Assembly (NCBI GenBank): GCA_049968235.1
Contig: JBMFRC010000010.1
Coordinates: forward strand, 1-64,000
Length of the DNA: 64,000 bases
Direction of reading: 5' to 3'
From: Candidatus Hydrogenedens sp.
GTDB lineage: Bacteria > Hydrogenedentota > Hydrogenedentia > Hydrogenedentales > Hydrogenedentaceae
Below are positions 1 through 64,000 of this stretch, piece after piece. A program made the position numbers and the translations under genes. Each line of letters opens with the position of its first letter. The stretch's first letter is position 1. The notes below the pieces were generated by a model. It saw only the letters and a list, made by a program, of their open reading frames with translations, had not been told where the DNA came from and did no database searches.

Positions 1-493
1 TACATAATTTATAATGGTCGCCAATAAATTGTCTTATATCTCGTTGGAATTCTGCTGGATTTTTTATATCATACTTTTCAAACTCTCTCGCAAATTCTAA
101 AAATGTTTCATGATTTTTCCACCATGTATCATGTAAAGGCTTAAATTCTTTATATGCTTTTTCCTGTTCAGACGTAAGTTTTATACCTTCAATTAAATCA
201 AATGCTTTTTTAAATTCTTCTTTTGCCTGTTCGAATCTTTTATACTGCGCAGTTCTTATCTCGTCAGTTGCTTCTGTGGATAACAATGAACTTTCACCTG
301 CCAAAACGCGCGGATATTGGGCTCTTATTATATATGTATCTGTTAATGGTAATGAACGAGTTGTTAATGCATTAATAGTTTTTGAAATCTGCCAGACAGA
401 GATAAGACCTACAAGACCTACTATGACTAAAATAAAAGTCAATAATCCGAAACCAATTGCAAGTCTCTTTCCAATAGTTAAACTCTTTTTCAT
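1..493 (-). CDS. Methyl-accepting chemotaxis protein-like sensor, N-terminal part only; 3' end runs off the left edge of the window
   Basis: Reverse-strand ORF begins with ATG (revcomp of 491-493) and reads MKKSLTIGKRLAIGFGLLTFILVIVGLVGLISVWQISKTINALTTRSLPLTDTYIIRAQYPRVLAGESS... with no stop before position 1. An N-terminal TM helix followed by a helical sensor is typical of the 4HB_MCP/MCP N-terminus. It is absent from the ORF track because it is truncated. Confidence 0.45.
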   Translation of the reverse strand, partial: MKKSLTIGKRLAIGFGLLTFILVIVGLVGLISVWQISKTINALTTRSLPLTDTYIIRAQYPRVLAGESSLLSTEATDEIRTAQYKRFEQAKEEFKKAFDLIEGIKLTSEQEKAYKEFKPLHDTWWKNHETFLEFAREFEKYDIKNPAEFQRDIRQFIGDHYKLC

Positions 494-605
494 AACTTAA
501 CCTCCTCTGTTTAAATTCAATTTTACTTGCTTTACAATCTAAAATATCATAATTTTATTAGGGAAGTAAAGTTTTTTACGGGATATTCGGTTTTTTTTTG
601 AAATA

Positions 606-2156
606 TTATTTTTTTACTTTATATAACTTAAGATTAATTCCTAATTTTTTTATTTTTGCTCTTAATGTGTTTGGATTTACACCTAATAGTTCTGCACATC
701 CTCCTTTACCATCAATTTTCCCATTTGTTCTGGATAAAACATATTCAATATATCTTTTATTATATTCATTTAAAGGTATAATCTCTTCAGTTTCTTCCTT
801 ACTTTTATGCATAAATATTATTTGCTTTGTATTTGATAAACCCAGGGCATGTGCTATTTCTAACTTCTTACCATTCCCTAAAATAGCCGAACGGTCAATT
901 ACAGAAGCAAGTTCACGAACATTTCCCGGCCATGAATAATGACAGAGAAGTTCTATATCATCTTCCGTGGGATAGACCACCGGTAAACTAAATCGTTGTG
1001 CTGATTTCTCTGCAAAATATTTTGCCATTTCCGGAATATCTTCTTTCCTTTCTCTTAGTGGTGGTAATATGATAGGAAATGTTGAGATACGGTAGAACAA
1101 ATCTTCACGGAATTTTTTTTCAACTACCAATTGTGCAAGGTCAGAATTGGTTGCAGTAACAAGACGCACATCTACATGAATAGGTTCTTTTCCACCTACC
1201 CTTTCAAACCAGCCATCCTGTAAAATTCGAAGTAGCCGAACCTGTGCATGCAAAGGTAAATCTCCTATTTCATCCAGAAATAAAGTGCCTCCATCAGCCC
1301 GTTCAAACCAACCGATATGTTTTTCAACAGCACCCGTAAAAGAACCTTTCTCATGACCAAATAATTGTGAATCAATCAACTCCGGTGGGATAGCCCCGCA
1401 ATTAACGCGTATTATTGGTCCCTGTGCCCTATTTGAATTTTTATGTAATGCACGAGCAATAAGTTCTTTACCCGTTCCTGTCTCACCTAAAATTAATACA
1501 GGCAGGTCTGAACTGGCTACTAATTTAACCCGCTCCATAACATATTTTAAGCCTGTATTTTCTCCTATAATTCGTTCACCAAACGATTCCCTACCTAACT
1601 TTCGTAACAGGTTTATTTTTTCCGCTTCTTCCGCTTTCTTTAATGTCTCCATTTCGAGAATTCGAATATGATTTGCCAGTGCCACTGAAAAAGGCTTTTG
1701 AAGTATTTTTAGTATATCCTTAATTCTATCAGGAATTAGACCATTCTTTTTTAATACCCCTATCAAAATCCCTTCTATACTTTTATCAACTTCTAATGGA
1801 GATAGAAAAATAGAAGAAAACCATTCATGCTCATAGAAAGATGAAAGAATAGTAAACAGATAGCCAGGAAGAGAAATTTCCGTTCCCTGAAACACCGATT
1901 TTTCTACAGAAAATTTCTGTAATTGATTTATCATTTCCTCAGTTAAAGATATATGATTCATCTTGTGCATTTTTGTAGGCTTAGGTGTAGATATAAGTTC
2001 TAATATCTTCAATTTTCTGTGTATAACCAGAATATCTATGCTTTCTAATGTAAATATTTCTTTTTTTATTTCAGGAATGATTCTGATTAAAAAATCTTCT
2101 ATTCTATTATGTTTTGCAACCTCTTTCCATATAGTCAATAACGAATCTTTGTTCAT
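606..2156 (-). CDS. Sigma-54-dependent transcriptional activator (bEBP): N-terminal sensory GAF-like domain, AAA+ sigma-54 interaction domain, C-terminal Fis-type HTH
   Basis: Walker A GETGTGKE. GAFTGA-region motif ESQLFGHEKGSFTGA. Sigma-54 interaction domain signatures are present (LFLDEIGDLPLHAQVRLLRILQDG, FREDLFYRI). C-terminal HTH EYVLSRTNGKIDGKGGCAELLGVNPNTLRAKIKKLGI. Confidence 0.85.
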   Translation of the reverse strand: MNKDSLLTIWKEVAKHNRIEDFLIRIIPEIKKEIFTLESIDILVIHRKLKILELISTPKPTKMHKMNHISLTEEMINQLQKFSVEKSVFQGTEISLPGYLFTILSSFYEHEWFSSIFLSPLEVDKSIEGILIGVLKKNGLIPDRIKDILKILQKPFSVALANHIRILEMETLKKAEEAEKINLLRKLGRESFGERIIGENTGLKYVMERVKLVASSDLPVLILGETGTGKELIARALHKNSNRAQGPIIRVNCGAIPPELIDSQLFGHEKGSFTGAVEKHIGWFERADGGTLFLDEIGDLPLHAQVRLLRILQDGWFERVGGKEPIHVDVRLVTATNSDLAQLVVEKKFREDLFYRISTFPIILPPLRERKEDIPEMAKYFAEKSAQRFSLPVVYPTEDDIELLCHYSWPGNVRELASVIDRSAILGNGKKLEIAHALGLSNTKQIIFMHKSKEETEEIIPLNEYNKRYIEYVLSRTNGKIDGKGGCAELLGVNPNTLRAKIKKLGINLKLYKVKK

Positions 2157-2293
2157 AGCCTATCCTTTATATATCGTGTTTATTTCCACCATATATTTCA
2201 GTATTATATTTTATATAATTCCACTAAATATTTCAAATATAAAAAGTTGATATTTGACAGTTATTTATATAGTAAAATATATCTCTATAATAT

Positions 2294-2308
2294 TGGCACT
2301 TTTTTTGC
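2294..2308 (+). promoter_or_regulatory. Sigma-54 (RpoN) -24/-12 promoter upstream of cysP
   Basis: TTGGCAC-TTTTT-TTGCT read directly from the sequence. GG is at 2295-2296 and GC at 2307-2308, so the second G of GG and the G of GC are exactly 11 nt apart, matching the consensus TGGCAC-N5-TTGC. The element lies 32 nt upstream of the cysP ATG and divergent from the bEBP gene. Confidence 0.6.
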
Positions 2309-2339
2309 TCATAACATAACATAAGTTAAGGAGTATTAT

Positions 2340-3335
2340 ATGTTTAAAAGGTTTATGTTTTTTTGCATAATAATTAATTTCTTTTTAGGATATTGCTTTG
2401 GTGAAACAATAGAATTATTAAATGTCTCTTATGACCCAACACGGGAATTATATAAAGAAATCAATATAGTTTTTGCTGAGAAATGGAAAAAGGAAAATGG
2501 AAACGAATTAAATATTAAAATGTCTCATGGCGGTTCTGGTAAACAAGCCCGTTCTGTCATGGAAGGATTAGAGGCAGACGTCGTAACTTTAGCATTAGCC
2601 TATGATATAGATATGATTGCAAAAATGAGGGGGCTTTTGTCTCCGAATTGGCAAAAGCAATTACCCAATAACAGTTGTCCCTATACTTCAACAATTGTTT
2701 TCCTTGTTCGAAAAGGAAATCCAAAAAATATTAAAACCTGGGATGACTTAATTCGACCTGATGTGCAGGTGATAACGCCAAATCCTAAGACTTCTGGAGG
2801 TGCACGCTGGTGTTATTTGGCATGTTGGGGGTATGCGTACCGCAAGGCAGGTATTGAACATGCACGAGACTTTGTGAAAAAGGTATATAAAAATGTCCCT
2901 GTATTGGATACAGGAGCAAGGGGTTCAACCAATACCTTTCTTCAAGGTATTGGAGATGTTCTGTTAAGTTGGGAAAATGAAGCATTTCTTGCAATACAGG
3001 AAACACAAAATAGTCTTGAAGTTGTTTCCCCTGGAGAAAGTATATTAGCAGAACCTCCTGTTGCTGTTATAGATAAATATGTAGAAAAACATAAGACAAG
3101 AGATATTGCACAGGAATATCTTAAATTTCTTTATTCAGACGAGGCACAGAATATAATTGTAAAACATTTTTATCGTTGTAGTAACACTGCTATATTTGAA
3201 AAATTTCAAAACAAATTTCTAAATGTTAAATTGTTTCGACTTGAGGAATTGTATCCCGGTGGATGGGAAGAGGCACATAAAATTCACTTTTCAGATGGGG
3301 GGATATTTGACCAGATTATGTTAGAAAGAAAGTAA
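2340..3335 (+). CDS. cysP: Sulfate/thiosulfate ABC transporter substrate-binding protein
   Basis: Conserved Sbp/CysP blocks: [89 protein letters not shown]. An N-terminal signal peptide is present. Confidence 0.9.
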
Positions 3336-3338
3336 AGG

Positions 3339-4175
3339 ATGAAAAAAATATTAAATAAAAAATCTGTTCTACCCGGATATGGTCTTTCATTGGGTATAAC
3401 ATGGTTATATTTAAGTTTAATTATTCTCCTTCCACTATCCACACTATACATTAAAGTTTTTAGTGGGTCCTTAAATGATTTTATTTCCGCTGTTTTTTCG
3501 ATAAGAGCCATAAAAGCATATCAGGTATCCTTCGGATTATCTTTTATATCCGCCTGCATAAATTCTTTGTTCGGATTTCTTGTTGCATGGGTTATTGTGC
3601 GGTATAAAATTCCTTTTAAGGGCTTCTGGGATGCATTGATTGATTTACCATTTGCTCTACCTACATCAGTTGCAGGAATTTCATTAACATGGTTATATGG
3701 ACCTCGAGGCTGGATAGGTTCATTTTTAGAGTCGCATGGATTTAAGGTTGTTTTTACCCCTATCGGTATAGCAATTGCAATGATTTTTGTGAGTTTCCCT
3801 TTTGCAGTCAGAACAATAGAACCTGTATTGAGGGATTTAGACCCGGAGGTAGAAGAATCAGCCCGATGTTTAGGTGCTTCTCGCTTGAACATTTTTCAAA
3901 AAATCATATTTCCGACAATTCTTCCTTCAATGCTAACAGGATTTACACTGAGCTTTGCTCGGTCTATGGGTGAATATGGTTCTGTCATTTTTATTGCGGG
4001 GAACCAACCATTAAAAACAGAAATAGCCCCATTATTAATTGTAATGCGATTAGAAGAATATGACTATTATGGTTCTGCTTCCATCGCTGTATTTCTTTTA
4101 ACTGTATCTTTCTTATTACTTTTGTGCTTAAATTTTATACAATTCTGGAATAAACGCTACTCAGGGATTACATAA
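3339..4175 (+). CDS. cysT: Sulfate ABC transporter permease CysT (CysU)
   Basis: 278 aa polytopic protein with the ABC permease EAA-like loop region (ESARCLGASRLNIFQKIIFP). Its position between sbp and cysW matches the canonical operon order. Confidence 0.85.
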   Translation: MKKILNKKSVLPGYGLSLGITWLYLSLIILLPLSTLYIKVFSGSLNDFISAVFSIRAIKAYQVSFGLSFISACINSLFGFLVAWVIVRYKIPFKGFWDALIDLPFALPTSVAGISLTWLYGPRGWIGSFLESHGFKVVFTPIGIAIAMIFVSFPFAVRTIEPVLRDLDPEVEESARCLGASRLNIFQKIIFPTILPSMLTGFTLSFARSMGEYGSVIFIAGNQPLKTEIAPLLIVMRLEEYDYYGSASIAVFLLTVSFLLLLCLNFIQFWNKRYSGIT

Positions 4176-4178
4176 ATT

Positions 4179-5027
4179 ATGAGAATGAAAAGATTGCTTG
4201 TGATATGTTTCCATTTATTTCTTATTACAGTTGCTCTGTGTTTTCTTCTTTTGTTCCTTGTTATACCTCTGTTTGTAGTATTTTTCAATGCATTTATTCA
4301 GGGTATTTCTGTATATGCAGGTAATATTACTCGTAAAGAAACTATCGAATCTATTCTCTTAACCTTAAAAATATTACTCATTGTCTTACCTTTGAATACA
4401 TTTTTTGGTATAGCATGTGCCTGGTATATTACCCGATATACATTTCGAGGGAAGAAAATACTTCTTACCTTTTTAGATTTGCCTTTTACAGTCTCCCCTG
4501 TTGTTGCAGGGACAATATTTGTCTTGTTGTTTTCAGTGAACGGTTTGTTAGGTAAAATTGTGGAAAAGTGGGACATTCAAATTATATTTGCTTTTCCTGG
4601 AATGGTTCTTGCGACATTGTTTGTAACTTTTCCCTTTGTAGCCAGAGAGTTAATACCTATTATGGAGGAACAGGGACAGGAAATGGAAGAAGCGGGAAGA
4701 ATGTTAGGAGCCAATACATGGCAGATATTACTAAAAATTACATTACCGAATATACGTTGGGCTTTATTTTATGGTATGGTTTTGTGTTCTGCACGTTGTG
4801 TAGGTGAATTTGGAGCAGTTTCTGTTGTTTCAGGGCATATACGGGGAAAGACCATAACTGTTCCTCTGGAAGTGGAGATTTTATATAACGAATATAACCT
4901 GATAGGTGCTTTCTGTGTAGCAAGTTTACTTTGTGTTATCGGAATTGTAAGTTTAATATTCCGCAAGTGGATAGAAAAAAGAGACCCACTTTATTTATAT
5001 ATGAAAACACATAAATATGGAGATTAG
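4179..5027 (+). CDS. cysW: Sulfate ABC transporter permease CysW
   Basis: 282 aa polytopic permease with the EAA loop ([27 protein letters not shown]), placed immediately before cysA. Confidence 0.85.
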
Positions 5028-5035
5028 ATTTTAAA

Positions 5036-6082
5036 ATGAGCATTGAAATAATTGGTGTTTCAAAGAAATTTGGGTCTTTTGTGGCTGTAGATAATGTAAG
5101 TTTTTCTATTGATAGAGGGGAATTACTGGCACTGTTAGGTCCTTCAGGTTCGGGCAAAACAACTATACTACGAATTATAGCAGGTCTTGAACGGGCGGAT
5201 TCGGGAAGTGTTATTTTGGAAGGCAGGGATGTGACAAAAGAGGACCCTCGCGACAGAGGTATAGGTTTCGTATTTCAGCACTATGCCCTTTTCCGGCACA
5301 TGACTGTATTCGAAAATGTGGCATTTGGTTTGCGAGTAAAACCTCGTAGGGTAAGACCCAGCGAATCTGAAATACGAAAGAGAGTGATGGATTTATTAAC
5401 ACTGGTGCAGTTAGACTTTTTAGCCAATCATTATCCCATGCAACTTTCTGGCGGTCAGAGACAGCGGGTAGCATTAGCAAGGGCTTTGGCAATCCAACCG
5501 TCTATTTTACTTTTAGATGAACCGTTTGGTTCATTAGACGCTCGAGTTCGTAAAGAATTACGAAGATGGTTACGAAAACTACATGATGAAATACATGTTA
5601 CAAGTGTTTTTGTTACTCATGACCAGGAAGAAGCCCTTGAGGTTTCTGACCGCGTCGTTATTATGAATCAGGGAAGAATTGAACAAATAGGTTCACCGGA
5701 AGAGGTATATTTTTCTCCTAAAACTCCGTTTGTTTTCCAATTTTTAGGTGATGTTAATCTATTTCATGCCCGTGAATTGAGTAATGGAGAAATTGTATTT
5801 TTGCCGGATGATTCCAGAGGAGTAGAAAAAAGTGTTTTTGTTAGACCGAACCAAATATCCATAGCACTCCATTTATCGGAAGAAAATCCTATTCCAGCAA
5901 CGATTCAATATATCAACACAGCTGGACCAATGGTAAAGATAGAACTATCGGATAAAAAAGGGAATCCTTTGTTAGCTTTTATTTCCATTGAAGAATTTCA
6001 AAAGTTAAACTTAAAAAAGAATATGAATGTTTTCTTAGGTGTAAAAGCGCATCACTTTTTTGATAATCTAACTAATTTTTAA
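5036..6082 (+). CDS. cysA: Sulfate/thiosulfate import ATP-binding protein CysA (ABC ATPase with C-terminal TOBE-like domain)
   Basis: Walker [10 protein letters not shown], signature [15 protein letters not shown], Walker [13 protein letters not shown]-loop VTHD. The roughly 100 aa C-terminal extension is typical of CysA/ModC-type TOBE domains. Confidence 0.9.
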
Positions 6083-6124
6083 TTTAACGAAACTTTTTCG
6101 TATAATTAAGAATCTTCTAATAGT

Positions 6125-6201
<77 letters not shown>

Positions 6202-6216
6202 TTTTATTATGTCATT

Positions 6217-7641
6217 TTATAGACTTCCCTCAAACTCCAAACCAATAACTGTATCATAGGGGTCAGGTTCAATCTTGGGCAGTTGAATAATAATATTCCC
6301 TTTTTTATTTATAGTTTTTACGGATTCAGAAGGTGCTTTTAATAACCATGCTTTAACAGGTTTTTTGTTTGTTGGGATATTAATTTTACCATCAGGTTCA
6401 TACTGGAAAACATGAGCATATAAGATAGTATTGCCATTTTCCATTTTCTTCTGGGTGTATCTGCCCCAGGACGGTTTATCAAATGGACTTGCTATAGTGC
6501 CATATATTGATTCGCTGTTAACACTCATCCATGTTCCTATTTCTTTTAATCTTTCAACAGATTCAGCTGGAAACTCGCCATTTGCCATTGGTCCTACATT
6601 GAGAAGGAAATTACCTCCTTTAGAAACAATTTCTACTAATAATTGAATTAATACTTTTGTGGATTTGAAAAATTTATCATATGCATTATAGCCCCAATGT
6701 TTATTCATAGTCATACAAGTTTCCCAATCGACACCGGGCAATCCTTTGGCAGGCACTTCTTGCTCAGGGGTTCCATAATCTCCAACATTTTCGCTTGTTG
6801 AAAGACCTTCCATCCCCGAACGACCTGTATCAACACGATTATTGATGATAATATCGGGCTGTAGAGAACGGACATAGTTGTACATATCCACACCTTTTTC
6901 ATGTGTCCATGTGTTTTCCCATTCTCCATCAAACCATAAAATACCTAAAGGTCCGTAATTATTTACGAGTTCTTTCAATTGTGCTTTCATATATTCCACA
7001 TAGCGGTTATAATTAGCATCTCCTTCCGGTCGTTGTTCTTTTTCCCATTCTCTTCGCGGGAGATAGTCCGGATGATGCCAATCCATTATGGAATAATAAA
7101 AACACATTTTAATACCTTCTTCTTTGCAGGCATCCGACAGTTCTTTCAATATATCTCTTTTGAATGGTGTTGACATTACATCCCAATCGGTTACTTTAGA
7201 ATCAAACAAGCAGAAGCCGTCATGATGTTTTGAAGTAATTACAATATATCTCATACCTGCATTTTTTGCCATTTTTACCCATTCTTTTGCATTAAAATTA
7301 ACAGGGTTAAATTGAGTAAGAAGTTTTTCATACTCCGGAAGGGGAATCTGTGCTTCGTGCCGTATCCATTCTCCATAGTGTGTTTTATCTCCCCATTTAC
7401 CTGCAGGAATTGCATACAAACCCCAATGTATAAAAAGTCCAAACCGTGCTTCTCTCCACCATTTCATTCTCTGGTCTTTTTGTTCTTTGGATTCTTTTGT
7501 ATAATCTTGTGCTATTGCGTTAAAAGAAAGTATTATAATACTCAAAGCAAGTATGATGGAATAAAGAAACATTTTTTGATGTGATTTAGTCATAATAGAT
7601 TTCCTTTTACTCTTTATGTGTTTTATCCGATTAAAATACAA
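6217..7641 (-). CDS. Alpha-L-fucosidase, glycoside hydrolase family 29, secreted
   Basis: GH29 signature HHDGFCLFDSKVTDWDV. N-terminal signal/TM segment (LYSIILALSIIILSFNAIAQD). Size (474 aa) is typical for GH29. Confidence 0.85.
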   Translation of the reverse strand: MYFNRIKHIKSKRKSIMTKSHQKMFLYSIILALSIIILSFNAIAQDYTKESKEQKDQRMKWWREARFGLFIHWGLYAIPAGKWGDKTHYGEWIRHEAQIPLPEYEKLLTQFNPVNFNAKEWVKMAKNAGMRYIVITSKHHDGFCLFDSKVTDWDVMSTPFKRDILKELSDACKEEGIKMCFYYSIMDWHHPDYLPRREWEKEQRPEGDANYNRYVEYMKAQLKELVNNYGPLGILWFDGEWENTWTHEKGVDMYNYVRSLQPDIIINNRVDTGRSGMEGLSTSENVGDYGTPEQEVPAKGLPGVDWETCMTMNKHWGYNAYDKFFKSTKVLIQLLVEIVSKGGNFLLNVGPMANGEFPAESVERLKEIGTWMSVNSESIYGTIASPFDKPSWGRYTQKKMENGNTILYAHVFQYEPDGKINIPTNKKPVKAWLLKAPSESVKTINKKGNIIIQLPKIEPDPYDTVIGLEFEGSL

Positions 7642-7724
7642 TAAGACAAAAGTTGTTTGAAAATCAAAAATAAATTTAACAATATTTGAATATATTTTTT
7701 TTAGTGTTATAATATAAGAAAGAG

Positions 7725-8231
7725 TTGAATATGAGGGTTTATTTAAGTATTGGTAGTAATATGGGTAAACGGTTTGATAATATTACCCATGCCCTCAGAA
7801 AATTAAATGAAGTTTTCAAAACGAAAGTAAAAAAGGCTTCGAATATATATGAAACGGAGCCGGTAGGGAATAAAAATCAACCTACATTTTTGAATATTGC
7901 AGTGGAGATTGAGACGGAATTAAGTCCGCTTGAACTCCTGAGCGAAATAAAAAAAATTGAATATCAATTAGGAAGGACACATAGACAAGAACGGTGGATA
8001 CCACGCATTATTGATATCGATATAATTTTCTATGATGATTTGATTTTCAATGATGTGCAATTAGTTCTTCCTCATGCAGAGTTTCGCAAGCGTCGTTTTG
8101 TTTTGCAACCTCTTGCAGATTTATGTAGCAGTAAAGTTGACCCCGTTACGGGTAAGACAATTGAAGAGTTGCTGTTAAACCCGGAAGTTGAAGGTAAGGT
8201 GGTAAAAACAGAGTTAAAAGTAACTCCTTGA
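7725..8231 (+). CDS. folK: 2-amino-4-hydroxy-6-hydroxymethyldihydropteridine pyrophosphokinase (HPPK)
   Basis: 168 aa. HPPK N-terminal block VYLSIGSN and conserved ETEP, WIPRIIDIDII and LVLPH blocks. Confidence 0.85.
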   Translation: MNMRVYLSIGSNMGKRFDNITHALRKLNEVFKTKVKKASNIYETEPVGNKNQPTFLNIAVEIETELSPLELLSEIKKIEYQLGRTHRQERWIPRIIDIDIIFYDDLIFNDVQLVLPHAEFRKRRFVLQPLADLCSSKVDPVTGKTIEELLLNPEVEGKVVKTELKVTP

Positions 8232-8303
8232 ACCGCTCCGCTTGGAGCCCAAAAGGGACCGGGACGGATTCAGTTTGATGAAGTCACGGTTCAGGAGGAA
8301 AAG

Positions 8304-9098
8304 ATGAATAAAAAAGCAGTAAATCATTTTCTGGAACAAAAACGGAGAAAAGAAAAAATTGCTTTATTAACGGCATATGATTTTCCTATTGCACAATTGG
8401 TTGAAGAAGCAGGAGTAGATGGAATTTTAGTAGGTGATTCTTTAGGCATGGTAGTAATGGGAGGAGAAAATACTCTAAAAGTCTCAATGGATATAATGAC
8501 CTATCATACTTCCATTGTCTCACATGCTGTAAAAAACACTCTCGTAATAGCAGATATGCCCTTTTTGTCATATCAAATTTCATCAGAAGAAGCATTAAAA
8601 AATGCCGGTAGATTAATATCTGAAGGAGGAGCACAGGCAGTTAAATTGGAAGGTCCTGTATCAAAATATGGTGAAGCCATAGAAAAGATAATCAAAACGG
8701 GAATTCCTGTGATGGGACACATTGGATTAACTCCTCAATCTATACTTGAATTAGGGGGGTATAAAGTTCAGGGGCGTTCTGAAGCCTGCAGGAAAAGATT
8801 AAAGAAAGAGGCAAAAGAATTGCAAGAAGCAGGATGTTTTTCTATTGTGCTTGAATGTATCCCTTCCGATTTGGCAAAAGAAATAACCGGAAGTCTGGAA
8901 ATTCCAACAATAGGTATTGGTGCAGGACCCGATTGTGATGGACAAATACTTGTATGTTATGACATATTAGGCTGGGGAAAGGCTCGTTTTGCCAAAACAT
9001 ATATAAATGTCCGTGAAAATATGAAAGAGGCTTTTTCTACTTTCGTGAGTGAAGTAAAACAGGGTAAATATCCCGAAGAAAAGCATGGGTATACATAA
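8304..9098 (+). CDS. panB: 3-methyl-2-oxobutanoate hydroxymethyltransferase
   Basis: KPHMT blocks: [48 protein letters not shown]. Confidence 0.9.
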
Positions 9099-9109
9099 GG
9101 AGAATAGGT

Positions 9110-9946
9110 ATGGAAATTATAAAGACACCAGAAGAAATGCGTAATTGGTCATTGATACAAAAAAAGGAAGGGCATACAATTGGTTTTGTTCCGACGATGG
9201 GGGCTCTTCATGAGGGACACTTGAGTTTAATGCGGGCTTCTGTAGCAGAAAACGATGTATCCGTAGTAAGTATTTTTGTCAATCCCACACAATTTGCACC
9301 TAATGAAGATTTTGAGGCTTATCCGCGTTCTTTTGAAAAAGATAGTAAAATGTGCTTTTCTATAGGTATAGATATTATCTACGCACCCACGGTAGAGACT
9401 ATGTATCCTGAAGATTATTCTACTTATGTGGTTGTAGAAAAGGTATCTGAAGGATTATGTGGAGCATCCCGTCCCCATTTCTTTCGGGGTGTGGCAACTA
9501 TAGTTACAAAATTATTTAATGCTGTATTACCAGATCGTGCTTATTTCGGTCAGAAAGATGCCCAGCAATGTGCAGTAATTAAAAGGATGGTTCGTGACTT
9601 AAATATGGGCACAGAAATCATTGAAATGCCTATTATTAGGGAACCTGATGGACTTGCAATGAGTTCTCGCAACCAATATTTAACTCCTGCTCAAAGAAAA
9701 GAAGCCCTGTGTTTATCAAGGGGATTGTTCAAAGTTGAGGAACTTATTAAAAAAGGAGAAAAATCTATTGAGCGTATAAAAGAAATCCTTGCTTTAGAAA
9801 TGGCTAATGTGGAAATTGACTACATAGAAATAGTAGATGCAGAAACAATGAAGCCAATTTATACCCTTCAAGGCGAAGTATTAATTGCAGTAGCCGCATG
9901 GGTAGGAAGAGCAAGATTAATTGATAACATAAAATTAAGAGTTTAA
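9110..9946 (+). CDS. panC: Pantoate--beta-alanine ligase
   Basis: [17 protein letters not shown] (HxGH motif), [23 protein letters not shown]. Confidence 0.9.
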
Positions 9947-9970
9947 CATTAGTGATATGGAGATTAAAAA

Positions 9971-10318
9971 ATGTTCCTAACAATGCTTAAAAGTAAAATT
10001 CACAGAGCAAAAATTACCCAGGCAAATTTGAATTATGAAGGAAGTATTACTATAGATAAAGATTTAATGAACAAAGCAAATATCTATCCCTATGAAGCAG
10101 TTCATGTATTTAATATTAATACCGGAGACCGTTTTACAACTTATGCTATTGAAGGTCCAGCAGGAAGTGGGGTAATTTGTTTAAATGGTGCGGCTGCCCG
10201 TTTGGGACAACCCGGCGATTTACTTATTATTGTTTCTTTTATTCAGATTCCCGAAGAGCAGGCGGAAAGATGGAAACCAACTATTGTTCATGTTGATAAG
10301 GATAATAAGCCTATCTAA
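9971..10318 (+). CDS. panD: Aspartate 1-decarboxylase
   Basis: [29 protein letters not shown] with the self-cleaving Gly-Ser (YEGSIT). 115 aa. Confidence 0.9.
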
Positions 10319-10423
10319 TTTAAATTCTTACCTAAAATTCATTTTCCCCAGTATCCTTCTCTATGAAAGGTTTCTATCTTTTTTGTTATTATAAACCTCT
10401 ATTATGTAATTTAAGGGTAATCA

Positions 10424-11644
10424 ATGACACATCGAGAACGAGTAATACATGCTTTAAATTTTTTAAAAACGGACCGTATTCCTATGGATTTAGGAGGGAT
10501 GGATTCCACAGGAATAAGTGCTTTTACATATCCGCATTTAATTCAATTTTTAGGATTAAAGGAAAGAATTCCTTATGTTCATGATACAGGACAAATGCTC
10601 GCTTTGCCGGACTTAGATGTTCTCGATGTTCTGGACTGTGATGTTATAACCGTGAGAATGGGATTTGCCAATGGTTATATCGATGATAATCAATGGGAAT
10701 ATTTTGATTTTGGGGGTAGATTACCTGCAAAAGTTATTAAAGCATCTCGATTTAAGATTTTAGAAGATGGAACTGTTATTCAACCCGAATATGGTTTAAG
10801 AATGCCCCCGGATTCGTATGTATTTGACTCTGAACATGGTGGACAACCTGTTTTTTTTGATAACGAATTGCCGAAACTTGATTTAGGAAAGATAAAGGAG
10901 GATTTGTTTAAACAAAAATTGAGTGATGAAACAATAAAAAGAGTATCGGAAATATGTAAAAAAGTGTATAAAGAAACAGACCGGGCTCTTTTTTTAAATG
11001 GTCCAATGTTAGGAATTGGTATTGGGAATTTCGGAGGGGTAGGTTATTTCCCATTACTATGTTTAACTGAGGAAGAAAAAGTAAAAGAATTACATGAACT
11101 TTTGTTAAATCACGCTATCTCAGAACTGGATAAATTACTTCCACATGTAAAAGATTACATACATATCTATATGTGTAATGCAGATGATTGGGGAACACAA
11201 AACAATCTTATCGCTTCTCCGGATATATTTAAACGGTTATTTCTCCCTTATTATAAAGAGTTTAATAAATACATACATACAAAAGCACCCCACATCAAAA
11301 CTTTTTTACATAGTTGCGGTGCGGTTTACGATTTATTAGATTCCTTTATCAAATGTGGATTTGACATACTAAACCCTGTTCAGTGGACTGCAGGTACATA
11401 TACTTATCATGAATGGAAAAGAAAATGTGAAGGTAGATTAGTTTTATGGGGCGGTGGAATTAATACTCAAAAGACACTTCCATTGGGGAATAAAGAAGAT
11501 ATTGTGAAACAGGTCTCTGAGATTGTATCCGTGTTTTCCAGTGGAAGTGGTTATGTGTTTTGTTCAATCCATAACATTCTTGCAGAAATCGAGCCATGGA
11601 AAATAAAAACAATATATGAAACTGCACAATCCATAAATGTATAA
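10424..11644 (+). CDS. Uroporphyrinogen decarboxylase (URO-D)-like family protein, possibly a MtaA/CmuA-type methyltransferase-like enzyme
   Basis: The N-terminus MTHRERVIHALNFLKTDRIPMDLGG resembles the URO-D/MtaA family start (MT.RERV..AL.....DR.P). 406 aa. The specific function is not inferable from the sequence. Confidence 0.45.
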   Translation: MTHRERVIHALNFLKTDRIPMDLGGMDSTGISAFTYPHLIQFLGLKERIPYVHDTGQMLALPDLDVLDVLDCDVITVRMGFANGYIDDNQWEYFDFGGRLPAKVIKASRFKILEDGTVIQPEYGLRMPPDSYVFDSEHGGQPVFFDNELPKLDLGKIKEDLFKQKLSDETIKRVSEICKKVYKETDRALFLNGPMLGIGIGNFGGVGYFPLLCLTEEEKVKELHELLLNHAISELDKLLPHVKDYIHIYMCNADDWGTQNNLIASPDIFKRLFLPYYKEFNKYIHTKAPHIKTFLHSCGAVYDLLDSFIKCGFDILNPVQWTAGTYTYHEWKRKCEGRLVLWGGGINTQKTLPLGNKEDIVKQVSEIVSVFSSGSGYVFCSIHNILAEIEPWKIKTIYETAQSINV

Positions 11645-11695
11645 ACATTGTATATAAATTTAGTTAACATTAGAAACAAGAAAAGCGTTTTATAA

Positions 11696-12289
11696 ATGAA
11701 CAACAAAAAAATAAACTTTGAATCATGCTCCGATGAAGATTTAGCCATTCTCTGGAAGGATGGTAACTTAAATGCGTTCGAAGAAATTGTTCGTAGGTAT
11801 CAAGGAAAAGTTTATGCTACTGCTTATCGGGTAACCGGTAATCGAGAGGATGCTCTGGATGTGACACAGGAAGTTCTGGTCAAAGCATACGAGAAAATAA
11901 ATCAATGGGAACCACGAGGTTCTTTCCTACCCTGGCTTTTAAGGTTAGCGGTGAATCGTTCTATAGATTATCTCCGGAAAAGAAAAAGAACCACCCATGA
12001 GAGTTTAAATGAAGGAATTGCTAAAGTTAGTGAAGATGAGATACACCACATTGCTTCGCCTACAAATCCCCTCGAATTGTCCCGTGCCAGAGAAATTGAT
12101 GAAAAAATAAAAAAAGCTTTGACCAAATTATCAAAAACACAACAAACGGTCTTTGTGTTAAGGCATTATCAGGGTTATTCTTTGAATGAAATTGCGGAAC
12201 ATTTAGGGTGTACCGTTGGCAGTGTAAAAGTTCATTTGTTTCGGGCATTACAAAAATTAAGAAATGAATTAGGGAAATTGGAATTATGA
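11696..12289 (+). CDS. ECF (sigma-70 family, group 4) RNA polymerase sigma factor
   Basis: Region 2 (DALDVTQEVLVKAYEKINQWEPRGSFLPWLLRLAVNRSIDYLRKR) and region 4 HTH (YQGYSLNEIAEHLGCTVGSVKVHLFRALQKLR). 197 aa. The 3' end overlaps the next gene by 4 nt. Confidence 0.8.
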   Translation: MNNKKINFESCSDEDLAILWKDGNLNAFEEIVRRYQGKVYATAYRVTGNREDALDVTQEVLVKAYEKINQWEPRGSFLPWLLRLAVNRSIDYLRKRKRTTHESLNEGIAKVSEDEIHHIASPTNPLELSRAREIDEKIKKALTKLSKTQQTVFVLRHYQGYSLNEIAEHLGCTVGSVKVHLFRALQKLRNELGKLEL

Positions 12290-13365
12290 AAGTAGAAATG
12301 AATTCATGGCTTTACTGCATATTTAATTCATGCAGTTACTATGAAAAATTAATTGCTTCTGCATGTTGTGATGAAATAAGTGATAAAGAACTGTCCGAAT
12401 TACAAAAGCACACAGAACACTGTGAAAGATGCAAAGAGAAATATAATGATTTAATCCTTTTTTCTCAGCAGATTAACCATGTCAAAAATATTTTAAGTGT
12501 CACCGTAATTCCGGAAAATATAAATGTTATTCCCTATGTATTAGATAAAGTATCCGAAAAAAGAAATAAAACAACTTCTTTGCTTCAACCTAAATTAAAA
12601 CTTGCATATAGCCTTGGAATTATCTGCCTCATTTTCATATCTATCCTTGCAAGTATATTTATTTTACAAACACGGTATAATAAAGGAAATAATTTTGCTT
12701 CGTTTACTTCTTTAGTATCTCCTATTAAGGAAACGGTTGCTTCGTATGAGGGTCCATTAGAAAAGCAAAAAGACAAATTAAGAGAAATTATTAAGAAAAA
12801 TAGTGGTCAGTCTATTGCGGGGCAGGCACTCCTTCTTTTAGCCGATTTGGAATATTCTTCTTCAGAACATTACGAAGAAGCATATCGCTTATATTCTCAA
12901 TTAAGAGATAACTATCCTCATATTTTCTCTTCTACACCGGAAGCAGTATATCGGTATAACCTTTTAGAAGAGACCAAAAGAGAAAACTTCAAACCACTAT
13001 ATACCTTGAATTCCGCTCTGGCAAGTAGTGACAATCCAATTAAGCAATTAGAAAAGATAGTAGCCAATTATCCGGGAACAATGGTTGCCAATTTGGCTGT
13101 ATCTTCAATGGTCGATTGTTTAAGCGATTCAAATGGTATGCAAAATTCGGAAAAGACAGTGAAAGCATTGGAAAACTTGAAGGAATACTTAACAGAACCG
13201 ACCGCTATTGCCCATGTTAATTATGTTCTGGGAAACCTTTATTGGAATCAGATGAGAGATTTAGAAAAAGCAAGGACATCGTTCCAATCTGTCATTCATT
13301 CTGAATCGAAACAATTATATCCTCTTGCAAATGAGGCGTTAACACAACTTGTATCCTCACCGTAA
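12286..13365 (+). CDS. Putative anti-sigma factor: zf-HC2-like N-terminus, one TM helix, extracytoplasmic TPR-like domain
   Basis: Translationally coupled to the ECF sigma gene (ATGA overlap). His/Cys cluster HTEHCERCKEKY. Hydrophobic segment LAYSLGIICLIFISILASIFIL. The rest is helical-repeat-like. Confidence 0.5.
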   Translation: MKVEMNSWLYCIFNSCSYYEKLIASACCDEISDKELSELQKHTEHCERCKEKYNDLILFSQQINHVKNILSVTVIPENINVIPYVLDKVSEKRNKTTSLLQPKLKLAYSLGIICLIFISILASIFILQTRYNKGNNFASFTSLVSPIKETVASYEGPLEKQKDKLREIIKKNSGQSIAGQALLLLADLEYSSSEHYEEAYRLYSQLRDNYPHIFSSTPEAVYRYNLLEETKRENFKPLYTLNSALASSDNPIKQLEKIVANYPGTMVANLAVSSMVDCLSDSNGMQNSEKTVKALENLKEYLTEPTAIAHVNYVLGNLYWNQMRDLEKARTSFQSVIHSESKQLYPLANEALTQLVSSP

Positions 13366-13458
13366 TATCGTATATTTTCTATTTCCCTTCTTAAATATTT
13401 CTTTGCTTATAATTGTATCATCAGGTAATATATTAATAAATAAGGAACTCTTTTTGTC

Positions 13459-15192
13459 ATGATAGAACCCAAAGGTTTTGAAAAGCAATTTATAAAAGAA
13501 GGTATTATTAGCGAAGAACAGGCAAAAAAAATCCGAGAAGAGGCTAATGAAAAAGGACTACCTATAAGCCAGATTTTAATACAAAAAGGAATAACAACAG
13601 AGGAAACTGTCTATTCGATTTTAGCCAATTATTGTGGCCTTAATTTCGTTATCGTATCAAAAACAGAAGTGCCTCAGGAACTAATAAAATCTGTTCCCGC
13701 TCGTTTCGCTACGCACTATGAATTTGTTCCCATAAAAGAAAAAAATAATACCTTAGTTGTTGCTATTTCTGACCCTCTTAACGCAGGTTTATTGGATGAT
13801 ATTCGACTTGTATTAAAGAAAAGGATTGAACCTGTAGTAACAACACCTAAAGAAATTCAACGAGCCATTAAAGAATATTACGGTGTAGGAGCAGACACTG
13901 TTGAAAGAATTTTAGTCAGTGAGGAACATACAGGAGAAGAGGTTAATTTAGAATCTACCGCAATTAGTGCTAATTTAGGCGATGAAACCATAGATGCATC
14001 AATAATTAAATTTGTAAATGAGTTAATCGTTGAAGCAATTCGAGCAGAAGCAACAGATATTCACATTGAACCCTATGACGACTATTTACGTGTTCGTTTT
14101 CGTATAGATGGTATTTTACATACGGTCCCCACACCACCCTCTATACGTAATTTCCATTCTTCTATCGTTTCACGAATAAAGATTATGGCAAATTTAAATA
14201 TTGCCGAAAAAAGATTACCTCAGGATGGGAAAATTCTGGCAAATTTAGGTGATGGTAAATATGATTTACGTGTCTCAATCCTACCAACTCCTCATGGAGA
14301 AACAATAAATATCCGAATTTTATCGAGAACTTCTATGTTCCTTTCTCTGGATAAACTGGGCTTTTCAAATGATGATATTAAACTGTTTAATTCTTTTATT
14401 ACGAAACCTTATGGAATTATCCTGGTCACAGGTCCAACAGGTAGTGGTAAAACGACAACCCTTTATGCTGCATTAGATAAACTCAATCGAACAGACCGAA
14501 AAATTATAACCATAGAGGATCCAATTGAATATCAAATGCCGGGTATTACACAAATGCAGGTTCATCCACGTATCGGTTTCGATTTTGCTACCGGTTTACG
14601 TTCTATGCTTCGTCATGACCCGGATATTATGCTTGTCGGAGAAATTCGTGATTATGAAACGGCAGAAATGGCTATCCGTTCCAGTTTAACAGGACATCTG
14701 GTTTTAAGTACCTTGCACACAAACGATGCACCCGGAGCAGTAACCCGGTTAATTGATATGGGTGTAGAACCGTTTCTTATATCAAGCACGATGATTGCAT
14801 CAATGGCTCAAAGACTTGTCCGTAAAATCTGTAATGAATGTAAAACAAAGGACAATCCTGACCCTTATATATTAGAAGCTGAATTTGGTTATAAAAATAA
14901 AGATAACAACATAGTATTTCACAAAGGGAATGGCTGTGAACATTGTCGTTCTACAGGATATCGGGGAAGAATGGCAATTTGTGAAATTATGCCCTTTTCC
15001 CCTGTAATTAAAGAGTTAACTGTTCAAAGGGCTACTTCTGTTGCCATAAAGAAGCAAGCGTTATCCGAAGGCATGAAAACATTAAGAGCATCCGGCTGGC
15101 AGAGAATTATTGAAGGTTTGACTACTGTAGAGGAGGTACTACGGGTAACGGCTGATGCTGAAATTATGGAGGGGAGTCATGCCAACATTTGA
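13459..15192 (+). CDS. GspE/PilB-family secretion ATPase (type II secretion / type IV pilus assembly)
   Basis: N-terminal GspE_N-like domain. Walker A GPTGSGKTTTL. Asp/His boxes. Tetracysteine motif CNECK...CEHCRSTGYRGR. 577 aa. Confidence 0.8.
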   Translation: MIEPKGFEKQFIKEGIISEEQAKKIREEANEKGLPISQILIQKGITTEETVYSILANYCGLNFVIVSKTEVPQELIKSVPARFATHYEFVPIKEKNNTLVVAISDPLNAGLLDDIRLVLKKRIEPVVTTPKEIQRAIKEYYGVGADTVERILVSEEHTGEEVNLESTAISANLGDETIDASIIKFVNELIVEAIRAEATDIHIEPYDDYLRVRFRIDGILHTVPTPPSIRNFHSSIVSRIKIMANLNIAEKRLPQDGKILANLGDGKYDLRVSILPTPHGETINIRILSRTSMFLSLDKLGFSNDDIKLFNSFITKPYGIILVTGPTGSGKTTTLYAALDKLNRTDRKIITIEDPIEYQMPGITQMQVHPRIGFDFATGLRSMLRHDPDIMLVGEIRDYETAEMAIRSSLTGHLVLSTLHTNDAPGAVTRLIDMGVEPFLISSTMIASMAQRLVRKICNECKTKDNPDPYILEAEFGYKNKDNNIVFHKGNGCEHCRSTGYRGRMAICEIMPFSPVIKELTVQRATSVAIKKQALSEGMKTLRASGWQRIIEGLTTVEEVLRVTADAEIMEGSHANI

Positions 15193-16411
15193 ATATGAGG
15201 TAAAAAAAGGACCAACAGAGATTATTAAAGGCAAAATTGATGCAGAGTCCCGAAAATCAGCTGTAAGTCGCCTTCGCGAATTAGGATATTTCCCCCTAAA
15301 AGTTGAAGAAGTTTATTCTGCAAGTTCAAATGAAAAAAAAGAAAAGAAAAAAATTACACTATCCAACTGGGATAGAATTAAATTAAAAGATAGAAATGTT
15401 TTTCTTCGGCAATTGGCAAATCTTTTTGAATCAGGAATGGTTCTTACTCGTGCTTTAAGAACTATTATCGAACAAACTCCCAACCGGGCAATGGTAAAAG
15501 TTGTGGAACAAATTTACGAAGATGTCCAGAAAGGAAGTAATCTGGCCGATGCTTTTGAAAAACACCCCGGGATATTTTCTCCAATGTATTGCAGTATGGT
15601 TCGCGCAGGTGAAACAGGTGGAATGTTAGATGAAGTACTGTGGAGAATAGTCGCTTTTAGCGAGCAAGAAGAGGAATTACGGGGAAAGGTAATTTCTGCA
15701 CTAATCTATCCCCTTTTCTTATTAATCGTTGGAAGCATAGCCATTTTTATTCTGGTCTCTTTTGTATTCCCTAAATTTATTGCTGTTTTTGAAGATTTTA
15801 ATGCTCAATTACCCCTACCGACTATCATTGTTATGAAATTTTGTGGTTTTATGGGGACATGGTGGTGGGCAGTTCTTTTAGCCGGAATTCTATTTGTATT
15901 AGCCATGTATTCTTACTTTAAAACAAGCGAAGGGAAAAGGCAAAAGGATACCTTTTTATTAAAATTTCCTGTGGTCGGTGGGGTTATCCAGAAATATGAA
16001 ATGGCAAAGTTTGCACGAACATTTGGAACGCTTATGGATAATGGAGTTCCTGTTCTAACTGCCTTAAGAATTACCGCAGAAACGATGACTAATGCAGTAA
16101 TTCAAGAAGAAGTTCAAGCTACTCATGAATTAGTAAAAGAAGGTGAAAGTATAAGTGACAGCCTAAAAAAATCTCCTCATTTTCCTCCTATTGTTGTTAG
16201 TATGTTTGCTGTGGGTGAAGAAAGTGGTAGAATCGGTGTTATTGCTAAAAGGATTGCTGATGCATACGATATAGAAGTAGATAGAGCAGTTAAAGCAATG
16301 GTTACTTTATTTGAGCCTACTTTGATTGTTATTATGGGTGTAATCATAGGTTTCCTTGTTATCGCAATGCTATTACCTATGCTAACATTAAGTTCTGCTA
16401 TTGGAACATAA
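15179..16411 (+). CDS. GspF/PilC-family inner-membrane platform protein
   Basis: Two repeated T2SSF domains with three TM segments. The most plausible start is the ATG at 15179 (MPTFEYEV) preceded by GGAGGGG; the track ORF began at 15155. Confidence 0.75.
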   Translation: MPTFEYEVKKGPTEIIKGKIDAESRKSAVSRLRELGYFPLKVEEVYSASSNEKKEKKKITLSNWDRIKLKDRNVFLRQLANLFESGMVLTRALRTIIEQTPNRAMVKVVEQIYEDVQKGSNLADAFEKHPGIFSPMYCSMVRAGETGGMLDEVLWRIVAFSEQEEELRGKVISALIYPLFLLIVGSIAIFILVSFVFPKFIAVFEDFNAQLPLPTIIVMKFCGFMGTWWWAVLLAGILFVLAMYSYFKTSEGKRQKDTFLLKFPVVGGVIQKYEMAKFARTFGTLMDNGVPVLTALRITAETMTNAVIQEEVQATHELVKEGESISDSLKKSPHFPPIVVSMFAVGEESGRIGVIAKRIADAYDIEVDRAVKAMVTLFEPTLIVIMGVIIGFLVIAMLLPMLTLSSAIGT

Positions 16412-16437
16412 AATTAAAATCTCAAAAAGGGTGTCAT

Positions 16438-19233
16438 ATGCTTAAATTTTTGTTTTACATATCACTTTTATTATTGTTTACATCGTTTTCAATAGTTGCA
16501 GATGACCTCTCCCCTATTATTCCGTATGACCTTCGTTGTGAATACTTAAAGGAACCTGTAGGTATTGATACTTTAAATCCCTGTTTAACATGGAAATTAA
16601 AAAATAATTCTTTAGAAAAAGGTATTTTCCAAACGGCATATAGAATCATTGTTGCTTCAAATCTTGATAAGATAAATCAAAATGAAGGGGACTTATGGGA
16701 TTCAGGAAGAGTCAATCAAAATAATTTACAAATTAAATATGAAGGGCATTCATTAGAACCCGGTATGAAAGTTTGGTGGAAAGTATGTGTTTGGGACCAA
16801 AAAAACCGTATTTCTGAATTTAGCGAACCTTCATCCTGGGAAATGGGGTTAATCTCTGACAACAATTGGACTGCTAATTGGATTGAACCTCCAGAGGAAA
16901 TATATCCCAGAAAAATGAATGATAAAGAAATTTTTAATTTTAATCCCGCTTTATTGTTCCGAAAAGTTTTTCCTATAGATAAAAACATTGAAAAAGCGAG
17001 GTTATATATAACCGGATTAGGTTATTACGAATGCTATATAAATGGGATGCGAATTGGGGACCATCAATTGGACCCTGCCTGGACAAATTTTAGCAAAAAG
17101 GTTTTTTATTCTGTATATGATGTTACAAAATTTATCGCTACGGGTGATAATGTTATCGGAGTACAGGTAGGTTCAGGCTGGTATAACCCATTACCATTAA
17201 AAATGTGGAAAAGATTTAATCTTAGAGAATATTTAACGGTTGGTATTCCTAAAGTTAAAGCAATGTTAGTAATATACACAAAAAATGGTGAAAAAATAAC
17301 ATTAAACACAGATGAAAACTGGAAAGTAACCTTATCCCCAATTGTAAAAAATAATATATATTTAGGTGAAGAATACGACGGCACAAAAGAACCAACGGGT
17401 TGGATTGAGAATATACAGTTTGATGACTCAAAATGGAAAAATGCTACTATTGCCAAAAATATAAACTTAGGAAAATTATTATCACAGCCTATACCTCCTA
17501 TTAAAATAGGTGAAAGGTATTTACCATTTAATATAAAGAAAATTTCTGAAAATAAATGTCTTGTGGATTTTGGACAGAATCTATCAGGCAGGATTTTTAT
17601 GAAAGTTAAAGGAACATATGGGCAAAAAATACTGGTAAGGTATGGAGAATTGTTGTATCCCGATGGAAACTTAAATCCGATGACATCCGTCTGGGGACAA
17701 ATTAAAAATTACCAAATACCTGAACTTTCAGAAGAACCGTTTACAGCAGAACAGAAAGACATTTTTATATTAAAAGGAGAAGGTGTAGAGACTCTAACCA
17801 CCCATTTTACTTATCATGGGTTCCGTTACGCAGAAATAAATGGTATAAATGATATTTCGTCTATAGAAGAAATGTATGCAGAACGTCTTCATACCGCTGT
17901 GGAAAGAGACGGACATTTTGAATCATCGGAAGTTTTACTAAATCTTATCCAAAAAATGTGCAATGAAACATTGTTAAGTAATTTACATAGCGTCCAGACG
18001 GATTGTCCTCATCGTGAAAAATTTGGTTATGGTGGAGATATTGTATCCACCAGTGAGTTTGCTATTTTCAATTACGATATGTCCGCATTTTATAGGAAAG
18101 TAGTTAGAGACTTCGCTGATGAAATTCGTAGCAATGGTGGTTTTACAGAAACGGCACCCTTTGTAGGTATTGCAGATTGCGGGTTTGGAGAAGGGAGTGG
18201 ACCTATTGCCTGGGGTTCTGTCCATCCTATATTACTATGGCATTTATATCAATATTATGGTGATAAAACGATTGTTCAAGAGCAATACCCATACTCTAAA
18301 AAATGGTTTGAATTATTAGTAAAAAGTGCAGACGATGGGATAATCAAACAATGTATTGGAGACCATGAAAGTATCGTTGATAAACAGGTGGAAGTCAGCG
18401 CTACCGCTTATTATTACTTAAATGCGATTTTATTGGGAAAATTATCCGCTATATTAAACCTACAGGAAGATAGCAAATACTATCAAAAAATGGCTGAGGA
18501 AATTAAGAACAAATTTAATAATAAATTCTTTAATCCAGCCGAAGGGAAAATAGGCATTGGTTCTCAGGCAAATCAAGCCCTTTACCACGCTTTTTCTATG
18601 GGAACACCTGACCAATTAACTATGGCTGGAAATTACCTTATCCATGATGTAATATCACGAAATAATAAACTGACCACAGGAATCTTTGGAACGAAATATC
18701 TTCTTAGCACACTTTGCGAATTGGATAGACAGGACTTAGCCTATAACATTGTAATGCAAAAAGAATGTCCCGGTTGGAGATTTATGTTAGAAAACGGAGC
18801 CACTACATTATGGGAACACTGGGAATTTAGTGATAACACTTTTTCTCATAATCATCCTATGTTTGGGTCTATAAGTGAGTGGTTTTATAAATATGTCGGT
18901 GGTATTTCCCCTTCGGACTCTGCCTGTGGTTTTGATAAGATAATTGTTAAACCAATGTTTTTATTACCCATCCAAAAAGTAAATTGTTCTTATAATAGTG
19001 TCCGGGGTAAGATTATCTCACAATGGGAAAAGAAAGACAATGAAATTTACTGGTATTTGCAACTACCTCCTAATACTGAGGGAACTGTTGTACTTCCCCA
19101 TATACTTAAGAAAATAATTGTAGATGAACATGAATTACTTAATAGTACGGGTATATTTGACTATAAAGAAGAAGAAAACAAAATAAAATTCAAAATACAA
19201 AACGGCAATTACAATTTTAAATTATCAAGTTGA
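16438..19233 (+). CDS. Alpha-L-rhamnosidase, glycoside hydrolase family 78, secreted
   Basis: 931 aa with a signal peptide. GH78 catalytic-domain signature DCPHREKFGYGGD (compare DCPxRERxGWxGD). The N-terminal beta-sandwich domains and C-terminal domain organisation fit Bac_rhamnosid. Confidence 0.7.
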   Translation: MLKFLFYISLLLLFTSFSIVADDLSPIIPYDLRCEYLKEPVGIDTLNPCLTWKLKNNSLEKGIFQTAYRIIVASNLDKINQNEGDLWDSGRVNQNNLQIKYEGHSLEPGMKVWWKVCVWDQKNRISEFSEPSSWEMGLISDNNWTANWIEPPEEIYPRKMNDKEIFNFNPALLFRKVFPIDKNIEKARLYITGLGYYECYINGMRIGDHQLDPAWTNFSKKVFYSVYDVTKFIATGDNVIGVQVGSGWYNPLPLKMWKRFNLREYLTVGIPKVKAMLVIYTKNGEKITLNTDENWKVTLSPIVKNNIYLGEEYDGTKEPTGWIENIQFDDSKWKNATIAKNINLGKLLSQPIPPIKIGERYLPFNIKKISENKCLVDFGQNLSGRIFMKVKGTYGQKILVRYGELLYPDGNLNPMTSVWGQIKNYQIPELSEEPFTAEQKDIFILKGEGVETLTTHFTYHGFRYAEINGINDISSIEEMYAERLHTAVERDGHFESSEVLLNLIQKMCNETLLSNLHSVQTDCPHREKFGYGGDIVSTSEFAIFNYDMSAFYRKVVRDFADEIRSNGGFTETAPFVGIADCGFGEGSGPIAWGSVHPILLWHLYQYYGDKTIVQEQYPYSKKWFELLVKSADDGIIKQCIGDHESIVDKQVEVSATAYYYLNAILLGKLSAILNLQEDSKYYQKMAEEIKNKFNNKFFNPAEGKIGIGSQANQALYHAFSMGTPDQLTMAGNYLIHDVISRNNKLTTGIFGTKYLLSTLCELDRQDLAYNIVMQKECPGWRFMLENGATTLWEHWEFSDNTFSHNHPMFGSISEWFYKYVGGISPSDSACGFDKIIVKPMFLLPIQKVNCSYNSVRGKIISQWEKKDNEIYWYLQLPPNTEGTVVLPHILKKIIVDEHELLNSTGIFDYKEEENKIKFKIQNGNYNFKLSS

Positions 19234-19267
19234 TTTAAGTTAAAAAGTAAAAATTTCAAATCGAACT

Positions 19268-19699
19268 TTATTCTTTTTTTGTTCCAATTAAGCCATCAAT
19301 AACAAGTTTTTTGCCATCCCACATACCCGTTTTTATCATACCTAAAACCATTATTTCTATGACACCATCATCATATAATTTATATTCCGCTTCTATTCCT
19401 TTTGGAGATAATTTGTTAACTACCCCCCCTTTTATGTGTAATTTATCTTTACTCAAAAATCTTATATCAAATTCCTCAAATCGCCAAAATGTGCCAATCA
19501 AACCTTTATGAAGTTCATTTAGATGCTCATTATTAATGACTTCTTCCCCCCCGTCAATTTCTTTCTGATTATATGTTCCTGCGGAGGGTAGTAATGGTTC
19601 TGTCTTTATATCTTCCACATTCTCTTTATCCTGGTTACATCCCGTAATAAGCCCTAAAAGACTTAATAATAAACAAAAAAATTTCATTATTTTTTTCAT
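19268..19699 (-). CDS. Small hypothetical lipoprotein
   Basis: Signal peptide with lipobox LLGLITGC. 143 aa. No recognisable catalytic motif. Confidence 0.5.
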   Translation of the reverse strand: MKKIMKFFCLLLSLLGLITGCNQDKENVEDIKTEPLLPSAGTYNQKEIDGGEEVINNEHLNELHKGLIGTFWRFEEFDIRFLSKDKLHIKGGVVNKLSPKGIEAEYKLYDDGVIEIMVLGMIKTGMWDGKKLVIDGLIGTKKE

Positions 19700-19722
19700 C
19701 TATTCATTCCTTAACTAAGATT

Positions 19723-20871
19723 TTATCTACTCATACAATCTAATAGTCTTCTTCCTATTTCATTATTTAAATAAAAACCTCTGGGTGTAGGTTTATATCT
19801 GCCATGATTATACTCTAAAAATCCATTTTCAATCAGGTTATTTAATGCGATACCAAAATCTTTGTCAATATAAGTGGAAAATCTATTGAAATAAGTTTTT
19901 TCATGGATTCCCTCAGAAAGTCTAAAATATTGAATTAAAGTTTCTAACTTTATCTCTTTATCTGTTAAATACTCCATTTCCTCTTTTTTGCCTGGATATT
20001 TTATATATTCTTCTATACTTGGGCTATTGGAACATCGTAAATTATCTATAAAAGAGAAAGCCCCTGTTCCTACCCCTAAATAATACTCATTATGCCAGTA
20101 GATTAAATTATGAATACATTGATAATCCTTTTTTGCAAAATTGGAGATTTCATAATGTTCGTAACCGTTTGATTTTAGATACATTTCAGCATATTTATAT
20201 AAATCGAGACAAAAATCATCATCGGGCTTGTTTTTTATTTCCTTCTTATATAAAGAGGTTCCTTCTTCAAATGTTAAATTATAAGTTGATATGTGTTTAG
20301 GATTTAAATCAACAGCAATTTTTAAACTTTCTTTCCATTTATCCATAGTTTGGAATGGAATTCCAAATATAAGGTCAAGACTCCAATTATCAAAATAAGT
20401 TGAAATTATCTTACATGCATCTATTGCTTTTTTGGCATTATGTCTCCTCCCTAAATATTTTAGTTCTTCGTCAAAAAATGATTGAATACCTATGCTAATT
20501 CTATTTATCCCTAAATCTTTTAGTTTCTTTATCCATATTTCATTTATATCATCCGGATTTACTTCAATTGTAATTTCGGGTGAAATGAATTTAAATAATT
20601 TATTTACATGTGTAATAATAGTAGCAATTTGTTGAACTTTTAATAAGGACGGAGTACCACCCCCTATGTAAATACTTTTTACTGTAATTTGAAATGGATT
20701 ATTTCCCATTTCATTAATTAAAGAAAGTATATAATTATCATGAACATTTCCATTTATAGGTATGCTTAAAAAATCGCAGTATTCACATTTCTTTTTGCAA
20801 AATGGGATATGAATGTAAATCCCTATTTCTTGCAGGTGCTTGTTTTTTAATAATTCTATGCTCGTTGTCAT
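19723..20871 (-). CDS. hemW: Radical SAM family heme chaperone HemW / oxygen-independent coproporphyrinogen-III oxidase-like protein
   Basis: CxxxCxxC radical SAM motif IHIPFCKKKCEYCDF, glycine-rich SAM-binding region and HemN_C-like C-terminus. The track ORF extends to 20907. The second ATG (MTTSIE, at 20871) is preferred because a TATAAT lies inside the 5' extension, so the start is uncertain. Confidence 0.7.
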   Translation of the reverse strand: MTTSIELLKNKHLQEIGIYIHIPFCKKKCEYCDFLSIPINGNVHDNYILSLINEMGNNPFQITVKSIYIGGGTPSLLKVQQIATIITHVNKLFKFISPEITIEVNPDDINEIWIKKLKDLGINRISIGIQSFFDEELKYLGRRHNAKKAIDACKIISTYFDNWSLDLIFGIPFQTMDKWKESLKIAVDLNPKHISTYNLTFEEGTSLYKKEIKNKPDDDFCLDLYKYAEMYLKSNGYEHYEISNFAKKDYQCIHNLIYWHNEYYLGVGTGAFSFIDNLRCSNSPSIEEYIKYPGKKEEMEYLTDKEIKLETLIQYFRLSEGIHEKTYFNRFSTYIDKDFGIALNNLIENGFLEYNHGRYKPTPRGFYLNNEIGRRLLDCMSR

Positions 20872-20964
20872 TTTTCTGTTCCATACAGATATTATATTAT
20901 AATACATTCAGGAAATTATAAAAAGAATAGTTTTGTTTATTGAAATTCAAAAAGAGGTTATAAT

Positions 20965-22140
20965 ATGAACGCTGAATTAGTGATGATAGGAACAGAACTT
21001 TTATTAGGTCAAATTATAGATACAAATGCCAGTTATATGGGTTCAAAATTATCTGAAATTGGTGTGGATGTATATCGTAAAACAACTGTCGGTGATAATC
21101 AAAGCAGAATAGTTAATGTAATAAAAGAATCCCTCTCCCGATGTGATGTGATAATATGTAGTGGCGGTTTAGGTCCAACTGTAGATGATATGACGAGAGA
21201 AAGTATTGCAGAGGCAACAGGTAATGCTCTGGTTTATCATTCTGAATTATACGAAAAGATATTTGAAAGACTGGCAAAAAGAGGTATTAAAGTCTCTGAA
21301 AATAATAAAAAACAGGCTCTTCTTCCAGAAGGTTCTATCCCAATACATAATCCAGTTGGAACAGCACCGGGTTTTATAAAGGAATATAATTCTAAATATA
21401 TAATATGTTTACCGGGAGTTCCCTTTGAGTTAAAGCCAATGTTTGAAGAAACAGTTATTCCTTTTTTATGTCAGAAATTTAATATTCAAGATCGTCTATA
21501 TATAAGAGTATTAAAGGTTTATGGATTAGGAGAATCAAGAATCGATTATAAATTAGGGGAGTTGCTTTATTCCTCATCCCCTACAATAGGGTTACTTGCT
21601 TCACCGGAATGTGTTCGTATCCGTTTGGCAGTAAAAGGAAGTTCCGAAGAAGAAGCAAATCAAATATTGGATGAAATGGAAAACAAGATACATCAATGTT
21701 TACCGGGGTTAGTTCTATCAGGGGAAGATTATTCGTTAGAAAAGGCTTTAGACAAAGTGTTAACGGATATTAATAAACATATCACAATTATAGATGCACA
21801 AACAGCAGGTATGATTATTTACCGTTTAATACAATCTCGTTCGGAAAGGTTTATCTGTGGTGAAGTAGTTCCATCTATAAAATATGAGCAAGATTTAGAA
21901 AAATTATTTGATTTAAGGAAAGAATATCTGTTAAAATTTCCTTTTGCTTACAATTTAATAATATATCCTGACCTAAAGAACCGTACTACATGCGTTCGTT
22001 TGTCAGGAAATGAAACAGAAGAAATTTACTGGGAACTGCCCTTTTATGGGAAAGAAGAAAGGGACCGGGTAAGAATTTCAGTGATTTCTCTGGAACGAAT
22101 TCGGAGAAAGTTGCTTAATATTGAGTTTAGAGACAATTGA
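20965..22140 (+). CDS. cinA: CinA-family competence/damage-inducible protein (MoCF-biosynthesis-like N-domain)
   Basis: The N-terminus (ELVMIGTELLLGQIIDTNASYM...CSGGLGPTVDDMT) is the classic CinA/MogA-like fold. The C-terminal half is divergent from PncC. Confidence 0.7.
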   Translation: MNAELVMIGTELLLGQIIDTNASYMGSKLSEIGVDVYRKTTVGDNQSRIVNVIKESLSRCDVIICSGGLGPTVDDMTRESIAEATGNALVYHSELYEKIFERLAKRGIKVSENNKKQALLPEGSIPIHNPVGTAPGFIKEYNSKYIICLPGVPFELKPMFEETVIPFLCQKFNIQDRLYIRVLKVYGLGESRIDYKLGELLYSSSPTIGLLASPECVRIRLAVKGSSEEEANQILDEMENKIHQCLPGLVLSGEDYSLEKALDKVLTDINKHITIIDAQTAGMIIYRLIQSRSERFICGEVVPSIKYEQDLEKLFDLRKEYLLKFPFAYNLIIYPDLKNRTTCVRLSGNETEEIYWELPFYGKEERDRVRISVISLERIRRKLLNIEFRDN

Positions 22141-22183
22141 ATAGAAAACCCGGAATAACTCCAAAAAGAAGGAGTAATAGACT

Positions 22184-22558
22184 ATGTTCCCGATGTTAGC
22201 AATATTATTACTTTCAGTTCAACCTATACAGCCTTGCATTGAGGGAATAGCTTCATATTATACTAGTGTACAGACAGGCTTCTTAACTGCTTCGGGTGAA
22301 TCTCTAAAAGACCATGAATATACCTGTGCGATGCCTTTTGGAACTTTTGGCGATTATTACCTTGTTGTTAATGAAATTAGAGGGAAATCTGTAATTTGTA
22401 GGTTAAATGACCGTGGTCCTTATATTAAAGGGCGAGTTATAGACCTTTCCTATTCCGCAATGAAAGCATTAGACCGCAGGAAAGGTTTAATAAAGGTAAA
22501 AGTTTATCATTTAGGGAAAGGACCCTATATAACAGGTCCTGTAAAATTAGTTCGATAA
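22184..22558 (+). CDS. RlpA-like double-psi beta-barrel (DPBB) protein
   Basis: GIASYYTS...ASGE...TCAMP...G..V.V.N..NGKSVICRLNDRGPY..GRVIDLS..A matches the RlpA/DPBB fold. 124 aa with a hydrophobic N-terminus. Confidence 0.7.
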   Translation: MFPMLAILLLSVQPIQPCIEGIASYYTSVQTGFLTASGESLKDHEYTCAMPFGTFGDYYLVVNEIRGKSVICRLNDRGPYIKGRVIDLSYSAMKALDRRKGLIKVKVYHLGKGPYITGPVKLVR

Positions 22559-22566
22559 CTATTTTT

Positions 22567-25500
22567 TTAATTTAATGGTTCTAAGAATAATCCTACGGGG
22601 ATATCATCAATAGTGATTTGTTTCATATCGGATATTTCAGTATCCGAAATATTAATAGTGTTTGCCAGCACTTCCTTTGCCAGCATATCTTTATATTCGG
22701 AGAAAGTATTTTGTAGAGAGTTATCGTTTGTTACCAGTGTTAAAAAGATCCTTTTATCGTAGGGAAGTTGTTTCGATTTGCGAAGTTCCTGTATTTCTCT
22801 GATTACGTCGCGTATCCATCCTTCTTTCTTTAGTTCCTCTGTAATTGTAGTTGTTAAAATAACCACCATATTTTTCCCTTGAGATGCTGTAAAACCTTCT
22901 TTGGGGATAAGTTTTACGCTCAAATCCTCTTCTTTAAGAGATACTCTCTCCCCTTCTATATCCAGCATATATTCACCATTTGTAGTAATATCATGATATA
23001 TTTTGGCTCCATTAGCAGATGCTAAAGCGTTGGCTAATGATTTTACTTTTTTTCCTAACTTAGGTCCTAAAAGTTTATAATTAGGTTTTATCTCATAATT
23101 CACATAAAGTTCCGGCTGGTTTGAAAACTCAATTTCTTTAATATTTAGCTCTTCTTTTATGATTTCTATGTAAGAAATGACCTTATCTTTTAGTTCTGGA
23201 GATGATAAAATTATTTCACATTTTGCCAGGGGTTGACGAACCTTGATGTTAGACAAACGACGGGCACTTAACCCCAGAGTTACTGCTTCTCTTGCAAGAG
23301 CCATATTTTCGAGCAGAACATTATCTATTTCATCTGGGTTAGCAGTTGGATATGTAGACAAATGAACACTTTCTGTAGCCGTTTTTAGAGGCTTTGTAAG
23401 ATTTTTCCATGTAATTTCCGAAAAGAAAGGAACAAAAGGTGCTGAAATTCGTGCGAGATTAATAAGACATTCAAATAATGTCCAGTATGCGTCTGCTTTT
23501 TGTTCTGTCCACACACTATCCCAGAAACGAGGACGACTTCTGCGAACATACCAGTTTGATAAACCTTCCAGAAAGTCAAAAATAGCCTTTGCAGATGGGT
23601 AGGTTTCATACTGGTCGAGTGAATTTCGAACCTGAATAATGGTTTTGTTCATTTCGTTTAGTATCCAGCGGTCTAATTCACAGCGTTCATTCCATTGCCG
23701 ATATGCCTTCACCGGGTCAGTTGGAGAACTTACGAATTCTTCCTTAACCTCGTTGGGATTGGATGATACATCCTGAAGTAACTTTAAGGGTGCTCCTTCC
23801 GCTGTAAAACCATCCAAATTAGCATATATTGTGAAAAAACTGTATACATTATACCAACGTATTAAGAGGTCGCTCTGAAGTTCTTCAATAAGTTTTTCCT
23901 GAAATCTTGTTGTAGTAGTGGGAGAATTTTTTGCAACGAAACTCCATCGTAAAGCATCTGCACTATATTTATCAAAAACATATTTTGGCTCTTTATAATT
24001 TTTTAGTCTTTTTGACAATTTATACCCATCTTCGCCCTGAATATGTCCTAAACATACACAATTTTTGAATGGATGTGGATATTCTTTCTTATCTCCAAAA
24101 AGTATGGTACTAATTGCTAAAAGTGCATAAAACCAACCTCTTGTTTGGTCTATCGCTTCACTGATAAAATCTGCAGGAAAATTCTCAAGAAATATTTTTT
24201 CTGAATCTTCTTTATGGGGATATCCCCATTGAGCAAAAGGCATACATCCCGCATCAAACCAGCAATCAATAACTTCGGGTACCCTTCTCATACGTGAATT
24301 TGGGTCCTTGGGACTTTGATATGTAATAGCATCTATATAAGGTTTATGAACCTTTAAGTTTTCGTTTAATTCTGGATTTGCTTTTTTAGCATTTTCCCAT
24401 ACATCCATGCCTTGCACATCAGGTTTTGAAAGTAGTTCTTCATAGGATGAGATACATTCCATATAACCTGTTTTTTCGCAAACCCAGATTGGTAATGGTG
24501 TCCCCCAGAATCTTTCACGAGATAATGCCCAGTCAACATTTGTTGCAAGGAAATTCCCAAAACGACCATCCCGAATATGTTCCGGTTGCCATGATATTTT
24601 CTGGTTATTTTTCAGAAATTCATTTATAAATTCTGATGTTTTGATGAACCAACTCTGTCGTGCGTATTGAATAAGCGGGTCATTATCTGCACGGGGGCAG
24701 AAAGGGTAAGCATGGCGGAACTGTTCTTGTTTTAAGAGATGTCCTCGCTCTTTCAATATTCGGATAATTGATTTATCGGCGTCTTTACAAAACTTTCCTC
24801 TTAAAGGTTCACCTGTATATAAATCTTTCTCTGTAACTCTTTCGTCAAATGTGCCATCCGATTTAACAAAACAAAGAAAACCTATCCCCAGTTCTTTACA
24901 TACTTTGTAGTCATCCTCACCGAAAGCAGGTGCGATATGAACCAGACCGGTACCTGTTTCTATGTCTACAAAATCACCGGCTATAATAACCCAATATTTA
25001 TCAGAGGGTCCTGTCCCTTCAATTTTTTGAGGGGTATCATACTTAAATAGGGGTTCATAAGTTAAACCGACCAATTCTATTCCGCTAAAAGTCTTTTCGA
25101 TTTTAATTTTTTCGCCCAATACCGATTTTGCCACGGCGCTTGCAATTATGAACCATTCTTTATTGCCATCCTTTTCCATCTCTACCAGTGCGTATTCAAT
25201 ATGAGGACCCACACAGATAGCACAGTTACTTAATAGTGTCCATGGGGTAGTCGTCCATATCAGAAAACTTACTTTATCATTTTCGGTAAACCCCATCTTT
25301 TCTTTACTTTCTTTTGTGAGTGATATACGAACTGTTATAGATGGGTCATCTGTTTCCCTATAGCCCTCACCTACTTCGCCGGCGGATAAAGCGGTACCAC
25401 CCTGTGCCCACCACCAAACTACTTTATATCCTCGATAAAGCAATCCCCTATCGAAAAGTTGTTTTAATGCCCACCACACACTTTCAACATAAGATTGATG

Positions 25501-25977
25501 ATATGTTACATACGCCTGTTCAAGGTCTACCCAAAAACCAATTCGCTCGGTCATTTCTTCCCATTCTTTCTGGTAACGGAAAACAGAATCAATACAGGCT
25601 TTGTTAAATGCTTCTATTCCGTATGCTTCTATTGCAGATTTACCACCGTCTATAATTCCCAATGTTTTACATACTTCAATTTCCACAGGAAGACCGTGAG
25701 TATCCCAGCCTGCTTTTCTTTCACAATAATAACCATCCATTGTTTTATATCGTGGGAAAATATCTTTTATAGTTCTTGTGAGGCAATGACCCGGATGAGG
25801 CAAACCATTTGCGGTTGGAGGACCTTCATAGAATACAAATTTTGGGGCATTTTTTCTCTGCTCTAAACTTTTATGATATATCTTCTTTTCTTTCCAAAAC
25901 TTAATGATTTCTTGTTCTGCCTGAGCAAAATTAAATTGCGATGAAGGAACTACATCATCAAACACTTTCTTTTTCAT
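22567..25977 (-). CDS. ileS: Isoleucine--tRNA ligase, type 2 (eukaryote/archaeal-like long form)
   Basis: 1136 aa. HIGH motif region (PPTANGLPHPGHCL), KMSKS (GYKLSKRLKN), editing domain, and the extended C-terminus typical of type-2 IleS. Confidence 0.95.
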   Translation of the reverse strand: MKKKVFDDVVPSSQFNFAQAEQEIIKFWKEKKIYHKSLEQRKNAPKFVFYEGPPTANGLPHPGHCLTRTIKDIFPRYKTMDGYYCERKAGWDTHGLPVEIEVCKTLGIIDGGKSAIEAYGIEAFNKACIDSVFRYQKEWEEMTERIGFWVDLEQAYVTYHQSYVESVWWALKQLFDRGLLYRGYKVVWWWAQGGTALSAGEVGEGYRETDDPSITVRISLTKESKEKMGFTENDKVSFLIWTTTPWTLLSNCAICVGPHIEYALVEMEKDGNKEWFIIASAVAKSVLGEKIKIEKTFSGIELVGLTYEPLFKYDTPQKIEGTGPSDKYWVIIAGDFVDIETGTGLVHIAPAFGEDDYKVCKELGIGFLCFVKSDGTFDERVTEKDLYTGEPLRGKFCKDADKSIIRILKERGHLLKQEQFRHAYPFCPRADNDPLIQYARQSWFIKTSEFINEFLKNNQKISWQPEHIRDGRFGNFLATNVDWALSRERFWGTPLPIWVCEKTGYMECISSYEELLSKPDVQGMDVWENAKKANPELNENLKVHKPYIDAITYQSPKDPNSRMRRVPEVIDCWFDAGCMPFAQWGYPHKEDSEKIFLENFPADFISEAIDQTRGWFYALLAISTILFGDKKEYPHPFKNCVCLGHIQGEDGYKLSKRLKNYKEPKYVFDKYSADALRWSFVAKNSPTTTTRFQEKLIEELQSDLLIRWYNVYSFFTIYANLDGFTAEGAPLKLLQDVSSNPNEVKEEFVSSPTDPVKAYRQWNERCELDRWILNEMNKTIIQVRNSLDQYETYPSAKAIFDFLEGLSNWYVRRSRPRFWDSVWTEQKADAYWTLFECLINLARISAPFVPFFSEITWKNLTKPLKTATESVHLSTYPTANPDEIDNVLLENMALAREAVTLGLSARRLSNIKVRQPLAKCEIILSSPELKDKVISYIEIIKEELNIKEIEFSNQPELYVNYEIKPNYKLLGPKLGKKVKSLANALASANGAKIYHDITTNGEYMLDIEGERVSLKEEDLSVKLIPKEGFTASQGKNMVVILTTTITEELKKEGWIRDVIREIQELRKSKQLPYDKRIFLTLVTNDNSLQNTFSEYKDMLAKEVLANTINISDTEISDMKQITIDDIPVGLFLEPLN

Positions 25978-26082
25978 GTTTACACTCCGAAAAAAACAAA
26001 AATATTCTGTTTTTTAATTAGTTATGGGGACAAAAATGAATGGTAGATATAATAGCAAAAATAAAACAATAATATCTATAAC

Positions 26083-27789
26083 TCAATGTTTTTCAGTCAT
26101 AGTTCGCCATTCACTTTGATATTTTTCATAAAGACCAAATACTTCTATAGGAATTTGCTTTTTTATGTATTCGATATCTGGTAATTCTGGGTCTAAAAAT
26201 ATGGCAGTATCGAGATAGCATACAGCAGGTTTCCATAATTTCTTATCAATGAAATATTTCGTTTCTTTTAAAAATATTTTTGCTAATGCTTTTTTACTAT
26301 CCTGATTTTCAAATCTATTAATATTTGTTAAATTATATTTCTTGATAATCGGCATAATTTCGTTTTTCAATGTTTCGGGGTTTATAAAATCTTTATCTCC
26401 CCAGAGGTCAGTCCAATATAATCTTCCATCATAGCCTGAAGATAATGCATACCATCCCAAATTTTTCCATCGTGCAATTTGATGCCATTCCCGGTTTAAT
26501 TTTACAGGAGATAAAATAAGGATAAAGAAAAGAATAAGTGCAATTATTAGAAGAAATATACGCATATATTTGTTTGTAATATATTTTTCAAAAGGATTTT
26601 CTGTGTTTTTTACATAGAAATTAAACAAACCGATGACAGAACACCAGAATAAACATCCTGTTGTGATATATCGTGATGATAAAGCCTGTCCCAACCCGAG
26701 ACCAGACCTTCCCCATGCAAGTAAAATACCACTAAATATAACAAATAGAGAAAGACTTTTCCAGAAGTAATATTCATCCGCTTTTGAATTTAGGATTCTT
26801 TTTTTTAGTAATATTTGTTTATCTTTTTCAAATTTACATACCTGTATATTATCGATAATAATGTCTTTTGATTTATAAAGGAGTGCTATCCATAAGACAA
26901 GTCCTATTATTCCAAATAGATAGAATATTAGATTTATGTCAGGTAGTTTGTTCCCGTGCCACGGGGGAGTAAATATAAATCCAGATAAGGGGCTACCTAT
27001 ATATAGAATGAAATATAAAAATTTATGCGTTAATCCCGTATCTGTATTGGTTTGTGAAATAGAAGGTGTGTGATAGTTTGTAAAGTAGAATATTAAAACA
27101 GTTGTCGCACAAAGGACCCAAATAAGAATGTGCATGAAATTTTTTCTTGTTTTTGAAACTTTATAAATTAATAGAGGTAAAGAAATAAACCATATTAATA
27201 ATCCGTTTGCAAAAGAATAAGAGGCTAATGTTGTCAATATGACACAAATAGATAATGTTAAAATGTTTATTTGATATTTCTGCATAATAAATAAGACAAA
27301 AATACAGAGCAAATTTGTGAGAAACATCGTTAGTTGTAATCCCCAAACCCAGTTTTCCATTTGTGACCAGGAAAAAAGCAATAGAGAGATATAAAAAATA
27401 GGAAGAACTTTTATTTTTTCATTTTTAAATTTTTCTAATTTTTCATAATCTGTATGTTCTTTGTTGCTGGAGATAGTTATAGCTGCAAGAATTATAAATT
27501 GAGCGATTACAAATATAAGACTGCAATAAAGAATAGACAATTCATTCCAGGAAGTTATTTTGGCTAACCCCAGAGTAATTATTCTTGGAAGGAAAGGTCT
27601 GTGATTATTTTGTAAAAAGAATAAATCCGTTAAAGAAAGTGTTCCCCGACTTAATTTATCGTATAAGGGGATATATAATACTTCATCCCAATACGGGAAA
27701 CGATATCCATATTTATATATGAGAACAATGGTCGTAATTATCGGGAATATTGATATGAGTAAATAAATAATATATTTCGTATATTTCAT
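26083..27789 (-). CDS. Large polytopic membrane protein, possibly a GT-C-fold glycosyltransferase-like protein (function unknown)
   Basis: 568 aa with at least 10 predicted TM helices, followed by a soluble C-terminal segment of about 130 aa. No diagnostic catalytic motif recognised. Confidence 0.35.
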   Translation of the reverse strand: MKYTKYIIYLLISIFPIITTIVLIYKYGYRFPYWDEVLYIPLYDKLSRGTLSLTDLFFLQNNHRPFLPRIITLGLAKITSWNELSILYCSLIFVIAQFIILAAITISSNKEHTDYEKLEKFKNEKIKVLPIFYISLLLFSWSQMENWVWGLQLTMFLTNLLCIFVLFIMQKYQINILTLSICVILTTLASYSFANGLLIWFISLPLLIYKVSKTRKNFMHILIWVLCATTVLIFYFTNYHTPSISQTNTDTGLTHKFLYFILYIGSPLSGFIFTPPWHGNKLPDINLIFYLFGIIGLVLWIALLYKSKDIIIDNIQVCKFEKDKQILLKKRILNSKADEYYFWKSLSLFVIFSGILLAWGRSGLGLGQALSSRYITTGCLFWCSVIGLFNFYVKNTENPFEKYITNKYMRIFLLIIALILFFILILSPVKLNREWHQIARWKNLGWYALSSGYDGRLYWTDLWGDKDFINPETLKNEIMPIIKKYNLTNINRFENQDSKKALAKIFLKETKYFIDKKLWKPAVCYLDTAIFLDPELPDIEYIKKQIPIEVFGLYEKYQSEWRTMTEKH

Positions 27790-27958
27790 ATAGCAACCTC
27801 ATTTATTTGTATATTTTATTCATAGGTTTTTATTTACCGATTATAAATGTGTAATGAATAAAAATTCCATCGTTTGAACTATTTTTTAATCCTTTGGTAT
27901 TATTTTGCGTTAAAATATAATAAGATAGAATAAAAATACATAAAGGAGTGATAAATCA

Positions 27959-28534
27959 ATGAATATAAAAATCACAGGTAGGCACATGGAAATGTCTGAT
28001 GCATTGAGAAGTTATATTGAAAATGCACTTCATAAGTTAACCAACCATTTTGATAAGATTATAAATGCGGATGTAGTGCTGGATGTAGAAAAACATAGAC
28101 ACATTTGTGAAATAAATATAAATGCAAATGGTATGCGGATACATAGTAAAGAAATATCTAATGATATGTATGCATCCGTTGATTCAGTTATAGAGAAATT
28201 AGACCGACAGATTCGTAAATTTAAGGATAAAATAAAGAATCACAAACCGCGTAGTTATGAAGAAACACGGAAATATAAACATGTGATACTTGAAGTGAAG
28301 GATGAAACTGAAAAGAAAGAAGGCGTTCAAGAAGAGGAAGTGCCAGTAGTTCCTCATGAGATTTTACATAGAGAACAAATCGCGTTAAAGCCTATGTCTG
28401 TTGATGAGGCATTGATGCAAATACAACTTTTAGAGGAACCTTTCCTTGTATTTATCAATGTAGAAACTTCACAAGTAAATGTATTATATCCAAGAGGTAA
28501 TAACACTTATGGATTAATTGAACCACAATTTTAG
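27959..28534 (+). CDS. hpf: Ribosome hibernation promoting factor, long form (HPF / sigma-54 modulation protein family)
   Basis: MNIKITGRHMEMSDALRSYIENALHKL is the canonical RaiA/HPF N-terminus. 191 aa with the C-terminal dimerisation extension of long HPF. Confidence 0.85.
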   Translation: MNIKITGRHMEMSDALRSYIENALHKLTNHFDKIINADVVLDVEKHRHICEININANGMRIHSKEISNDMYASVDSVIEKLDRQIRKFKDKIKNHKPRSYEETRKYKHVILEVKDETEKKEGVQEEEVPVVPHEILHREQIALKPMSVDEALMQIQLLEEPFLVFINVETSQVNVLYPRGNNTYGLIEPQF

Positions 28535-28604
28535 GTATATTTGTAATATAATAATAAAAATTAATAATATTAGGAATAGTTCTCTCAATTAGTGAGATTA
28601 GTGA

Positions 28605-29579
28605 ATGTGGGAATATGATTTACAAATGAATTTTAGAAAAAGAGGGTCTATTCCTGTAGCCTCACTTTTTAAGGAATCTATTTCATCTGAATTGGGGTTG
28701 AAAATCATAGCAGGGTTTCAAGGTATTCGCAGGGAGGTATTTACTGCAGATGTAAATCGTCCCGGTTTGGCTTTAACAGGTTATTTAGAATATTTTGCGA
28801 ATGACAGAATTCAGGTTTTGGGGAATACAGAAATACATTACATTGAACGATTATCCCCTGCGGAACTTGAAAATCGGTTGCAATACATGTTTTCTTTTGA
28901 AATTCCTGCATTTCTTCTATCTCGTTCCTTAGTTCCACCCCAAATATTTTTAGATATTTGTAATCGTCATGGGGTACCTGTATTACAATCAAACCTTACA
29001 ACAGACCAGGTAATTAGTAAAACAATTTTATTTCTTGCAGAAAAATTTGCACCGGAAACGACTATACATGGGACCGTAGTAGATTGTTATGGTATTGGTG
29101 TAATCATTGTCGGTGAGTCGGGAATAGGTAAAAGTGAAACCGCTCTCGAACTTGTGGAAAGAGGGCATCGTCTTGTGGTTGATGATGTAGTTCGTTTAAG
29201 AAAAGGTATAGAGGATATTGTAATTGCTGAAAGCGACCCCCAGTTAGAACATTATATGCATATTCGAGGTATTGGTGTAGTAGATGTTTTATCTGTTTAC
29301 GGTGCGGGTAGAATTCGTAGAAGAAAACAGGTTGGGTTGATTATCGAACTTGTTGAAAAGATGGAAGATTATCACATTATTTTAGATGTCTGGCCTGAAA
29401 AAGAGGTATTAAATGTAAAAGTTCCCTATTTGAAAGTTCCTGTAGGACCGGGACGAAATTTAGCCGTTATAGTGGAAGCAGCTGCGTTAAAATGTCGTAT
29501 GAGAGAATTAGGAATAGATATAGACCAGAAATTTTCGGAGCGTTCTAAACAAGCCACCACCCATTATCCACTAACATGA
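28605..29579 (+). CDS. hprK: HPr kinase/phosphorylase
   Basis: P-loop GESGIGKSETALELVERGHRLVVDDVV and the HprK signature region HIRGIGVVDVLSVYGAG. 324 aa. Confidence 0.85.
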   Translation: MWEYDLQMNFRKRGSIPVASLFKESISSELGLKIIAGFQGIRREVFTADVNRPGLALTGYLEYFANDRIQVLGNTEIHYIERLSPAELENRLQYMFSFEIPAFLLSRSLVPPQIFLDICNRHGVPVLQSNLTTDQVISKTILFLAEKFAPETTIHGTVVDCYGIGVIIVGESGIGKSETALELVERGHRLVVDDVVRLRKGIEDIVIAESDPQLEHYMHIRGIGVVDVLSVYGAGRIRRRKQVGLIIELVEKMEDYHIILDVWPEKEVLNVKVPYLKVPVGPGRNLAVIVEAAALKCRMRELGIDIDQKFSERSKQATTHYPLT

Positions 29580-29594
29580 TAGGAAGTAGTATCC

Positions 29595-31745
29595 ATGAAT
29601 CCATTGAATCTAATTTTTGCATTACATTCACATCAACCTGTAGGGAATTTTAATTTTGTTTTTGAAGAAGCCTATCAAAAGGCTTATTCACCTTTTCTTG
29701 AAGTGCTGAAAGATTTTCGGGATATTCATATTACTTTACATATAACGGGACCTATCTGGGATTGGCTGGATAATAATCACCCGGAATTCTATGATTTAGT
29801 TGGATATTTTGTAGAAAATGGGCAGATTGAATTGATGGGAGGTGCTTTTTATGAACCTTTAATCTGTGCTATTCCTGAGGAAGACGCACTTAATCAGATT
29901 TTATATATGCAGAAGTTTTTTTATGAACGATTTGGTAAAAAAACAAGAGGTATGTGGATAGCAGAAAGGGTTTGGGAACCTTATTTCCCTAAGATATTAG
30001 CCCAGGCAGGTATAGAATATACAGCACTTGACGATACCCATTTTCTATGTGCCGGGTTAGAACCCAATGACATGTTTGGTTATTATCTAACTGAACATGA
30101 AGGTTTTATCGTAAAAGTTTTCCCTATCCTTGAAAAATTAAGATATACAATTCCTTTCCGGCCTATTGTAGAAACCATAGATTACTTAAAAGAAAAATCA
30201 AAACTACATAAAAATGCCTGTGCTGTGTTTCATGATGATGGTGAAAAATTTGGTATCTGGCCTGGAACATACCATAGTGTTTATGAAGAAAAATGGTTAT
30301 ATAATTTTTTTGAAACTGTTACTAATGAAAAAAAATGGTTAAAGGCTATTAGTTATTCTGAATATATAGACAATAATCCTCCTATAGGGAGGGTATATCT
30401 GCCATGTGCTTCGTATCATGAAATGATGGAATGGGTTTTACCCACTAAATCGCAAAAAGAATACATGAAAATAAAGAAAGATTTTCAAAGTAATGCAGAA
30501 CTTTGGGAAAAGACTTCGCGTTATTTTAGAGGTGGTTTTTGGAGAGGTTTCCTATCCAAATATGAAGAATCCAATAACATGCAGAAACGAATGTTAAGGA
30601 CAAGTCGCAGATTAACTGAATTAATAAACAAAGACCAGGGAAATGTTTTATTAAAAGAGGCACAAAGAAAATTATTTCAAGGACAATGTAATTGTGCGTA
30701 TTGGCATGGAGTATTTGGCGGTTTATACCTGAATCATTTAAGAACTGCTGTGTATAGTAATCTAATTGAAAGTGATAAATTAATTGATAAATATCTAAAT
30801 ATTTCTTCTAATTCTTATTCTATTACAACGACAGATTTTAATTGCGATGGGAAAAAAGAAATAATTTTTGAAACGTCTGTAGCCAGTTTTTATTTCAGTC
30901 CTGAGGACGGTGGAACATTATTTGAAATGGATTACAAGCCTAAATCTTTTAATTGTATGAACACCCTTTCTCGAAGAGAGGAGGCTTATCATGAAGACCT
31001 TTCCCGTATGGATATATCTCATGATATAGAAGAAGAAGGACATAAAAGTATTCATGAATTAATAAAAGCAAAAGAAAAAGGTTTAGAAAAGTATTTAATC
31101 TATGATTCATACATACGAAGTTCTATGAGGGACCATTTTTTGCCATTAAATATATCAATAGAAGATTTACGAAAAAACAATTATACGGAATGGTGGTCGT
31201 TGAATAAGGGTATTTATACATATCAATACGACGGTTCAGAGATTTCTTTTTTAGGTGAAGGAAATGTTGCAATAGGTGATTTAAAATGGAATGTTGATGT
31301 GAAAAAGGTATTTGTTCCTTCTTTACAAAAATATGAAAATGATATGTTGTTTGATGTAAAATATTGCATTAAGAACAATTCTCATGGAGAATTTGAAGGA
31401 TATTTTGGTTCGGAGTGGTGTTTTAATCTCCTAACAGGTTCTGCGGATGACCGGTTTCTGTATTCCAGAGATAAAGTTCTCTCTATGCGAAAATTGGGAG
31501 ATATAGGAGATGAAACAGGGTTAAGCCATATTTCAATTAGAGACGAATGGCAAGGTTTGGAAATAGAGTTTCTTTTTGACAACGAAGCAAGAGTTTTTAA
31601 TTTCCCGATAGAAACGGTAAGTCAATCGGAAAATGGTCAGGAAAGAGTATATCAAGGGAACGTATTAATTCCTTGTTGGAAAAAAGTATTTTATCCCGGT
31701 TCTACTATTGAGATAAATATAAGATTAACGGTTAAATCGGTATAA
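29595..31745 (+). CDS. Glycoside hydrolase family 57 protein (alpha-glucan-active: amylase / 4-alpha-glucanotransferase / branching-enzyme-like)
   Basis: N-terminal GH57 hallmark LHSHQP (FALHSHQPVGNF) and a GH57 catalytic region (WIAERVWEP). 716 aa with a long C-terminal extension. Confidence 0.75.
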   Translation: MNPLNLIFALHSHQPVGNFNFVFEEAYQKAYSPFLEVLKDFRDIHITLHITGPIWDWLDNNHPEFYDLVGYFVENGQIELMGGAFYEPLICAIPEEDALNQILYMQKFFYERFGKKTRGMWIAERVWEPYFPKILAQAGIEYTALDDTHFLCAGLEPNDMFGYYLTEHEGFIVKVFPILEKLRYTIPFRPIVETIDYLKEKSKLHKNACAVFHDDGEKFGIWPGTYHSVYEEKWLYNFFETVTNEKKWLKAISYSEYIDNNPPIGRVYLPCASYHEMMEWVLPTKSQKEYMKIKKDFQSNAELWEKTSRYFRGGFWRGFLSKYEESNNMQKRMLRTSRRLTELINKDQGNVLLKEAQRKLFQGQCNCAYWHGVFGGLYLNHLRTAVYSNLIESDKLIDKYLNISSNSYSITTTDFNCDGKKEIIFETSVASFYFSPEDGGTLFEMDYKPKSFNCMNTLSRREEAYHEDLSRMDISHDIEEEGHKSIHELIKAKEKGLEKYLIYDSYIRSSMRDHFLPLNISIEDLRKNNYTEWWSLNKGIYTYQYDGSEISFLGEGNVAIGDLKWNVDVKKVFVPSLQKYENDMLFDVKYCIKNNSHGEFEGYFGSEWCFNLLTGSADDRFLYSRDKVLSMRKLGDIGDETGLSHISIRDEWQGLEIEFLFDNEARVFNFPIETVSQSENGQERVYQGNVLIPCWKKVFYPGSTIEINIRLTVKSV

Positions 31746-31751
31746 TCAAAT

Positions 31752-32030
31752 ATGCATAATAATCGAACAGAAAAAATGATTAAAGTTGTTAATTCATTAG
31801 GTGTTCATGCACGTCCCGCTGCAATGATAGTGCGAGCCATGCAGAAATACGATGCTCATATATATCTTATTTTTAATGGAAATCGTCGTAATGCCAAAAG
31901 TGTATTGCAAATATTAAGTTTAGGTGTACCCAAAGATGCAGAAATTTTAGCAGTTGCGGAAGGGAAAGATGCATATCCGGCATTACAAGAACTGGAAGAG
32001 ATATTTGAAAGTGGGTTCGGAGAAGAATAA
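31752..32030 (+). CDS. ptsH: Phosphocarrier protein HPr
   Basis: GVHARPAAMIV contains the active-site His. The regulatory Ser region (NAKSVLQILSLG) is consistent with HprK-targeted HPr. An alternative start lies at 31776 (MIKVV). Confidence 0.8.
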   Translation: MHNNRTEKMIKVVNSLGVHARPAAMIVRAMQKYDAHIYLIFNGNRRNAKSVLQILSLGVPKDAEILAVAEGKDAYPALQELEEIFESGFGEE

Positions 32031-33782
32031 ATGGAAAAGATTTATCATGGAATACCTGTATCCCCTGGCATTGTTTGGGGTGAAGCTCTTGTATATGACC
32101 CGGGAGTTATCAATATTCCACGATTCAAAATTAAAAATCCCAGAGAAGAATACAAAAGAGTTCAGTCGGCGATAGATTTAACTAAAGAGGAATTAACGCT
32201 TCTTTACAAAAAGACCCTTGAAAATTCTGGGAACAAGCAAGCGGGTATTTTCGATGTACATTTAATGCTTCTTGAAGATGAAACAATATTAGTAGAATTG
32301 AAAAGGCGAATTCATGAAGAATTATTAAATGCTGAGTCCGTCTTGCATGACATTGCTAAAAAGTATTCGAAGGACATACAATCTACCGGCAATTCATTTA
32401 TCGAAGAACGGTCAGCGGATGTGATTGATGTCATTGACCGGATTATTAGAAATCTTTTAGCACAGAAGCGACCTGACCTTGATAATATTAAGAAACCCTG
32501 TATTCTTTTGTCCGTGGATTTGCCTCCGTCAGAAACTGCGCGCTTGCATCCCGAAAAAATTCGTGCCATAGTTCTTGAGAGAGGTAGTGCTACTTCCCAT
32601 GTAGCGATATTAGCGAGGTCATTAAAAATTCCTACAATTGTTGGTGTAAGTAATCTATTTAACACATATACGAGTGTTATAAAAGGGTCAGCCGTTGATG
32701 CTATTTCAGGCATATTGTATATTAATCCCACTTCTGAAACTATTCTGAAATTACGACAGAAGAAAATTCAACTATCGAGACGATTTTTACAATATGAAAA
32801 GAGAATAATATCTTATCCTTCCCAAACATTAGATGGTAGGCGAATATCTGTTCTTGCGAATATTGAACTTCCCCATGAAGTGGATGATAATGTAAAGCAT
32901 TTATCCGCAGGTATAGGTCTATATAGAACCGAATATTTGTTCTTGAATAAACCGGAGCCTCCCACGGAAGAGGAACAATATAAAGAGTATTTATATGTTG
33001 CAAAAACATTAAATCCCTTACCAGTAATATTAAGAACTATTGATATTGGTGGAGATAAATTAGCAAGTTATACGAATTTTATAAAAGAACAAAATCCACA
33101 ATTGGGTTGTAGAGCAGTTCGTTTTTGTCTTGTTCATAAAGATTTTTTTAAGACACAACTTCGTGCTATGTTGCGTGCTGCGACGATTGGGAATATTAAA
33201 ATCATGTTTCCTATGATTAGTAGCATTGATGAACTTCGTGATGTAAAAAAAATCTTACAAGAAGTAAAAGACGAATTGACCTCGGAGAAAATTCCTTTTA
33301 ACAAAGAGCCTGAAATCGGAATTATGATAGAAGTTCCTTCTGCTGTTTTAATAGCAGATGAATTAGCCAAAGAGTGTAATTTTTTCAGCATTGGCACAAA
33401 TGACTTGATACAGTATTCGCTGGCTGTTGATAGAAATAATGAAAATATTGCTCATCTCTACGACCCAACCCATCCTGCAATACTTCGTATGTTGAAAATG
33501 ACCGTTTCTTCCGCTATAAAAGCCAATATATTTTGTAGTATTTGTGGGGAAATGGCAAGCGACCCGTTATTTACAGAGTTTCTTATTGGTTTAGGACTGG
33601 ATAGTTTAAGTATGTCAAGTGTATCTATTCCTCAAATAAGAGCGTTGATAACTAAAATCACATATACGGAGACGACAGAATTTTCGGAAAAAGTATTGAA
33701 ATGTGCTTCTTCCAAGGAGGTTCGGAGTATATTAAAAGAGAGAATTAATACAAAATTTAAAAATATCGTTTCTATAGTTTAA
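32031..33782 (+). CDS. ptsI: Phosphoenolpyruvate--protein phosphotransferase (PTS Enzyme I)
   Basis: Active-site His region GSATSHVAILARSL. PEP-utilising domain (GLYRTEYLF, FFSIGTNDLIQY). 583 aa. Confidence 0.9.
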   Translation: MEKIYHGIPVSPGIVWGEALVYDPGVINIPRFKIKNPREEYKRVQSAIDLTKEELTLLYKKTLENSGNKQAGIFDVHLMLLEDETILVELKRRIHEELLNAESVLHDIAKKYSKDIQSTGNSFIEERSADVIDVIDRIIRNLLAQKRPDLDNIKKPCILLSVDLPPSETARLHPEKIRAIVLERGSATSHVAILARSLKIPTIVGVSNLFNTYTSVIKGSAVDAISGILYINPTSETILKLRQKKIQLSRRFLQYEKRIISYPSQTLDGRRISVLANIELPHEVDDNVKHLSAGIGLYRTEYLFLNKPEPPTEEEQYKEYLYVAKTLNPLPVILRTIDIGGDKLASYTNFIKEQNPQLGCRAVRFCLVHKDFFKTQLRAMLRAATIGNIKIMFPMISSIDELRDVKKILQEVKDELTSEKIPFNKEPEIGIMIEVPSAVLIADELAKECNFFSIGTNDLIQYSLAVDRNNENIAHLYDPTHPAILRMLKMTVSSAIKANIFCSICGEMASDPLFTEFLIGLGLDSLSMSSVSIPQIRALITKITYTETTEFSEKVLKCASSKEVRSILKERINTKFKNIVSIV

Positions 33783-33789
33783 ATGTGTT

Positions 33790-34971
33790 TTGTTTATGCA
33801 ATCTCATCCTATTCAAAAAAAGAAAATAACTATATTAGGCTCTACGGGTTCAATCGGTCGTAGTGCATTAGAAGTTATTCGTTCTTTCCCGGAACAGTTT
33901 CAGGTTGTGGGATTGTCAGCATATTCTAATATAGAATTATTAAAGAAACAGATACGAGAGTTTAACCCACAATACATCACTGTTTTTAATGAAAAGAGTA
34001 TCCATGAACTTCGTGATGAATTTTCTAATTTAGTCATATATTCAGGGATAGAAGGGTTAAAGCAAATTTCCTCTATTAAGGTGAATATTGTTTTGTGTGC
34101 CCTTGTAGGTGCTGTAGGTTTGGAACCATTATTAACGGCTATAGAGAGTGAAAATGATGTTGCTCTTGCGAATAAAGAACCTTTAGTAATGGCAGGGGGA
34201 TTGATAACTCAAAAGGCAAATAGTACCTCCGTAAAACTTATTCCGGTAGATAGTGAACATAGTGCTATATTTCAATGTTTAATAGGTCATGATATAAATA
34301 CAGTAGAAAAGATATATTTAACCGCATCCGGAGGACCTTTTTATAATAGGTCAATAAAAGAATTGGAAAATGTAACTCCTGAAGAAGCAATAAAACATCC
34401 CACATGGGACATGGGTAAAAAAATTAGTGTTGATTCCGCAACGTTAATGAATAAGGGATTAGAAATTATTGAGGCGATGTGGTTGTTTGGATTGAGAGAA
34501 GATAAAATTGATGTGGTGATACACCCGCAGAGTGTTATCCATGGACTTGTAGAATTTTCAGATGGGAATATGCTTGCACATATGGGTCCTACGGACATGA
34601 AAGTACCTATTTTATTTTCTTTTACATATCCAGAAAGGGCGTTAAAACCCCTTAAAAGGATTAACATAAAGGAACTGTCTGATTTAAGTTTCGATTACCC
34701 TGATGAAAGAAAATTCCCTTGCTTAAAATTAGCAAGAACCGTTGCTAAAAAAGGGGGATTGCACCCCACTGTTTTAAATGCATCTAATGAAGTAGCGGTT
34801 CAGGCTTTTTGCGAAGGAAAAATCCGTTTTACGGATATATATAGAATTGTAGATAAAACACTTGAAGAACATTCATATACGAATTGTAAAGATTATACTT
34901 TAGAGATAATATTAAACATTGACCGGGAAGTAAGAAAAAAATCACTTGAAATAATCAAAAAATTAACATAA
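33790..34971 (+). CDS. dxr: 1-deoxy-D-xylulose 5-phosphate reductoisomerase
   Basis: ITILGSTGSIG NADPH-binding N-terminus, LANKE, and the SEHSAIFQC catalytic block. Confidence 0.9.
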   Translation: MFMQSHPIQKKKITILGSTGSIGRSALEVIRSFPEQFQVVGLSAYSNIELLKKQIREFNPQYITVFNEKSIHELRDEFSNLVIYSGIEGLKQISSIKVNIVLCALVGAVGLEPLLTAIESENDVALANKEPLVMAGGLITQKANSTSVKLIPVDSEHSAIFQCLIGHDINTVEKIYLTASGGPFYNRSIKELENVTPEEAIKHPTWDMGKKISVDSATLMNKGLEIIEAMWLFGLREDKIDVVIHPQSVIHGLVEFSDGNMLAHMGPTDMKVPILFSFTYPERALKPLKRINIKELSDLSFDYPDERKFPCLKLARTVAKKGGLHPTVLNASNEVAVQAFCEGKIRFTDIYRIVDKTLEEHSYTNCKDYTLEIILNIDREVRKKSLEIIKKLT

Positions 34972-34986
34972 AGATAGGAAGATATA

Positions 34987-36684
34987 ATGCTGTTCAGTAT
35001 ACTTGTTTTTATAGTTGTTTTGAGTATCTTAATTTTTGTTCATGAATTGGGTCATTTTGTATCTGCTAAACTTTGCAATATATATGTGGACCAATTTAGT
35101 ATTGGTATGCCACCACGGTTAGTTGGTATAAAAATAGGAGAAACAGATTATTGTATTGGTGCTTTGCCTATAGGTGGATATGTAAAAATGGCGGGTCAGG
35201 AAGATGTCCCCTTAGATGAAAAAGAGCGAGAAGAAACTTATGGACATGTTCCACAAGAACGTTGGTTCAAGTTCCGTCCTCTCTGGCAAAGATACATAGT
35301 TATTATTAGCGGACCTTTTATGAATTTTGTTCTCGCTATTATTATTTATATCATTCTTGTTTCTAAAGGAACCTTAATGCCTGAAATGGAAGTGGATTCA
35401 AAGATAGGTAAGGTTGAGGAAAATAGTCCTGCTTTTCATGCTCCACTTTTTTTATATGATGAGATGAGAAATGATAGAAAGGAATACACAGGAAACCCTG
35501 AAGAAACAGGTTGGAAAACAGGAGACCGTATTCTCTCTATTAATGGGAATACTGTAAGGAAATTTAGTGATTTATTTGTAAATGCTACATTGGGAGGTTT
35601 TTCCGATGAACACAAAGTAATCCTTGAAAGAGAATATGTTGATGGGACAATTAAAAAATATATATCTTTTATAAAGCCTGAAATTATAGAAGGAAGTGAA
35701 CTTCCTCGTTATGGCGTAGCTCCTTTCTATTCTGCATTATTAAAGGAAGTAATCAAAGATATGCCTGCCGAAGAGGCTGGTCTAAAGGAAGGAGATATAA
35801 TTTTTTCTGCGAATGGGATTTTAGTTGACCGTACCACTTTTGTTGAACTTACAGAAAAAGCACCTGCCAATCAACCTATCTCCCTTATAATCATTAGAGA
35901 TGGAAAAAAGCAAAATATTCAGGTTGTGCCTGTGACGGTAGGTAGATTGCGGGGAATTAGTCTGTTAGAAACATCCGGTTCCCGAGACGATAGGAAAGGG
36001 TTAGTTGTTGTAGATATAGAATTGGAAATGCAAAAGAAGACAGGTTTGCGGAGAAAAGATATTATCACTAAAATTAATGGGGAATATTTTTCTATTGACA
36101 AACTCCATCAATTTGAGAGAGAACATGCAGGAGAAACCATTGAATTAGAAGTGTATCGACCACCGGTAATATTTGGACTCCTTGAAAAGTCGTCTACATT
36201 AAAGTTAAAGGTTACATTAGACCCGGTACAAGCAATAGGAGTAGCCTTAGGAGAAAAATTGGTAAAGGTAGATTATCCTGTTTCGCAATGGTTGCCTGAA
36301 GCATTTAAACGAAGTTATGATGATTTAAAGCAGACGATTCTTGTCTTAAAGGGCTTAATCGTAGGTGCGGTTAGTCCTAAAGTTTTGGGAGGTCCTATCA
36401 TGATTTTTGATGCTACTTCTAAAGCGGCTAATATGGGCATAGATTGGTTATTAGGTCTAATGGCTCTGGTAAGTGTAAATCTTGCTGTTGTAAATCTGTT
36501 GCCTATACCGATTCTTGATGGTAGCCTTGTCTTCATATTAACTATTGAATCTATAATGAAAAGACCATTGAGCCCTAAAATACAAGAGCGAATACAACAA
36601 ATAGGTTTTGTTATAATAATATTACTTCTCCTATTGGTTAGTTGGAATGATATAAGACGAATTATAAGTGATATTATTCCCTAA
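34987..36684 (+). CDS. rseP: RIP metalloprotease RseP (site-2 protease, zinc)
   Basis: HELGHF zinc-binding motif in the first TM helix, PDZ domains, and the C-terminal LLPIPILDGS (LDG) motif. The dxr-rseP adjacency is widely conserved. Confidence 0.8.
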   Translation: MLFSILVFIVVLSILIFVHELGHFVSAKLCNIYVDQFSIGMPPRLVGIKIGETDYCIGALPIGGYVKMAGQEDVPLDEKEREETYGHVPQERWFKFRPLWQRYIVIISGPFMNFVLAIIIYIILVSKGTLMPEMEVDSKIGKVEENSPAFHAPLFLYDEMRNDRKEYTGNPEETGWKTGDRILSINGNTVRKFSDLFVNATLGGFSDEHKVILEREYVDGTIKKYISFIKPEIIEGSELPRYGVAPFYSALLKEVIKDMPAEEAGLKEGDIIFSANGILVDRTTFVELTEKAPANQPISLIIIRDGKKQNIQVVPVTVGRLRGISLLETSGSRDDRKGLVVVDIELEMQKKTGLRRKDIITKINGEYFSIDKLHQFEREHAGETIELEVYRPPVIFGLLEKSSTLKLKVTLDPVQAIGVALGEKLVKVDYPVSQWLPEAFKRSYDDLKQTILVLKGLIVGAVSPKVLGGPIMIFDATSKAANMGIDWLLGLMALVSVNLAVVNLLPIPILDGSLVFILTIESIMKRPLSPKIQERIQQIGFVIIILLLLLVSWNDIRRIISDIIP

Positions 36685-36720
36685 TTGTAATAACCATAAC
36701 TAAAAATAAAAGGAATAAGA

Positions 36721-38031
36721 ATGGGTGCAATTACATGTAAATTTGGTGGAACTTCACTTGCCGATGCTAATTGTATTAAAAAAGTAAAAGAGATAATACT
36801 TTCATCGAGTAATCGTAGATTTATTGTTCCTTCGGCTCCAGGTAAAAGGGATTCTAAAGATAAAAAAATTACAGACCTTTTATATCTCTGGTATGAAATT
36901 GCACGCGAAGGTTTGGATGCATCTGAACCTGAAAGAATTATCAGAGAGCGTTTTAATACGATTGTATCAGAACTTTCCTTATCTATTGATATAAATAAAG
37001 AAATAGATGAAATATCTAAAAATGCAGGTGTTTTTAAGTCACCCGATTATATGGCTTCAAGGGGAGAATATCTAAATGGGAGAATTATTGCAGAATATTT
37101 AGGGGCAACATTTATAGACCCTGCTAAATGTATATTTTTTAATGAATCAGGCTTTTTGGATACAAGAACATATAATATATTAGGGGAACAATTGCAGGGG
37201 TCAGGACTTTTTGTAGTCCCTGGTTTTTATGGTTCAATGCCGGATGGTAACATAAAAACATTTCCGAGAGGTGGTAGTGATATAACGGGTGCTATTGTAG
37301 CCCGTGCCAGTAAATCTATACTTTATGAGAATTGGACGGATGTTAATGGTTTCCGTATGGCTGACCCTAAAATCGTTCCTGATGCAAAAAGGATAGAGGA
37401 AATAACTTATCAGGAATTGCGAGAACTTTCCTATATGGGAGCAACGGTTTTACATGATGAATCTATTTATCCTGTTCTTGAAATGGGAATCCCCATACAT
37501 ATTAAGAATACACATGAACCTGAGAATCCGGGAACTATGATTGTTAAAAGTAGAGTGCCTAAAGGTCCGGTGTGTGGGATTGCGGGATTAGGTGGATTTA
37601 GTATGATTAATATTGAGAAAACCTTTATGAACAAAGAAAGAGGTTTTGGTCTAAAGGTTTTGTCCGTTCTTGATGAATTTGATGTTCGTTGGGAACATAT
37701 GCCTACCGGTATTGACACAATGTCTGTAATCATCCGTAATAATGAATTAGGAAATAAGGGACAACTAATTGTAGATGCCATTAAGAAAAGATGTAATACA
37801 GATGAGGTAAACATTACAAAAGGTCTTGCAATGATTGCTACTGTAGGGTTGGGAATGAATCATCATATTGGCGTTGCAGCAAGATTATGTTCTGCACTTG
37901 CCCAAGCACAGGTAAATATTCGAGTTATTGACCAGGGGTCATCAGAAATGAATATCCTTATAGGCGTAGATGAATCTGATTTAAATAAATCTATCAAATC
38001 TATTTATGATGCCTTTGAAGACTGGGTGTAA
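36721..38031 (+). CDS. lysC: Aspartate kinase (amino-acid kinase family with C-terminal ACT domains)
   Basis: The N-terminal KFGGTSLAD matches the aspartokinase nucleotide-binding motif. The C-terminus has tandem ACT-like segments. Confidence 0.65.
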   Translation: MGAITCKFGGTSLADANCIKKVKEIILSSSNRRFIVPSAPGKRDSKDKKITDLLYLWYEIAREGLDASEPERIIRERFNTIVSELSLSIDINKEIDEISKNAGVFKSPDYMASRGEYLNGRIIAEYLGATFIDPAKCIFFNESGFLDTRTYNILGEQLQGSGLFVVPGFYGSMPDGNIKTFPRGGSDITGAIVARASKSILYENWTDVNGFRMADPKIVPDAKRIEEITYQELRELSYMGATVLHDESIYPVLEMGIPIHIKNTHEPENPGTMIVKSRVPKGPVCGIAGLGGFSMINIEKTFMNKERGFGLKVLSVLDEFDVRWEHMPTGIDTMSVIIRNNELGNKGQLIVDAIKKRCNTDEVNITKGLAMIATVGLGMNHHIGVAARLCSALAQAQVNIRVIDQGSSEMNILIGVDESDLNKSIKSIYDAFEDWV

Positions 38032-38091
38032 ATAGACCTGTATACATTATATTTCCCTTTAATAAAATCTAACTGAAAAGGCTTTTTATTT

Positions 38092-39546
38092 ATGCGTGGA
38101 ACTAAAATTATTTGTACTATGGGTCCGGCTACAAATGATGAAACTATTATTAAATCCCTTATCAATGCAGGTATGGATGTAGCACGTTTAAATCTTTCCC
38201 ATGGGACACATGACTATCATAAAGAAATGTATACGAAAATTCGTTCCGTCGCTAAAGAAACAGGGAAAGATATTGCCGTTTTATTTGATTTGCAAGGTCC
38301 TAAAATTAGGACGGGGTTTTTAGAAAATCACCAACCCATAGAATTAATTCGTGGCGAACATATTATTATTACATCAGAGCAAATTATTGGAAATACAAAG
38401 ATTATTTCCACAGATTATTCTCTTTTACCGGAAGAAGTAAAACCAGGGAATCGAATACTCTTAGCCGATGGTACCTTAGAACTTAGGGTAATTGAATCTC
38501 GCCCTCCAGAGATTGATTGCGAGATTATAAGAGGAGGTATATTGGGCGAAAGGAAAGGGATGAATTTACCTGAAATACCTATCAAACTTCCATCATTAAC
38601 AGAAAAAGATTGGGATGACCTTGATTTTGGAATTAGTTTAGGTGCGGATTATTTTGCTTTATCCTTTGTTCGTACACCGGAGGATGTTACACAGGTCAAA
38701 AAGCGATTACAGGATAAAAACAGTATTGCGAAAGTTGTTGCAAAAATAGAACGTCCCGAAGCACTACGATGTATTAATAGTATTATAGAGGTATCGGATG
38801 CATTACTAATTGCACGAGGAGACCTTGCCGTAGAGACAATACTTGAAGAAGTACCATTAGTACAAAAAAGAATTATTCGTAAATGTAATCTTGCAGGAAT
38901 TCCGGTTATCACAGCGACACAAATGCTGGAATCTATGACAGAACATCCTATACCTACGCGTGCGGAGATGTCTGATGTTGCAAATGCAGTTCTTGATGGA
39001 ACCGATGCAGTTATGTTGTCTGCGGAAACAGCGACAGGTAAAAATCCCATATCGGCTGTTGAAGTAATGGATAAAATAATTCGTTGTGTAGAGAAAGACC
39101 AGAGTTATTTCGAATGTCCTTTTGATGAGATGTGTAAATCTCCATTGTTGAAGCAAGACAATAAAGAATTTCACAGTAAGATTGAAGATACTGCTATAGC
39201 CTCAGGTAAAGCGGTAAAACAATTAGTAATGGCCCTAAATACAAAGGCAATTGCCTGCTTTACCTATTCAGGATATTCTGCAATGGCAATTTCTAATTCG
39301 CGACCTAAGGTTCCTATTTATGCTTTAACTCCTAATGAAAGTGTAGCAAGACAATGCTCTCTATTTTGGGGTGTTCAGGCAATAAAACTTCCTGAAGTGC
39401 AATCTATTGAAGACATGCTTCTTACCGTTGAAAAAACTCTAATAACAAAGAAATTAGTTAAACGAGGTGATATGGTAATAATTGTAGCAGGCTATCCTTT
39501 GTCAGTTGCATGTCCTACAAATCTTATAAAGGTGCATGTTATTTAA
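38092..39546 (+). CDS. pyk: Pyruvate kinase
   Basis: MRGTKIICTMGPA, ARLNLSHG, and the MLSAETA/TGKNP active-site regions. 484 aa. Confidence 0.9.
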   Translation: MRGTKIICTMGPATNDETIIKSLINAGMDVARLNLSHGTHDYHKEMYTKIRSVAKETGKDIAVLFDLQGPKIRTGFLENHQPIELIRGEHIIITSEQIIGNTKIISTDYSLLPEEVKPGNRILLADGTLELRVIESRPPEIDCEIIRGGILGERKGMNLPEIPIKLPSLTEKDWDDLDFGISLGADYFALSFVRTPEDVTQVKKRLQDKNSIAKVVAKIERPEALRCINSIIEVSDALLIARGDLAVETILEEVPLVQKRIIRKCNLAGIPVITATQMLESMTEHPIPTRAEMSDVANAVLDGTDAVMLSAETATGKNPISAVEVMDKIIRCVEKDQSYFECPFDEMCKSPLLKQDNKEFHSKIEDTAIASGKAVKQLVMALNTKAIACFTYSGYSAMAISNSRPKVPIYALTPNESVARQCSLFWGVQAIKLPEVQSIEDMLLTVEKTLITKKLVKRGDMVIIVAGYPLSVACPTNLIKVHVI

Positions 39547-39555
39547 TGGGACTTT

Positions 39556-40299
39556 ATGAATAGACAGGAATGGTATATATCTGCCTTTGAAGAATGGTAT
39601 CCAATTATTTACCAACATAGAGATGCAAAAGAAGCCCGGAAACAGGTCACGTTTGCGTATTCAGAATTAAATTTGCATTATAACAGCAAAACTCTGGATT
39701 TATGCTGTGGTTATGGTAGGCATTTAGTTTTTTTGTCTGAGAAAATATCATTTGTAGTGGGTTATGACTTATCATTATACTTGCTAAAAACAGCACAGCG
39801 TCTTTTACCCAATAAAATATCTCTTGTAAGAGGGGATGTGCGATATTTACCTTTTTCTCCTAAAAGTTTTGATGCTGTTTTGAACTTTTTCACAAGTTTT
39901 GGCTATTTTGAGGAAGATAGAGAAAATGTTCGTCAGATAGAACAGGTTTCGTTTGTTTTGAAGAATAAAGGGAAATTCTTATTTGATTATCTAAATTCGA
40001 TACAGGTACAAAAAATAAAAAATGTCATAACAGAGAAAACATATAAGACGTATATAATAAAAGAAAATCGTTGTTATGATGAAAGTAAAAAAGAACTTAG
40101 AAAAGATGTTTCTATTTATTTAAATAATCAACTAAAAAAATTTTATACTGAAAGAGTCAGGGTATATAGCCTTGAAGAAATATTAAAAATGTTCTCATCT
40201 CAAAATTTATGCATTCAAAAAATATATGGCAATTACAATAAGGAACCATATACGGAAGAAAGTCCAAGACTTATAATTGTCGGGGAGAAAAATGAATAA
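39556..40299 (+). CDS. Class I SAM-dependent methyltransferase
   Basis: Motif I-like LDLCCGYGRH and motif post-I (VVGYDLS). 247 aa. Substrate unknown. Confidence 0.6.
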   Translation: MNRQEWYISAFEEWYPIIYQHRDAKEARKQVTFAYSELNLHYNSKTLDLCCGYGRHLVFLSEKISFVVGYDLSLYLLKTAQRLLPNKISLVRGDVRYLPFSPKSFDAVLNFFTSFGYFEEDRENVRQIEQVSFVLKNKGKFLFDYLNSIQVQKIKNVITEKTYKTYIIKENRCYDESKKELRKDVSIYLNNQLKKFYTERVRVYSLEEILKMFSSQNLCIQKIYGNYNKEPYTEESPRLIIVGEKNE

Positions 40300-41809
40300 T
40301 CTGTTTCAGGATTTTTTACTATCCAAAAATGAGTTAAGAGAGTTTTTTCCATGGCTACCTGTTGACGGAATAAAAAAAATAAATGATTATATCAATAATA
40401 ACTACAAGTTTATAGAAAAAAAACATATCGCATCACCTGTGATAATAACGGGACAACAACCTGCTGTCTTTGGTGGACCTCTATATACTATTTATAAAAT
40501 AATTACAGTTATTCAATTATCCTCATTGCTACATAATAATTATGGAATTAAAACTCAACCGATTTTCTGGGTTCATTCGTGGGACCACGACTGGGAAGAA
40601 GTCTGTTATACGAATTTTCTTACTTATAACTATGAAATATACCCGTTTAGGTTTAATCCTGATAATAATGAAAAGGGAAAACCTTTATATAAACTAAAAT
40701 TGGACAAAGATTTTATAGAAGCACAAATACCTGAAATTTTCAAGAATGTTAAAGGTTCTGAATTTGCTTCTCGATGGCAGGATTTTCTTCTAAATTCAAT
40801 ATCTTCGTGTGACACTCTTTCGGATTGGTCTGTAAATATTCTAAAACAAATATTCAAAGATGAAAACCTTTGTTGGTTTGAACCCCATAATGCAAAGGAT
40901 TTTAAAATTTTACAGCAGGTCATGGAAATATCTATTGATAATCATTCCTTATTATTTGAACATTTTAATAAAACAACAAGTCTTTTAAAAGAAACAGGTT
41001 ATAAACCTCAGGTGCATAAATTACCTGACAATGCGTTCTTTTTCCTTGAAGAAAATAATTATAGGAGTAGACTTAAATTCCACGATGGCGTTTTTTATTC
41101 TGAAATATCAAAAAGAAAATATGCTGTTTCTGAGATAAAACGTATATTACATTATGAACCGGAACGCTTCTCCCCTAATCTTTTATTAAGGTGTATTTAT
41201 CAACAGATGATTTTTCCCGTAGTAGTTTATGTTGGGGGACCTGCAGAAGTTGCTTATTGGGCTCAGTTAAAAGATTTATTTTTATTTTTTAACTTGCCTA
41301 TGCCGATTGTATATCCTCGCAAGAGGTTAATATTATTACCTTCTAAAATAAAAAAATGGCTTTCAGAATTAAACATAAATGTATATAATTTACCTCAAAT
41401 ATACGATAATATAAAAGATAATAAATCTTTTGTTATATCAGATAGTCTAAATAGTGAGATAGAAAAAACTAAAATAAAGTTTATAGATAATGCGATGTCA
41501 TTCTTTGATAATTTAATTACGATATTTAATGATAAATCTTTAGATAATTACCGCAAAACATATTTATCAAAAATGGAATTTGAGGCACAACGATTGATTG
41601 ATAATTTCACCAAATTACAGAGAAATAAAAATGAGATATTTCAGAAGCATCTTACTCATATATTGAATACAATTTATCCAAATAGTTTAGAACAGGAACG
41701 GTTTTTTTCGCCCTTTTCTTTTATCCCGGAATATAGCCATGATTTTATTAAAATGATAATGAATAAAACAGATGTTATAGATTTTGATATAGGGATTGTA
41801 GAGATATGA
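40292..41809 (+). CDS. bshC: Putative bacillithiol biosynthesis cysteine-adding enzyme BshC-like protein
   Basis: About 505 aa, close to the BshC size range. It sits directly upstream of BshB- and BshA-like genes with overlapping or abutting junctions (ATG at 40292 overlaps the upstream TAA; the 3' end overlaps bshB by 4 nt). The family assignment rests mainly on context and size, not on a motif I can verify by eye. Confidence 0.4.
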   Translation: MNNLFQDFLLSKNELREFFPWLPVDGIKKINDYINNNYKFIEKKHIASPVIITGQQPAVFGGPLYTIYKIITVIQLSSLLHNNYGIKTQPIFWVHSWDHDWEEVCYTNFLTYNYEIYPFRFNPDNNEKGKPLYKLKLDKDFIEAQIPEIFKNVKGSEFASRWQDFLLNSISSCDTLSDWSVNILKQIFKDENLCWFEPHNAKDFKILQQVMEISIDNHSLLFEHFNKTTSLLKETGYKPQVHKLPDNAFFFLEENNYRSRLKFHDGVFYSEISKRKYAVSEIKRILHYEPERFSPNLLLRCIYQQMIFPVVVYVGGPAEVAYWAQLKDLFLFFNLPMPIVYPRKRLILLPSKIKKWLSELNINVYNLPQIYDNIKDNKSFVISDSLNSEIEKTKIKFIDNAMSFFDNLITIFNDKSLDNYRKTYLSKMEFEAQRLIDNFTKLQRNKNEIFQKHLTHILNTIYPNSLEQERFFSPFSFIPEYSHDFIKMIMNKTDVIDFDIGIVEI

Positions 41810-42513
41810 ATGATATAGATATTTTAGCATTCGGAGCCCACCCGGACGATGTTGAATTGGGGATTGGAGGAATTTTAGCAAAATGTGTCCAGAATGGTTT
41901 AAAAGTGGGTATTATTGATTTAACACGGGGAGAAATGAGTTCTCGTGGAACAGTTGAAGAAAGAAGATTAGAGGCAGAAGAAGCAGGAAAAATAATTGGA
42001 ATATCTTTAAGAGATAATCTTTATCTAAAAGATTCAGAGGTTCAGAATGTTCCTGAACAAAGATTGCCTGTTATTTCTACTATCAGGAAATATCGTCCCA
42101 AAATTATTTTTGCTACTATGAATGAAGATAAACATCCTGACCATCACAATGCCCATTTTTTAATAAAAGAATCTAATTATTTTTCAGGCTTATTCAAAAT
42201 CAAAACAGAATACGAACCTTATCGTTGTCCAACATTACTTTTTTACTACCCCTATTATGAAGTCCGGTCTCCTAATTTTATTGTTGATATTTCAGAGTAT
42301 TATGATAGGAAAATAAATGCTTTAAAAGCACATCGCTCACAATTTTTTAATCCTGGATATTCAGGAAATAAAACTTTTATTTCTTCCGAGAGATTCTGGC
42401 ATAGTATTCGGGACCGATGTGCGTATTGGGGAAGTAGAATTAATGTGTCTTATGCTGAAACGATTTTTAGTATAGAACCTGTAAATTTATCATCACTTAA
42501 AATAATTATTTGA
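41806..42513 (+). CDS. bshB: PIG-L/LmbE-family N-acetylglucosaminyl deacetylase, BshB-like (GlcNAc-malate deacetylase)
   Basis: N-terminal DILAFGAHPDDVELGIGG is the PIG-L/LmbE zinc-site motif and closely resembles the BshB1 N-terminus. The downstream HPDH motif is present. 235 aa. Confidence 0.7.
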   Translation: MNDIDILAFGAHPDDVELGIGGILAKCVQNGLKVGIIDLTRGEMSSRGTVEERRLEAEEAGKIIGISLRDNLYLKDSEVQNVPEQRLPVISTIRKYRPKIIFATMNEDKHPDHHNAHFLIKESNYFSGLFKIKTEYEPYRCPTLLFYYPYYEVRSPNFIVDISEYYDRKINALKAHRSQFFNPGYSGNKTFISSERFWHSIRDRCAYWGSRINVSYAETIFSIEPVNLSSLKIII

Positions 42514-42514
42514 C

Positions 42515-43663
42515 ATGAAAGATATAAAAGAAAAATTAAAGATTGGTATTAGTTGTCATACCTCTACAGGAGGTAGTGGGATTGTAGCAACGGAACTGGG
42601 TTTAGCACTTTCTTCACGAGGACATGAAGTTCATTTTGTAGCAGATAACATTCCGTTCCGATTGAGGGATAATATTGAGAATGTTTTTTGTCATATTGTC
42701 GAACCTGTAAATTATCCTGTATTAAATCAGCCTCCTTATTATCTGGCTATGGCATCACGAATTGCAGAAGTCGTAGAAGAACATAATATCCAGATATGGC
42801 ATGCTCATTACGCAATACCTCATGCAAGTATTGCCTTACTTGCAAAAGAAATGTTACCGCCAGAGTTAAAATTCTGCCTTATAACTACTCTTCATGGCAC
42901 AGATATAACGATTGTAGGAGCAGACCCGTCATTGTATCGAATAACAAAATATGCAATGGAACATAGCTGTGCAATAACTGCGGTATCTAATTGGTTAAAA
43001 TATGAAACGGAGCGGGAATTTCAATTATCTAAACCTGTTCATACAATACACAACTTTATAGACCCTTCCCGTTTTCATACAAAAAATAAGGTGCGTATTC
43101 CTTTTATGGAGAAAAATAAAAAAGTAGTTATGCATATTTCTAATTTCAGAGCGGTCAAAAGAGTCACCGATGTAATTCGTGTTTTTAAAAAGATTTCCGA
43201 TAAGATGGATGCTCAACTAATCATGGTTGGGGAAGGACCCGAAAAAGTCTCTTCCGTTGGGGTTGCAAGGCAATTAGGTATATTAAATAAGGTAAAATAT
43301 ATAGGTAATTATCATAATATTGAGGAACTTTTACCTCATGCTGATTTAGTATTACAACCCAGTGAGCATGAAAGTTTCGGAATGGTGGCATTAGAAGCCA
43401 TGGCATCGGGTGTTCCTGTTATCGCTACCAAAAGTGGTGGGATACAGGAATTAATTATTGATGGAGAAACAGGTTTTTTGTGTGAAGTAGGAGATATAGG
43501 AACTATGGCTGATTGGGCTATTCAAATTCTATTTGATAAAAAATTAAAGACAGAGATTGGAAAAAAGAGTAAAGAGAGAGTAAAAAAATATTTTAGTGTT
43601 GATAAAATAATACCTCAGTATGAAAAGTTATATATAGACACAATAAATAAATACAAAAGATAA
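42515..43663 (+). CDS. bshA: GT4 glycosyltransferase BshA-like (N-acetyl-alpha-D-glucosaminyl L-malate synthase)
   Basis: Blocks matching BshA as recalled: KIGISCHTSTGGSGIVATELG, RGHEVHFV, HAHYAIPHA, TTLHGTDIT, HISNFRAVKRV, ESFGMVALEAMA.GVP, GFLCEVGD. 382 aa. Confidence 0.75.
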   Translation: MKDIKEKLKIGISCHTSTGGSGIVATELGLALSSRGHEVHFVADNIPFRLRDNIENVFCHIVEPVNYPVLNQPPYYLAMASRIAEVVEEHNIQIWHAHYAIPHASIALLAKEMLPPELKFCLITTLHGTDITIVGADPSLYRITKYAMEHSCAITAVSNWLKYETEREFQLSKPVHTIHNFIDPSRFHTKNKVRIPFMEKNKKVVMHISNFRAVKRVTDVIRVFKKISDKMDAQLIMVGEGPEKVSSVGVARQLGILNKVKYIGNYHNIEELLPHADLVLQPSEHESFGMVALEAMASGVPVIATKSGGIQELIIDGETGFLCEVGDIGTMADWAIQILFDKKLKTEIGKKSKERVKKYFSVDKIIPQYEKLYIDTINKYKR

Positions 43664-43667
43664 TACT

Positions 43668-44579
43668 ATGGGAAACAAAAACATCATAAAAATTGGTATC
43701 TTTTACGACGGTAATTTCTTTTTTCATGTCAGCACCTATTATAGATATGTTCATCCACCGCGTAAGAGAATTTCTATTGATGGACTGCATGAGTTTATTC
43801 GCAATAGGGTTGCGGAATTTGAAAATACAGATAAGCGATATGTCCATATAGTAACTTCTCACTTTTTTAGAGGCAGATTATCGGCTAAAGATGCGGAACT
43901 CGAAGGTAAATTGTATTCTGAACGTGTTTTTGAAGATATATTAATGAGTGAAGGTGTTGTTACACATTATCTGCCTATAAAGACAAGAAGTGAGAAACGG
44001 CATGAAACGGGAATTGATGTATGGTTTGCATTAGAAGCCTATGAAGCGGTTGTGCATAAAGAATTGGATATAGTTGTGTTAATCACGGGAGATGCTGATT
44101 TTATTCCTTTGGTAAAAAAAGCACAGTCAGCAGGGGCAAAAGTTATGATTTTAGGATGGGATTTTAAATATACCGATGAAACAGGGATTGAACAGTCTAC
44201 ATTAACATCAATGGAACTTTTGAATGTCTCCACCTATCCTCTAAAAATGCATTTAATAATTGAGGAAGGATTGCAAAAAGATGCTCCTGAAATCCTAAGT
44301 CTATTTTTTGAACTAAAAGAAGAGACACAGAATAACCATGTGAAATCCTATATGAAAGGAAAAATTCACTCGTTGAAAGAAGGATATGGATTTATATCAT
44401 CCCCTGAATTTCCCAATAATGTTTTCTTCCATTATTCTGCTTTATCCAATCATAATTATCAAGATTTAAGCATCGGTCAGAATGTGGAATTTCTTATCCG
44501 GGAAACAGAAAAAGGAATCGTAGCACATCCTGTTATTGTAATTGATAATCCCTATAACGAGAATAATTCAATGAAGTAA
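43668..44579 (+). CDS. NYN (LabA-like) nuclease-domain protein fused to a C-terminal cold-shock (CSD/S1-like) domain
   Basis: N-terminal half: IKIGIFYDGNFFF...ETGIDVWFALEA...VVLITGDADFIPLVKKAQSAGAKVMILG carries the conserved Asp residues of NYN/LabA. C-terminal roughly 70 aa: GKIHSLKEGYGFISSP...NVFFHYSAL...LSIGQNVEF resembles the cold-shock domain fold (GFGFI...VFVH). The gene starts 5 nt after the bshA stop. Confidence 0.55.
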   Translation: MGNKNIIKIGIFYDGNFFFHVSTYYRYVHPPRKRISIDGLHEFIRNRVAEFENTDKRYVHIVTSHFFRGRLSAKDAELEGKLYSERVFEDILMSEGVVTHYLPIKTRSEKRHETGIDVWFALEAYEAVVHKELDIVVLITGDADFIPLVKKAQSAGAKVMILGWDFKYTDETGIEQSTLTSMELLNVSTYPLKMHLIIEEGLQKDAPEILSLFFELKEETQNNHVKSYMKGKIHSLKEGYGFISSPEFPNNVFFHYSALSNHNYQDLSIGQNVEFLIRETEKGIVAHPVIVIDNPYNENNSMK

Positions 44580-44581
44580 TT

Positions 44582-45649
44582 TTATTTTTCTTTTTCAAGT
44601 TCATCCTGCCAGGGAAGTTCTTCTATTTTCTCTATTTGTGTCCCTTTTACAGGATGCCATCTTTTGTTGTTGGGAGTAACCGATACCCATTCATACTCAC
44701 CTGTGCCCGGATATAATGAATACAGTTTTCCACCTTTTGGCACATAATCAGAGCCATACCCACCTTTTCCTGTTGCTCTTCCGTAAATTAAATCTACCCC
44801 CTCAATGATGCCTGAATAATCATTTACATGGTCGTGTCCGCAAATACATGCTTTTAGTCCCGGGATTTTCTTTATAAATGCTAACGATTCACCTTGTTCT
44901 TTTTCGTAACATACATTTTCAAATTTAACACCTGATGCTATTTTATTTTCCCATATAGTATGGTATTGATATATAGGGATATGACAAGCCATAAATGTTG
45001 GAATAACATTTATATTTTCTTTGCACCATTGGTCAATCCATTGTCTTTGTTCATTCATTAATCCATATTTGTTGCTATTTAAGCAGACAAATCTCCACAA
45101 TTTTTGATTGGATTCGTTTTCAATTATCACTTGGTAATTGCCTTCATTTATTCCACCTCGATACATAGAGTTTTTAGCGGAGGCTAATATATCATGTCCT
45201 TTGCTGTAATCTGATAACATATCATGATTGCCCCATGTATAAAACCAGGAAATGTTCAAAGAACCAAAAAATTCTACTGCTTCCTCTAAATACATTAAAC
45301 CTCTTCCAAAAGCATTTTCATTCCAGACATCGCCAGTTATTGCTAATAGATGGGGTTGTGTAAGGTCTAATAATTTCTTAATAATATCTCGAGTTGTATT
45401 ATCCACATTCTTATCTCTACGATAAGGATTAAAATGTATGTCTGTTATTTGTAATAATTGTATCGATTTTGGATTCCCCTGTATTTTCAATGTGTAAGAA
45501 TCTTCTTTAACAGTTTCTGATTTTTGCATTCCAACGAGGATTTTCAGCTCTTTTTTCTTAGCCCATACTCTTTTCATATTTAAGACTGTAAATGTTCCAA
45601 CTAAACTGGAAGCAATAAAAAATCTTCGTGTAATTTTTTCATTCTTCAT
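44582..45649 (-). CDS. Tat-secreted calcineurin-like metallophosphoesterase
   Basis: Twin-arginine motif TRRFFIASSL at the N-terminus. Metallophosphoesterase motifs (ITDIH, GDVWNE, GNHD, GHDH). 355 aa. Confidence 0.65.
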   Translation of the reverse strand: MKNEKITRRFFIASSLVGTFTVLNMKRVWAKKKELKILVGMQKSETVKEDSYTLKIQGNPKSIQLLQITDIHFNPYRRDKNVDNTTRDIIKKLLDLTQPHLLAITGDVWNENAFGRGLMYLEEAVEFFGSLNISWFYTWGNHDMLSDYSKGHDILASAKNSMYRGGINEGNYQVIIENESNQKLWRFVCLNSNKYGLMNEQRQWIDQWCKENINVIPTFMACHIPIYQYHTIWENKIASGVKFENVCYEKEQGESLAFIKKIPGLKACICGHDHVNDYSGIIEGVDLIYGRATGKGGYGSDYVPKGGKLYSLYPGTGEYEWVSVTPNNKRWHPVKGTQIEKIEELPWQDELEKEK

Positions 45650-45722
45650 ATTAGTCTCCTTCTATTGTTTTTGTTTTTTTATAATATATGAAAATCTACC
45701 AAGAATAAAACCGGATATTTAT

Positions 45723-46580
45723 ATGAAACAAATTTTTTTACCTATAAATTCTTTAATAAGACTATCTATATATGATTTTGGTGTTAAAGGACCACCTATA
45801 ATTTTTTGCCATTTTACAGGCGGGCTGGGAAAATTATGGAAAAATGTTATTACCCCTTTAAGAAATAATTATCATTGTTTTGCCTTCGATGCGAGGGGGC
45901 ATGGGGATTCTTCCAAACCTTTAGAAATGAAATATTATGACTGGAATGAGCATCTCTCTGATTTAATTGCTGTGGTTAAATATATAAAAAAATTATCAAA
46001 TTCAGATTGTATATTTGGTGTTGGGCATTCATTCGGTTCTGCCTGTTTATCTCAGGCTGTTATTAAAACTAAGAAATATATTTCATGGAAAAAAATTATC
46101 CTTATAGAACCTATTTTAGGTCCTGATACATTTGATTTTAGAAAATCTAAAATGTCTGAAATTGCACAAAAAAGACGCGGATATTTTGAATCGGAAAAAC
46201 AAATTGATACAATATTGCGGAATAAACAACCTTATAGGAATTGGGATATTGAGTCATGGAATATATTTAAAGAATGTGGCTTTACAACTAATGCGAGTGG
46301 AAAATATTATTTAAAGTGTACTCCTGAAATAGAATCCTATCAATATCTTTATGGTAATCCTTTGGGCTGGTTTGAACAATTAAAAAAAATAGATATTCCT
46401 GTTCTTTTAATTTATGGTAAAAATAGTGAGCTGTTACCTTTGGGTATCTACCAGTTAGAACAAATAAAAAATTCTTATTTAATGAAAATTCCGGAAGTCG
46501 GTCACTTTTTCCCACAAGAAAAACCTTCATTCCTTGCTAATATAATAAAAAATTGGTTTTCCTTTGAAAATAATTGTTGA
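45723..46580 (+). CDS. Alpha/beta-fold hydrolase
   Basis: Nucleophile elbow GVGHSFGS, HG oxyanion motif (CHFTGG), and a C-terminal His (VGHFFPQEKP). 285 aa. Confidence 0.65.
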   Translation: MKQIFLPINSLIRLSIYDFGVKGPPIIFCHFTGGLGKLWKNVITPLRNNYHCFAFDARGHGDSSKPLEMKYYDWNEHLSDLIAVVKYIKKLSNSDCIFGVGHSFGSACLSQAVIKTKKYISWKKIILIEPILGPDTFDFRKSKMSEIAQKRRGYFESEKQIDTILRNKQPYRNWDIESWNIFKECGFTTNASGKYYLKCTPEIESYQYLYGNPLGWFEQLKKIDIPVLLIYGKNSELLPLGIYQLEQIKNSYLMKIPEVGHFFPQEKPSFLANIIKNWFSFENNC

Positions 46581-46634
46581 TATTAGTATTAATTTTGATA
46601 TAATAACAAAAAAAAAACAATAAAGGGTAATGCT

Positions 46635-47201
46635 ATGCAAAAGTTAATTTATTTACAACCAAATATTTTTATTATTTTAATCCTTGTTTCTGTCTTCTCT
46701 CTCCGAGTTTTTTCTGATGAAACATGTGAGACAAAAAGTAGTGGTTTGAAAATAAGATTGGAATTGGGTTCATCTTTCAGGATTGCTCATGATAGTAATG
46801 ATATTGATGGTTATTTAATTTCTTCTTTTGTTGATATCGGTAAAGAACTCTCCCCTCGAACAAATTTATCTTTAAGACTATTACCTGTTTTCGGTTATAT
46901 TCAGGAAAAAAATATGGAAGATATAATAGGGTTTGGAATTGGCGGTGCTTTAAGAATTTATTTTAAAAAGAATCAGGAAAAAGGATTTTTTACAGAGATA
47001 CATGAAATTGTTTGTTTGCATGAAAACAAATTTGAAGGAAATGATTCTAATGTTAATTTCTATTCGGCAATCGGCATTGGTTATCAATTCTGCCCTAACT
47101 GGGATATGTTATTAAGATTTGGTCATATTTCGAATGCGGGGATAAAAGACGAAAATGAAGGAACAAATCTTTTAGGTTTTGGCGTGGGATATACATTTTA
47201 G
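46635..47201 (+). CDS. Small outer-membrane beta-barrel protein, PagL-like (putative lipid A deacylase family)
   Basis: Signal peptide, alternating hydrophobic beta-strand pattern, and a C-terminal aromatic residue (GVGYTF). The His-x-Ser...Glu arrangement near the C-terminus (FGHISNAG...DENEG) recalls the PagL catalytic triad spacing. 188 aa. Confidence 0.4.
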   Translation: MQKLIYLQPNIFIILILVSVFSLRVFSDETCETKSSGLKIRLELGSSFRIAHDSNDIDGYLISSFVDIGKELSPRTNLSLRLLPVFGYIQEKNMEDIIGFGIGGALRIYFKKNQEKGFFTEIHEIVCLHENKFEGNDSNVNFYSAIGIGYQFCPNWDMLLRFGHISNAGIKDENEGTNLLGFGVGYTF

Positions 47202-47202
47202 A

Positions 47203-47577
47203 TTAATCATGAGTACTTAAAGGCTGAAAGTTAGTTATAAATTCATTTATCATGTTTAAACTATGGGTATAGGGAAAAACTCCTGAGTAAATAATTCGTT
47301 TTTCTATGTTGATTTTATTTTTTTCATTTTCTATTAGGACATAGATGGGCAATTCATAAGGTATATGGGAAAAATATCTTATTTCAAAGACTTCATCATT
47401 GGATAATTTTTGTGATTCTTTATAATCTATAAATATGATGTCATAATTTTCATGGAATATCTGTTCTTTTGCGAAATCTATATTACTTAAATGAGTAATC
47501 TCATGCCCCAATGCTTCTAATTCACTAACAATGGGGGCAGCTAAAATGCTATCACTTATAATTAATATTTTCAACAT
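47203..47577 (-). CDS. Stand-alone CheY-like receiver-fold protein with degenerate acidic pocket (pseudo-receiver?)
   Basis: The KILIISDSIL opening has Ser in place of the second acidic-pocket Asp. DIIFIDY sits at the phospho-acceptor position. 124 aa with no output domain. Confidence 0.35.
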   Translation of the reverse strand: MLKILIISDSILAAPIVSELEALGHEITHLSNIDFAKEQIFHENYDIIFIDYKESQKLSNDEVFEIRYFSHIPYELPIYVLIENEKNKINIEKRIIYSGVFPYTHSLNMINEFITNFQPLSTHD

Positions 47578-47701
47578 GTTTTTGAAATTTTCTTTTACTC
47601 TTATTATACATTAGAAAATTAAAAATATAACATTGTTGACAATTCATGAAATTAAAATATAAAATATATTTAATTAAATAATTGACATAAGGACTTTTAA
47701 C

Positions 47702-48430
47702 ATGAGTAGTAACAGAAAAAAGATAGTATTTGTGATTTTTATTCTTCTATTTGTTCCTATATATTTATATGGACAACAAGACAAACCCGAAAATAATTCT
47801 AAAGCAGAGACACCTCCTTCGGCAACATTAGAAAAAGAAGAAGGAAACCAACCAGCACCCGAAAGTGAAATAGTTTTACCCGGCGATATTATTTATTTTA
47901 AATCAGGAAAAAAAATGAGCGGTATACAGGTACTTCGTGAACTTCCTGATAAAATTGAAGTTCAAGTAAGTGAAAATGCAGAACCGTTATTATTGCCAAG
48001 ACGATTAATAAAATCTATTGAATACGACAATATAGACCCTCTAAAAAATAAGATACAAAAAGATATTTTATCTTCTCAAAAACAGGATGAAAATGTAATT
48101 CCGGGCGAAGAACTATCTAAAGAGTTTAATCAAAAAATGAGAACTCCTCTTTCGGATAGTGTTATATCATATAAGGATGAGGGGTTGCTGAAAATTCTTG
48201 GTGAGTTGACGCAAAAAGTTGGAGTTACTCTTGAAATTGATGAGTCAATAAGGACTATACCCCCCGAAGAGAGAAAAAAGAGTTTTGATATACCAGCTGG
48301 AACATCACTTTATAAATTTTTACAAACAGATTTTTCAATGGCATGTCCTAATATCCAAATTACATATAAATACGACAAAATATTTATTTCTTTGAAAAGT
48401 CCTGGAACAAATAGCAATAATTCTCAATAA
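47702..48430 (+). CDS. Secreted hypothetical protein with C-terminal STN/secretin-N-like segment
   Basis: Signal peptide, then a low-complexity linker. The C-terminal roughly 90 aa (ISYKDEGLLKILGELTQKVGVTLEIDESI...FDIPAGTSLYKFLQ) resembles the short secretin/TonB N-terminal (STN) fold. Assignment is weak. Confidence 0.3.
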   Translation: MSSNRKKIVFVIFILLFVPIYLYGQQDKPENNSKAETPPSATLEKEEGNQPAPESEIVLPGDIIYFKSGKKMSGIQVLRELPDKIEVQVSENAEPLLLPRRLIKSIEYDNIDPLKNKIQKDILSSQKQDENVIPGEELSKEFNQKMRTPLSDSVISYKDEGLLKILGELTQKVGVTLEIDESIRTIPPEERKKSFDIPAGTSLYKFLQTDFSMACPNIQITYKYDKIFISLKSPGTNSNNSQ

Positions 48431-48445
48431 ATTCTCTTCTAATAT

Positions 48446-49633
48446 TTATTTTCTTAATATTACTATGCTTTCGATATGTGGTGTGTGTGGAAACATATCA
48501 ATACCTATCACTTTTTGAATTGTCCAACCATTTTGATTTAGTTCTTTCAAATCTCTACACATAGTTACAGTTTCACAAGAAATATATACAATTTTATTTG
48601 ATTCTGCTTTTGTTAAATAAGGAATTAATTTTTTTGCACCTGTTCGCGGAGGGTCAAGTAAAATTGTGTCCCATTTTTCATTCAATAAATATTTATACAT
48701 TACCTTTTCATCCCCGATTACATATTTAAATGTTGAAAATTTATTTGCCATGTTTATAGCAATAGGGTCTATATCTATTCCAACGATATATTTTTCTTTG
48801 TCCAAATCTATTGTAAAGTTTCCGGTACCGCAATATAAATCCAATATTTTTTGGTCATTCTGGATAGTTTTTTGGACTTGATTTTTCAATATTTTGTTAA
48901 GTATAAGACTATTTTGAGAGAAACAACTATTTACGATAGGCATATTATCATATAGAAAGTAGTTTTTTGAAGTATTATTTATTATTATTTTATGGTAGTT
49001 ATAATCATTTTCATTATTATTTTCACATATAATTGGTGGGTATAATATATATTCATTTGTTTCTGGATTTATTGTTATACATATATCATTTTTTATATTT
49101 TTTTGTAATAACTTTCTTCTTACTGTTTCTATTGTCTTATTTGTTATTACACATTGTGATACATCGACTATTTGTTTTGTATGGAACTTATAAAATCCTA
49201 AATTCTTCCCGTCGCCATGATATATAACTCTTGTTCTATAATGATATTGATTATTTTGGTCATAGATTATTTCAACATTAACTTTTTCTCTTGTCAAGCT
49301 TCTTTCGATATTTTCTTTCAGCAATTGCTTTTTATACTCAATTTGTTTATGATAATCTAACATTCCCCACATACAGGCTCCGCAACTACCCATTTGGGGA
49401 CACAACTTTGTTTTTCTATATGGGGAATCTTTTATTATTCTTTCTATTTCTGCCCATACTAAGTTTTTTTGTTTTAGAATTGGCTTTATCAATAAGGTAT
49501 CACCGGGATATGCGAAAGGAATCAAGTGAACCAATCCTTCCAATCTTCCTAACCCATATCCCCCATTTACAACTTTTTCAATCTCTATTTCGAACAAATT
49601 ATTTTTTGCCATTATTTTTGCTCTTGAACCCAT
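48446..49633 (-). CDS. rlmD: 23S rRNA (uracil-C5)-methyltransferase RlmD/RumA family, with internal low-complexity insertion
   Basis: TRAM-like N-terminus. Fe-S Cys cluster (CPQMGSCGACMW...C). C-terminal MTase motifs DLYCGTGNF and DPPRTG, plus the catalytic Cys region YISCE. An Asn/Ile-rich insertion of about 60 aa separates the domains. Confidence 0.75.
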   Translation of the reverse strand: MGSRAKIMAKNNLFEIEIEKVVNGGYGLGRLEGLVHLIPFAYPGDTLLIKPILKQKNLVWAEIERIIKDSPYRKTKLCPQMGSCGACMWGMLDYHKQIEYKKQLLKENIERSLTREKVNVEIIYDQNNQYHYRTRVIYHGDGKNLGFYKFHTKQIVDVSQCVITNKTIETVRRKLLQKNIKNDICITINPETNEYILYPPIICENNNENDYNYHKIIINNTSKNYFLYDNMPIVNSCFSQNSLILNKILKNQVQKTIQNDQKILDLYCGTGNFTIDLDKEKYIVGIDIDPIAINMANKFSTFKYVIGDEKVMYKYLLNEKWDTILLDPPRTGAKKLIPYLTKAESNKIVYISCETVTMCRDLKELNQNGWTIQKVIGIDMFPHTPHIESIVILRK

Positions 49634-50325
49634 TTTTCATATTTCTTGTGAGTATCGATGATTTTATAATGTAATGTTAAAATTTCGTTTTCATCATAAC
49701 AATCTAATGGACAAATGTATATTTGAGGTAATTTCATTATGGGTTTACTTTTGCAATTATCTTTTTTTTGTATTTTCATATATAAGGAATGTATTCCCAT
49801 AGTATTTAAATATCTAATATCTAAATCCATCCCATATTCGTTATAAAAGAGAAGGGTATTCCTTTTATCGGTTTGAATATAAGATAATTCCTTATTATTA
49901 ATACCGATTTCTTTTATTTCTATATTTTTTATTTCTTTATTAAAATTAAAATAGAAAGGAACAAGTTCAACATCTTCTGACAAAGGGTTGTTTGTTAAAA
50001 ATTCACCTTTGATAAATAGAGCGGGAAAGTTATTTAAGCCATAGTAACGGATTTTCAATCGGTTTTGTTCAAAATAAAGTATTTGTAATATTCCATAGGA
50101 TTTTTCATCATAATCCTCCGAAAAGTCTAAGTCTGTAATTTCATAATTTATTTTTTCCCCATTTTCTTTCAGAAATGAGATATTGATTTCACTTTTTCCA
50201 ACCCATTCAAAATTATCCGGTAAAGATTTTATAGATTCAAGAGTACCTGATATTACAGACCATGAAATCTTTATTTTTGATGTAATTACTTCTGCTTTTA
50301 TTCTATCGACACAAGATAAAAACAT
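49612..50325 (-). CDS. Hypothetical protein (237 aa), no recognisable domain
   Basis: A long ORF co-directional with, and overlapping, the rlmD start by 22 nt. No motif identified by eye. Confidence 0.3.
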   Translation of the reverse strand: MFLSCVDRIKAEVITSKIKISWSVISGTLESIKSLPDNFEWVGKSEINISFLKENGEKINYEITDLDFSEDYDEKSYGILQILYFEQNRLKIRYYGLNNFPALFIKGEFLTNNPLSEDVELVPFYFNFNKEIKNIEIKEIGINNKELSYIQTDKRNTLLFYNEYGMDLDIRYLNTMGIHSLYMKIQKKDNCKSKPIMKLPQIYICPLDCYDENEILTLHYKIIDTHKKYEKWVQEQK

Positions 50326-50337
50326 AGTTATATGATA

Positions 50338-50946
50338 TTACACCATTAAATCAATTATAAGTCCTGCGGGATTATCCAGGGAATTCAATAGACCTTGCAC
50401 AGCATTATTATTTATGGGGTGATCTATTTCAATATTGTTCTGTTCTTGCTTTAATTTTTGTATTTTTTTTAATTCATTTTCAATTTCTTTTAATCGTTTT
50501 TCAATAACTCTTTTTTCTTCTCCTTCTGCATTTTTTAACTTTATTTTTAAGATTTTTTGTTCTGCTTTAAGTAAATTTTCTTTTATTTTTATTGCGTTGC
50601 TCGTTTTTTCTTGGTTTGTATTTATTTTTTGTTCTTCATTTGTTAAATTCAGATTTTTATTTTTTTCTTCATTCTTTTTTTCTCTTGTAACAATAGTTGT
50701 GGTTCCTCCAACCATTGTGAGGAAAGAGCCATTTTTTCTCAATTTATACTCTGTATTTAAAAATACTACTTCTTTTCCCTCTATAAGTGCTTCTGCTTTT
50801 AATCTTTGTCTATTTCGTGCTTCTTGAGAAAAAACGGTAAAGGCACTCAGTGAAGCAGGAGTTGGAGGAGCCACACCGGGTTCTCCAGGGTCTAACCTAT
50901 AGAATGTTAATGGATTATTTACAATATTTGTATTTAGGACATTCAT
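50338..50946 (-). CDS. Hypothetical protein with N-terminal globular region and long Lys/Glu-rich coiled-coil
   Basis: 202 aa. The central segment KKNEEKNKNLNLTNEEQKINTNQEK...KRLKEIENELKKIQKLKQEQ is a heptad-like charged repeat. No TM helix. Confidence 0.3.
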   Translation of the reverse strand: MNVLNTNIVNNPLTFYRLDPGEPGVAPPTPASLSAFTVFSQEARNRQRLKAEALIEGKEVVFLNTEYKLRKNGSFLTMVGGTTTIVTREKKNEEKNKNLNLTNEEQKINTNQEKTSNAIKIKENLLKAEQKILKIKLKNAEGEEKRVIEKRLKEIENELKKIQKLKQEQNNIEIDHPINNNAVQGLLNSLDNPAGLIIDLMV

Positions 50947-51015
50947 AATATTTTATATCGTTTTTTTACTACATCATAATTATAACAAAAAAGATTATCC
51001 CTAATTGGTTAATTT

Positions 51016-51864
51016 TTATCCGATTTTTTCATTACTTATGTCCTGCAAACTATCTCCTAACAGATTCAGAAGGAGTAGTATGACAACAAAAGAACAACCT
51101 GGAAAAAGTAGTAACCATGGATATTCTTCCATTACTTCTACTCCCTCGCGAATTAATACGCCGAGAGAACACATTGGGGGTTGTACTCCCAAACCGAGAA
51201 AACTCAAGAAAGCCTCCAATAGGATTACCTGGGGAATAGTTAGTGTAGTATAAACGATAACAATATTTAATAAATTGGGAATAACATGCTTAAATAAAAT
51301 ACGGGGAGTTGAAAATCCAAGTGCTTTTGCAGAATATATGAATTCCTGTTGTTTGATGGAGAGAACTTTTCCACGAACAATTCGTGCCATAGTAAGCCAT
51401 TCTACCGCACCTATGGCTATAAATAACAAGTAGAAATTTCTACCGAAAAATGTCATCAGAATAATTACAAACATTGTAAAGGGCATAGTATAAAGAATAT
51501 CTATGAAATACATCATCCATGTATCAATCCATCCACCTATATATCCTGAAATAGAACCATAAGTAACCCCAATCAATAAGGCTACCATTGTTGCACACAA
51601 TCCTACCCAGAAAGATATTTTAATGCCATAAAGTGTCCTTATAAATAAATCTCTCCCTAATAAATCTGTTCCGAACCAATGTTCAAAGGAAGGTTTTACC
51701 GCACTCAATTCAAGATTCTGTTCATCGTATGTAACATTTAAAAAAATTGGAATTATAAAAGAAGAGGTAATGATAATAAACAGGAGCAATGATGCCCATT
51801 TCCCTTTTTTATTTATATTTGGTTTAATTTTTTGAATTAAAGTTTGATATTTACACATTTTCAT
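51016..51864 (-). CDS. ABC transporter permease, OppC/DppC family
   Basis: 282 aa. N-terminal TM helix, then the family-typical EAA-loop region (AKALGFSTPRILFKHVIPN). Confidence 0.8.
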   Translation of the reverse strand: MKMCKYQTLIQKIKPNINKKGKWASLLLFIIITSSFIIPIFLNVTYDEQNLELSAVKPSFEHWFGTDLLGRDLFIRTLYGIKISFWVGLCATMVALLIGVTYGSISGYIGGWIDTWMMYFIDILYTMPFTMFVIILMTFFGRNFYLLFIAIGAVEWLTMARIVRGKVLSIKQQEFIYSAKALGFSTPRILFKHVIPNLLNIVIVYTTLTIPQVILLEAFLSFLGLGVQPPMCSLGVLIREGVEVMEEYPWLLLFPGCSFVVILLLLNLLGDSLQDISNEKIG

Positions 51865-51876
51865 CTATCTTCATAT

Positions 51877-52794
51877 TTACTCGTATGAAATCCTTGGGTC
51901 AAGAAAACCTTGAATAATATCTACAATTAAATTAAATAGGAGTATTAAAAGTGCATAGATAAAAACGATACCCATTATCATTGTATAATCACGGTTGAAA
52001 GTTGCTTCAACAAATTCTCGACCTAATCCAGGTATCTGAAAAATAGTCTCTACAATAAATGAACCTGTTAGTAGCCCTGCAGTAGCAGGTCCTAAAAATG
52101 TTACTAATGGTTGTAAAGCTCCTTTTGATGCATGAATTAATAATATTCTTTTTCCAGATGCTCCTTTTGCAATGGCAGTTCTTATATAATCTTTCTTCAT
52201 TACTTCTATTATTCCTGAACGCATGATTCGTGTGATATATGCGGAATATACAAATCCTAATGAAATAGAGGGTAAAATTTTTTGTTGTGGGAAATCCCAC
52301 CCAGCCACAGGCAGTATTTCCCATTGTAATGCAAATATAAATACTAAAACAGGACCTATAACAAAGGCGGGAATACATATTCCCAGAACAGCAAAGGAGG
52401 TAAGGCATGTATCTATCCATGTGTTTTGATAAAATGCGGATATAATACCGCATAAACAACCCACAAAAAGTGCAAAAATTAAACTATATATACCTAACTC
52501 AATAGATATGGGAAGACGCATTAAAATCCATTCTCGAATGGTGTAACTTGATTTGCGAAAAGAAGGACCGAAATCAAAATGAATAACTCCATATAAATAT
52601 CTTAAATATTGTTTTATTATGGGTTCATCCAGATGGTAGTATTCCTCTAAACTGCGTTGAACCTCTTCGGGGACATTTTTATCTCTGTCAAAAGGACCTC
52701 CGGGTGCTAAACGTATCAGAAAAAAGGTAAGTGTAATTATTGCTAATAATACAGGTATAAAAAGTAATGTTTTTCTAAGTAAATATTTCCTCAT
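51877..52794 (-). CDS. ABC transporter permease, OppB/DppB family
   Basis: 305 aa. Block IRTAIAKGASGKRILLIHASKGALQP (EAA loop). The N-terminus is typical of OppB. Confidence 0.8.
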   Translation of the reverse strand: MRKYLLRKTLLFIPVLLAIITLTFFLIRLAPGGPFDRDKNVPEEVQRSLEEYYHLDEPIIKQYLRYLYGVIHFDFGPSFRKSSYTIREWILMRLPISIELGIYSLIFALFVGCLCGIISAFYQNTWIDTCLTSFAVLGICIPAFVIGPVLVFIFALQWEILPVAGWDFPQQKILPSISLGFVYSAYITRIMRSGIIEVMKKDYIRTAIAKGASGKRILLIHASKGALQPLVTFLGPATAGLLTGSFIVETIFQIPGLGREFVEATFNRDYTMIMGIVFIYALLILLFNLIVDIIQGFLDPRISYE

Positions 52795-52810
52795 TAATAT
52801 TCTTTCTGAA

Positions 52811-54421
52811 TTAATTTTGCAAGTTTTTTATCTTTAATTCCTGCCATCGGATATAACCAAGGACATTAGGAGTAAAATTTGATACTCTGGAAGAAATCAA
52901 TATTTTCCATGTGTAAAAATATATGGGTATTATTGGTAATTCATCTAACAGTATTTTTTCTGCTTGAAACATAATAGCATTTCTTTTTTGTTCATCTGCC
53001 TCTCTATATGCTTGTTCTATAAGAGTATCAAACTGCTTATTTTCCCATCCTGTTCTATTGTTCCCACCATAACTTAAAAAACATTCGAGAAAATTTATTG
53101 GGTCAAGAAAGTCGGCAATCCATGCGGAACGAGCAATTTGATAGTCTAATTGATTCATCGAAGATAGATATACCTTCCAGTCTTGATTTAATAGTTTAAT
53201 GTCGATATTTAAATGTTTTTTCCACATTCTTTGAATCGCTTCTGCTATGAGTTTATGGGCTTCAGAAGTATTAAAAAGAATTTCAATTGTCGGGAAATTT
53301 TCCCCATTGGGATAACCTGCTTCTGCAAGGAGTTGTTGGGCATATCCAGGATTGTAGGTAATATCCTGTGGAGATTTATAAATGCCCATTCCGTCAGGTA
53401 CATAATGCGTTGCGGGTTGCTCTCCACCTTTCAAGACAAATTCTGTAATTTGTTGGCGGTCTATCGAATATGCCAGTGCTTTTCTTACTAAAGGATTATT
53501 TAAAACAGGATGTTTTACATTAACTCTATAGTAATATACGCCGATGTAAGGATGAAGGATTAAGGATTGAGGTTGGTTGATTTTATAGTATTCTAATTTT
53601 CTCAAAGGAATTGTGCTTGTTAAATCCAGATAATTTATTCTAAAAAGGCGTTCTTCTGTCATCTGATTATCTATGGGATAAAAAGATATCGTATCTATAG
53701 AAACATTATTTTTATTCCAATAAAATGGGTTCTTTTTAACCCGTATAATTTTATTAGGTGTCCATTCTTCTAATTGATAAGGACCATTACTTACATGATT
53801 GCCTGTGTGTGTCCATGGATTATTTCTTTCATTAATGATGCCGTATTTTTCTACTGTTTTTTTATGTATGGGAAACCATATATTATGTACTTGCATTTTC
53901 AAAAAATATGTGGTGGGGTATTCGAGTTCTATTTTTAGTGTATTTTCATCAATTGCTATAACTCCCACATTTGCGAAATTTTCTATTTGCCCTTCATAAA
54001 ATTTTTTTGCATTTTTGATGCAAAAAAGGAGATATGCATATTCAGATGATAGTTTTGGAGAGAGTATTCTTTCCCATGAGTTTATAAAATCTTGAGCAGT
54101 AACAGGGTCGCCATTAGACCAACAGGCGTTTTTTCTTAGGTAGAAAGTATAATTCTTTTTATCGTCAGAAATTACCCATTTTTCTGCCACTGCGGGTATT
54201 GGCTCTAATGTCTTTGGGTCAAGAGATGTTAACCCTTCAAAAAGAGCACTTAAAACACGATGCTCCGTTACTCCTGAAACAGTTGCAGGGTCTAAATCCT
54301 GAACCTCTGCCCCATTCCCTACAAATAATTCGTTATCGTTTTTTGGTTTATATGATGAACAAGAGAGACAAATTACTACAAGTAATATTATTACAGATAT
54401 GTAATATTTTTCATTGAGCAT
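52811..54421 (-). CDS. ABC transporter substrate-binding protein, family 5 (Opp/Dpp-like; peptide or oligosaccharide)
   Basis: 536 aa. Lipoprotein-like signal (LSCSSY). Family-5 SBP architecture. The ligand is not inferable from sequence. Confidence 0.75.
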   Translation of the reverse strand: MLNEKYYISVIILLVVICLSCSSYKPKNDNELFVGNGAEVQDLDPATVSGVTEHRVLSALFEGLTSLDPKTLEPIPAVAEKWVISDDKKNYTFYLRKNACWSNGDPVTAQDFINSWERILSPKLSSEYAYLLFCIKNAKKFYEGQIENFANVGVIAIDENTLKIELEYPTTYFLKMQVHNIWFPIHKKTVEKYGIINERNNPWTHTGNHVSNGPYQLEEWTPNKIIRVKKNPFYWNKNNVSIDTISFYPIDNQMTEERLFRINYLDLTSTIPLRKLEYYKINQPQSLILHPYIGVYYYRVNVKHPVLNNPLVRKALAYSIDRQQITEFVLKGGEQPATHYVPDGMGIYKSPQDITYNPGYAQQLLAEAGYPNGENFPTIEILFNTSEAHKLIAEAIQRMWKKHLNIDIKLLNQDWKVYLSSMNQLDYQIARSAWIADFLDPINFLECFLSYGGNNRTGWENKQFDTLIEQAYREADEQKRNAIMFQAEKILLDELPIIPIYFYTWKILISSRVSNFTPNVLGYIRWQELKIKNLQN

Positions 54422-54430
54422 GTTGTTCGT

Positions 54431-55903
54431 TTATTTGTCCCACTTATCCCATGGAGCCGGATTTATTGGCTTATATTCTTCAAGTATAAAGGAATTTGCG
54501 ATAACTTCCCGTATTTCTTGCGGTGATTTTAGGGCTCCAACGGCTAGTGCTTGAACACCGATATTCCCTAATACGGTTGCTTCTATGGGACCTGCTATAA
54601 CAGGGATATTACATGCATCCGAAGTCATTTGACATAGAAGTTTATTCTGCACACCTCCACCAACAATATGTAATTTTTTTATCTCGCAATTTAATAATTT
54701 ATTTAATGATTTAATTGTTTGCCGATAATTTAATGCTAAACTTTCGAGGGCACATCGGACAATTTCTCCTTTAGTTTGGGGGATGTTAAATCCTAATTCT
54801 TCGCATATTGTTTGTATGGCTTGGGGCATATTTTCAGGGGCTAATAGTCTTGGTTCATTGACTGGAATAAGAGATTTAAAAGGTTCGGCTTCTTCGGCTT
54901 CTTTTGTCATTTGGTCATACGAAATTTGAAGTCCTTCACGTTCCCATGTTCTTCTACATTCTTGAACAAGCCATAATCCAAATATATTTTTCAGGTAACG
55001 GATTTTGTTACCTACACCTCCTTCATTTGTAAACCCTGCTTCCATACTTTCTTTTGTAATATTGGGTTCATTGAGTTCTGTCCCTAATAATGACCATGTG
55101 CCACTGGATAAGTATGCCCAGGGTTCAGATGTATCTATAATCGGGATAGCAGAAACTGCACATGCGGTATCATGTGTAGCAGGGGTTATAACAGGTGTTT
55201 CGGGAGAAATACCTGTATAATGAGCAATTTCGGGGAGTAAACCTCCCAGTATTGTTCCCGGTGGAATAATTTCTTCTAATATATTTTCGGGTATTGAAAA
55301 TTTTTTTATTAATTCCTTGCTCCAATTTCTTTGTTTTGCATCCAACATTTGTGTAGTGGAAGCATTTGTATATTCACAGGAACGAACTCCACTTAACAGA
55401 TAACCGAATAAATCTCCCATTAAAAGAAGAGAGTCTGCTATTTTCAAAAAAGGTGATTTTGTTTTTATTAAACTTAGAATTTGAAATAATGAATTGAATG
55501 GTAAAAATTGTATGCCTGTAATTTTATATATCTCTTCTTTAGGTAGGATGGAAAAAGCATAGTCCATCATATCCTGTGTTCGTTTATCCCTGTAATGTAC
55601 CGGGTTGGCTATTACAGAACCATCTTCGGCAATTAAACCGAAATCAACTCCCCATGTATCTACGCCCATACCATCTAAATCGGATGTATATTCTTTTGCA
55701 CATTTTCTTAACGCAAAACACATTTCTTCATAAATGCGTGCTAAATCCCATTGACGAACACCTAACATTATTAAACCTTCAGTTCTGAATCGATGAATTA
55801 CCTGTAAATCTATTTTATGGTCTTTTAATGTTCCTAATACTGCCCTTCCACTTTCGGCACCTAAATCAAATGCTAAAAATTGGTATACTTTTTTACTCAT
55901 CAT
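54431..55903 (-). CDS. rhaB: Rhamnulokinase (FGGY kinase family)
   Basis: Blocks shared with E. coli RhaB as recalled: DLGAESGR, IHRF, VDTWGVDF, GIQFLPFNSL, EYTNASTTQ, SSGTWSLLG, TNEGG, LKNIFGLWL, HIVGGGVQN, AGPIEATVLGNIG. 490 aa. Confidence 0.8.
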   Translation of the reverse strand: MMSKKVYQFLAFDLGAESGRAVLGTLKDHKIDLQVIHRFRTEGLIMLGVRQWDLARIYEEMCFALRKCAKEYTSDLDGMGVDTWGVDFGLIAEDGSVIANPVHYRDKRTQDMMDYAFSILPKEEIYKITGIQFLPFNSLFQILSLIKTKSPFLKIADSLLLMGDLFGYLLSGVRSCEYTNASTTQMLDAKQRNWSKELIKKFSIPENILEEIIPPGTILGGLLPEIAHYTGISPETPVITPATHDTACAVSAIPIIDTSEPWAYLSSGTWSLLGTELNEPNITKESMEAGFTNEGGVGNKIRYLKNIFGLWLVQECRRTWEREGLQISYDQMTKEAEEAEPFKSLIPVNEPRLLAPENMPQAIQTICEELGFNIPQTKGEIVRCALESLALNYRQTIKSLNKLLNCEIKKLHIVGGGVQNKLLCQMTSDACNIPVIAGPIEATVLGNIGVQALAVGALKSPQEIREVIANSFILEEYKPINPAPWDKWDK

Positions 55904-55956
55904 TAATACCCTTTCTTTTACGAATCTTTATTATGTCTTCTATTTTATTCATAATT

Positions 55957-56958
55957 TTAATCAATTACAACTACACCACTTCCATTAAGAATACCATTTT
56001 TTAATTTTTGAAGTATCTGGTTGGAATATACTAAAGATGTTTTTTCAACATGCGTTTTGATGGGTATATTCTTAACTTCTTCAAATAATTCCTGACCATC
56101 ATTTCTTGTGTTTGCTGAGACAGAAATAATTTGTTTTTCATAAAAAAGATGCTTTTCATATTCCAGAGAAGGTGTATCTGACATGTATATACCGGCTAAA
56201 ACGAGTTTACCTCCTTTTTTTAAGTATTGTAAGGATGTAGGGATAAGATTTCCATTTGGGGCAAAGATTATTGATGCATCGGGCAAATCTGGCATTTTTG
56301 ATGGGTTATTATCTGTCCAATCAGCACCTAATTCTTTTGCTAATTTCTGGTGATTTTCTTTTCGACTTACTACAAATACAGAAGCACCTTTTGCTTTTGC
56401 AATTTGTAATATAATATGAGCGGAAGCACCAAAACCATAAAGAGCCACTATTTGTCCTTTTTTAATTTCCGATTTTTTCCATGCCCTATACCCTATTATT
56501 CCTGCACAAAGTAACGGGGCTGTTTTTATATCATCCAAATTATTCGGTAGTGGATAGGCATAATCTTCATGTATTAAGGTGTATTCTGCATAACCTCCAT
56601 GTTCATGGTAACCCGTATATAAACTATGCTCGCATAAATTTTCTTTCTCTGTTTTACAAAAAGAACAGATTCCACAGGTTTTTCTTAGCCATGCAATTCC
56701 TACCTTATCCCCTATTCTAAATTTTGTGCATTTGTTCCCTGTTTTTTCTACAACACCTATAATCTGATGTCCTGGGATTATAGGTAATCTTTTGGCATGT
56801 AATTCACCTTCAATAATATGCAGGTCTGTTCTACAAATAGCACAACATATTACTTTTATCAACAGCTCTTTTTCATTAGGTTCGGGGATATCCCATTCTT
56901 CTATAGTTAATGGAGAAGTCTCAATAGAATTCTGTTCCCTTAAAACCATCGCTTTCAT
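55957..56958 (-). CDS. Zinc-dependent alcohol dehydrogenase (MDR superfamily)
   Basis: Catalytic Zn ligands (CAICRTDLH, GHQIIG), structural Zn Cys cluster (CGICSFCKTEKENLC), NAD-binding GFGASAHI. 333 aa. Confidence 0.75.
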   Translation of the reverse strand: MKAMVLREQNSIETSPLTIEEWDIPEPNEKELLIKVICCAICRTDLHIIEGELHAKRLPIIPGHQIIGVVEKTGNKCTKFRIGDKVGIAWLRKTCGICSFCKTEKENLCEHSLYTGYHEHGGYAEYTLIHEDYAYPLPNNLDDIKTAPLLCAGIIGYRAWKKSEIKKGQIVALYGFGASAHIILQIAKAKGASVFVVSRKENHQKLAKELGADWTDNNPSKMPDLPDASIIFAPNGNLIPTSLQYLKKGGKLVLAGIYMSDTPSLEYEKHLFYEKQIISVSANTRNDGQELFEEVKNIPIKTHVEKTSLVYSNQILQKLKNGILNGSGVVVID

Positions 56959-57034
56959 ATTTATTTTCCCTTATACGGTAACATTTTCTGCTTTTTATGT
57001 ATTATAATATAATAAGATTTGTAAGGAATAGACT

Positions 57035-57331
57035 ATGATAAAACAACCTGTGCCATATAAAAGAATTATTTTTGTTTGCACGAATAAAAAAGAAGATTTA
57101 TCAAAGCCATGTTGTGCTGCTAAAAAAGGTGAGGAAATAGCAACAAAATTAAAGCAGATTGTACGAGAAAGAAATTTGAAGGACCAAATTCGAGTTTCCA
57201 AATCAGGTTGTATGGGCAAATGTGAGCATGGACCGAATCTTATGGTTTACCCGGAAGGTATCTGGTATAGTAATATTAAAGAAGAAGATTTACAATTTCT
57301 TTTTGATGAACTACTAAAACCTTTATTATAA
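57035..57331 (+). CDS. Thioredoxin-like [2Fe-2S] ferredoxin (NuoE/HoxF-N-like small protein)
   Basis: Cys pattern IIFVCTN...PCCAAK...SGCMGKCEHGPNLMVYPEGIWY is typical of thioredoxin-fold 2Fe-2S ferredoxins. 98 aa. Confidence 0.6.
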   Translation: MIKQPVPYKRIIFVCTNKKEDLSKPCCAAKKGEEIATKLKQIVRERNLKDQIRVSKSGCMGKCEHGPNLMVYPEGIWYSNIKEEDLQFLFDELLKPLL

Positions 57332-57411
57332 TCATATCTGCTGACCCTAAATTATCTTTAAGATAAACTTTATGTTGTATGTATACTGTCAAAATTAAAA
57401 TTTATGAATGC

Positions 57412-57495
57412 GGAGGGTTAGGATAATTGGTAATCCACCGGTCTTGAAAACCGGCGCCTTCGGGCTTGGGGGTTCGAGTCCCCCACCCTCCGCCA
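57412..57495 (+). tRNA. tRNA-Ser (anticodon TGA), long variable arm, CCA-encoded
   Basis: Acceptor GGAGGGT/ACCCTCC, D-arm GGAT-AATTGGTA-ATCC, anticodon stem CCGGT/ACCGG with loop CTTGAAA (anticodon TGA), variable arm CGCCTTCGGGC, T-arm GGGGG-TTCGAGT-CCCCC, discriminator G, then CCA. Confidence 0.8.
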
Positions 57496-57522
57496 TTTTT
57501 CTTAACATTTAGGAGGAATATT

Positions 57523-58497
57523 ATGAATGTAGGAATTTTAGGATGCGGGACAATGGGACGGCTACATGCAGAAATGGCTGGGAAATGTGGTCTTAAGGTG
57601 GTCCAATGTTCTGATGTTAATTCTCAAAGTGGTAAAGCGTTGGCAAAAAATTTTAAAGCCAGATTCGTGAAGAATTGGGAAAATATTGTAGCAGATAAAG
57701 ATGTGGATATAATCGCAATAGCCACACCTACACCGTTACATTTTCCCATGCTGGATATGGCAATAAAAAAAGGGAAATATATCTTTTGTGAAAAACCTCT
57801 TTGCAGGACTGTGGAGGAGTGCAAAAAAGTTATTCAAAAAGCAGAAAAAGCAAAAGTTAAACTTTTTGTGGGGCATGTTGTCCGTTATTTCCATGAATTT
57901 GAGGCAATTCAGGAACAGATTAAATCAGGAAAAATCGGTGATGTAGGTTTTATTAAAATGTATCGTGGAGGAATGCCACCGCAAGGTAAGAACAATTGGT
58001 TCTGTGATTTTTCAAAAAGTGGTGGGGTTACATTTGATTGTATGATACATGATATTGACTGGCTACGGTATATCTTTGGTGAGGTTAAAACGGTATATTG
58101 CCAAAATCTTATAGAAAAGAATTGTGCACCTTTAGATTATTCCCAGGTAACAGTTCGTATGCAAAATGGTGTTCTGGCTCTGGTTATCGGTACATGGGCT
58201 CATCCCTCGGGATTTCGCGTTAAAGTTGAAGTATGTGGTAGTGATGGTCTTATGTATTACGATAATATGGAAACCCCTTTAGAAGTTCAGTTAAGGGAAC
58301 AAAGTAAACGGCAAGGAACAATTGTTCCCGAAAGTCCTGTAATAAAAAGCCCTTATCAAAAAGAATGGGAAGATTTTATAAACTGGATTAAAAACGGTAA
58401 AGAGCCACGCGTTTCTATGTATGATGCACTCAAGGCAGTAGAAATCGTAAGTGCATGTCTTCGTTCTGCAAAAATTAAACAACCTGTGAATTTATAA
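57523..58497 (+). CDS. Gfo/Idh/MocA-family NAD(P)-dependent oxidoreductase
   Basis: Rossmann N-terminus MNVGILGCGTMGRLHA, then the EKP motif (FCEKPLC). The start is placed at the ATG at 57523 after AGGAGG; the track ORF starting at 57466 would overlap the tRNA-Ser gene. Confidence 0.75.
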   Translation: MNVGILGCGTMGRLHAEMAGKCGLKVVQCSDVNSQSGKALAKNFKARFVKNWENIVADKDVDIIAIATPTPLHFPMLDMAIKKGKYIFCEKPLCRTVEECKKVIQKAEKAKVKLFVGHVVRYFHEFEAIQEQIKSGKIGDVGFIKMYRGGMPPQGKNNWFCDFSKSGGVTFDCMIHDIDWLRYIFGEVKTVYCQNLIEKNCAPLDYSQVTVRMQNGVLALVIGTWAHPSGFRVKVEVCGSDGLMYYDNMETPLEVQLREQSKRQGTIVPESPVIKSPYQKEWEDFINWIKNGKEPRVSMYDALKAVEIVSACLRSAKIKQPVNL

Positions 58498-58509
58498 GGA
58501 GGAAATAAC

Positions 58510-59508
58510 ATGGTTAAACTCGGGATTATGAGTTTTGCTCATTTACATGCTTATAGTTATGCACATTGTGTCAATCTAATTCCTGATGTGGAATTGACTG
58601 CTATCTGGGATGATGATAAGGAAAGAGGGAAAGAAGCTAGTAAACAATATCAAACAAATTTTGTTGAAAATTTGGATGAGTTTTTAAGTCTTCCCATAGA
58701 TGGTGTCATTATTACATCCGAAAATGTTAACCATAAACCTATGACGATAAAATCGGCAGAAGCAGGGAAATGGGTACTTTGCGAAAAACCCCTTGCTACA
58801 ACTATTGAGGATGCTATGTTAATGATAAATACCTGTAGAAAAGCGGGTGTGGGTTTGGGCGTTGCTTTCCCTTGCCGATTTTTAACTCCCATTTTGAAGG
58901 CTAAGGAATATATAAAGTCAGGAAAATTGGGAACGATTCTTTCAATCTCCTGCACGAACAATGGTTCATATCCCGGTGGTTGGTTCGGTGATGTGAAACT
59001 ATCGGGAGGTGGAGCGGTAATGGACCATACGGTACATGTTGCTGACCTTTTAAGATGGATGCTGGACAGAGAATTTGATAGCGTATATTGTGAATTGGGC
59101 AATCAAATGCATAAGGGAATTTTGGAAACGGATGACATGGGTTGTTTGCAATTAGAAATGGAAGGGGGTATCCAAGTATCTCATATTGCGAGTTGGAACC
59201 GGCCGAAGAGTTTCCCAACATGGGGCGATGTAACAATGGAGTTTATAGGAACAAAAGGTGTTTTATATCTGGATGCATTTAATCAGAAATTGAACATATA
59301 TAGCGATTTTGCGATGAAAACGGAATGGGGATTTTGGGGAGATAATCCTGATTTGGGATTAATTCAGGATTTTGTAAAATCTATACAGGAGAAAAGAGAC
59401 CCCATGTCAAAAGGAATTGATGGTTTGCGTTCTGTGGAAGTTACTGTATTTGCATATGAGTCGTATAAGGCTGGCAAAAGGATTAAAATAAAAAAAGCAA
59501 AATGTTAG
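58510..59508 (+). CDS. Gfo/Idh/MocA-family oxidoreductase (second paralog)
   Basis: VKLGIMSFAHLHAYSY..., CEKPLATT (EKP motif), and a C-terminal alpha/beta domain. 332 aa. Confidence 0.75.
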   Translation: MVKLGIMSFAHLHAYSYAHCVNLIPDVELTAIWDDDKERGKEASKQYQTNFVENLDEFLSLPIDGVIITSENVNHKPMTIKSAEAGKWVLCEKPLATTIEDAMLMINTCRKAGVGLGVAFPCRFLTPILKAKEYIKSGKLGTILSISCTNNGSYPGGWFGDVKLSGGGAVMDHTVHVADLLRWMLDREFDSVYCELGNQMHKGILETDDMGCLQLEMEGGIQVSHIASWNRPKSFPTWGDVTMEFIGTKGVLYLDAFNQKLNIYSDFAMKTEWGFWGDNPDLGLIQDFVKSIQEKRDPMSKGIDGLRSVEVTVFAYESYKAGKRIKIKKAKC

Positions 59509-59512
59509 ATTG

Positions 59513-60082
59513 TTATGAAATTTGTTTTTTCCACTTGTAAAGTATATCGTAAAGAATAATTCCGAAACTGGTTGCAACATTGATAGTATTTTTATAACCG
59601 TACATAGGGATATGAATAATATCATCAGCAATTTTTAATACCTTTTCCTGAACCCCCATCACTTCGTTTCCAAAAACAATTGCTACAGGTGAATGCCAGT
59701 TGTAATCAAAACAGGATTTTGAGTTCTCAGTAATCTCTATTGCAACAACAGGAATAGATTTTTCTTTTAATCCCATTATACAATCTTTTGTCCGTTCATA
59801 ATAACTCCATGGGATATATTCATGGGCTCCTAATGCGGTTTTTTCTATTTTCTTATGGGGAGGATGTGCAGACATACCACAGAGATATATATGTTCTACC
59901 GCACCTGCATCTGCGGTTCTGAAAATGGAACCTACATTATAGGCACTTCTTAAATTGTCCAGTATTACATGAATAGGATTTCGCTCTATGGGATGTAAAG
60001 AAGTAATATCCAATCCCTTATAAAAAGGTTCCTGAGGAGAATAAGGAATAGGGTCTCGTTTGAACTGTTCTAATTCATCCAT
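59513..60082 (-). CDS. SpoU/TrmH-family RNA 2'-O-methyltransferase
   Basis: SPOUT motifs: LDNLRSAYNVGSIFRTADAGAV (motif 1), IVFGNEVMGV (motif 2), INVATSFGIILY (motif 3). 189 aa. Confidence 0.7.
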   Translation of the reverse strand: MDELEQFKRDPIPYSPQEPFYKGLDITSLHPIERNPIHVILDNLRSAYNVGSIFRTADAGAVEHIYLCGMSAHPPHKKIEKTALGAHEYIPWSYYERTKDCIMGLKEKSIPVVAIEITENSKSCFDYNWHSPVAIVFGNEVMGVQEKVLKIADDIIHIPMYGYKNTINVATSFGIILYDILYKWKKQIS

Positions 60083-60096
60083 ATTTCTAGGAAAGT

Positions 60097-60125
60097 TTAA
60101 ACCTTTATAAAAAGTGTGCTATAAT
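60097..60125 (+). promoter_or_regulatory. Candidate sigma-70 promoter with extended -10 (TGcTATAAT) upstream of serC
   Basis: TG at 60117-60118, TATAAT at 60120-60125. A weak -35-like TTTAAA lies about 17 nt upstream. The element is 80 nt upstream of the serC ATG in a divergent intergenic region. Confidence 0.25.
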
Positions 60126-60204
60126 TATTGAAATTATAGAATTTGGGCTTCATTTTACTAAAATCTCAACAATCAATTCACTTTTAATCTTTTAGGAGAA
60201 TAAT

Positions 60205-61296
60205 ATGTTAGAAGATCGTGTTTTTAATTTTTCTGCGGGTCCATCTATGTTACCGGAACCTGTCCTTGTTAAAGCACAGCAAGAATTATTGGTATATCCT
60301 GGTGCTGGTGCATCAGTTATGGAAATAAGTCATCGTTCTAAATCCTTTGATGAGATTTTGGAAAGAGCAAAAGATTATTTAAAAAAATTACTGAATATGC
60401 CGGATAATTATAAAGTTATTTTCACGCCCGGTGGTGCAACCATGCAATTTTCTATGTTAGCAATGAATTTCCTAAATGGGGGTATGGCAGACTATATAAA
60501 TACAGGTTCGTGGGCATCAAAAGCGATGGGTGAAGGGAAGAAACATGGAAATGTCCGCGAGGCGTGGTCAGGTAAGAGTGAAAATTATGTCCGTATGCCC
60601 TCCTCCTCCGAAATAAGTATATCTGATGAAGCAAGGTATGTCCACTTTACTTCCAACGAAACAATTCAAGGGATAGAGTTTTTTAGTGAGCCCGATGTCG
60701 GTGATAAACCTTTATTTTGTGATGCTTCTTCCGATTTTCTTTCTCGTCCTATAGATATAACAAAATACGCATTAATATATGCGGGTGCACAAAAGAATGT
60801 AGGTCCATCTGGTATTGCGGTAGTAATTATTCGCGAAGATTTATTACCGCTTGTTCCTGAAAAACTACCTTCTCTGTTAGACTATAAACTCATGGTTGAA
60901 AATAACTCGCTGTATAATACACCGTCTACATGGAGTATATATATTGTGGGTCTTGTGCTTAAATGGCTTTATGAGGATATTGGTGGTTTGGCAAAAATTG
61001 AGGAAATAAATAAAAAGAAAGCGGAATTGTTATATAAAGTTATTGATGACAGTAATGGTTTCTATAAGGGACATGCTCAAAAAGAAAGCCGTTCACGGAT
61101 GAATGTAACCTTCCGTCTTCCTGATGAAGCACTAGAAAAAGAATTTATAGCCAAAGCAAGTGCAGAAGGATTAAAGGAATTAAAGGGACATCGTTCAGTG
61201 GGTGGGTGTCGTGCTTCTATTTATAATGCCATGCCGTATGAAGGTTGCGTAACATTAGCGGAATTTATGAAAGATTTTGCCCAGTTGCATGGCTAA
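60205..61296 (+). CDS. serC: Phosphoserine aminotransferase
   Basis: FNFSAGPSMLPEPVL is the canonical SerC N-terminus. The PLP-Lys region (YAGAQKNVGPSG) is present. 363 aa. Confidence 0.9.
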   Translation: MLEDRVFNFSAGPSMLPEPVLVKAQQELLVYPGAGASVMEISHRSKSFDEILERAKDYLKKLLNMPDNYKVIFTPGGATMQFSMLAMNFLNGGMADYINTGSWASKAMGEGKKHGNVREAWSGKSENYVRMPSSSEISISDEARYVHFTSNETIQGIEFFSEPDVGDKPLFCDASSDFLSRPIDITKYALIYAGAQKNVGPSGIAVVIIREDLLPLVPEKLPSLLDYKLMVENNSLYNTPSTWSIYIVGLVLKWLYEDIGGLAKIEEINKKKAELLYKVIDDSNGFYKGHAQKESRSRMNVTFRLPDEALEKEFIAKASAEGLKELKGHRSVGGCRASIYNAMPYEGCVTLAEFMKDFAQLHG

Positions 61297-61306
61297 TAAA
61301 TGCAGT

Positions 61307-62599
61307 TTATTTATTTCTTTGTATTAGTTCGTCTATAGTGTTAATAACAGTTTCGCCTAATTGTGGACCATAAAAAGATGCGGTTACTTCATAACCGCTT
61401 TGTTGATATTCTTTTTCCGTAAGAATATATCCTATTAGGTCGTTGGTAAGAGAGGTAACAACAGGTATTTTTATTCCTTGATTTTCTAATTTCTGTTTTA
61501 CATTCATCCCTATTTCGGTTATAGGTTCGCCGGGGAAGGTGACTATTGCACAACCATTTATCTGTATGAAATGAAACGGTGCTTTTGAGGGAAACAGTTG
61601 GTTTATCATAGCATTGGCCATTTCCTCTGAAACTTTATATTCGTCACCTGCTATTTTAAAAAAATCAGGTGCAATTTTTTTAGGTGGTAATTCTTTCCAT
61701 AGGACATCATGTTTTAATATTGATATTGGCTCGGGTTTTAATTCTTCGATTATATCTATTACGAGTTTTGCTAAACTGAGTCCATAGTTTTCCATTGTCT
61801 CCCATGCAGAAGCCCCTTTATAACCTGAAGGTGCGACATCACCCTCCGCACCGTTAGAAAACATACAGGTCGTTCCGGGATAAAAGGTTTCGATTGTTCT
61901 TTGTATTATTCCCGGATAACCTGCTGATAATAACATTTCATTAGGTGTCATTATTGTTTCATGTGCAGTAAAATTGACAAAAACTACCCATGGTTTCTTT
62001 TCCTTATCAAACCGTAATACGGTGAGATATGGGTCTGTGGGAAGTTCTTCATGCCTTCTATTTTTATTTAATCCTTTTGTTTCAATTCTTCCTGCTGAAA
62101 AGGTTACTGGTGATAGGTTTTTTACGGATTCCTGGATTCCTTTTGCAATTTGAGAAGAGATATACTGTAATACCTGTGCATCAAAAATACCTATGTTAGG
62201 ATTGTTAACAATATTTCTTTCATCAATGGACATACCCTCAAGTCCTGCATGAGTATGGCTCGACATCATTAAAACATTATTTGGATTAACATAGGGCAGT
62301 TCTGCTTTTTTTATTGTATGTTCTACCAAACTCCAGGGTACATGACAAATATCTAAAGTGATTATGAACAAATATTCTTCTTCGTTTTTCAGTGTTAAAA
62401 TCTTTGCCCATGTTTCATCATGAGTGCCTAATGCAGGTTTGCCCTGTCTTTCTCCATATCCTCCCAGTTGGGCTTTTAAACCTTCATTGATTGGATTTAT
62501 AGAGACTCGGGCCACACCTGCATAAATTTCTGCAAAAGACATAAAACAATACCCTAATAAAAATACCGCTGTTATTACAAATAATGTGTATCTATTCAT
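61307..62599 (-). CDS. Neutral/alkaline ceramidase N-terminal-domain-like hydrolase, secreted
   Basis: Signal peptide, then GVARVSINP...LGGYGERQG...HDETWAKIL, which resembles the Ceramidase_alk N-terminus (G.A.V.ITP...GY....G.HD.L.AR). At 430 aa it is shorter than full-length ceramidases. Confidence 0.45.
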   Translation of the reverse strand: MNRYTLFVITAVFLLGYCFMSFAEIYAGVARVSINPINEGLKAQLGGYGERQGKPALGTHDETWAKILTLKNEEEYLFIITLDICHVPWSLVEHTIKKAELPYVNPNNVLMMSSHTHAGLEGMSIDERNIVNNPNIGIFDAQVLQYISSQIAKGIQESVKNLSPVTFSAGRIETKGLNKNRRHEELPTDPYLTVLRFDKEKKPWVVFVNFTAHETIMTPNEMLLSAGYPGIIQRTIETFYPGTTCMFSNGAEGDVAPSGYKGASAWETMENYGLSLAKLVIDIIEELKPEPISILKHDVLWKELPPKKIAPDFFKIAGDEYKVSEEMANAMINQLFPSKAPFHFIQINGCAIVTFPGEPITEIGMNVKQKLENQGIKIPVVTSLTNDLIGYILTEKEYQQSGYEVTASFYGPQLGETVINTIDELIQRNK

Positions 62600-62603
62600 G
62601 TAT

Positions 62604-63206
62604 TTAATCTACAACGAATGTAGCCCTTCCCGAAATGGAAGAAAGTTTGGTAGAGACTCGGAATAATATCGTATATTGTCCCGGTGATAAATTAGGAGGT
62701 AAACGGAATTGCTGACTGCTTACCCATGTTCCATCATTTCTGTTAAAAGAGGAAGATGATAAGTCTGCGATCAGTTGTTCGCCTTTTAAAAGACTTCTTG
62801 TTTCTGTTACTGAGGTTCCGGAACCGGTTCCCAATAAAGCATACTGGATTGTTGCTTCAATCATATTCCCGGGGGTAACCACATTGGGTAAAACTTCTGC
62901 GCGTTCAAAAGATAATCTTTCTCCCTGTGTAGGCTGGTAATTATATTCTTTGGAGGTCTCCTCTGCGGATTTTGCTTTTTGTGCTTTTATGTCATGAGCA
63001 ACTAAACCTGCAATCCCACCGAGGACTGCACCTATTGCAGCACCTTCAAGTGTATGTCCAGATTGATGTCCTATAATAGCACCTGTTGCACCACCTAAAG
63101 CAGCACCTAATCCACCTGCTTCTCCGTAGGTTTGACATCCCGTCCCATAGAATACAATGGAAATAGTTAATATCATAAGTAAAAATAGTGTTAGAAACTT
63201 TTTCAT
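62604..63206 (-). CDS. Glycine-zipper (YMGG / 17-kDa-antigen-like) outer-membrane lipoprotein with C-terminal domain of unknown function
   Basis: Lipobox FYGTGC. Glycine zipper GGLGAALGGATGAIIGHQSGHTLEGAAIGAVLGGIAGLV. The start is placed at MKKF (63206) rather than the track's 63221. Confidence 0.55.
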   Translation of the reverse strand: MKKFLTLFLLMILTISIVFYGTGCQTYGEAGGLGAALGGATGAIIGHQSGHTLEGAAIGAVLGGIAGLVAHDIKAQKAKSAEETSKEYNYQPTQGERLSFERAEVLPNVVTPGNMIEATIQYALLGTGSGTSVTETRSLLKGEQLIADLSSSSFNRNDGTWVSSQQFRLPPNLSPGQYTILFRVSTKLSSISGRATFVVD

Positions 63207-63230
63207 AGTGTCTCCTTTCATGTTCTTCTT

Positions 63231-63962
63231 TTAACTTTCATCATAAGGTATATAAGGTATTATATTATTATATCTTAATGAAAGTATATATTCCTTACTT
63301 TCATCATCTAAATAAACGAATTCTACGCCGTATTTATTTACCATTTTTTGTTCTTTATTTATTATATTTGTTATATCCCAGCGAATGATACCTTTACCTG
63401 TTATAGGATGAACATTTTGATTTTTTGCTTGTATAGAAAATTCAACGATTTCATGATTTCCTATTTTCTCTTCTGTAGAAAATGAAAATCCGCCTCTTCC
63501 TATTAATATATTATCTATTTTATTTTCATCTAACTTTCGTATCCAACCAGAATATTGCCCCTGGTTTTCTATATCCATCTGTAGTCTATTTTCCAGAGGG
63601 GTACATAATCTTTCTATTGTAGTTGCAAGAAAAAGGAGTTGAAAAGGTTTATATATAACGGACTCTACCCCGAGTTGATATAATTCGTGAGCAGGCACAT
63701 CATTATATGCGGTAATTGTAATAATAGGAAGATTGTAAACATCCATTTTTTTAACCATTTTAATAATTTCAATCCCAGAAACTTCGGGTAGCCGTAGGTC
63801 TGTAATAAGCAGGTCAGGTTTCATTTCTGAGAAGTTTTTACAAAAATCTTTAGGATTGTAAAAAGTACTTGTTTCATATCCCCTGCTTTCCAATTCTATT
63901 GCAATCATTTCATTCAGGTCTATTTCATCTTCAAGTATAAATATTGTTTTTTTACTTTTCAT
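63231..63962 (-). CDS. Response-regulator receiver domain fused to a PilZ-like C-terminal domain
   Basis: REC: TIFILEDE...DLLITDLRLPEVSGIEI...ITAYND (phospho-acceptor Asp and Thr/Lys positions present). The C-terminus carries IRKL...LIGRGGFSF, resembling the PilZ RxxxR / (D/N)xSxxG c-di-GMP-binding motifs. The PilZ assignment is tentative. Confidence 0.45.
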   Translation of the reverse strand: MKSKKTIFILEDEIDLNEMIAIELESRGYETSTFYNPKDFCKNFSEMKPDLLITDLRLPEVSGIEIIKMVKKMDVYNLPIITITAYNDVPAHELYQLGVESVIYKPFQLLFLATTIERLCTPLENRLQMDIENQGQYSGWIRKLDENKIDNILIGRGGFSFSTEEKIGNHEIVEFSIQAKNQNVHPITGKGIIRWDITNIINKEQKMVNKYGVEFVYLDDESKEYILSLRYNNIIPYIPYDES

Positions 63963-64000
63963 TTTTTATAATCTTATATTTTTTAAGGTTAATAACAAAT

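Follow-up and report, generated by a model that had tools for sequence, protein, structure and literature searches.

In enterobacteria, the cysPTWA and sbp genes are controlled by CysB and Cbl, which are LysR-type regulators working with sigma-70. In the enhancer-binding proteins (bEBPs) NifA, NorR and FhlA/HyfR, a long helix connects the GAF sensor to a sigma-54 AAA+ module, which is followed by a Fis-type helix-turn-helix (HTH), and GAF domains of the NifA, NorR and FhlA type bind a small ligand (2-oxoglutarate, NO via iron, and formate) and gate the ATPase. SfnR of Pseudomonas, itself under CysB, is a known bEBP of the sulfur-starvation response and activates genes for dimethylsulfone utilisation together with sigma-54. 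Published work on SfnR connects this regulator and sigma-54 with sulfur scavenging; its targets are organosulfur monooxygenases. A 2025 survey, in whose text the word 'sulfate' is absent, reported enrichment of predicted sigma-54 promoters at sulfite reductase genes in Aquificia (PMC12316311). Transcripts of a sulfate ABC transporter were lower in a Paraburkholderia phymatum rpoN mutant (PMC5979394); this effect is a transcriptome difference, and direct promoter evidence was not found in the accessible part of that paper. In its accessible text, neither publication places a sigma-54 promoter at a sulfate ABC transporter or names the bEBP that would act there, and no description of a circuit with sigma-54/bEBP control of a sulfate importer was found in the literature searched.

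The window analysed here, a 64-kb stretch of DNA from an uncultured Hydrogenedens bacterium, holds the operon sbp-cysT-cysW-cysA, which is likely to lie behind a sigma-54 promoter and to stay silent unless activated by a divergent, GAF-gated bEBP serving as a dedicated sulfur-uptake regulator. All four products exceeded the curated NCBIfam cut-offs for sulfate transporters. The first gene, sbp/cysP (2340-3335, + strand), encodes a periplasmic sulfate (or thiosulfate) binding protein of 331 aa and is preceded by the ribosome-binding site AAGGAG at 2328-2333. It is followed on the same strand by genes for the permeases CysT (3339-4175, 278 aa; TIGR02139, 366.6 bits, cut-off 246.1) and CysW (4179-5027, 282 aa; TIGR02140, 356.7 bits, cut-off 329.1) and for the ATPase CysA (5036-6082, 348 aa; TIGR00968, 388.8 bits, cut-off 342.75), which has a C-terminal TOBE domain and matched ABC_tran and TOBE_3 in Pfam. 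Sbp scored 445 bits against NF008022 (cut-off 288) and 434 bits against TIGR00971 (cut-off 155.5).

The wiring might be real in a circuit that does not report sulfur status or import sulfate, and in one variant of this explanation the transporter might chiefly carry thiosulfate or a different oxyanion (such as molybdate, tungstate or selenate). Sbp indeed also passed the thiosulfate CysP model (339.5 bits, cut-off 308), but the sulfate model stood about 105 bits above the CysP model and ModA-type models were near zero. Taken as a whole, including the variant concerning the signal that is discussed below, this explanation is unlikely.

The sigma-54 element TGGCACtttttTTGC lies at 2294-2308 on the + strand (GG at 2295-2296, GC at 2307-2308) and covers 2293-2309 with its flanking T's. 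An earlier note on this DNA had described it as matching the RpoN -24/-12 consensus with exact spacing, which stands; the distance to the sbp ATG (2340), given there as 32 nt, was counted as 31 nt from the GC of the -12 element. The core TGGCAC-N5-TTGC had no other exact match on either strand of the window, where 0.03 would be expected by chance and where only 3 of 100 shuffles contained at least one. From the position of this core, transcription is predicted to start near 2320. The operon would be expected to depend on RpoN; no rpoN gene was found in the 64-kb window.

Conservation of the promoter was assessed in 41 non-redundant bEBP-sbp intergenic regions, in which GG-N10-GC sites were scored at 10 consensus positions. 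An element on the sbp strand that agreed at 8 or more of the 10 was present in 39 of the 41 regions (shuffled mean 2.39), one with at least 9 in 25 (shuffled mean 0.28) and a perfect one in 15 (shuffled mean 0.01), so that related loci do keep the element, as the earlier note had suggested should be checked. The logo of the related regions was TGGCA[C/T]G-N4-TTGC[W], and loci in which the bEBP is linked to a TauE permease carried the same element.

A sigma-70-like promoter, TTTATA-N16-TATAAT (2264-2291, with TATAAT at 2286-2291), abuts the -24 element. It is a good match, agreeing with the consensus at 10 of 12 positions, and basal transcription could arise from it. That it mainly drives the operon, the -24/-12 match being vestigial or incidental, is nevertheless very improbable. 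Promoter-like sites numbered 8 in the region and 2.9 in shuffles, and the related loci L001, L003 and L005 retain a TATAAT-like box immediately before TGGCAC, but the intergenic region is very AT-rich and such matches are therefore cheap. GC-rich relatives lack the TATAAT box although the -24/-12 element persists in 39 of the 41 regions, the window has no second exact sigma-54 core, and both the ATPase and the sigma-54 contact loop of the adjoining activator are intact.

This activator, a sigma-54 bEBP of 516 aa, is encoded on the - strand at 606-2156, and the intergenic region between it and sbp (2157-2339) measures 183 nt, not the 184 nt noted before. Its domain order (GAF sensor, long linker helix, AAA+, Fis-type HTH), assigned from Pfam and an AlphaFold2 model of the full-length protein (mean pLDDT 85.6), is that of NifA, NorR and FhlA/HyfR. 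Pfam matches were obtained for Sigma54_activat (residues 196-362), AAA_lid_14 (368-436) and HTH_8 (467-505). The AAA+ sigma-54 interaction module (residues 196-436; 849-1571, - strand; PF00158, E = 1.3e-69, and PF25601) carries Walker A GETGTGKE and Walker B LFLDEIG, both in invariant columns of a 104-sequence alignment. Its closest solved sequences were NifA 9qq6_C, the closest for the bEBP overall (E = 6.6e-77, residues 159-509), and Aquifex NtrC1/NtrC4. No NCBIfam equivalog cut-off was reached: the best scores, for NorR (329 bits, cut-off 476), NifA (328, cut-off 529) and FhlA (323, cut-off 830), were far below them. Relatives of the protein carry the JGI label 'hydrogenase-4 transcriptional activator'. 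The C-terminal HTH (642-758, - strand; HTH_8, E = 5.2e-05, 23.3 bits, cut-off 22) would be the DNA-binding domain for the candidate enhancer sites described below.

The earlier description of a complete sigma-54 activator thus held for the AAA+ and Fis HTH domains, whereas the contact loop, found by a six-frame motif scan (residues 271-276; 1329-1346, - strand), reads GSFTGA rather than the GAFTGA that had been reported. Most relatives have GAFTGA, and GSFTGA is a natural variant of it. Some bEBP homologues, namely Rhodobacter NtrC, TyrR and the dual-function PexR, are independent of sigma-54. It is highly improbable, and the least likely of the explanations weighed here, that the present bEBP acts likewise, either repressing or activating together with sigma-70, or that the gene it actually controls is that of the downstream chemoreceptor. 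The altered loop would be in keeping with sigma-54-independent action, and so would a site near the bEBP's own start codon in target-less relatives, which suggests autoregulation; yet the family shows no variation at the loop residues F273 and T274, at G271 and A276, or in any of the ATPase motifs, and the -24/-12 element co-occurs with the family. A chemoreceptor gene follows the bEBP gene in the window, L001 and L003, but is missing from L005, L007 and all distant relatives.

The N-terminal domain (about residues 1-137; 1746-2156, - strand) is presumed to be the signal-sensing module of the sigma-54 activator. A search with the N-terminal 195 residues gave no Pfam match at default thresholds; among relatives, weak matches to GAF_3 (6 of 14) and GAF_2 (5 of 14) were obtained. 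The predicted structure of the N-terminal region (pLDDT 86.8, pTM 0.81) has a GAF fold, in agreement with the GAF-like sensor proposed earlier. Its best Foldseek match in the PDB was 3K2N, the GAF domain of a Chlorobium tepidum sigma-54-dependent regulator (TM 0.61/0.65). The PtsP GAF came next, and after it phytochrome and cAMP-binding GAFs. The identity to 3K2N was 15%, and this, with the missing default-threshold Pfam match, sets the domain apart from the GAFs of NifA, NorR and FhlA. A long helix (about residues 143-191; 1584-1730, - strand) joins it to the AAA+ module, spanning residues 143-186/191 in both the full-length and the N-terminal model. The helix bears the family signature LLEPFSVAL-N-...-LREAAEAEK-LL-KLGR, and two alignments gave P155, N162, E168, E177, A178, L183, L184, L187 and R189 as conserved columns.

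The domain may sense sulfur status. In the second variant of the unlikely explanation introduced above, its input might instead be the redox state, energy or some other metabolite. GAF ligands are very diverse, as is evident from the spread of the fold matches, no ligand-binding residues could be assigned in the bEBP GAF, the cysteine of WREACRHI that most relatives have is missing from the Hydrogenedens clade, and Usp genes come first in some related operons. Against this, some relatives' operons add an ATP-sulfurylase/APS-kinase fusion, a PALP (CysK-like) enzyme and a Cys/Met PLP enzyme, a set sensible only for assimilating sulfate-derived sulfur. The same enzymes support the sulfur-assimilation circuit envisaged in the earlier note, as does the recurrence of the bEBP-sbp pairing across phyla. 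The checks suggested in that note, as far as they could be run, all favoured its reading. The anion porin Porin_O_P is also present in some related operons.

Full-length relatives of the bEBP were found in Hydrogenedentota, Planctomycetota, one Omnitrophota MAG and many metagenome contigs. Among the 66 family loci that extend 1200 nt or more upstream of the bEBP, sbp was upstream in 46, on the opposite strand every time; the divergent partner was a TauE/TSUP anion permease in 6 and ATP sulfurylase in 2, and no recognised sulfur gene was beside the bEBP in 12. The divergent pair was present in Hydrogenedens relatives. It was also seen in Thermogutta, a Phycisphaerales genome and an Omnitrophota MAG, where the flanking genes are unrelated.

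Distant relatives share an enhancer motif, approximately CYAKCAwATwTnACGG, about 100 nt upstream of the -24/-12 element. Its core AwATwTnACrG had a density of 5.57 per kb in the stretch from the bEBP start to -24 and of 0.017 per kb elsewhere in the loci, a roughly 300-fold enrichment, with a median distance of 103 nt to -24. In several relatives without an adjacent target, one enhancer-like site was seen near the bEBP's own start codon.

A scan of 2157-2339 for such upstream repeats, as proposed in the earlier note, revealed repeated candidate sites that are related to this motif and conserved in the Hydrogenedens clade. Site 1, TTTATATATCGTGTT (2161-2180; centre about 122 nt upstream of -24), was the region's top match (9.5 bits) to a weight matrix trained on distant relatives only. 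Its block CCACnAwATATCGTGrTTA is kept in 8 Hydrogenedens-clade loci and in L171 forms the perfect palindrome CACGATATATCGTG. Site 2, TCCACCATATATTTCAGTAT (2185-2204), is centred about 22 nt from site 1 and about 100 nt upstream of -24, was second-best (7.4 bits), has the clade block CCACnATATATTTCwGAA and lies within a direct repeat (2170-2200/2205-2235; 77% identity, 35-nt spacing). The second repeat copy contains a possible third site, CCACTAAATATTTCAA (2221-2236), weakly suggested by partial conservation in L001. The element GATATTTGACAG (2249-2260) matches the distant relatives' enhancer core exactly (for example CCAGCATATTTGACAG in L010), but scored only 3.1 bits and overlaps an IHF-consensus match (2240-2252, - strand), one of 5 in 64 kb; its role is uncertain because it is unconserved in L001. 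Compared with the family motif, the window's sites are degenerate, and these scores are not the highest in 64 kb, so the assignment rests mainly on clade conservation, from which we infer the sites bound in Hydrogenedens.

In the circuit favoured here, the HTH of the bEBP would contact two to four related sites lying some 40-130 nt upstream of -24, of which 2161-2180 and 2185-2204 are best supported. The protein would form an AAA+ ring, DNA looping would bring it into contact with the closed sigma-54 holoenzyme complex, and the promoter would be opened through ATP hydrolysis and the GSFTGA loop. The GAF domain, through its long helix, would gate the ATPase on a small-molecule signal, which most plausibly reports sulfur status and may either activate or inhibit.

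The targets of the family, sulfate or sulfur-anion transporters and sulfur-assimilation enzymes, differ from the nif, nor and hyc/hyf genes, and its direct placement at the inorganic sulfate importer sets it apart from SfnR, with which it shares the AAA+ core. Its niche resembles that of CysB/Cbl, a dedicated activator of a sulfate/thiosulfate ABC importer, and like CysB the relatives also cover sulfate activation and cysteine synthesis genes. Unlike CysB, however, the regulator is an AAA+ bEBP and not of the LysR type, and it would use another sigma factor, need ATP hydrolysis, and act at a -24/-12 promoter with a remote enhancer. As this multi-phylum family adjoins sulfur-anion transporters and sulfate-activation and cysteine-synthesis genes, it can be regarded as devoted to controlling the uptake of sulfur for assimilation, and, on a reading of the gene linkage, the bEBP may fill the role that CysB has in enterobacteria. 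The recurrence of this bEBP-promoter pairing in several little-studied phyla points to a mode of sulfur-uptake control of which the literature searched gave no description.

The four genes of the importer operon are tightly packed on the + strand, and all four products scored above the curated NCBIfam cut-offs: sbp (2340-3335; sulfate-binding protein model, 445 against a cut-off of 288), cysT (3339-4175; CysT model, 367 against 246), cysW (4179-5027; CysW model, 357 against 329) and cysA (5036-6082; TIGR00968, 389 against 343). The sulfate ABC importer named in the earlier note was thereby borne out. The binding protein also passed the thiosulfate CysP model (339.5 bits, cut-off 308), with a score approximately 105 bits under that for Sbp. 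The higher Sbp score (445 bits) favours sulfate over thiosulfate as the predicted substrate. A tRNA-Arg(TCT) gene (6125-6201, +) starts 42 nt past the cysA stop codon, and no intrinsic terminator-like site was predicted between cysA and this tRNA gene or just after it.

The gene for the enhancer-binding protein (bEBP) is located at 606-2156 on the - strand and encodes 516 aa with Sigma54_activat, AAA_lid_14 and HTH_8 domains. The divergent, complete sigma-54 activator described in the earlier note was therefore recovered, with 183 nt and not 184 nt between its start and sbp. The AAA+ domain matched PF00158 (Sigma54_activat) with E = 1.3e-69 (233.7 bits, cut-off 20.2), and the C-terminal HTH_8, the putative DNA-binding domain, scored 23.3 bits against a cut-off of 22. 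The Walker A (GETGTGKE) and Walker B (LFLDEIG) motifs are invariant across the family. The sigma-54 contact loop (residues 271-276), which the earlier note had given as GAFTGA, was found by six-frame reading to be GSFTGA. This is an A-to-S variant of the GAFTGA loop present in most relatives; the G, F, T and A do not vary among family members. As the ATPase and contact loop residues are invariant, it is unlikely that the bEBP works independently of sigma-54.

The architecture of the protein is of the NifA/NorR/FhlA type, and NifA was the closest solved sequence. However, the bEBP scored below all of the curated NCBIfam equivalog thresholds (highest scores: NorR, 329 against 476; NifA, 328 against 529; FhlA, 323 against 830), and its targets differ from those of these activators. 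Assignment to the LysR type also failed, as the only Pfam domains of the regulator adjoining the operon were Sigma54_activat, AAA_lid and HTH_8. No RpoN box was present in any frame of the 64-kb window. Three genes of kinds often found beside rpoN were located in the window, namely hpf ('sigma-54 modulation protein'/S30AE family; 27959-28534, +), an HPr kinase gene (28605-29579, +) and a gene for a PtsI-like PEP-utilising enzyme (32031-33782, +). The ORF upstream of hpf (26083-27789, -) had no Pfam match, and rpoN was absent there.

The -24/-12 element upstream of sbp (2294-2308, +) reads TGGCACtttttTTGC in the window. It was the one exact match to TGGCAC-N5-TTGC on both strands of the 64 kb, compared with a mean of 0.03 in dinucleotide-preserving shuffles. 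When one mismatch was permitted there were five matches (1.6 expected); the one-mismatch sites at 5319, 25129, 31821 and 36747 all lie inside ORFs and were rejected as chance or non-functional. The GG and GC doublets are exactly 10 nt apart, in the correct orientation 5' of sbp. The sigma-54 promoter match proposed from the sequence was thus upheld in its exactness and internal spacing, and the element does lie 5' of the gene, at a distance from the GC doublet to the sbp ATG (2340) of 31 nt instead of the 32 nt first noted. A ribosome-binding site, AAGGAG, is present at 2328-2333, and transcription would start near 2320.

Conservation of the element in orthologous loci had been suggested as a check, and it was retained almost throughout. 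The first seven related loci each had exactly one sbp-strand GG-N10-GC per intergenic region, and these were sigma-54 consensus-like. In each of 41 non-redundant related intergenic regions, the best GG-N10-GC site was scored for agreement with the ten fixed positions of TGGCAC-N5-TTGC, with 300 shuffles as background. At least 8 positions were kept in 39 of the 41 regions (shuffle mean 2.39), at least 9 in 25/41 (shuffle mean 0.28) and all 10 in 15/41 (shuffle mean 0.01). On the opposite strand, 9 of 10 was reached in only three regions of the fuller set (n = 44). The logo of the related regions, TGGCA[C/T]G-N4-TTGC[A/T], is by its consensus a canonical sigma-54 promoter. The only member of the Hydrogenedens clade without the canonical GC was L173, whose promoter is TGGCACggttcTTGA; the -12 GC is changed to GA, and TTGA replaces TTGC. 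In three loci (L091, L095 and L097) a 9-of-10 -24/-12-like site was observed on the bEBP strand, pointing at the bEBP gene. This might indicate that in some lineages the activator gene itself is under sigma-54 control.

Basal expression of sbp could come from a sigma-70-like promoter, TTTATA-N16-TATAAT (2264-2291, +), which matches at 10 of 12 positions and abuts the -24 element. However, such matches are cheap in AT-rich intergenic DNA, and the TATAAT box is missing from the GC-rich relatives, in which the -24/-12 element is kept. A second sigma-70-like promoter, TTGAAA-N17-TAAAAT (2236-2208, -; 10 of 12 positions), is directed toward the bEBP gene and may be that gene's own promoter.

Sigma-54 control of sulfate uptake by this bEBP was also examined through gene linkage. 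A partial protein annotated from Candidatus Hydrogenedens sp. is 100% identical to the bEBP. Close relatives of the bEBP share 60-86% identity, and below them is a large set of full-length homologues with 46-50% identity from Thermoguttaceae, Pirellulales, Phycisphaerales, KSB1, Omnitrophota and unnamed metagenome bins. These align over the full length, including the N-terminal domain and a distinctive linker, LLEPFSVAL-N-...-LREAAEAEK-LL-KLGR. The relatives are labelled 'hydrogenase-4 transcriptional activator' or 'regulator with GAF, ATPase and Fis domain' by JGI. When 1.84 billion representative proteins were searched with a profile built on the N-terminal 192 residues, 66 clusters matched at E <= 1e-30 and 893 at E <= 1e-10; generic multi-GAF proteins started to appear below approximately 1e-30. 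A scan of genome contigs with the full-length protein alignment A1 picked generic bEBP peptides (GETGTGKE, YxWPGNVRE) and was set aside; of the loci it gave, 79 were unrelated bEBP loci and one, L011, belonged to the family. With the N-terminal domain alignment as seed, a metagenome scan yielded 80 further loci.

The Hydrogenedens relatives keep the divergent bEBP-sbp-cysTWA arrangement, but as they also keep the surrounding synteny they are weak as independent evidence. In a Thermogutta MAG, a complete Phycisphaerales genome and an Omnitrophota MAG, the divergent bEBP-sbp pair was present with entirely different flanking genes, and these distant loci are the decisive cases for linkage as judged from gene order. 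Counts were made on the 66 non-redundant loci in which 1200 nt or more of sequence precedes the bEBP start. An sbp gene was found upstream of the bEBP in 46 of them, on the opposite strand every time, with a gap of usually 160-530 nt. Six of the other 20 loci (L011, L114, L115, L137, L143 and L140) had a divergent TauE/SafE (TSUP) anion permease. In L011, L114, L115 and L143 a -24/-12 element points at tauE and enhancer-like motifs are present, and L140 has a perfect -24/-12 element and an enhancer motif. The TSUP permease may therefore be an alternative sulfur-anion importer in the bEBP regulon. Two more of the 20 had a divergent gene starting with an ATP sulfurylase PUA_2 domain and ended by the contig edge. 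In total, a sulfur-related neighbour was observed in 54/66 loci.

Further genes accompany the pair in several related loci. Between bEBP and sbp there is a Usp gene and an ATP-sulfurylase/APS-kinase fusion in L125 (3858-6319), a PALP (CysK-like) enzyme and Porin_O_P in L165 (4063-6808), a Cys/Met-metabolism PLP enzyme in L147 (4029-5411), and Porin_O_P anion porins in L133 (621-2276). Porin_O_P is placed between sbp and cysT in L010 (3345-4724), and after cysA in L007. In L009 (3178-4581), from the complete Phycisphaerales genome CP070772, the operon appears degenerate: it retains sbp and a single permease, together with a 185-aa remnant resembling the first half of CysW, while cysA is not adjacent and a perfect TGGCACatcccTTGC is still in place. 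The sulfur-assimilation circuit envisaged in the earlier note is supported by the frequency of sulfur-related neighbours and by these added ATP-sulfurylase/APS-kinase, CysK-like and Cys/Met PLP genes. A different substrate for the importer, or a different signal for the GAF domain, fits poorly with such companions. The downstream chemoreceptor gene was also considered as a target of the bEBP. The gene 3' of the bEBP gene (2-493, -) encodes the N-terminal part of a methyl-accepting chemotaxis protein and shares 90% identity with its L001 counterpart; in L001 (7667-9682) and L003 this protein carries a CZB (zinc-binding) domain. However, the gene is conserved only in the nearest relatives and is absent in L005, L007 and all distant relatives.

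In the GC-richer relatives a motif with the consensus tCCATCATATATCACGGa, an imperfect dyad of the type CCGT-N8-ACGG, occurs one to five times per region. The core AwATwTnACrG was present at 5.57 per kb from the bEBP start to the -24 element and at 0.017 per kb in the other 295 kb of these loci, an enrichment of approximately 300-fold. For a looser core, ATwTnACrG, the median distance to the -24 element, on its upstream side, was 103 nt (interquartile range 87-128); approximately 100 nt upstream is the usual distance of bEBP enhancers. No perfect palindromic dyad with a half-site of 4-5 nt and a gap of 0-13 nt was shared by 12 or more regions, and the enhancer, an imperfect dyad, was recovered only by seeded weight-matrix refinement. 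A recurrent TGGCGCGAGGCCTGC match within the bEBP ORFs of relatives was discarded, as it merely reflects the codons of the conserved WREAC peptide.

In the sbp intergenic region (2157-2339), the family matrix gave candidate sites at 2161-2180 (9.5 bits, approximately 122 nt upstream of -24) and 2185-2204 (7.4 bits, approximately 100 nt upstream), which are approximately 22 nt apart, and a further match at 2244-2263 (3.1 bits). The two best matches coincide with two blocks conserved in eight Hydrogenedens-clade loci, CCACnAwATATCGTGrTTA, which in L171 is the perfect palindrome CACGATATATCGTG, and CCACnATATATTTCwGAA. The search of this region for upstream activating repeats recommended earlier was therefore productive, and 2161-2180 and 2185-2204 are most likely the binding sites in Candidatus Hydrogenedens, as judged by matrix score and clade conservation. 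Weaker candidates are a direct-repeat copy at 2221-2236 and GATATTTGACAG at 2249-2260. When the matrix was run over the 64 kb, the sbp intergenic region had only moderate scores and was not ranked first; the top score (16.9 bits) was inside a class I aminoacyl-tRNA synthetase ORF (22567-25977). For this reason the family motif is not claimed to be statistically detectable in the window on its own. An exact match to the IHF consensus, TATCAACTTTTTA, lies at 2240-2252 (-), between the candidate enhancers and the -24 element. The consensus had 5 matches in the 64 kb compared with 16 in shuffles, and no weight was given to this site as it is not conserved in the closest relative, L001.

L147 has two separate enhancer clusters: the first adjoins the bEBP gene, and the second, accompanied by a -24/-12 element, lies immediately 5' of sbp. 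Six loci (L101, L106, L107, L109, L117 and L129) have no adjacent target gene and a single enhancer core 20-65 nt upstream of the bEBP start; a divergent -24/-12 element was absent upstream of the bEBP in these. This arrangement suggests autoregulation, with targets elsewhere in the genome.

At default thresholds, Pfam gave no match in bEBP residues 1-195. Weak matches were found in relatives (GAF_3 in 6/14, GAF_2 in 5/14), and a profile search of PDB sequences with the N-terminal domain gave marginal GAF matches only. AlphaFold2 models of the full-length protein (pLDDT 85.6) and of the N-terminal 192 residues (pLDDT 86.8, pTM 0.81) showed an alpha/beta domain followed by a helix of approximately 45 residues. 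The GAF fold is a six-stranded antiparallel sheet with helices on its flanks. Foldseek against the PDB returned 109 matches at E <= 0.001, and 50/50 among the matches listed were GAF-containing proteins. The best was 3K2N, the GAF domain of a Chlorobium tepidum sigma-54-dependent regulator (TM 0.61/0.65), followed by the PtsP GAF, phytochrome GAFs and cAMP-binding GAFs. On the modelled structure the N-terminal domain has a GAF fold, as the earlier note had supposed, with weak support at the sequence level. A cysteine of the first helix (WREACRHIEI, residue 15-16 region) is conserved in most relatives in alignments A1 and A4. It is replaced by K, S or N in the Hydrogenedens clade (WKEVAKHN) and so cannot serve as a ligand or redox site throughout the family; clades may differ in their sensing chemistry.

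The evidence best fits a conventional bEBP circuit that acts on an unusual target. The sigma-54 holoenzyme would be held as a closed complex at 2294-2308. The activator would bind the upstream sites, oligomerise, loop over and remodel the closed complex with ATP, and expression of the importer would depend on RpoN. Activity would be gated by the GAF domain through the linker helix. The simplest guess for the signal is sulfur status, given that the conserved targets serve to take up, activate and incorporate sulfate sulfur.

How sulfate uptake is controlled is understood mainly from a few model groups, which use LysR-type CysB/Cbl, Rrf2-type CymR and riboswitches; we know of nothing on this control in Planctomycetota, Hydrogenedentota and many candidate phyla. 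The bEBP parallels CysB in function, but its regulator class and sigma factor differ from those of CysB. Three published cases are the closest. SfnR acts in organosulfur scavenging. In a 2025 survey of predicted promoters (PMC12316311), sigma-54 sites were placed at sulfite reductase genes in Aquificia and 'sulfate' was never mentioned. Reduced sulfate-transporter transcripts are described in a Paraburkholderia rpoN mutant transcriptome report (PMC5979394). In full-text literature searches, with subscription journals outside their coverage, neither a sigma-54 promoter nor a bEBP was found to be reported at a sulfate ABC transporter. The mechanism is ordinary; the bEBP family and its regulon are undescribed in the literature searched.

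A broader proposal, to which we attach even confidence, is that assimilatory sulfur metabolism in Hydrogenedentota, Planctomycetota and allied lineages, most of them uncultured, is controlled primarily by this GAF-AAA+-HTH family. The family would stand in functionally for CysB on a sigma-54 basis, with a GAF domain directly sensing a sulfur-status metabolite and a regulon of sulfate and TSUP transporters, anion porins, ATP sulfurylase/APS kinase and cysteine/homocysteine synthesis; a sigma-54 sulfur regulon that has an enhancer motif of its own would thereby be described for the first time. The analysis yields a recognisable regulator family, whose current database labels are generic or misleading ('hydrogenase-4 activator'), together with a promoter signature, a predicted DNA-binding motif and a first regulon outline. 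Sulfur-responsive genes of uncultured lineages become predictable from sequence alone, and the orphan GAF sensor can be screened for ligands. Without its activator a sigma-54 promoter is essentially inactive, so placing an ATP-costly importer behind one is a plausible, testable design for tight shut-off under conditions that supply reduced sulfur, such as those in anaerobic digesters.

What the first reader, a model, noticed from the sequence alone, without database searches (positions are those of the whole stretch)
40292..44579. Contiguous bshC-bshB-bshA bacillithiol cluster in a probable diderm, followed directly by an NYN-CSD nuclease-like gene
BshA- and BshB-like proteins are recognisable by strong sequence blocks. 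The upstream gene of about 505 aa sits where BshC would be, with overlapping junctions that suggest one operon. In Bacillus, bshC is unlinked from bshB1-bshA, so a compact three-gene arrangement is notable. The host carries outer-membrane-type genes (PagL-like barrel, glycine-zipper OM lipoprotein, Tat), so this looks like bacillithiol use outside Firmicutes. The NYN-CSD gene begins 5 nt after bshA and may be co-transcribed.
Basis: partly seen in the sequence, partly recalled or inferred. Interest (0 to 1): 0.5.

Follow-up and report, generated by a model that had tools for sequence, protein, structure and literature searches.

The report
N-methyl-bacillithiol operon in Hydrogenedentota
The three genes are true bacillithiol (a glutathione-like protective thiol) biosynthesis genes in an uncultured Hydrogenedens bacterium, and the overlooked gene just upstream is very probably the methyltransferase that makes N-methyl-bacillithiol; this is a tidy but ordinary extension of a pathway already known in many Gram-negative phyla.

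Summary
ORFs 40292-41809, 41806-42513 and 42515-43663 score above NCBIfam's curated equivalog cut-offs for BshC, BshB1 and BshA, and best match the solved BshC, BshB and BshA structures. A NYN+cold-shock-domain gene follows after a 4-nt spacer.

- The window is a Candidatus Hydrogenedens MAG, and GenBank already names these three proteins.
- Bacillithiol pathways in diderm phyla are established (14 phyla surveyed in 2025).
- "Occasional co-localization" of bshC with bshA has been noted since bshC was discovered.

It is a class I methyltransferase whose best solved relative by a wide margin is NmbA, the bacillithiol N-methyltransferase. This methyltransferase-bshC junction recurs in KSB1, Thermoanaerobaculia and 11 of 65 metagenome loci, always directly upstream of bshC. 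The cluster is therefore most likely nmbA-bshC-bshB-bshA, making N-methyl-bacillithiol.

The NYN-CSD gene follows bshA only in Hydrogenedentota. Elsewhere it stands alone, so it is probably co-transcribed but not part of the pathway.

Verdict: new member of a known kind, low to moderate interest.

The parts
39556..40299 (+). nmbA-like class I SAM-dependent methyltransferase (247 aa), predicted bacillithiol cysteine-N-methyltransferase
   Evidence: The best solved relative is 9RI2 (CtNmbA), E 7.5e-29 over the full length; the next is 1wzn at 1.6e-12. A profile of 16 homologues built without CtNmbA hits 9RI2 at 5.4e-60 (206 bits), against 94 bits for the next methyltransferase. It shares 35 invariant columns with CtNmbA. 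It overlaps the bshC start by 8 nt. The same junction is found in KSB1, Thermoanaerobaculia and metagenome loci.
40292..41809 (+). bshC, putative cysteine-adding enzyme (505 aa)
   Evidence: TIGR03998 317.3 bits (cut-off 265.8); Pfam PF10079 and PF24850. PDB 4WBD (B. subtilis BshC) 1.2e-35. The N-terminus is about 30-38 aa shorter than in Bacillus, KSB1 and Acidobacteria BshC, and this is conserved in Hydrogenedentota relatives.
41806..42513 (+). bshB (BshB1-type GlcNAc-malate deacetylase, 235 aa)
   Evidence: TIGR04001 251.3 bits (cut-off 182.5). PDB 1UAN, 2IXD and 6P2T at 1.8e-47 to 8.8e-40. The HPDD motif at residue 12 and HPDH at residue 110 are present.
42515..43663 (+). bshA (GlcNAc-malate synthase, GT4, 382 aa)
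   Evidence: TIGR03999 486.2 bits (cut-off 273.7). PDB 3MBO, 2JJM and 5D00 at about 1e-108 to 1e-102 over the full length.
43668..44579 (+). NYN (LabA-like PIN nuclease) + cold-shock domain protein (303 aa). A neighbour that is probably co-transcribed, not judged part of the pathway.
   Evidence: Pfam NYN 1.6e-14 and CSD 3.6e-14. The acidic motifs YDGN (13), GIDVW (115) and GDADF (141) are present. The family is 45-55% identical across phyla. It follows bshA only in Hydrogenedentota-type loci (L001, L002, L008, L012, L015) and stands alone elsewhere.

Best explanation
The region 39556-43663 is a four-gene biosynthetic operon, nmbA-bshC-bshB-bshA, in an uncultured Candidatus Hydrogenedens bacterium (phylum Hydrogenedentota).

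Proposed pathway:
1. BshA couples UDP-GlcNAc to L-malate.
2. BshB removes the acetyl group.
3. BshC adds cysteine, giving bacillithiol.
4. The upstream methyltransferase, an NmbA homologue, methylates the cysteine amine with SAM, giving N-methyl-bacillithiol. This would be the cell's main low-molecular-weight thiol for redox buffering and detoxification.

The overlapping or nearly abutting start and stop codons suggest translational coupling, especially between nmbA and bshC.

Shown here: family membership of the four proteins, the junction anatomy, and conservation of the nmbA-bshC(-bshB-bshA) order in several unrelated lineages.

Inferred: the enzymatic steps (from characterised homologues), co-transcription, and the methylated end product.

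The NYN-CSD gene downstream is a separate, widely conserved predicted RNA nuclease that has been parked behind bshA in this phylum.
For: BshA, BshB1 and BshC all exceed NCBIfam equivalog cut-offs, and their best solved relatives are BshA, BshB and BshC.

Evidence that the methyltransferase is NmbA-like:
- Its best PDB hit is CtNmbA 9RI2, E 7.5e-29 over the full length, against 1.6e-12 for the next methyltransferase.
- An unbiased profile gives 206 bits against 94 bits.
- Motif I (TLDLCCGYG against VLDIACGAG) and the FGYF aromatic pair named in PMC12719100 are conserved, along with the HR, DxxN, ExVxxY and C-terminal SPR motifs.

Evidence for linkage:
- The methyltransferase lies directly upstream of bshC in KSB1 (L003), Thermoanaerobaculia (L005, with bshB and bshA) and a 6.5-Mb genome (L007).
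- It also does so in 11 of 65 metagenome loci, every time in that slot and on the same strand. Six loci have the full four-gene order.
- The linked bshC genes fall in 6 of 19 clusters at 40% identity, and GC content ranges from 0.34 to 0.63.

NmbA function was shown genetically in C. tepidum (PMC6282198) and biochemically for CtNmbA and PpNmbA (PMC12719100).
Against: - Identity to CtNmbA is only 30% by BLASTP. This is below the 35% floor used for the published similarity network.
- The fold comparison does not single out NmbA. 9RI2 is rank 11 with TM 0.66, behind 3D2L and CypM. The NmbA paper itself reports that AlphaFold models mis-predict the cap domain, so this test cannot discriminate.
- No thiol chemistry or expression data exist for this organism.
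- Tight gene spacing is general in this genome. Pyruvate kinase ends 9 nt before the methyltransferase, and 13 same-strand genes run from 27959 to 44579. Spacing alone therefore does not define the operon.
- No bacilliredoxin, Bdr/YpdA or DinB-type transferase lies in the window.
- The BshC N-terminus is shortened.
Confidence: 0.78

Rival explanations
1. The cluster makes plain bacillithiol. The upstream methyltransferase acts on a different substrate, such as another metabolite, a protein or an RNA, and is merely a neighbour.
For: Identity to CtNmbA is only 30%. The fold search ranks other small-molecule methyltransferases above 9RI2. Unrelated housekeeping genes such as pyruvate kinase are packed just as tightly in this genome. 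GenBank calls it only 'class I SAM-dependent methyltransferase'.
Against: The sequence profile separates NmbA from all other solved methyltransferases by 112 bits. The methyltransferase-bshC junction is conserved in at least six deeply divergent bshC groups and three named phyla, whereas pyruvate kinase is not. Family-specific motifs are shared with CtNmbA.
Confidence: 0.14
2. The BshA/BshB/BshC-like proteins build a different GlcNAc-derived product, such as a surface glycoconjugate, rather than a cytoplasmic thiol.
For: BshA belongs to the very large GT4 family and BshB to the PIG-L family, both of which have many other substrates. The BshC reaction has never been reconstituted in vitro (PMC5790435).
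Against: All three proteins pass equivalog-level cut-offs with wide margins. The next-best families score far below their own cut-offs, for example BshB2 at 41.7 against 195 and MshA at 70 against 462. BshC has no known role outside this pathway. The three genes co-occur with an NmbA homologue, whose only known substrate is bacillithiol.
Confidence: 0.04
3. The NYN-CSD nuclease is a functional fifth member of the operon, for example a post-transcriptional regulator tied to thiol or redox stress.
For: A 4-nt spacer after bshA leaves no room for an own promoter. The bshA-NYN-CSD order is kept in Hydrogenedentota relatives whose BshC is only 41-55% identical (L002, L008, L015).
Against: Homologues at 48-51% identity in Lentisphaerae, Cytophagales and Bacteroidales are stand-alone genes in unrelated contexts, with about 180-300 nt of upstream intergenic space. 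The four nmbA-bshCBA loci from other lineages lack the gene. The whole block from aspartate kinase to PagL is syntenic within the phylum, so conservation there reflects ancestry.
Confidence: 0.07

Closest known systems
N-methyl-bacillithiol pathway of Chlorobaculum tepidum (bshA CT0548, bshB CT1419, bshC CT1558, nmbA CT1040; Hiras et al. 2018, Hammerstad et al. 2025)
   Same: The same four enzyme families are present. The methyltransferase aligns over its full length with CtNmbA (9RI2) and keeps Motif I, the FGYF aromatic pair and other family-specific residues. The host is an anaerobe-associated diderm.
   Different: In C. tepidum the four genes are scattered, as their locus tags show. Here they form one compact, overlapping operon. 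Identity to CtNmbA is only 30%. The phylum (Hydrogenedentota) is not in the published distribution tables, which covered only validly published phyla.
Bacillus subtilis bacillithiol genes (mgsA-bshB1-bshA operon; separate ylbQ/panE-bshC operon)
   Same: BshA, BshB1 and BshC orthologues are present, and bshB-bshA adjacency is kept.
   Different: The gene order is C-B-A with bshC fused into the same unit. There is no mgsA and no adjacent pan genes; panBCD lie 30 kb away at 8304-10318. An nmbA gene is added. BshC is about 35 aa shorter at the N-terminus.
nmbA-bshC-bshB(-bshA) loci in Thermoanaerobaculia (Acidobacteriota) and candidate division KSB1 MAGs (L005, L003)
   Same: The gene order is identical, with a 4-nt methyltransferase/bshC overlap. 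The methyltransferases are 38-41% identical to the window's.
   Different: Downstream genes differ: fur-feoB in L005 and anmK on the opposite strand in L003. There is no NYN-CSD. KSB1 lacks bshA in the cluster.
LabA-like NYN proteins (COG1432) fused to RNA-binding modules such as OST-HTH (PIN-like superfamily classification, PMC5499597)
   Same: The NYN domain has its acidic residues intact and is fused to a nucleic-acid-binding module. It is a predicted stand-alone RNA-processing or degradation enzyme of unknown target.
   Different: The binding module here is a C-terminal cold-shock domain rather than OST-HTH. No member of this architecture appears to have been studied.

Membership tests
BshC (bacillithiol cysteine-adding enzyme, TIGR03998 / PF10079 + PF24850) | Scores above the curated equivalog cut-off and has both the Rossmann-like and the coiled-coil domains | tested here: met
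   317.3 bits against 265.8. PF10079 3.6e-73 and PF24850 9.4e-11. 4WBD 1.2e-35. Core motifs (GQQ, GGPLYT, DxD, GGPxExxYxAQ) are invariant in alignment A3. Caveat: the first ~75 profile positions are unmatched, because the N-terminus is shorter.
BshC | Required for conversion of GlcN-malate to bacillithiol in vivo | not testable with these tools
   This needs genetics or thiol analysis. The reaction has not been reconstituted in vitro even for Bacillus BshC (PMC5790435).
BshB1 (GlcNAc-malate deacetylase, TIGR04001, PIG-L fold) | Equivalog score, plus the His/Asp/His metal-binding motifs of the PIG-L/LmbE family | tested here: met
   251.3 bits against 182.5; BshB2, Mca and MshB score far below their own cut-offs. 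HPDD is at residues 12-15 and HPDH at 110-113. That these residues are the zinc ligands is from my own knowledge of BcZBP (2IXD). The best PDB hits are 1UAN, 2IXD and 6P2T.
BshA (GlcNAc-malate synthase, TIGR03999, GT4) | Equivalog score that clearly separates it from other GT4 enzymes | tested here: met
   486.2 bits against 273.7; the next family scores 128 bits against its cut-off of 409. 3MBO, 2JJM and 5D00 hit at about 1e-108 to 1e-102 over the full length.
NmbA (bacillithiol N-methyltransferase) | Class I SAM methyltransferase with a Motif I of VLDIAxGxG type and the aromatic pair Y134/F135 | tested here: met
   TLDLCCGYG aligns with VLDIACGAG, and TSFGYFE aligns with SSFGYFE.
NmbA | Closer in sequence to validated NmbA than to any other characterised methyltransferase | tested here: met
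   9RI2 7.5e-29 against the next at 1.6e-12. A profile built without CtNmbA gives 206 bits against 94 bits.
NmbA | At least 35% identity, the criterion of the published sequence-similarity network | tested here: inconclusive
   Direct BLASTP identity to CtNmbA is 30%. The network is transitive, and I could not obtain the sequences of other validated members (PpNmbA, Polaribacter).
NmbA | Co-occurrence with a complete bshA-bshB-bshC set | tested here: met
   It is adjacent and overlapping in the window. The same linkage occurs in 17 further loci.
NmbA | Narrow 'molecular basket' cap-domain architecture seen in the crystal structure | tested here: inconclusive
   The AF2 model has pLDDT 92.5. 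Foldseek places 9RI2 at rank 11, TM 0.66, rmsd 8 Å. The paper states that AlphaFold models differ from the crystal in exactly this domain.
NmbA | SAM-dependent methylation of the cysteine nitrogen of bacillithiol | not testable with these tools
   This needs an enzyme assay or thiol mass spectrometry.
NYN-CSD as a component of the bacillithiol operon | Linkage to bsh genes conserved beyond one lineage | tested here: not met
   It follows bshA only in Hydrogenedentota-type loci. It stands alone in L009-L011 and is absent from the other nmbA-bshCBA loci.
LabA-like NYN nuclease (PF01936 / COG1432) | NYN domain above the Pfam threshold with conserved acidic residues | tested here: met
   55.1 bits against 24.2. 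The YDGN, GIDVW and GDADF motifs are present.

The most novel reading that the evidence does not exclude
Across Hydrogenedentota, the widely conserved but unstudied NYN-CSD nuclease has been captured into the N-methyl-bacillithiol transcript. RNA turnover would then be co-regulated with thiol-redox homeostasis. A related possibility is that the invariant, translationally coupled nmbA-bshC junction, seen in six divergent lineages, reflects a physical NmbA-BshC partnership. That could bear on why BshC activity has never been reconstituted alone.
Probability: 0.08. Interest if true: 0.5.

Novelty: new member of a known kind. Interest (0 to 1): 0.25.

Why it matters
It adds a candidate phylum (Hydrogenedentota), and by extension KSB1 and Thermoanaerobaculia MAGs, to the organisms predicted to use N-methyl-bacillithiol. 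Published surveys did not cover these groups.

It gives independent gene-neighbourhood support for the NmbA assignment. The two NmbA papers I read do not mention operons or gene neighbourhoods (word searches).

It shows that a compact four-gene cassette exists. That cassette could be moved as a unit for heterologous production of N-methyl-bacillithiol, and for testing whether BshC works without extra factors.

It also shows that PGAP leaves NmbA homologues unnamed. None of this changes current understanding of the pathway.

Tried and rejected
- The promoter and terminator scan of 33000-48000 gave no more promoter-like sites than shuffled sequence (69 against 72 expected) and no terminator between the genes. 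It neither defines nor breaks the operon.
- Rfam found only two tRNAs in the window and no riboswitch or leader near the cluster.
- The structure-based test of the methyltransferase against NmbA was uninformative, with 9RI2 at rank 11.
- I looked for a recurrent extra gene next to bshC that might be the 'missing' BshC partner. Clusters of neighbouring ORFs across 88 loci gave only lineage-specific housekeeping genes: DapA, MurJ, RlmH, MutL, 5-FTHF cyclo-ligase, MiaB-like, LpxK and HAD.
- I looked for other bacillithiol-dependent genes (bacilliredoxin, Bdr/YpdA, DinB-type transferases) in the whole window and found none.
- Literature searches combining Hydrogenedentes or Hydrogenedentota with bacillithiol gave no paper.
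- A search for studies of NYN+CSD proteins found nothing specific.
- I rejected tight spacing as evidence of functional linkage, because pyruvate kinase is packed just as tightly against the methyltransferase (9 nt here, an overlap in L008).


Full report
**Observation**

The ORF map shows five consecutive + strand genes:
- 39556-40299 (247 aa)
- 40292-41809 (505 aa from the ATG; an upstream TTG at 40277 would give 510 aa)
- 41806-42513 (235 aa)
- 42515-43663 (382 aa)
- 43668-44579 (303 aa)

The array ends 2 nt from the stop of a convergent metallophosphoesterase gene (44582-45649).

Against NCBIfam, the middle three pass the curated equivalog cut-offs:
- BshC: 317.3 bits against 265.8
- BshB1: 251.3 against 182.5
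- BshA: 486.2 against 273.7

Pfam finds both BshC domains, PIG-L, and the GT4 domains. It finds NYN plus CSD in the last gene.

The best solved relatives agree:
- B. subtilis BshC 4WBD, 1.2e-35
- TT1542, BcZBP and BshB1, 1e-47 to 1e-40
- B. anthracis and B. subtilis BshA, about 1e-108

BshB keeps the HPDD (residue 12) and HPDH (residue 110) motifs.

One qualification concerns BshC. The match starts at profile position 75. The alignment with other BshC proteins shows that the Hydrogenedentota proteins lack about 30-38 N-terminal residues. This shortening is conserved among relatives, so it is not a mis-called start.

**Organism**

- A BshC-based genome scan finds 76% identity to Candidatus Hydrogenedens terephthalaticus and a fully syntenic region there.
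- The methyltransferase is 100% identical to a protein of 'MAG: Candidatus Hydrogenedens sp.'.
- An exact look-up shows the five proteins as consecutive GenBank accessions MGC8738654-58. They are already named BshC, BshB1 and BshA by the annotation pipeline. The first gene is only 'class I SAM-dependent methyltransferase' and the last 'NYN domain-containing protein'.
- PagL, a glycine-zipper protein (weak to borderline Pfam matches) and a Tat signal are present in the window. This fits a diderm.

The upstream methyltransferase overlaps bshC by 8 nt. A GGGGAG sequence sits just before the bshC ATG.

Evidence that it is NmbA-like:
- Its best solved relative is 9RI2 at 7.5e-29, aligned end to end. 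The next methyltransferase scores 1.6e-12.
- 9RI2 is the crystal structure of NmbA from Chlorobaculum tepidum. This enzyme N-methylates the cysteine of bacillithiol (PMC12719100; genetics in PMC6282198).
- Pairwise identity is modest at 30%.
- A profile built only from the window protein and 15 homologues, without CtNmbA, scores 9RI2 at 206 bits and the next PDB methyltransferase at 94 bits.
- The joint alignment has 35 invariant columns. They include the Motif I block and the FGYF aromatic pair that the NmbA paper highlights, plus motifs outside the generic SAM-binding core.

**Gene-neighbourhood evidence**

Homologues of the methyltransferase at 38-44% identity come from KSB1 and Thermoanaerobaculia MAGs. 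In the three I looked up, the gene lies directly upstream of bshC with a 4-nt overlap:
- KSB1 (L003): followed by bshB
- Thermoanaerobaculia (L005): followed by bshB and bshA
- An unnamed 6.5-Mb genome (L007): followed by bshB

I then scanned metagenome contigs with a BshC alignment, which returned 80 loci. I scored all ORFs with profiles of the five proteins. The score distribution for the methyltransferase is sharply bimodal: 19 hits at 229 bits or more, then 30 bits.

- Among 65 metagenome loci with at least 900 nt upstream of bshC, 11 carry the methyltransferase.
- In all 11 it is in the slot directly upstream, on the same strand, with its stop overlapping or abutting the bshC frame.

Of the 46 loci with adequate flanks on both sides:

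| Arrangement | Loci |
|---|---|
| bshC alone | 30 |
| methyltransferase-bshC-bshB-bshA | 4 |
| same, plus NYN-CSD | 2 |
| methyltransferase-bshC | 3 |
| methyltransferase-bshC-bshB | 2 |
| bshC-bshA-bshB | 2 |
| bshC-bshA | 2 |
| bshC-bshB | 1 |

The methyltransferase-linked bshC genes fall in 6 of 19 clusters at 40% identity. The four-gene loci without NYN-CSD have GC contents of 0.52-0.63, against 0.33 here.

The linkage is therefore old or repeatedly selected. It is the strongest argument that this methyltransferase works on the bacillithiol pathway. These 80 loci are the best-scoring ones, so the sample is biased towards relatives of the query. The fractions are not population estimates.

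**Operon boundaries**

Spacing alone is not informative in this genome.
- Thirteen + strand genes run from 27959 to 44579: HPF, HprK, a GH57 enzyme, PtsI, Dxr, RseP, aspartate kinase, pyruvate kinase, then the five genes above.
- Pyruvate kinase ends 9 nt before the methyltransferase. In a distant Hydrogenedentota relative it even overlaps it.
- The promoter and terminator scans show nothing beyond chance.

What sets nmbA-bshC-bshB-bshA apart is that it is kept together outside the phylum. The flanking genes are not.

**The NYN-CSD gene**

The family is large and well conserved, at 45-55% identity in Bacteroidales, Cytophagales, Lentisphaerae and Verrucomicrobia. The architecture is always the same.
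- It follows bshA in all Hydrogenedentota-type loci (L001, L002, L008, L012, L015).
- In Lentisphaerae, Cytophagales and Bacteroidales it is a stand-alone gene with roughly 180-300 nt of upstream spacer, in unrelated contexts.
- It is absent from the other four-gene loci.
- The acidic residues of the NYN fold are present, so it is probably an active nuclease with a cold-shock RNA-binding module.
- The LabA-like NYN group is functionally uncharacterised (PMC5499597).

It is very likely co-transcribed with bshA here, given the 4-nt spacer. I see no evidence that it belongs to the pathway.

**Comparison with what is known**

- Bacillithiol or its N-methyl form has been measured in Chlorobi, Bacteroidetes and Deinococcus-Thermus.
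- A 2025 survey lists complete pathways in 14 phyla, with NmbA in 13 of them.

A diderm with a contiguous bsh cluster is therefore expected biology.

What is not in the literature I could search:
- Hydrogenedentota or KSB1 as carriers. There are zero hits in the NmbA paper's supplement and in full-text searches. The survey was limited to validly published phyla.
- Any mention of an nmbA-bshC operon. The words operon, neighbourhood, genomic context and upstream do not occur in the NmbA structure paper. The words operon, cluster, synteny and adjacent do not occur in the discovery paper.

In C. tepidum the four genes are dispersed (CT0548, CT1419, CT1558, CT1040).

**Verdict**

The most likely reading (about 0.78) is a four-gene N-methyl-bacillithiol operon, with a lineage-specific hitch-hiking RNA nuclease gene downstream. 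This is a new member of a known kind, of modest interest. The useful by-products are the conserved nmbA-bshC junction and a portable four-gene cassette.

Noticed in passing
L002 (CAZJTZ010000003.1, 21263-38756): This MAG contig is titled 'uncultured Nitrospirales bacterium'. It is syntenic gene for gene with the Hydrogenedens window, from upstream of RseP to beyond PagL, and its BshC is 55% identical. The published survey found no bacillithiol pathway in Nitrospirota. The label is probably a taxonomic or binning error.
   Followed up: partly
window 8304-10318: panB-panC-panD (ketopantoate hydroxymethyltransferase, pantoate-beta-alanine ligase, aspartate decarboxylase) form a tight cluster. In B. 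subtilis the pan genes sit next to the bshB1-bshA operon. Here they are 30 kb away from the bsh cluster.
   Followed up: no
window 27959-33782: HPF, HPr kinase/phosphorylase, a GH57 amylase/glucanotransferase-like enzyme and PtsI (enzyme I) lie in one same-strand array. This is a PTS regulatory module in a non-Firmicute, with no obvious sugar permease in the window.
   Followed up: no
window 26083-27789 (-), 19268-19699 (-), 47203-48430, 49612-50946 (-): Several sizeable ORFs (568, 143, 124, 242, 237 and 202 aa) have no Pfam match at E <= 1e-5. Equivalents of the 124-aa and 242-aa ORFs are conserved in position in Hydrogenedentota relatives.
   Followed up: no
window 44582-45649 (-): This calcineurin-like metallophosphoesterase has a clear twin-arginine signal (TRRFFIASS...). 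Its stop codon is 2 nt from the NYN-CSD stop (convergent). A terminator-like hairpin at 44638-44657 lies inside its coding region.
   Followed up: no
window 57412-57492 and 57466-58497: The TTG-initiated ORF start at 57466 overlaps a tRNA gene (57412-57492). The true start of this GFO/IDH/MocA oxidoreductase is probably further downstream.
   Followed up: no
window 39556-40299 (AF2 model md588f06c81d7): The AlphaFold2 model of the NmbA-like protein superposes poorly on the NmbA crystal structure (TM 0.66, rmsd 8 Å), although that structure has the highest sequence identity of all hits. This reproduces the AlphaFold-versus-crystal discrepancy in the cap domain that the NmbA authors reported.
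   Followed up: partly
L005 11476-14714 (Thermoanaerobaculia MAG): In this acidobacterial locus the nmbA-bshC-bshB-bshA genes are followed on the same strand by fur, feoB and a feoA/iron-repressor gene. This hints at a possible link between N-methyl-bacillithiol and iron homeostasis in that lineage.
   Followed up: no
L003 6098-6784, L007 6149-6829, also L083-L085, L090: A HAD-family hydrolase gene lies divergently just upstream of the methyltransferase-bshC unit in KSB1-type loci, and recurs in six loci. Its function relative to the pathway is unknown.
   Followed up: no
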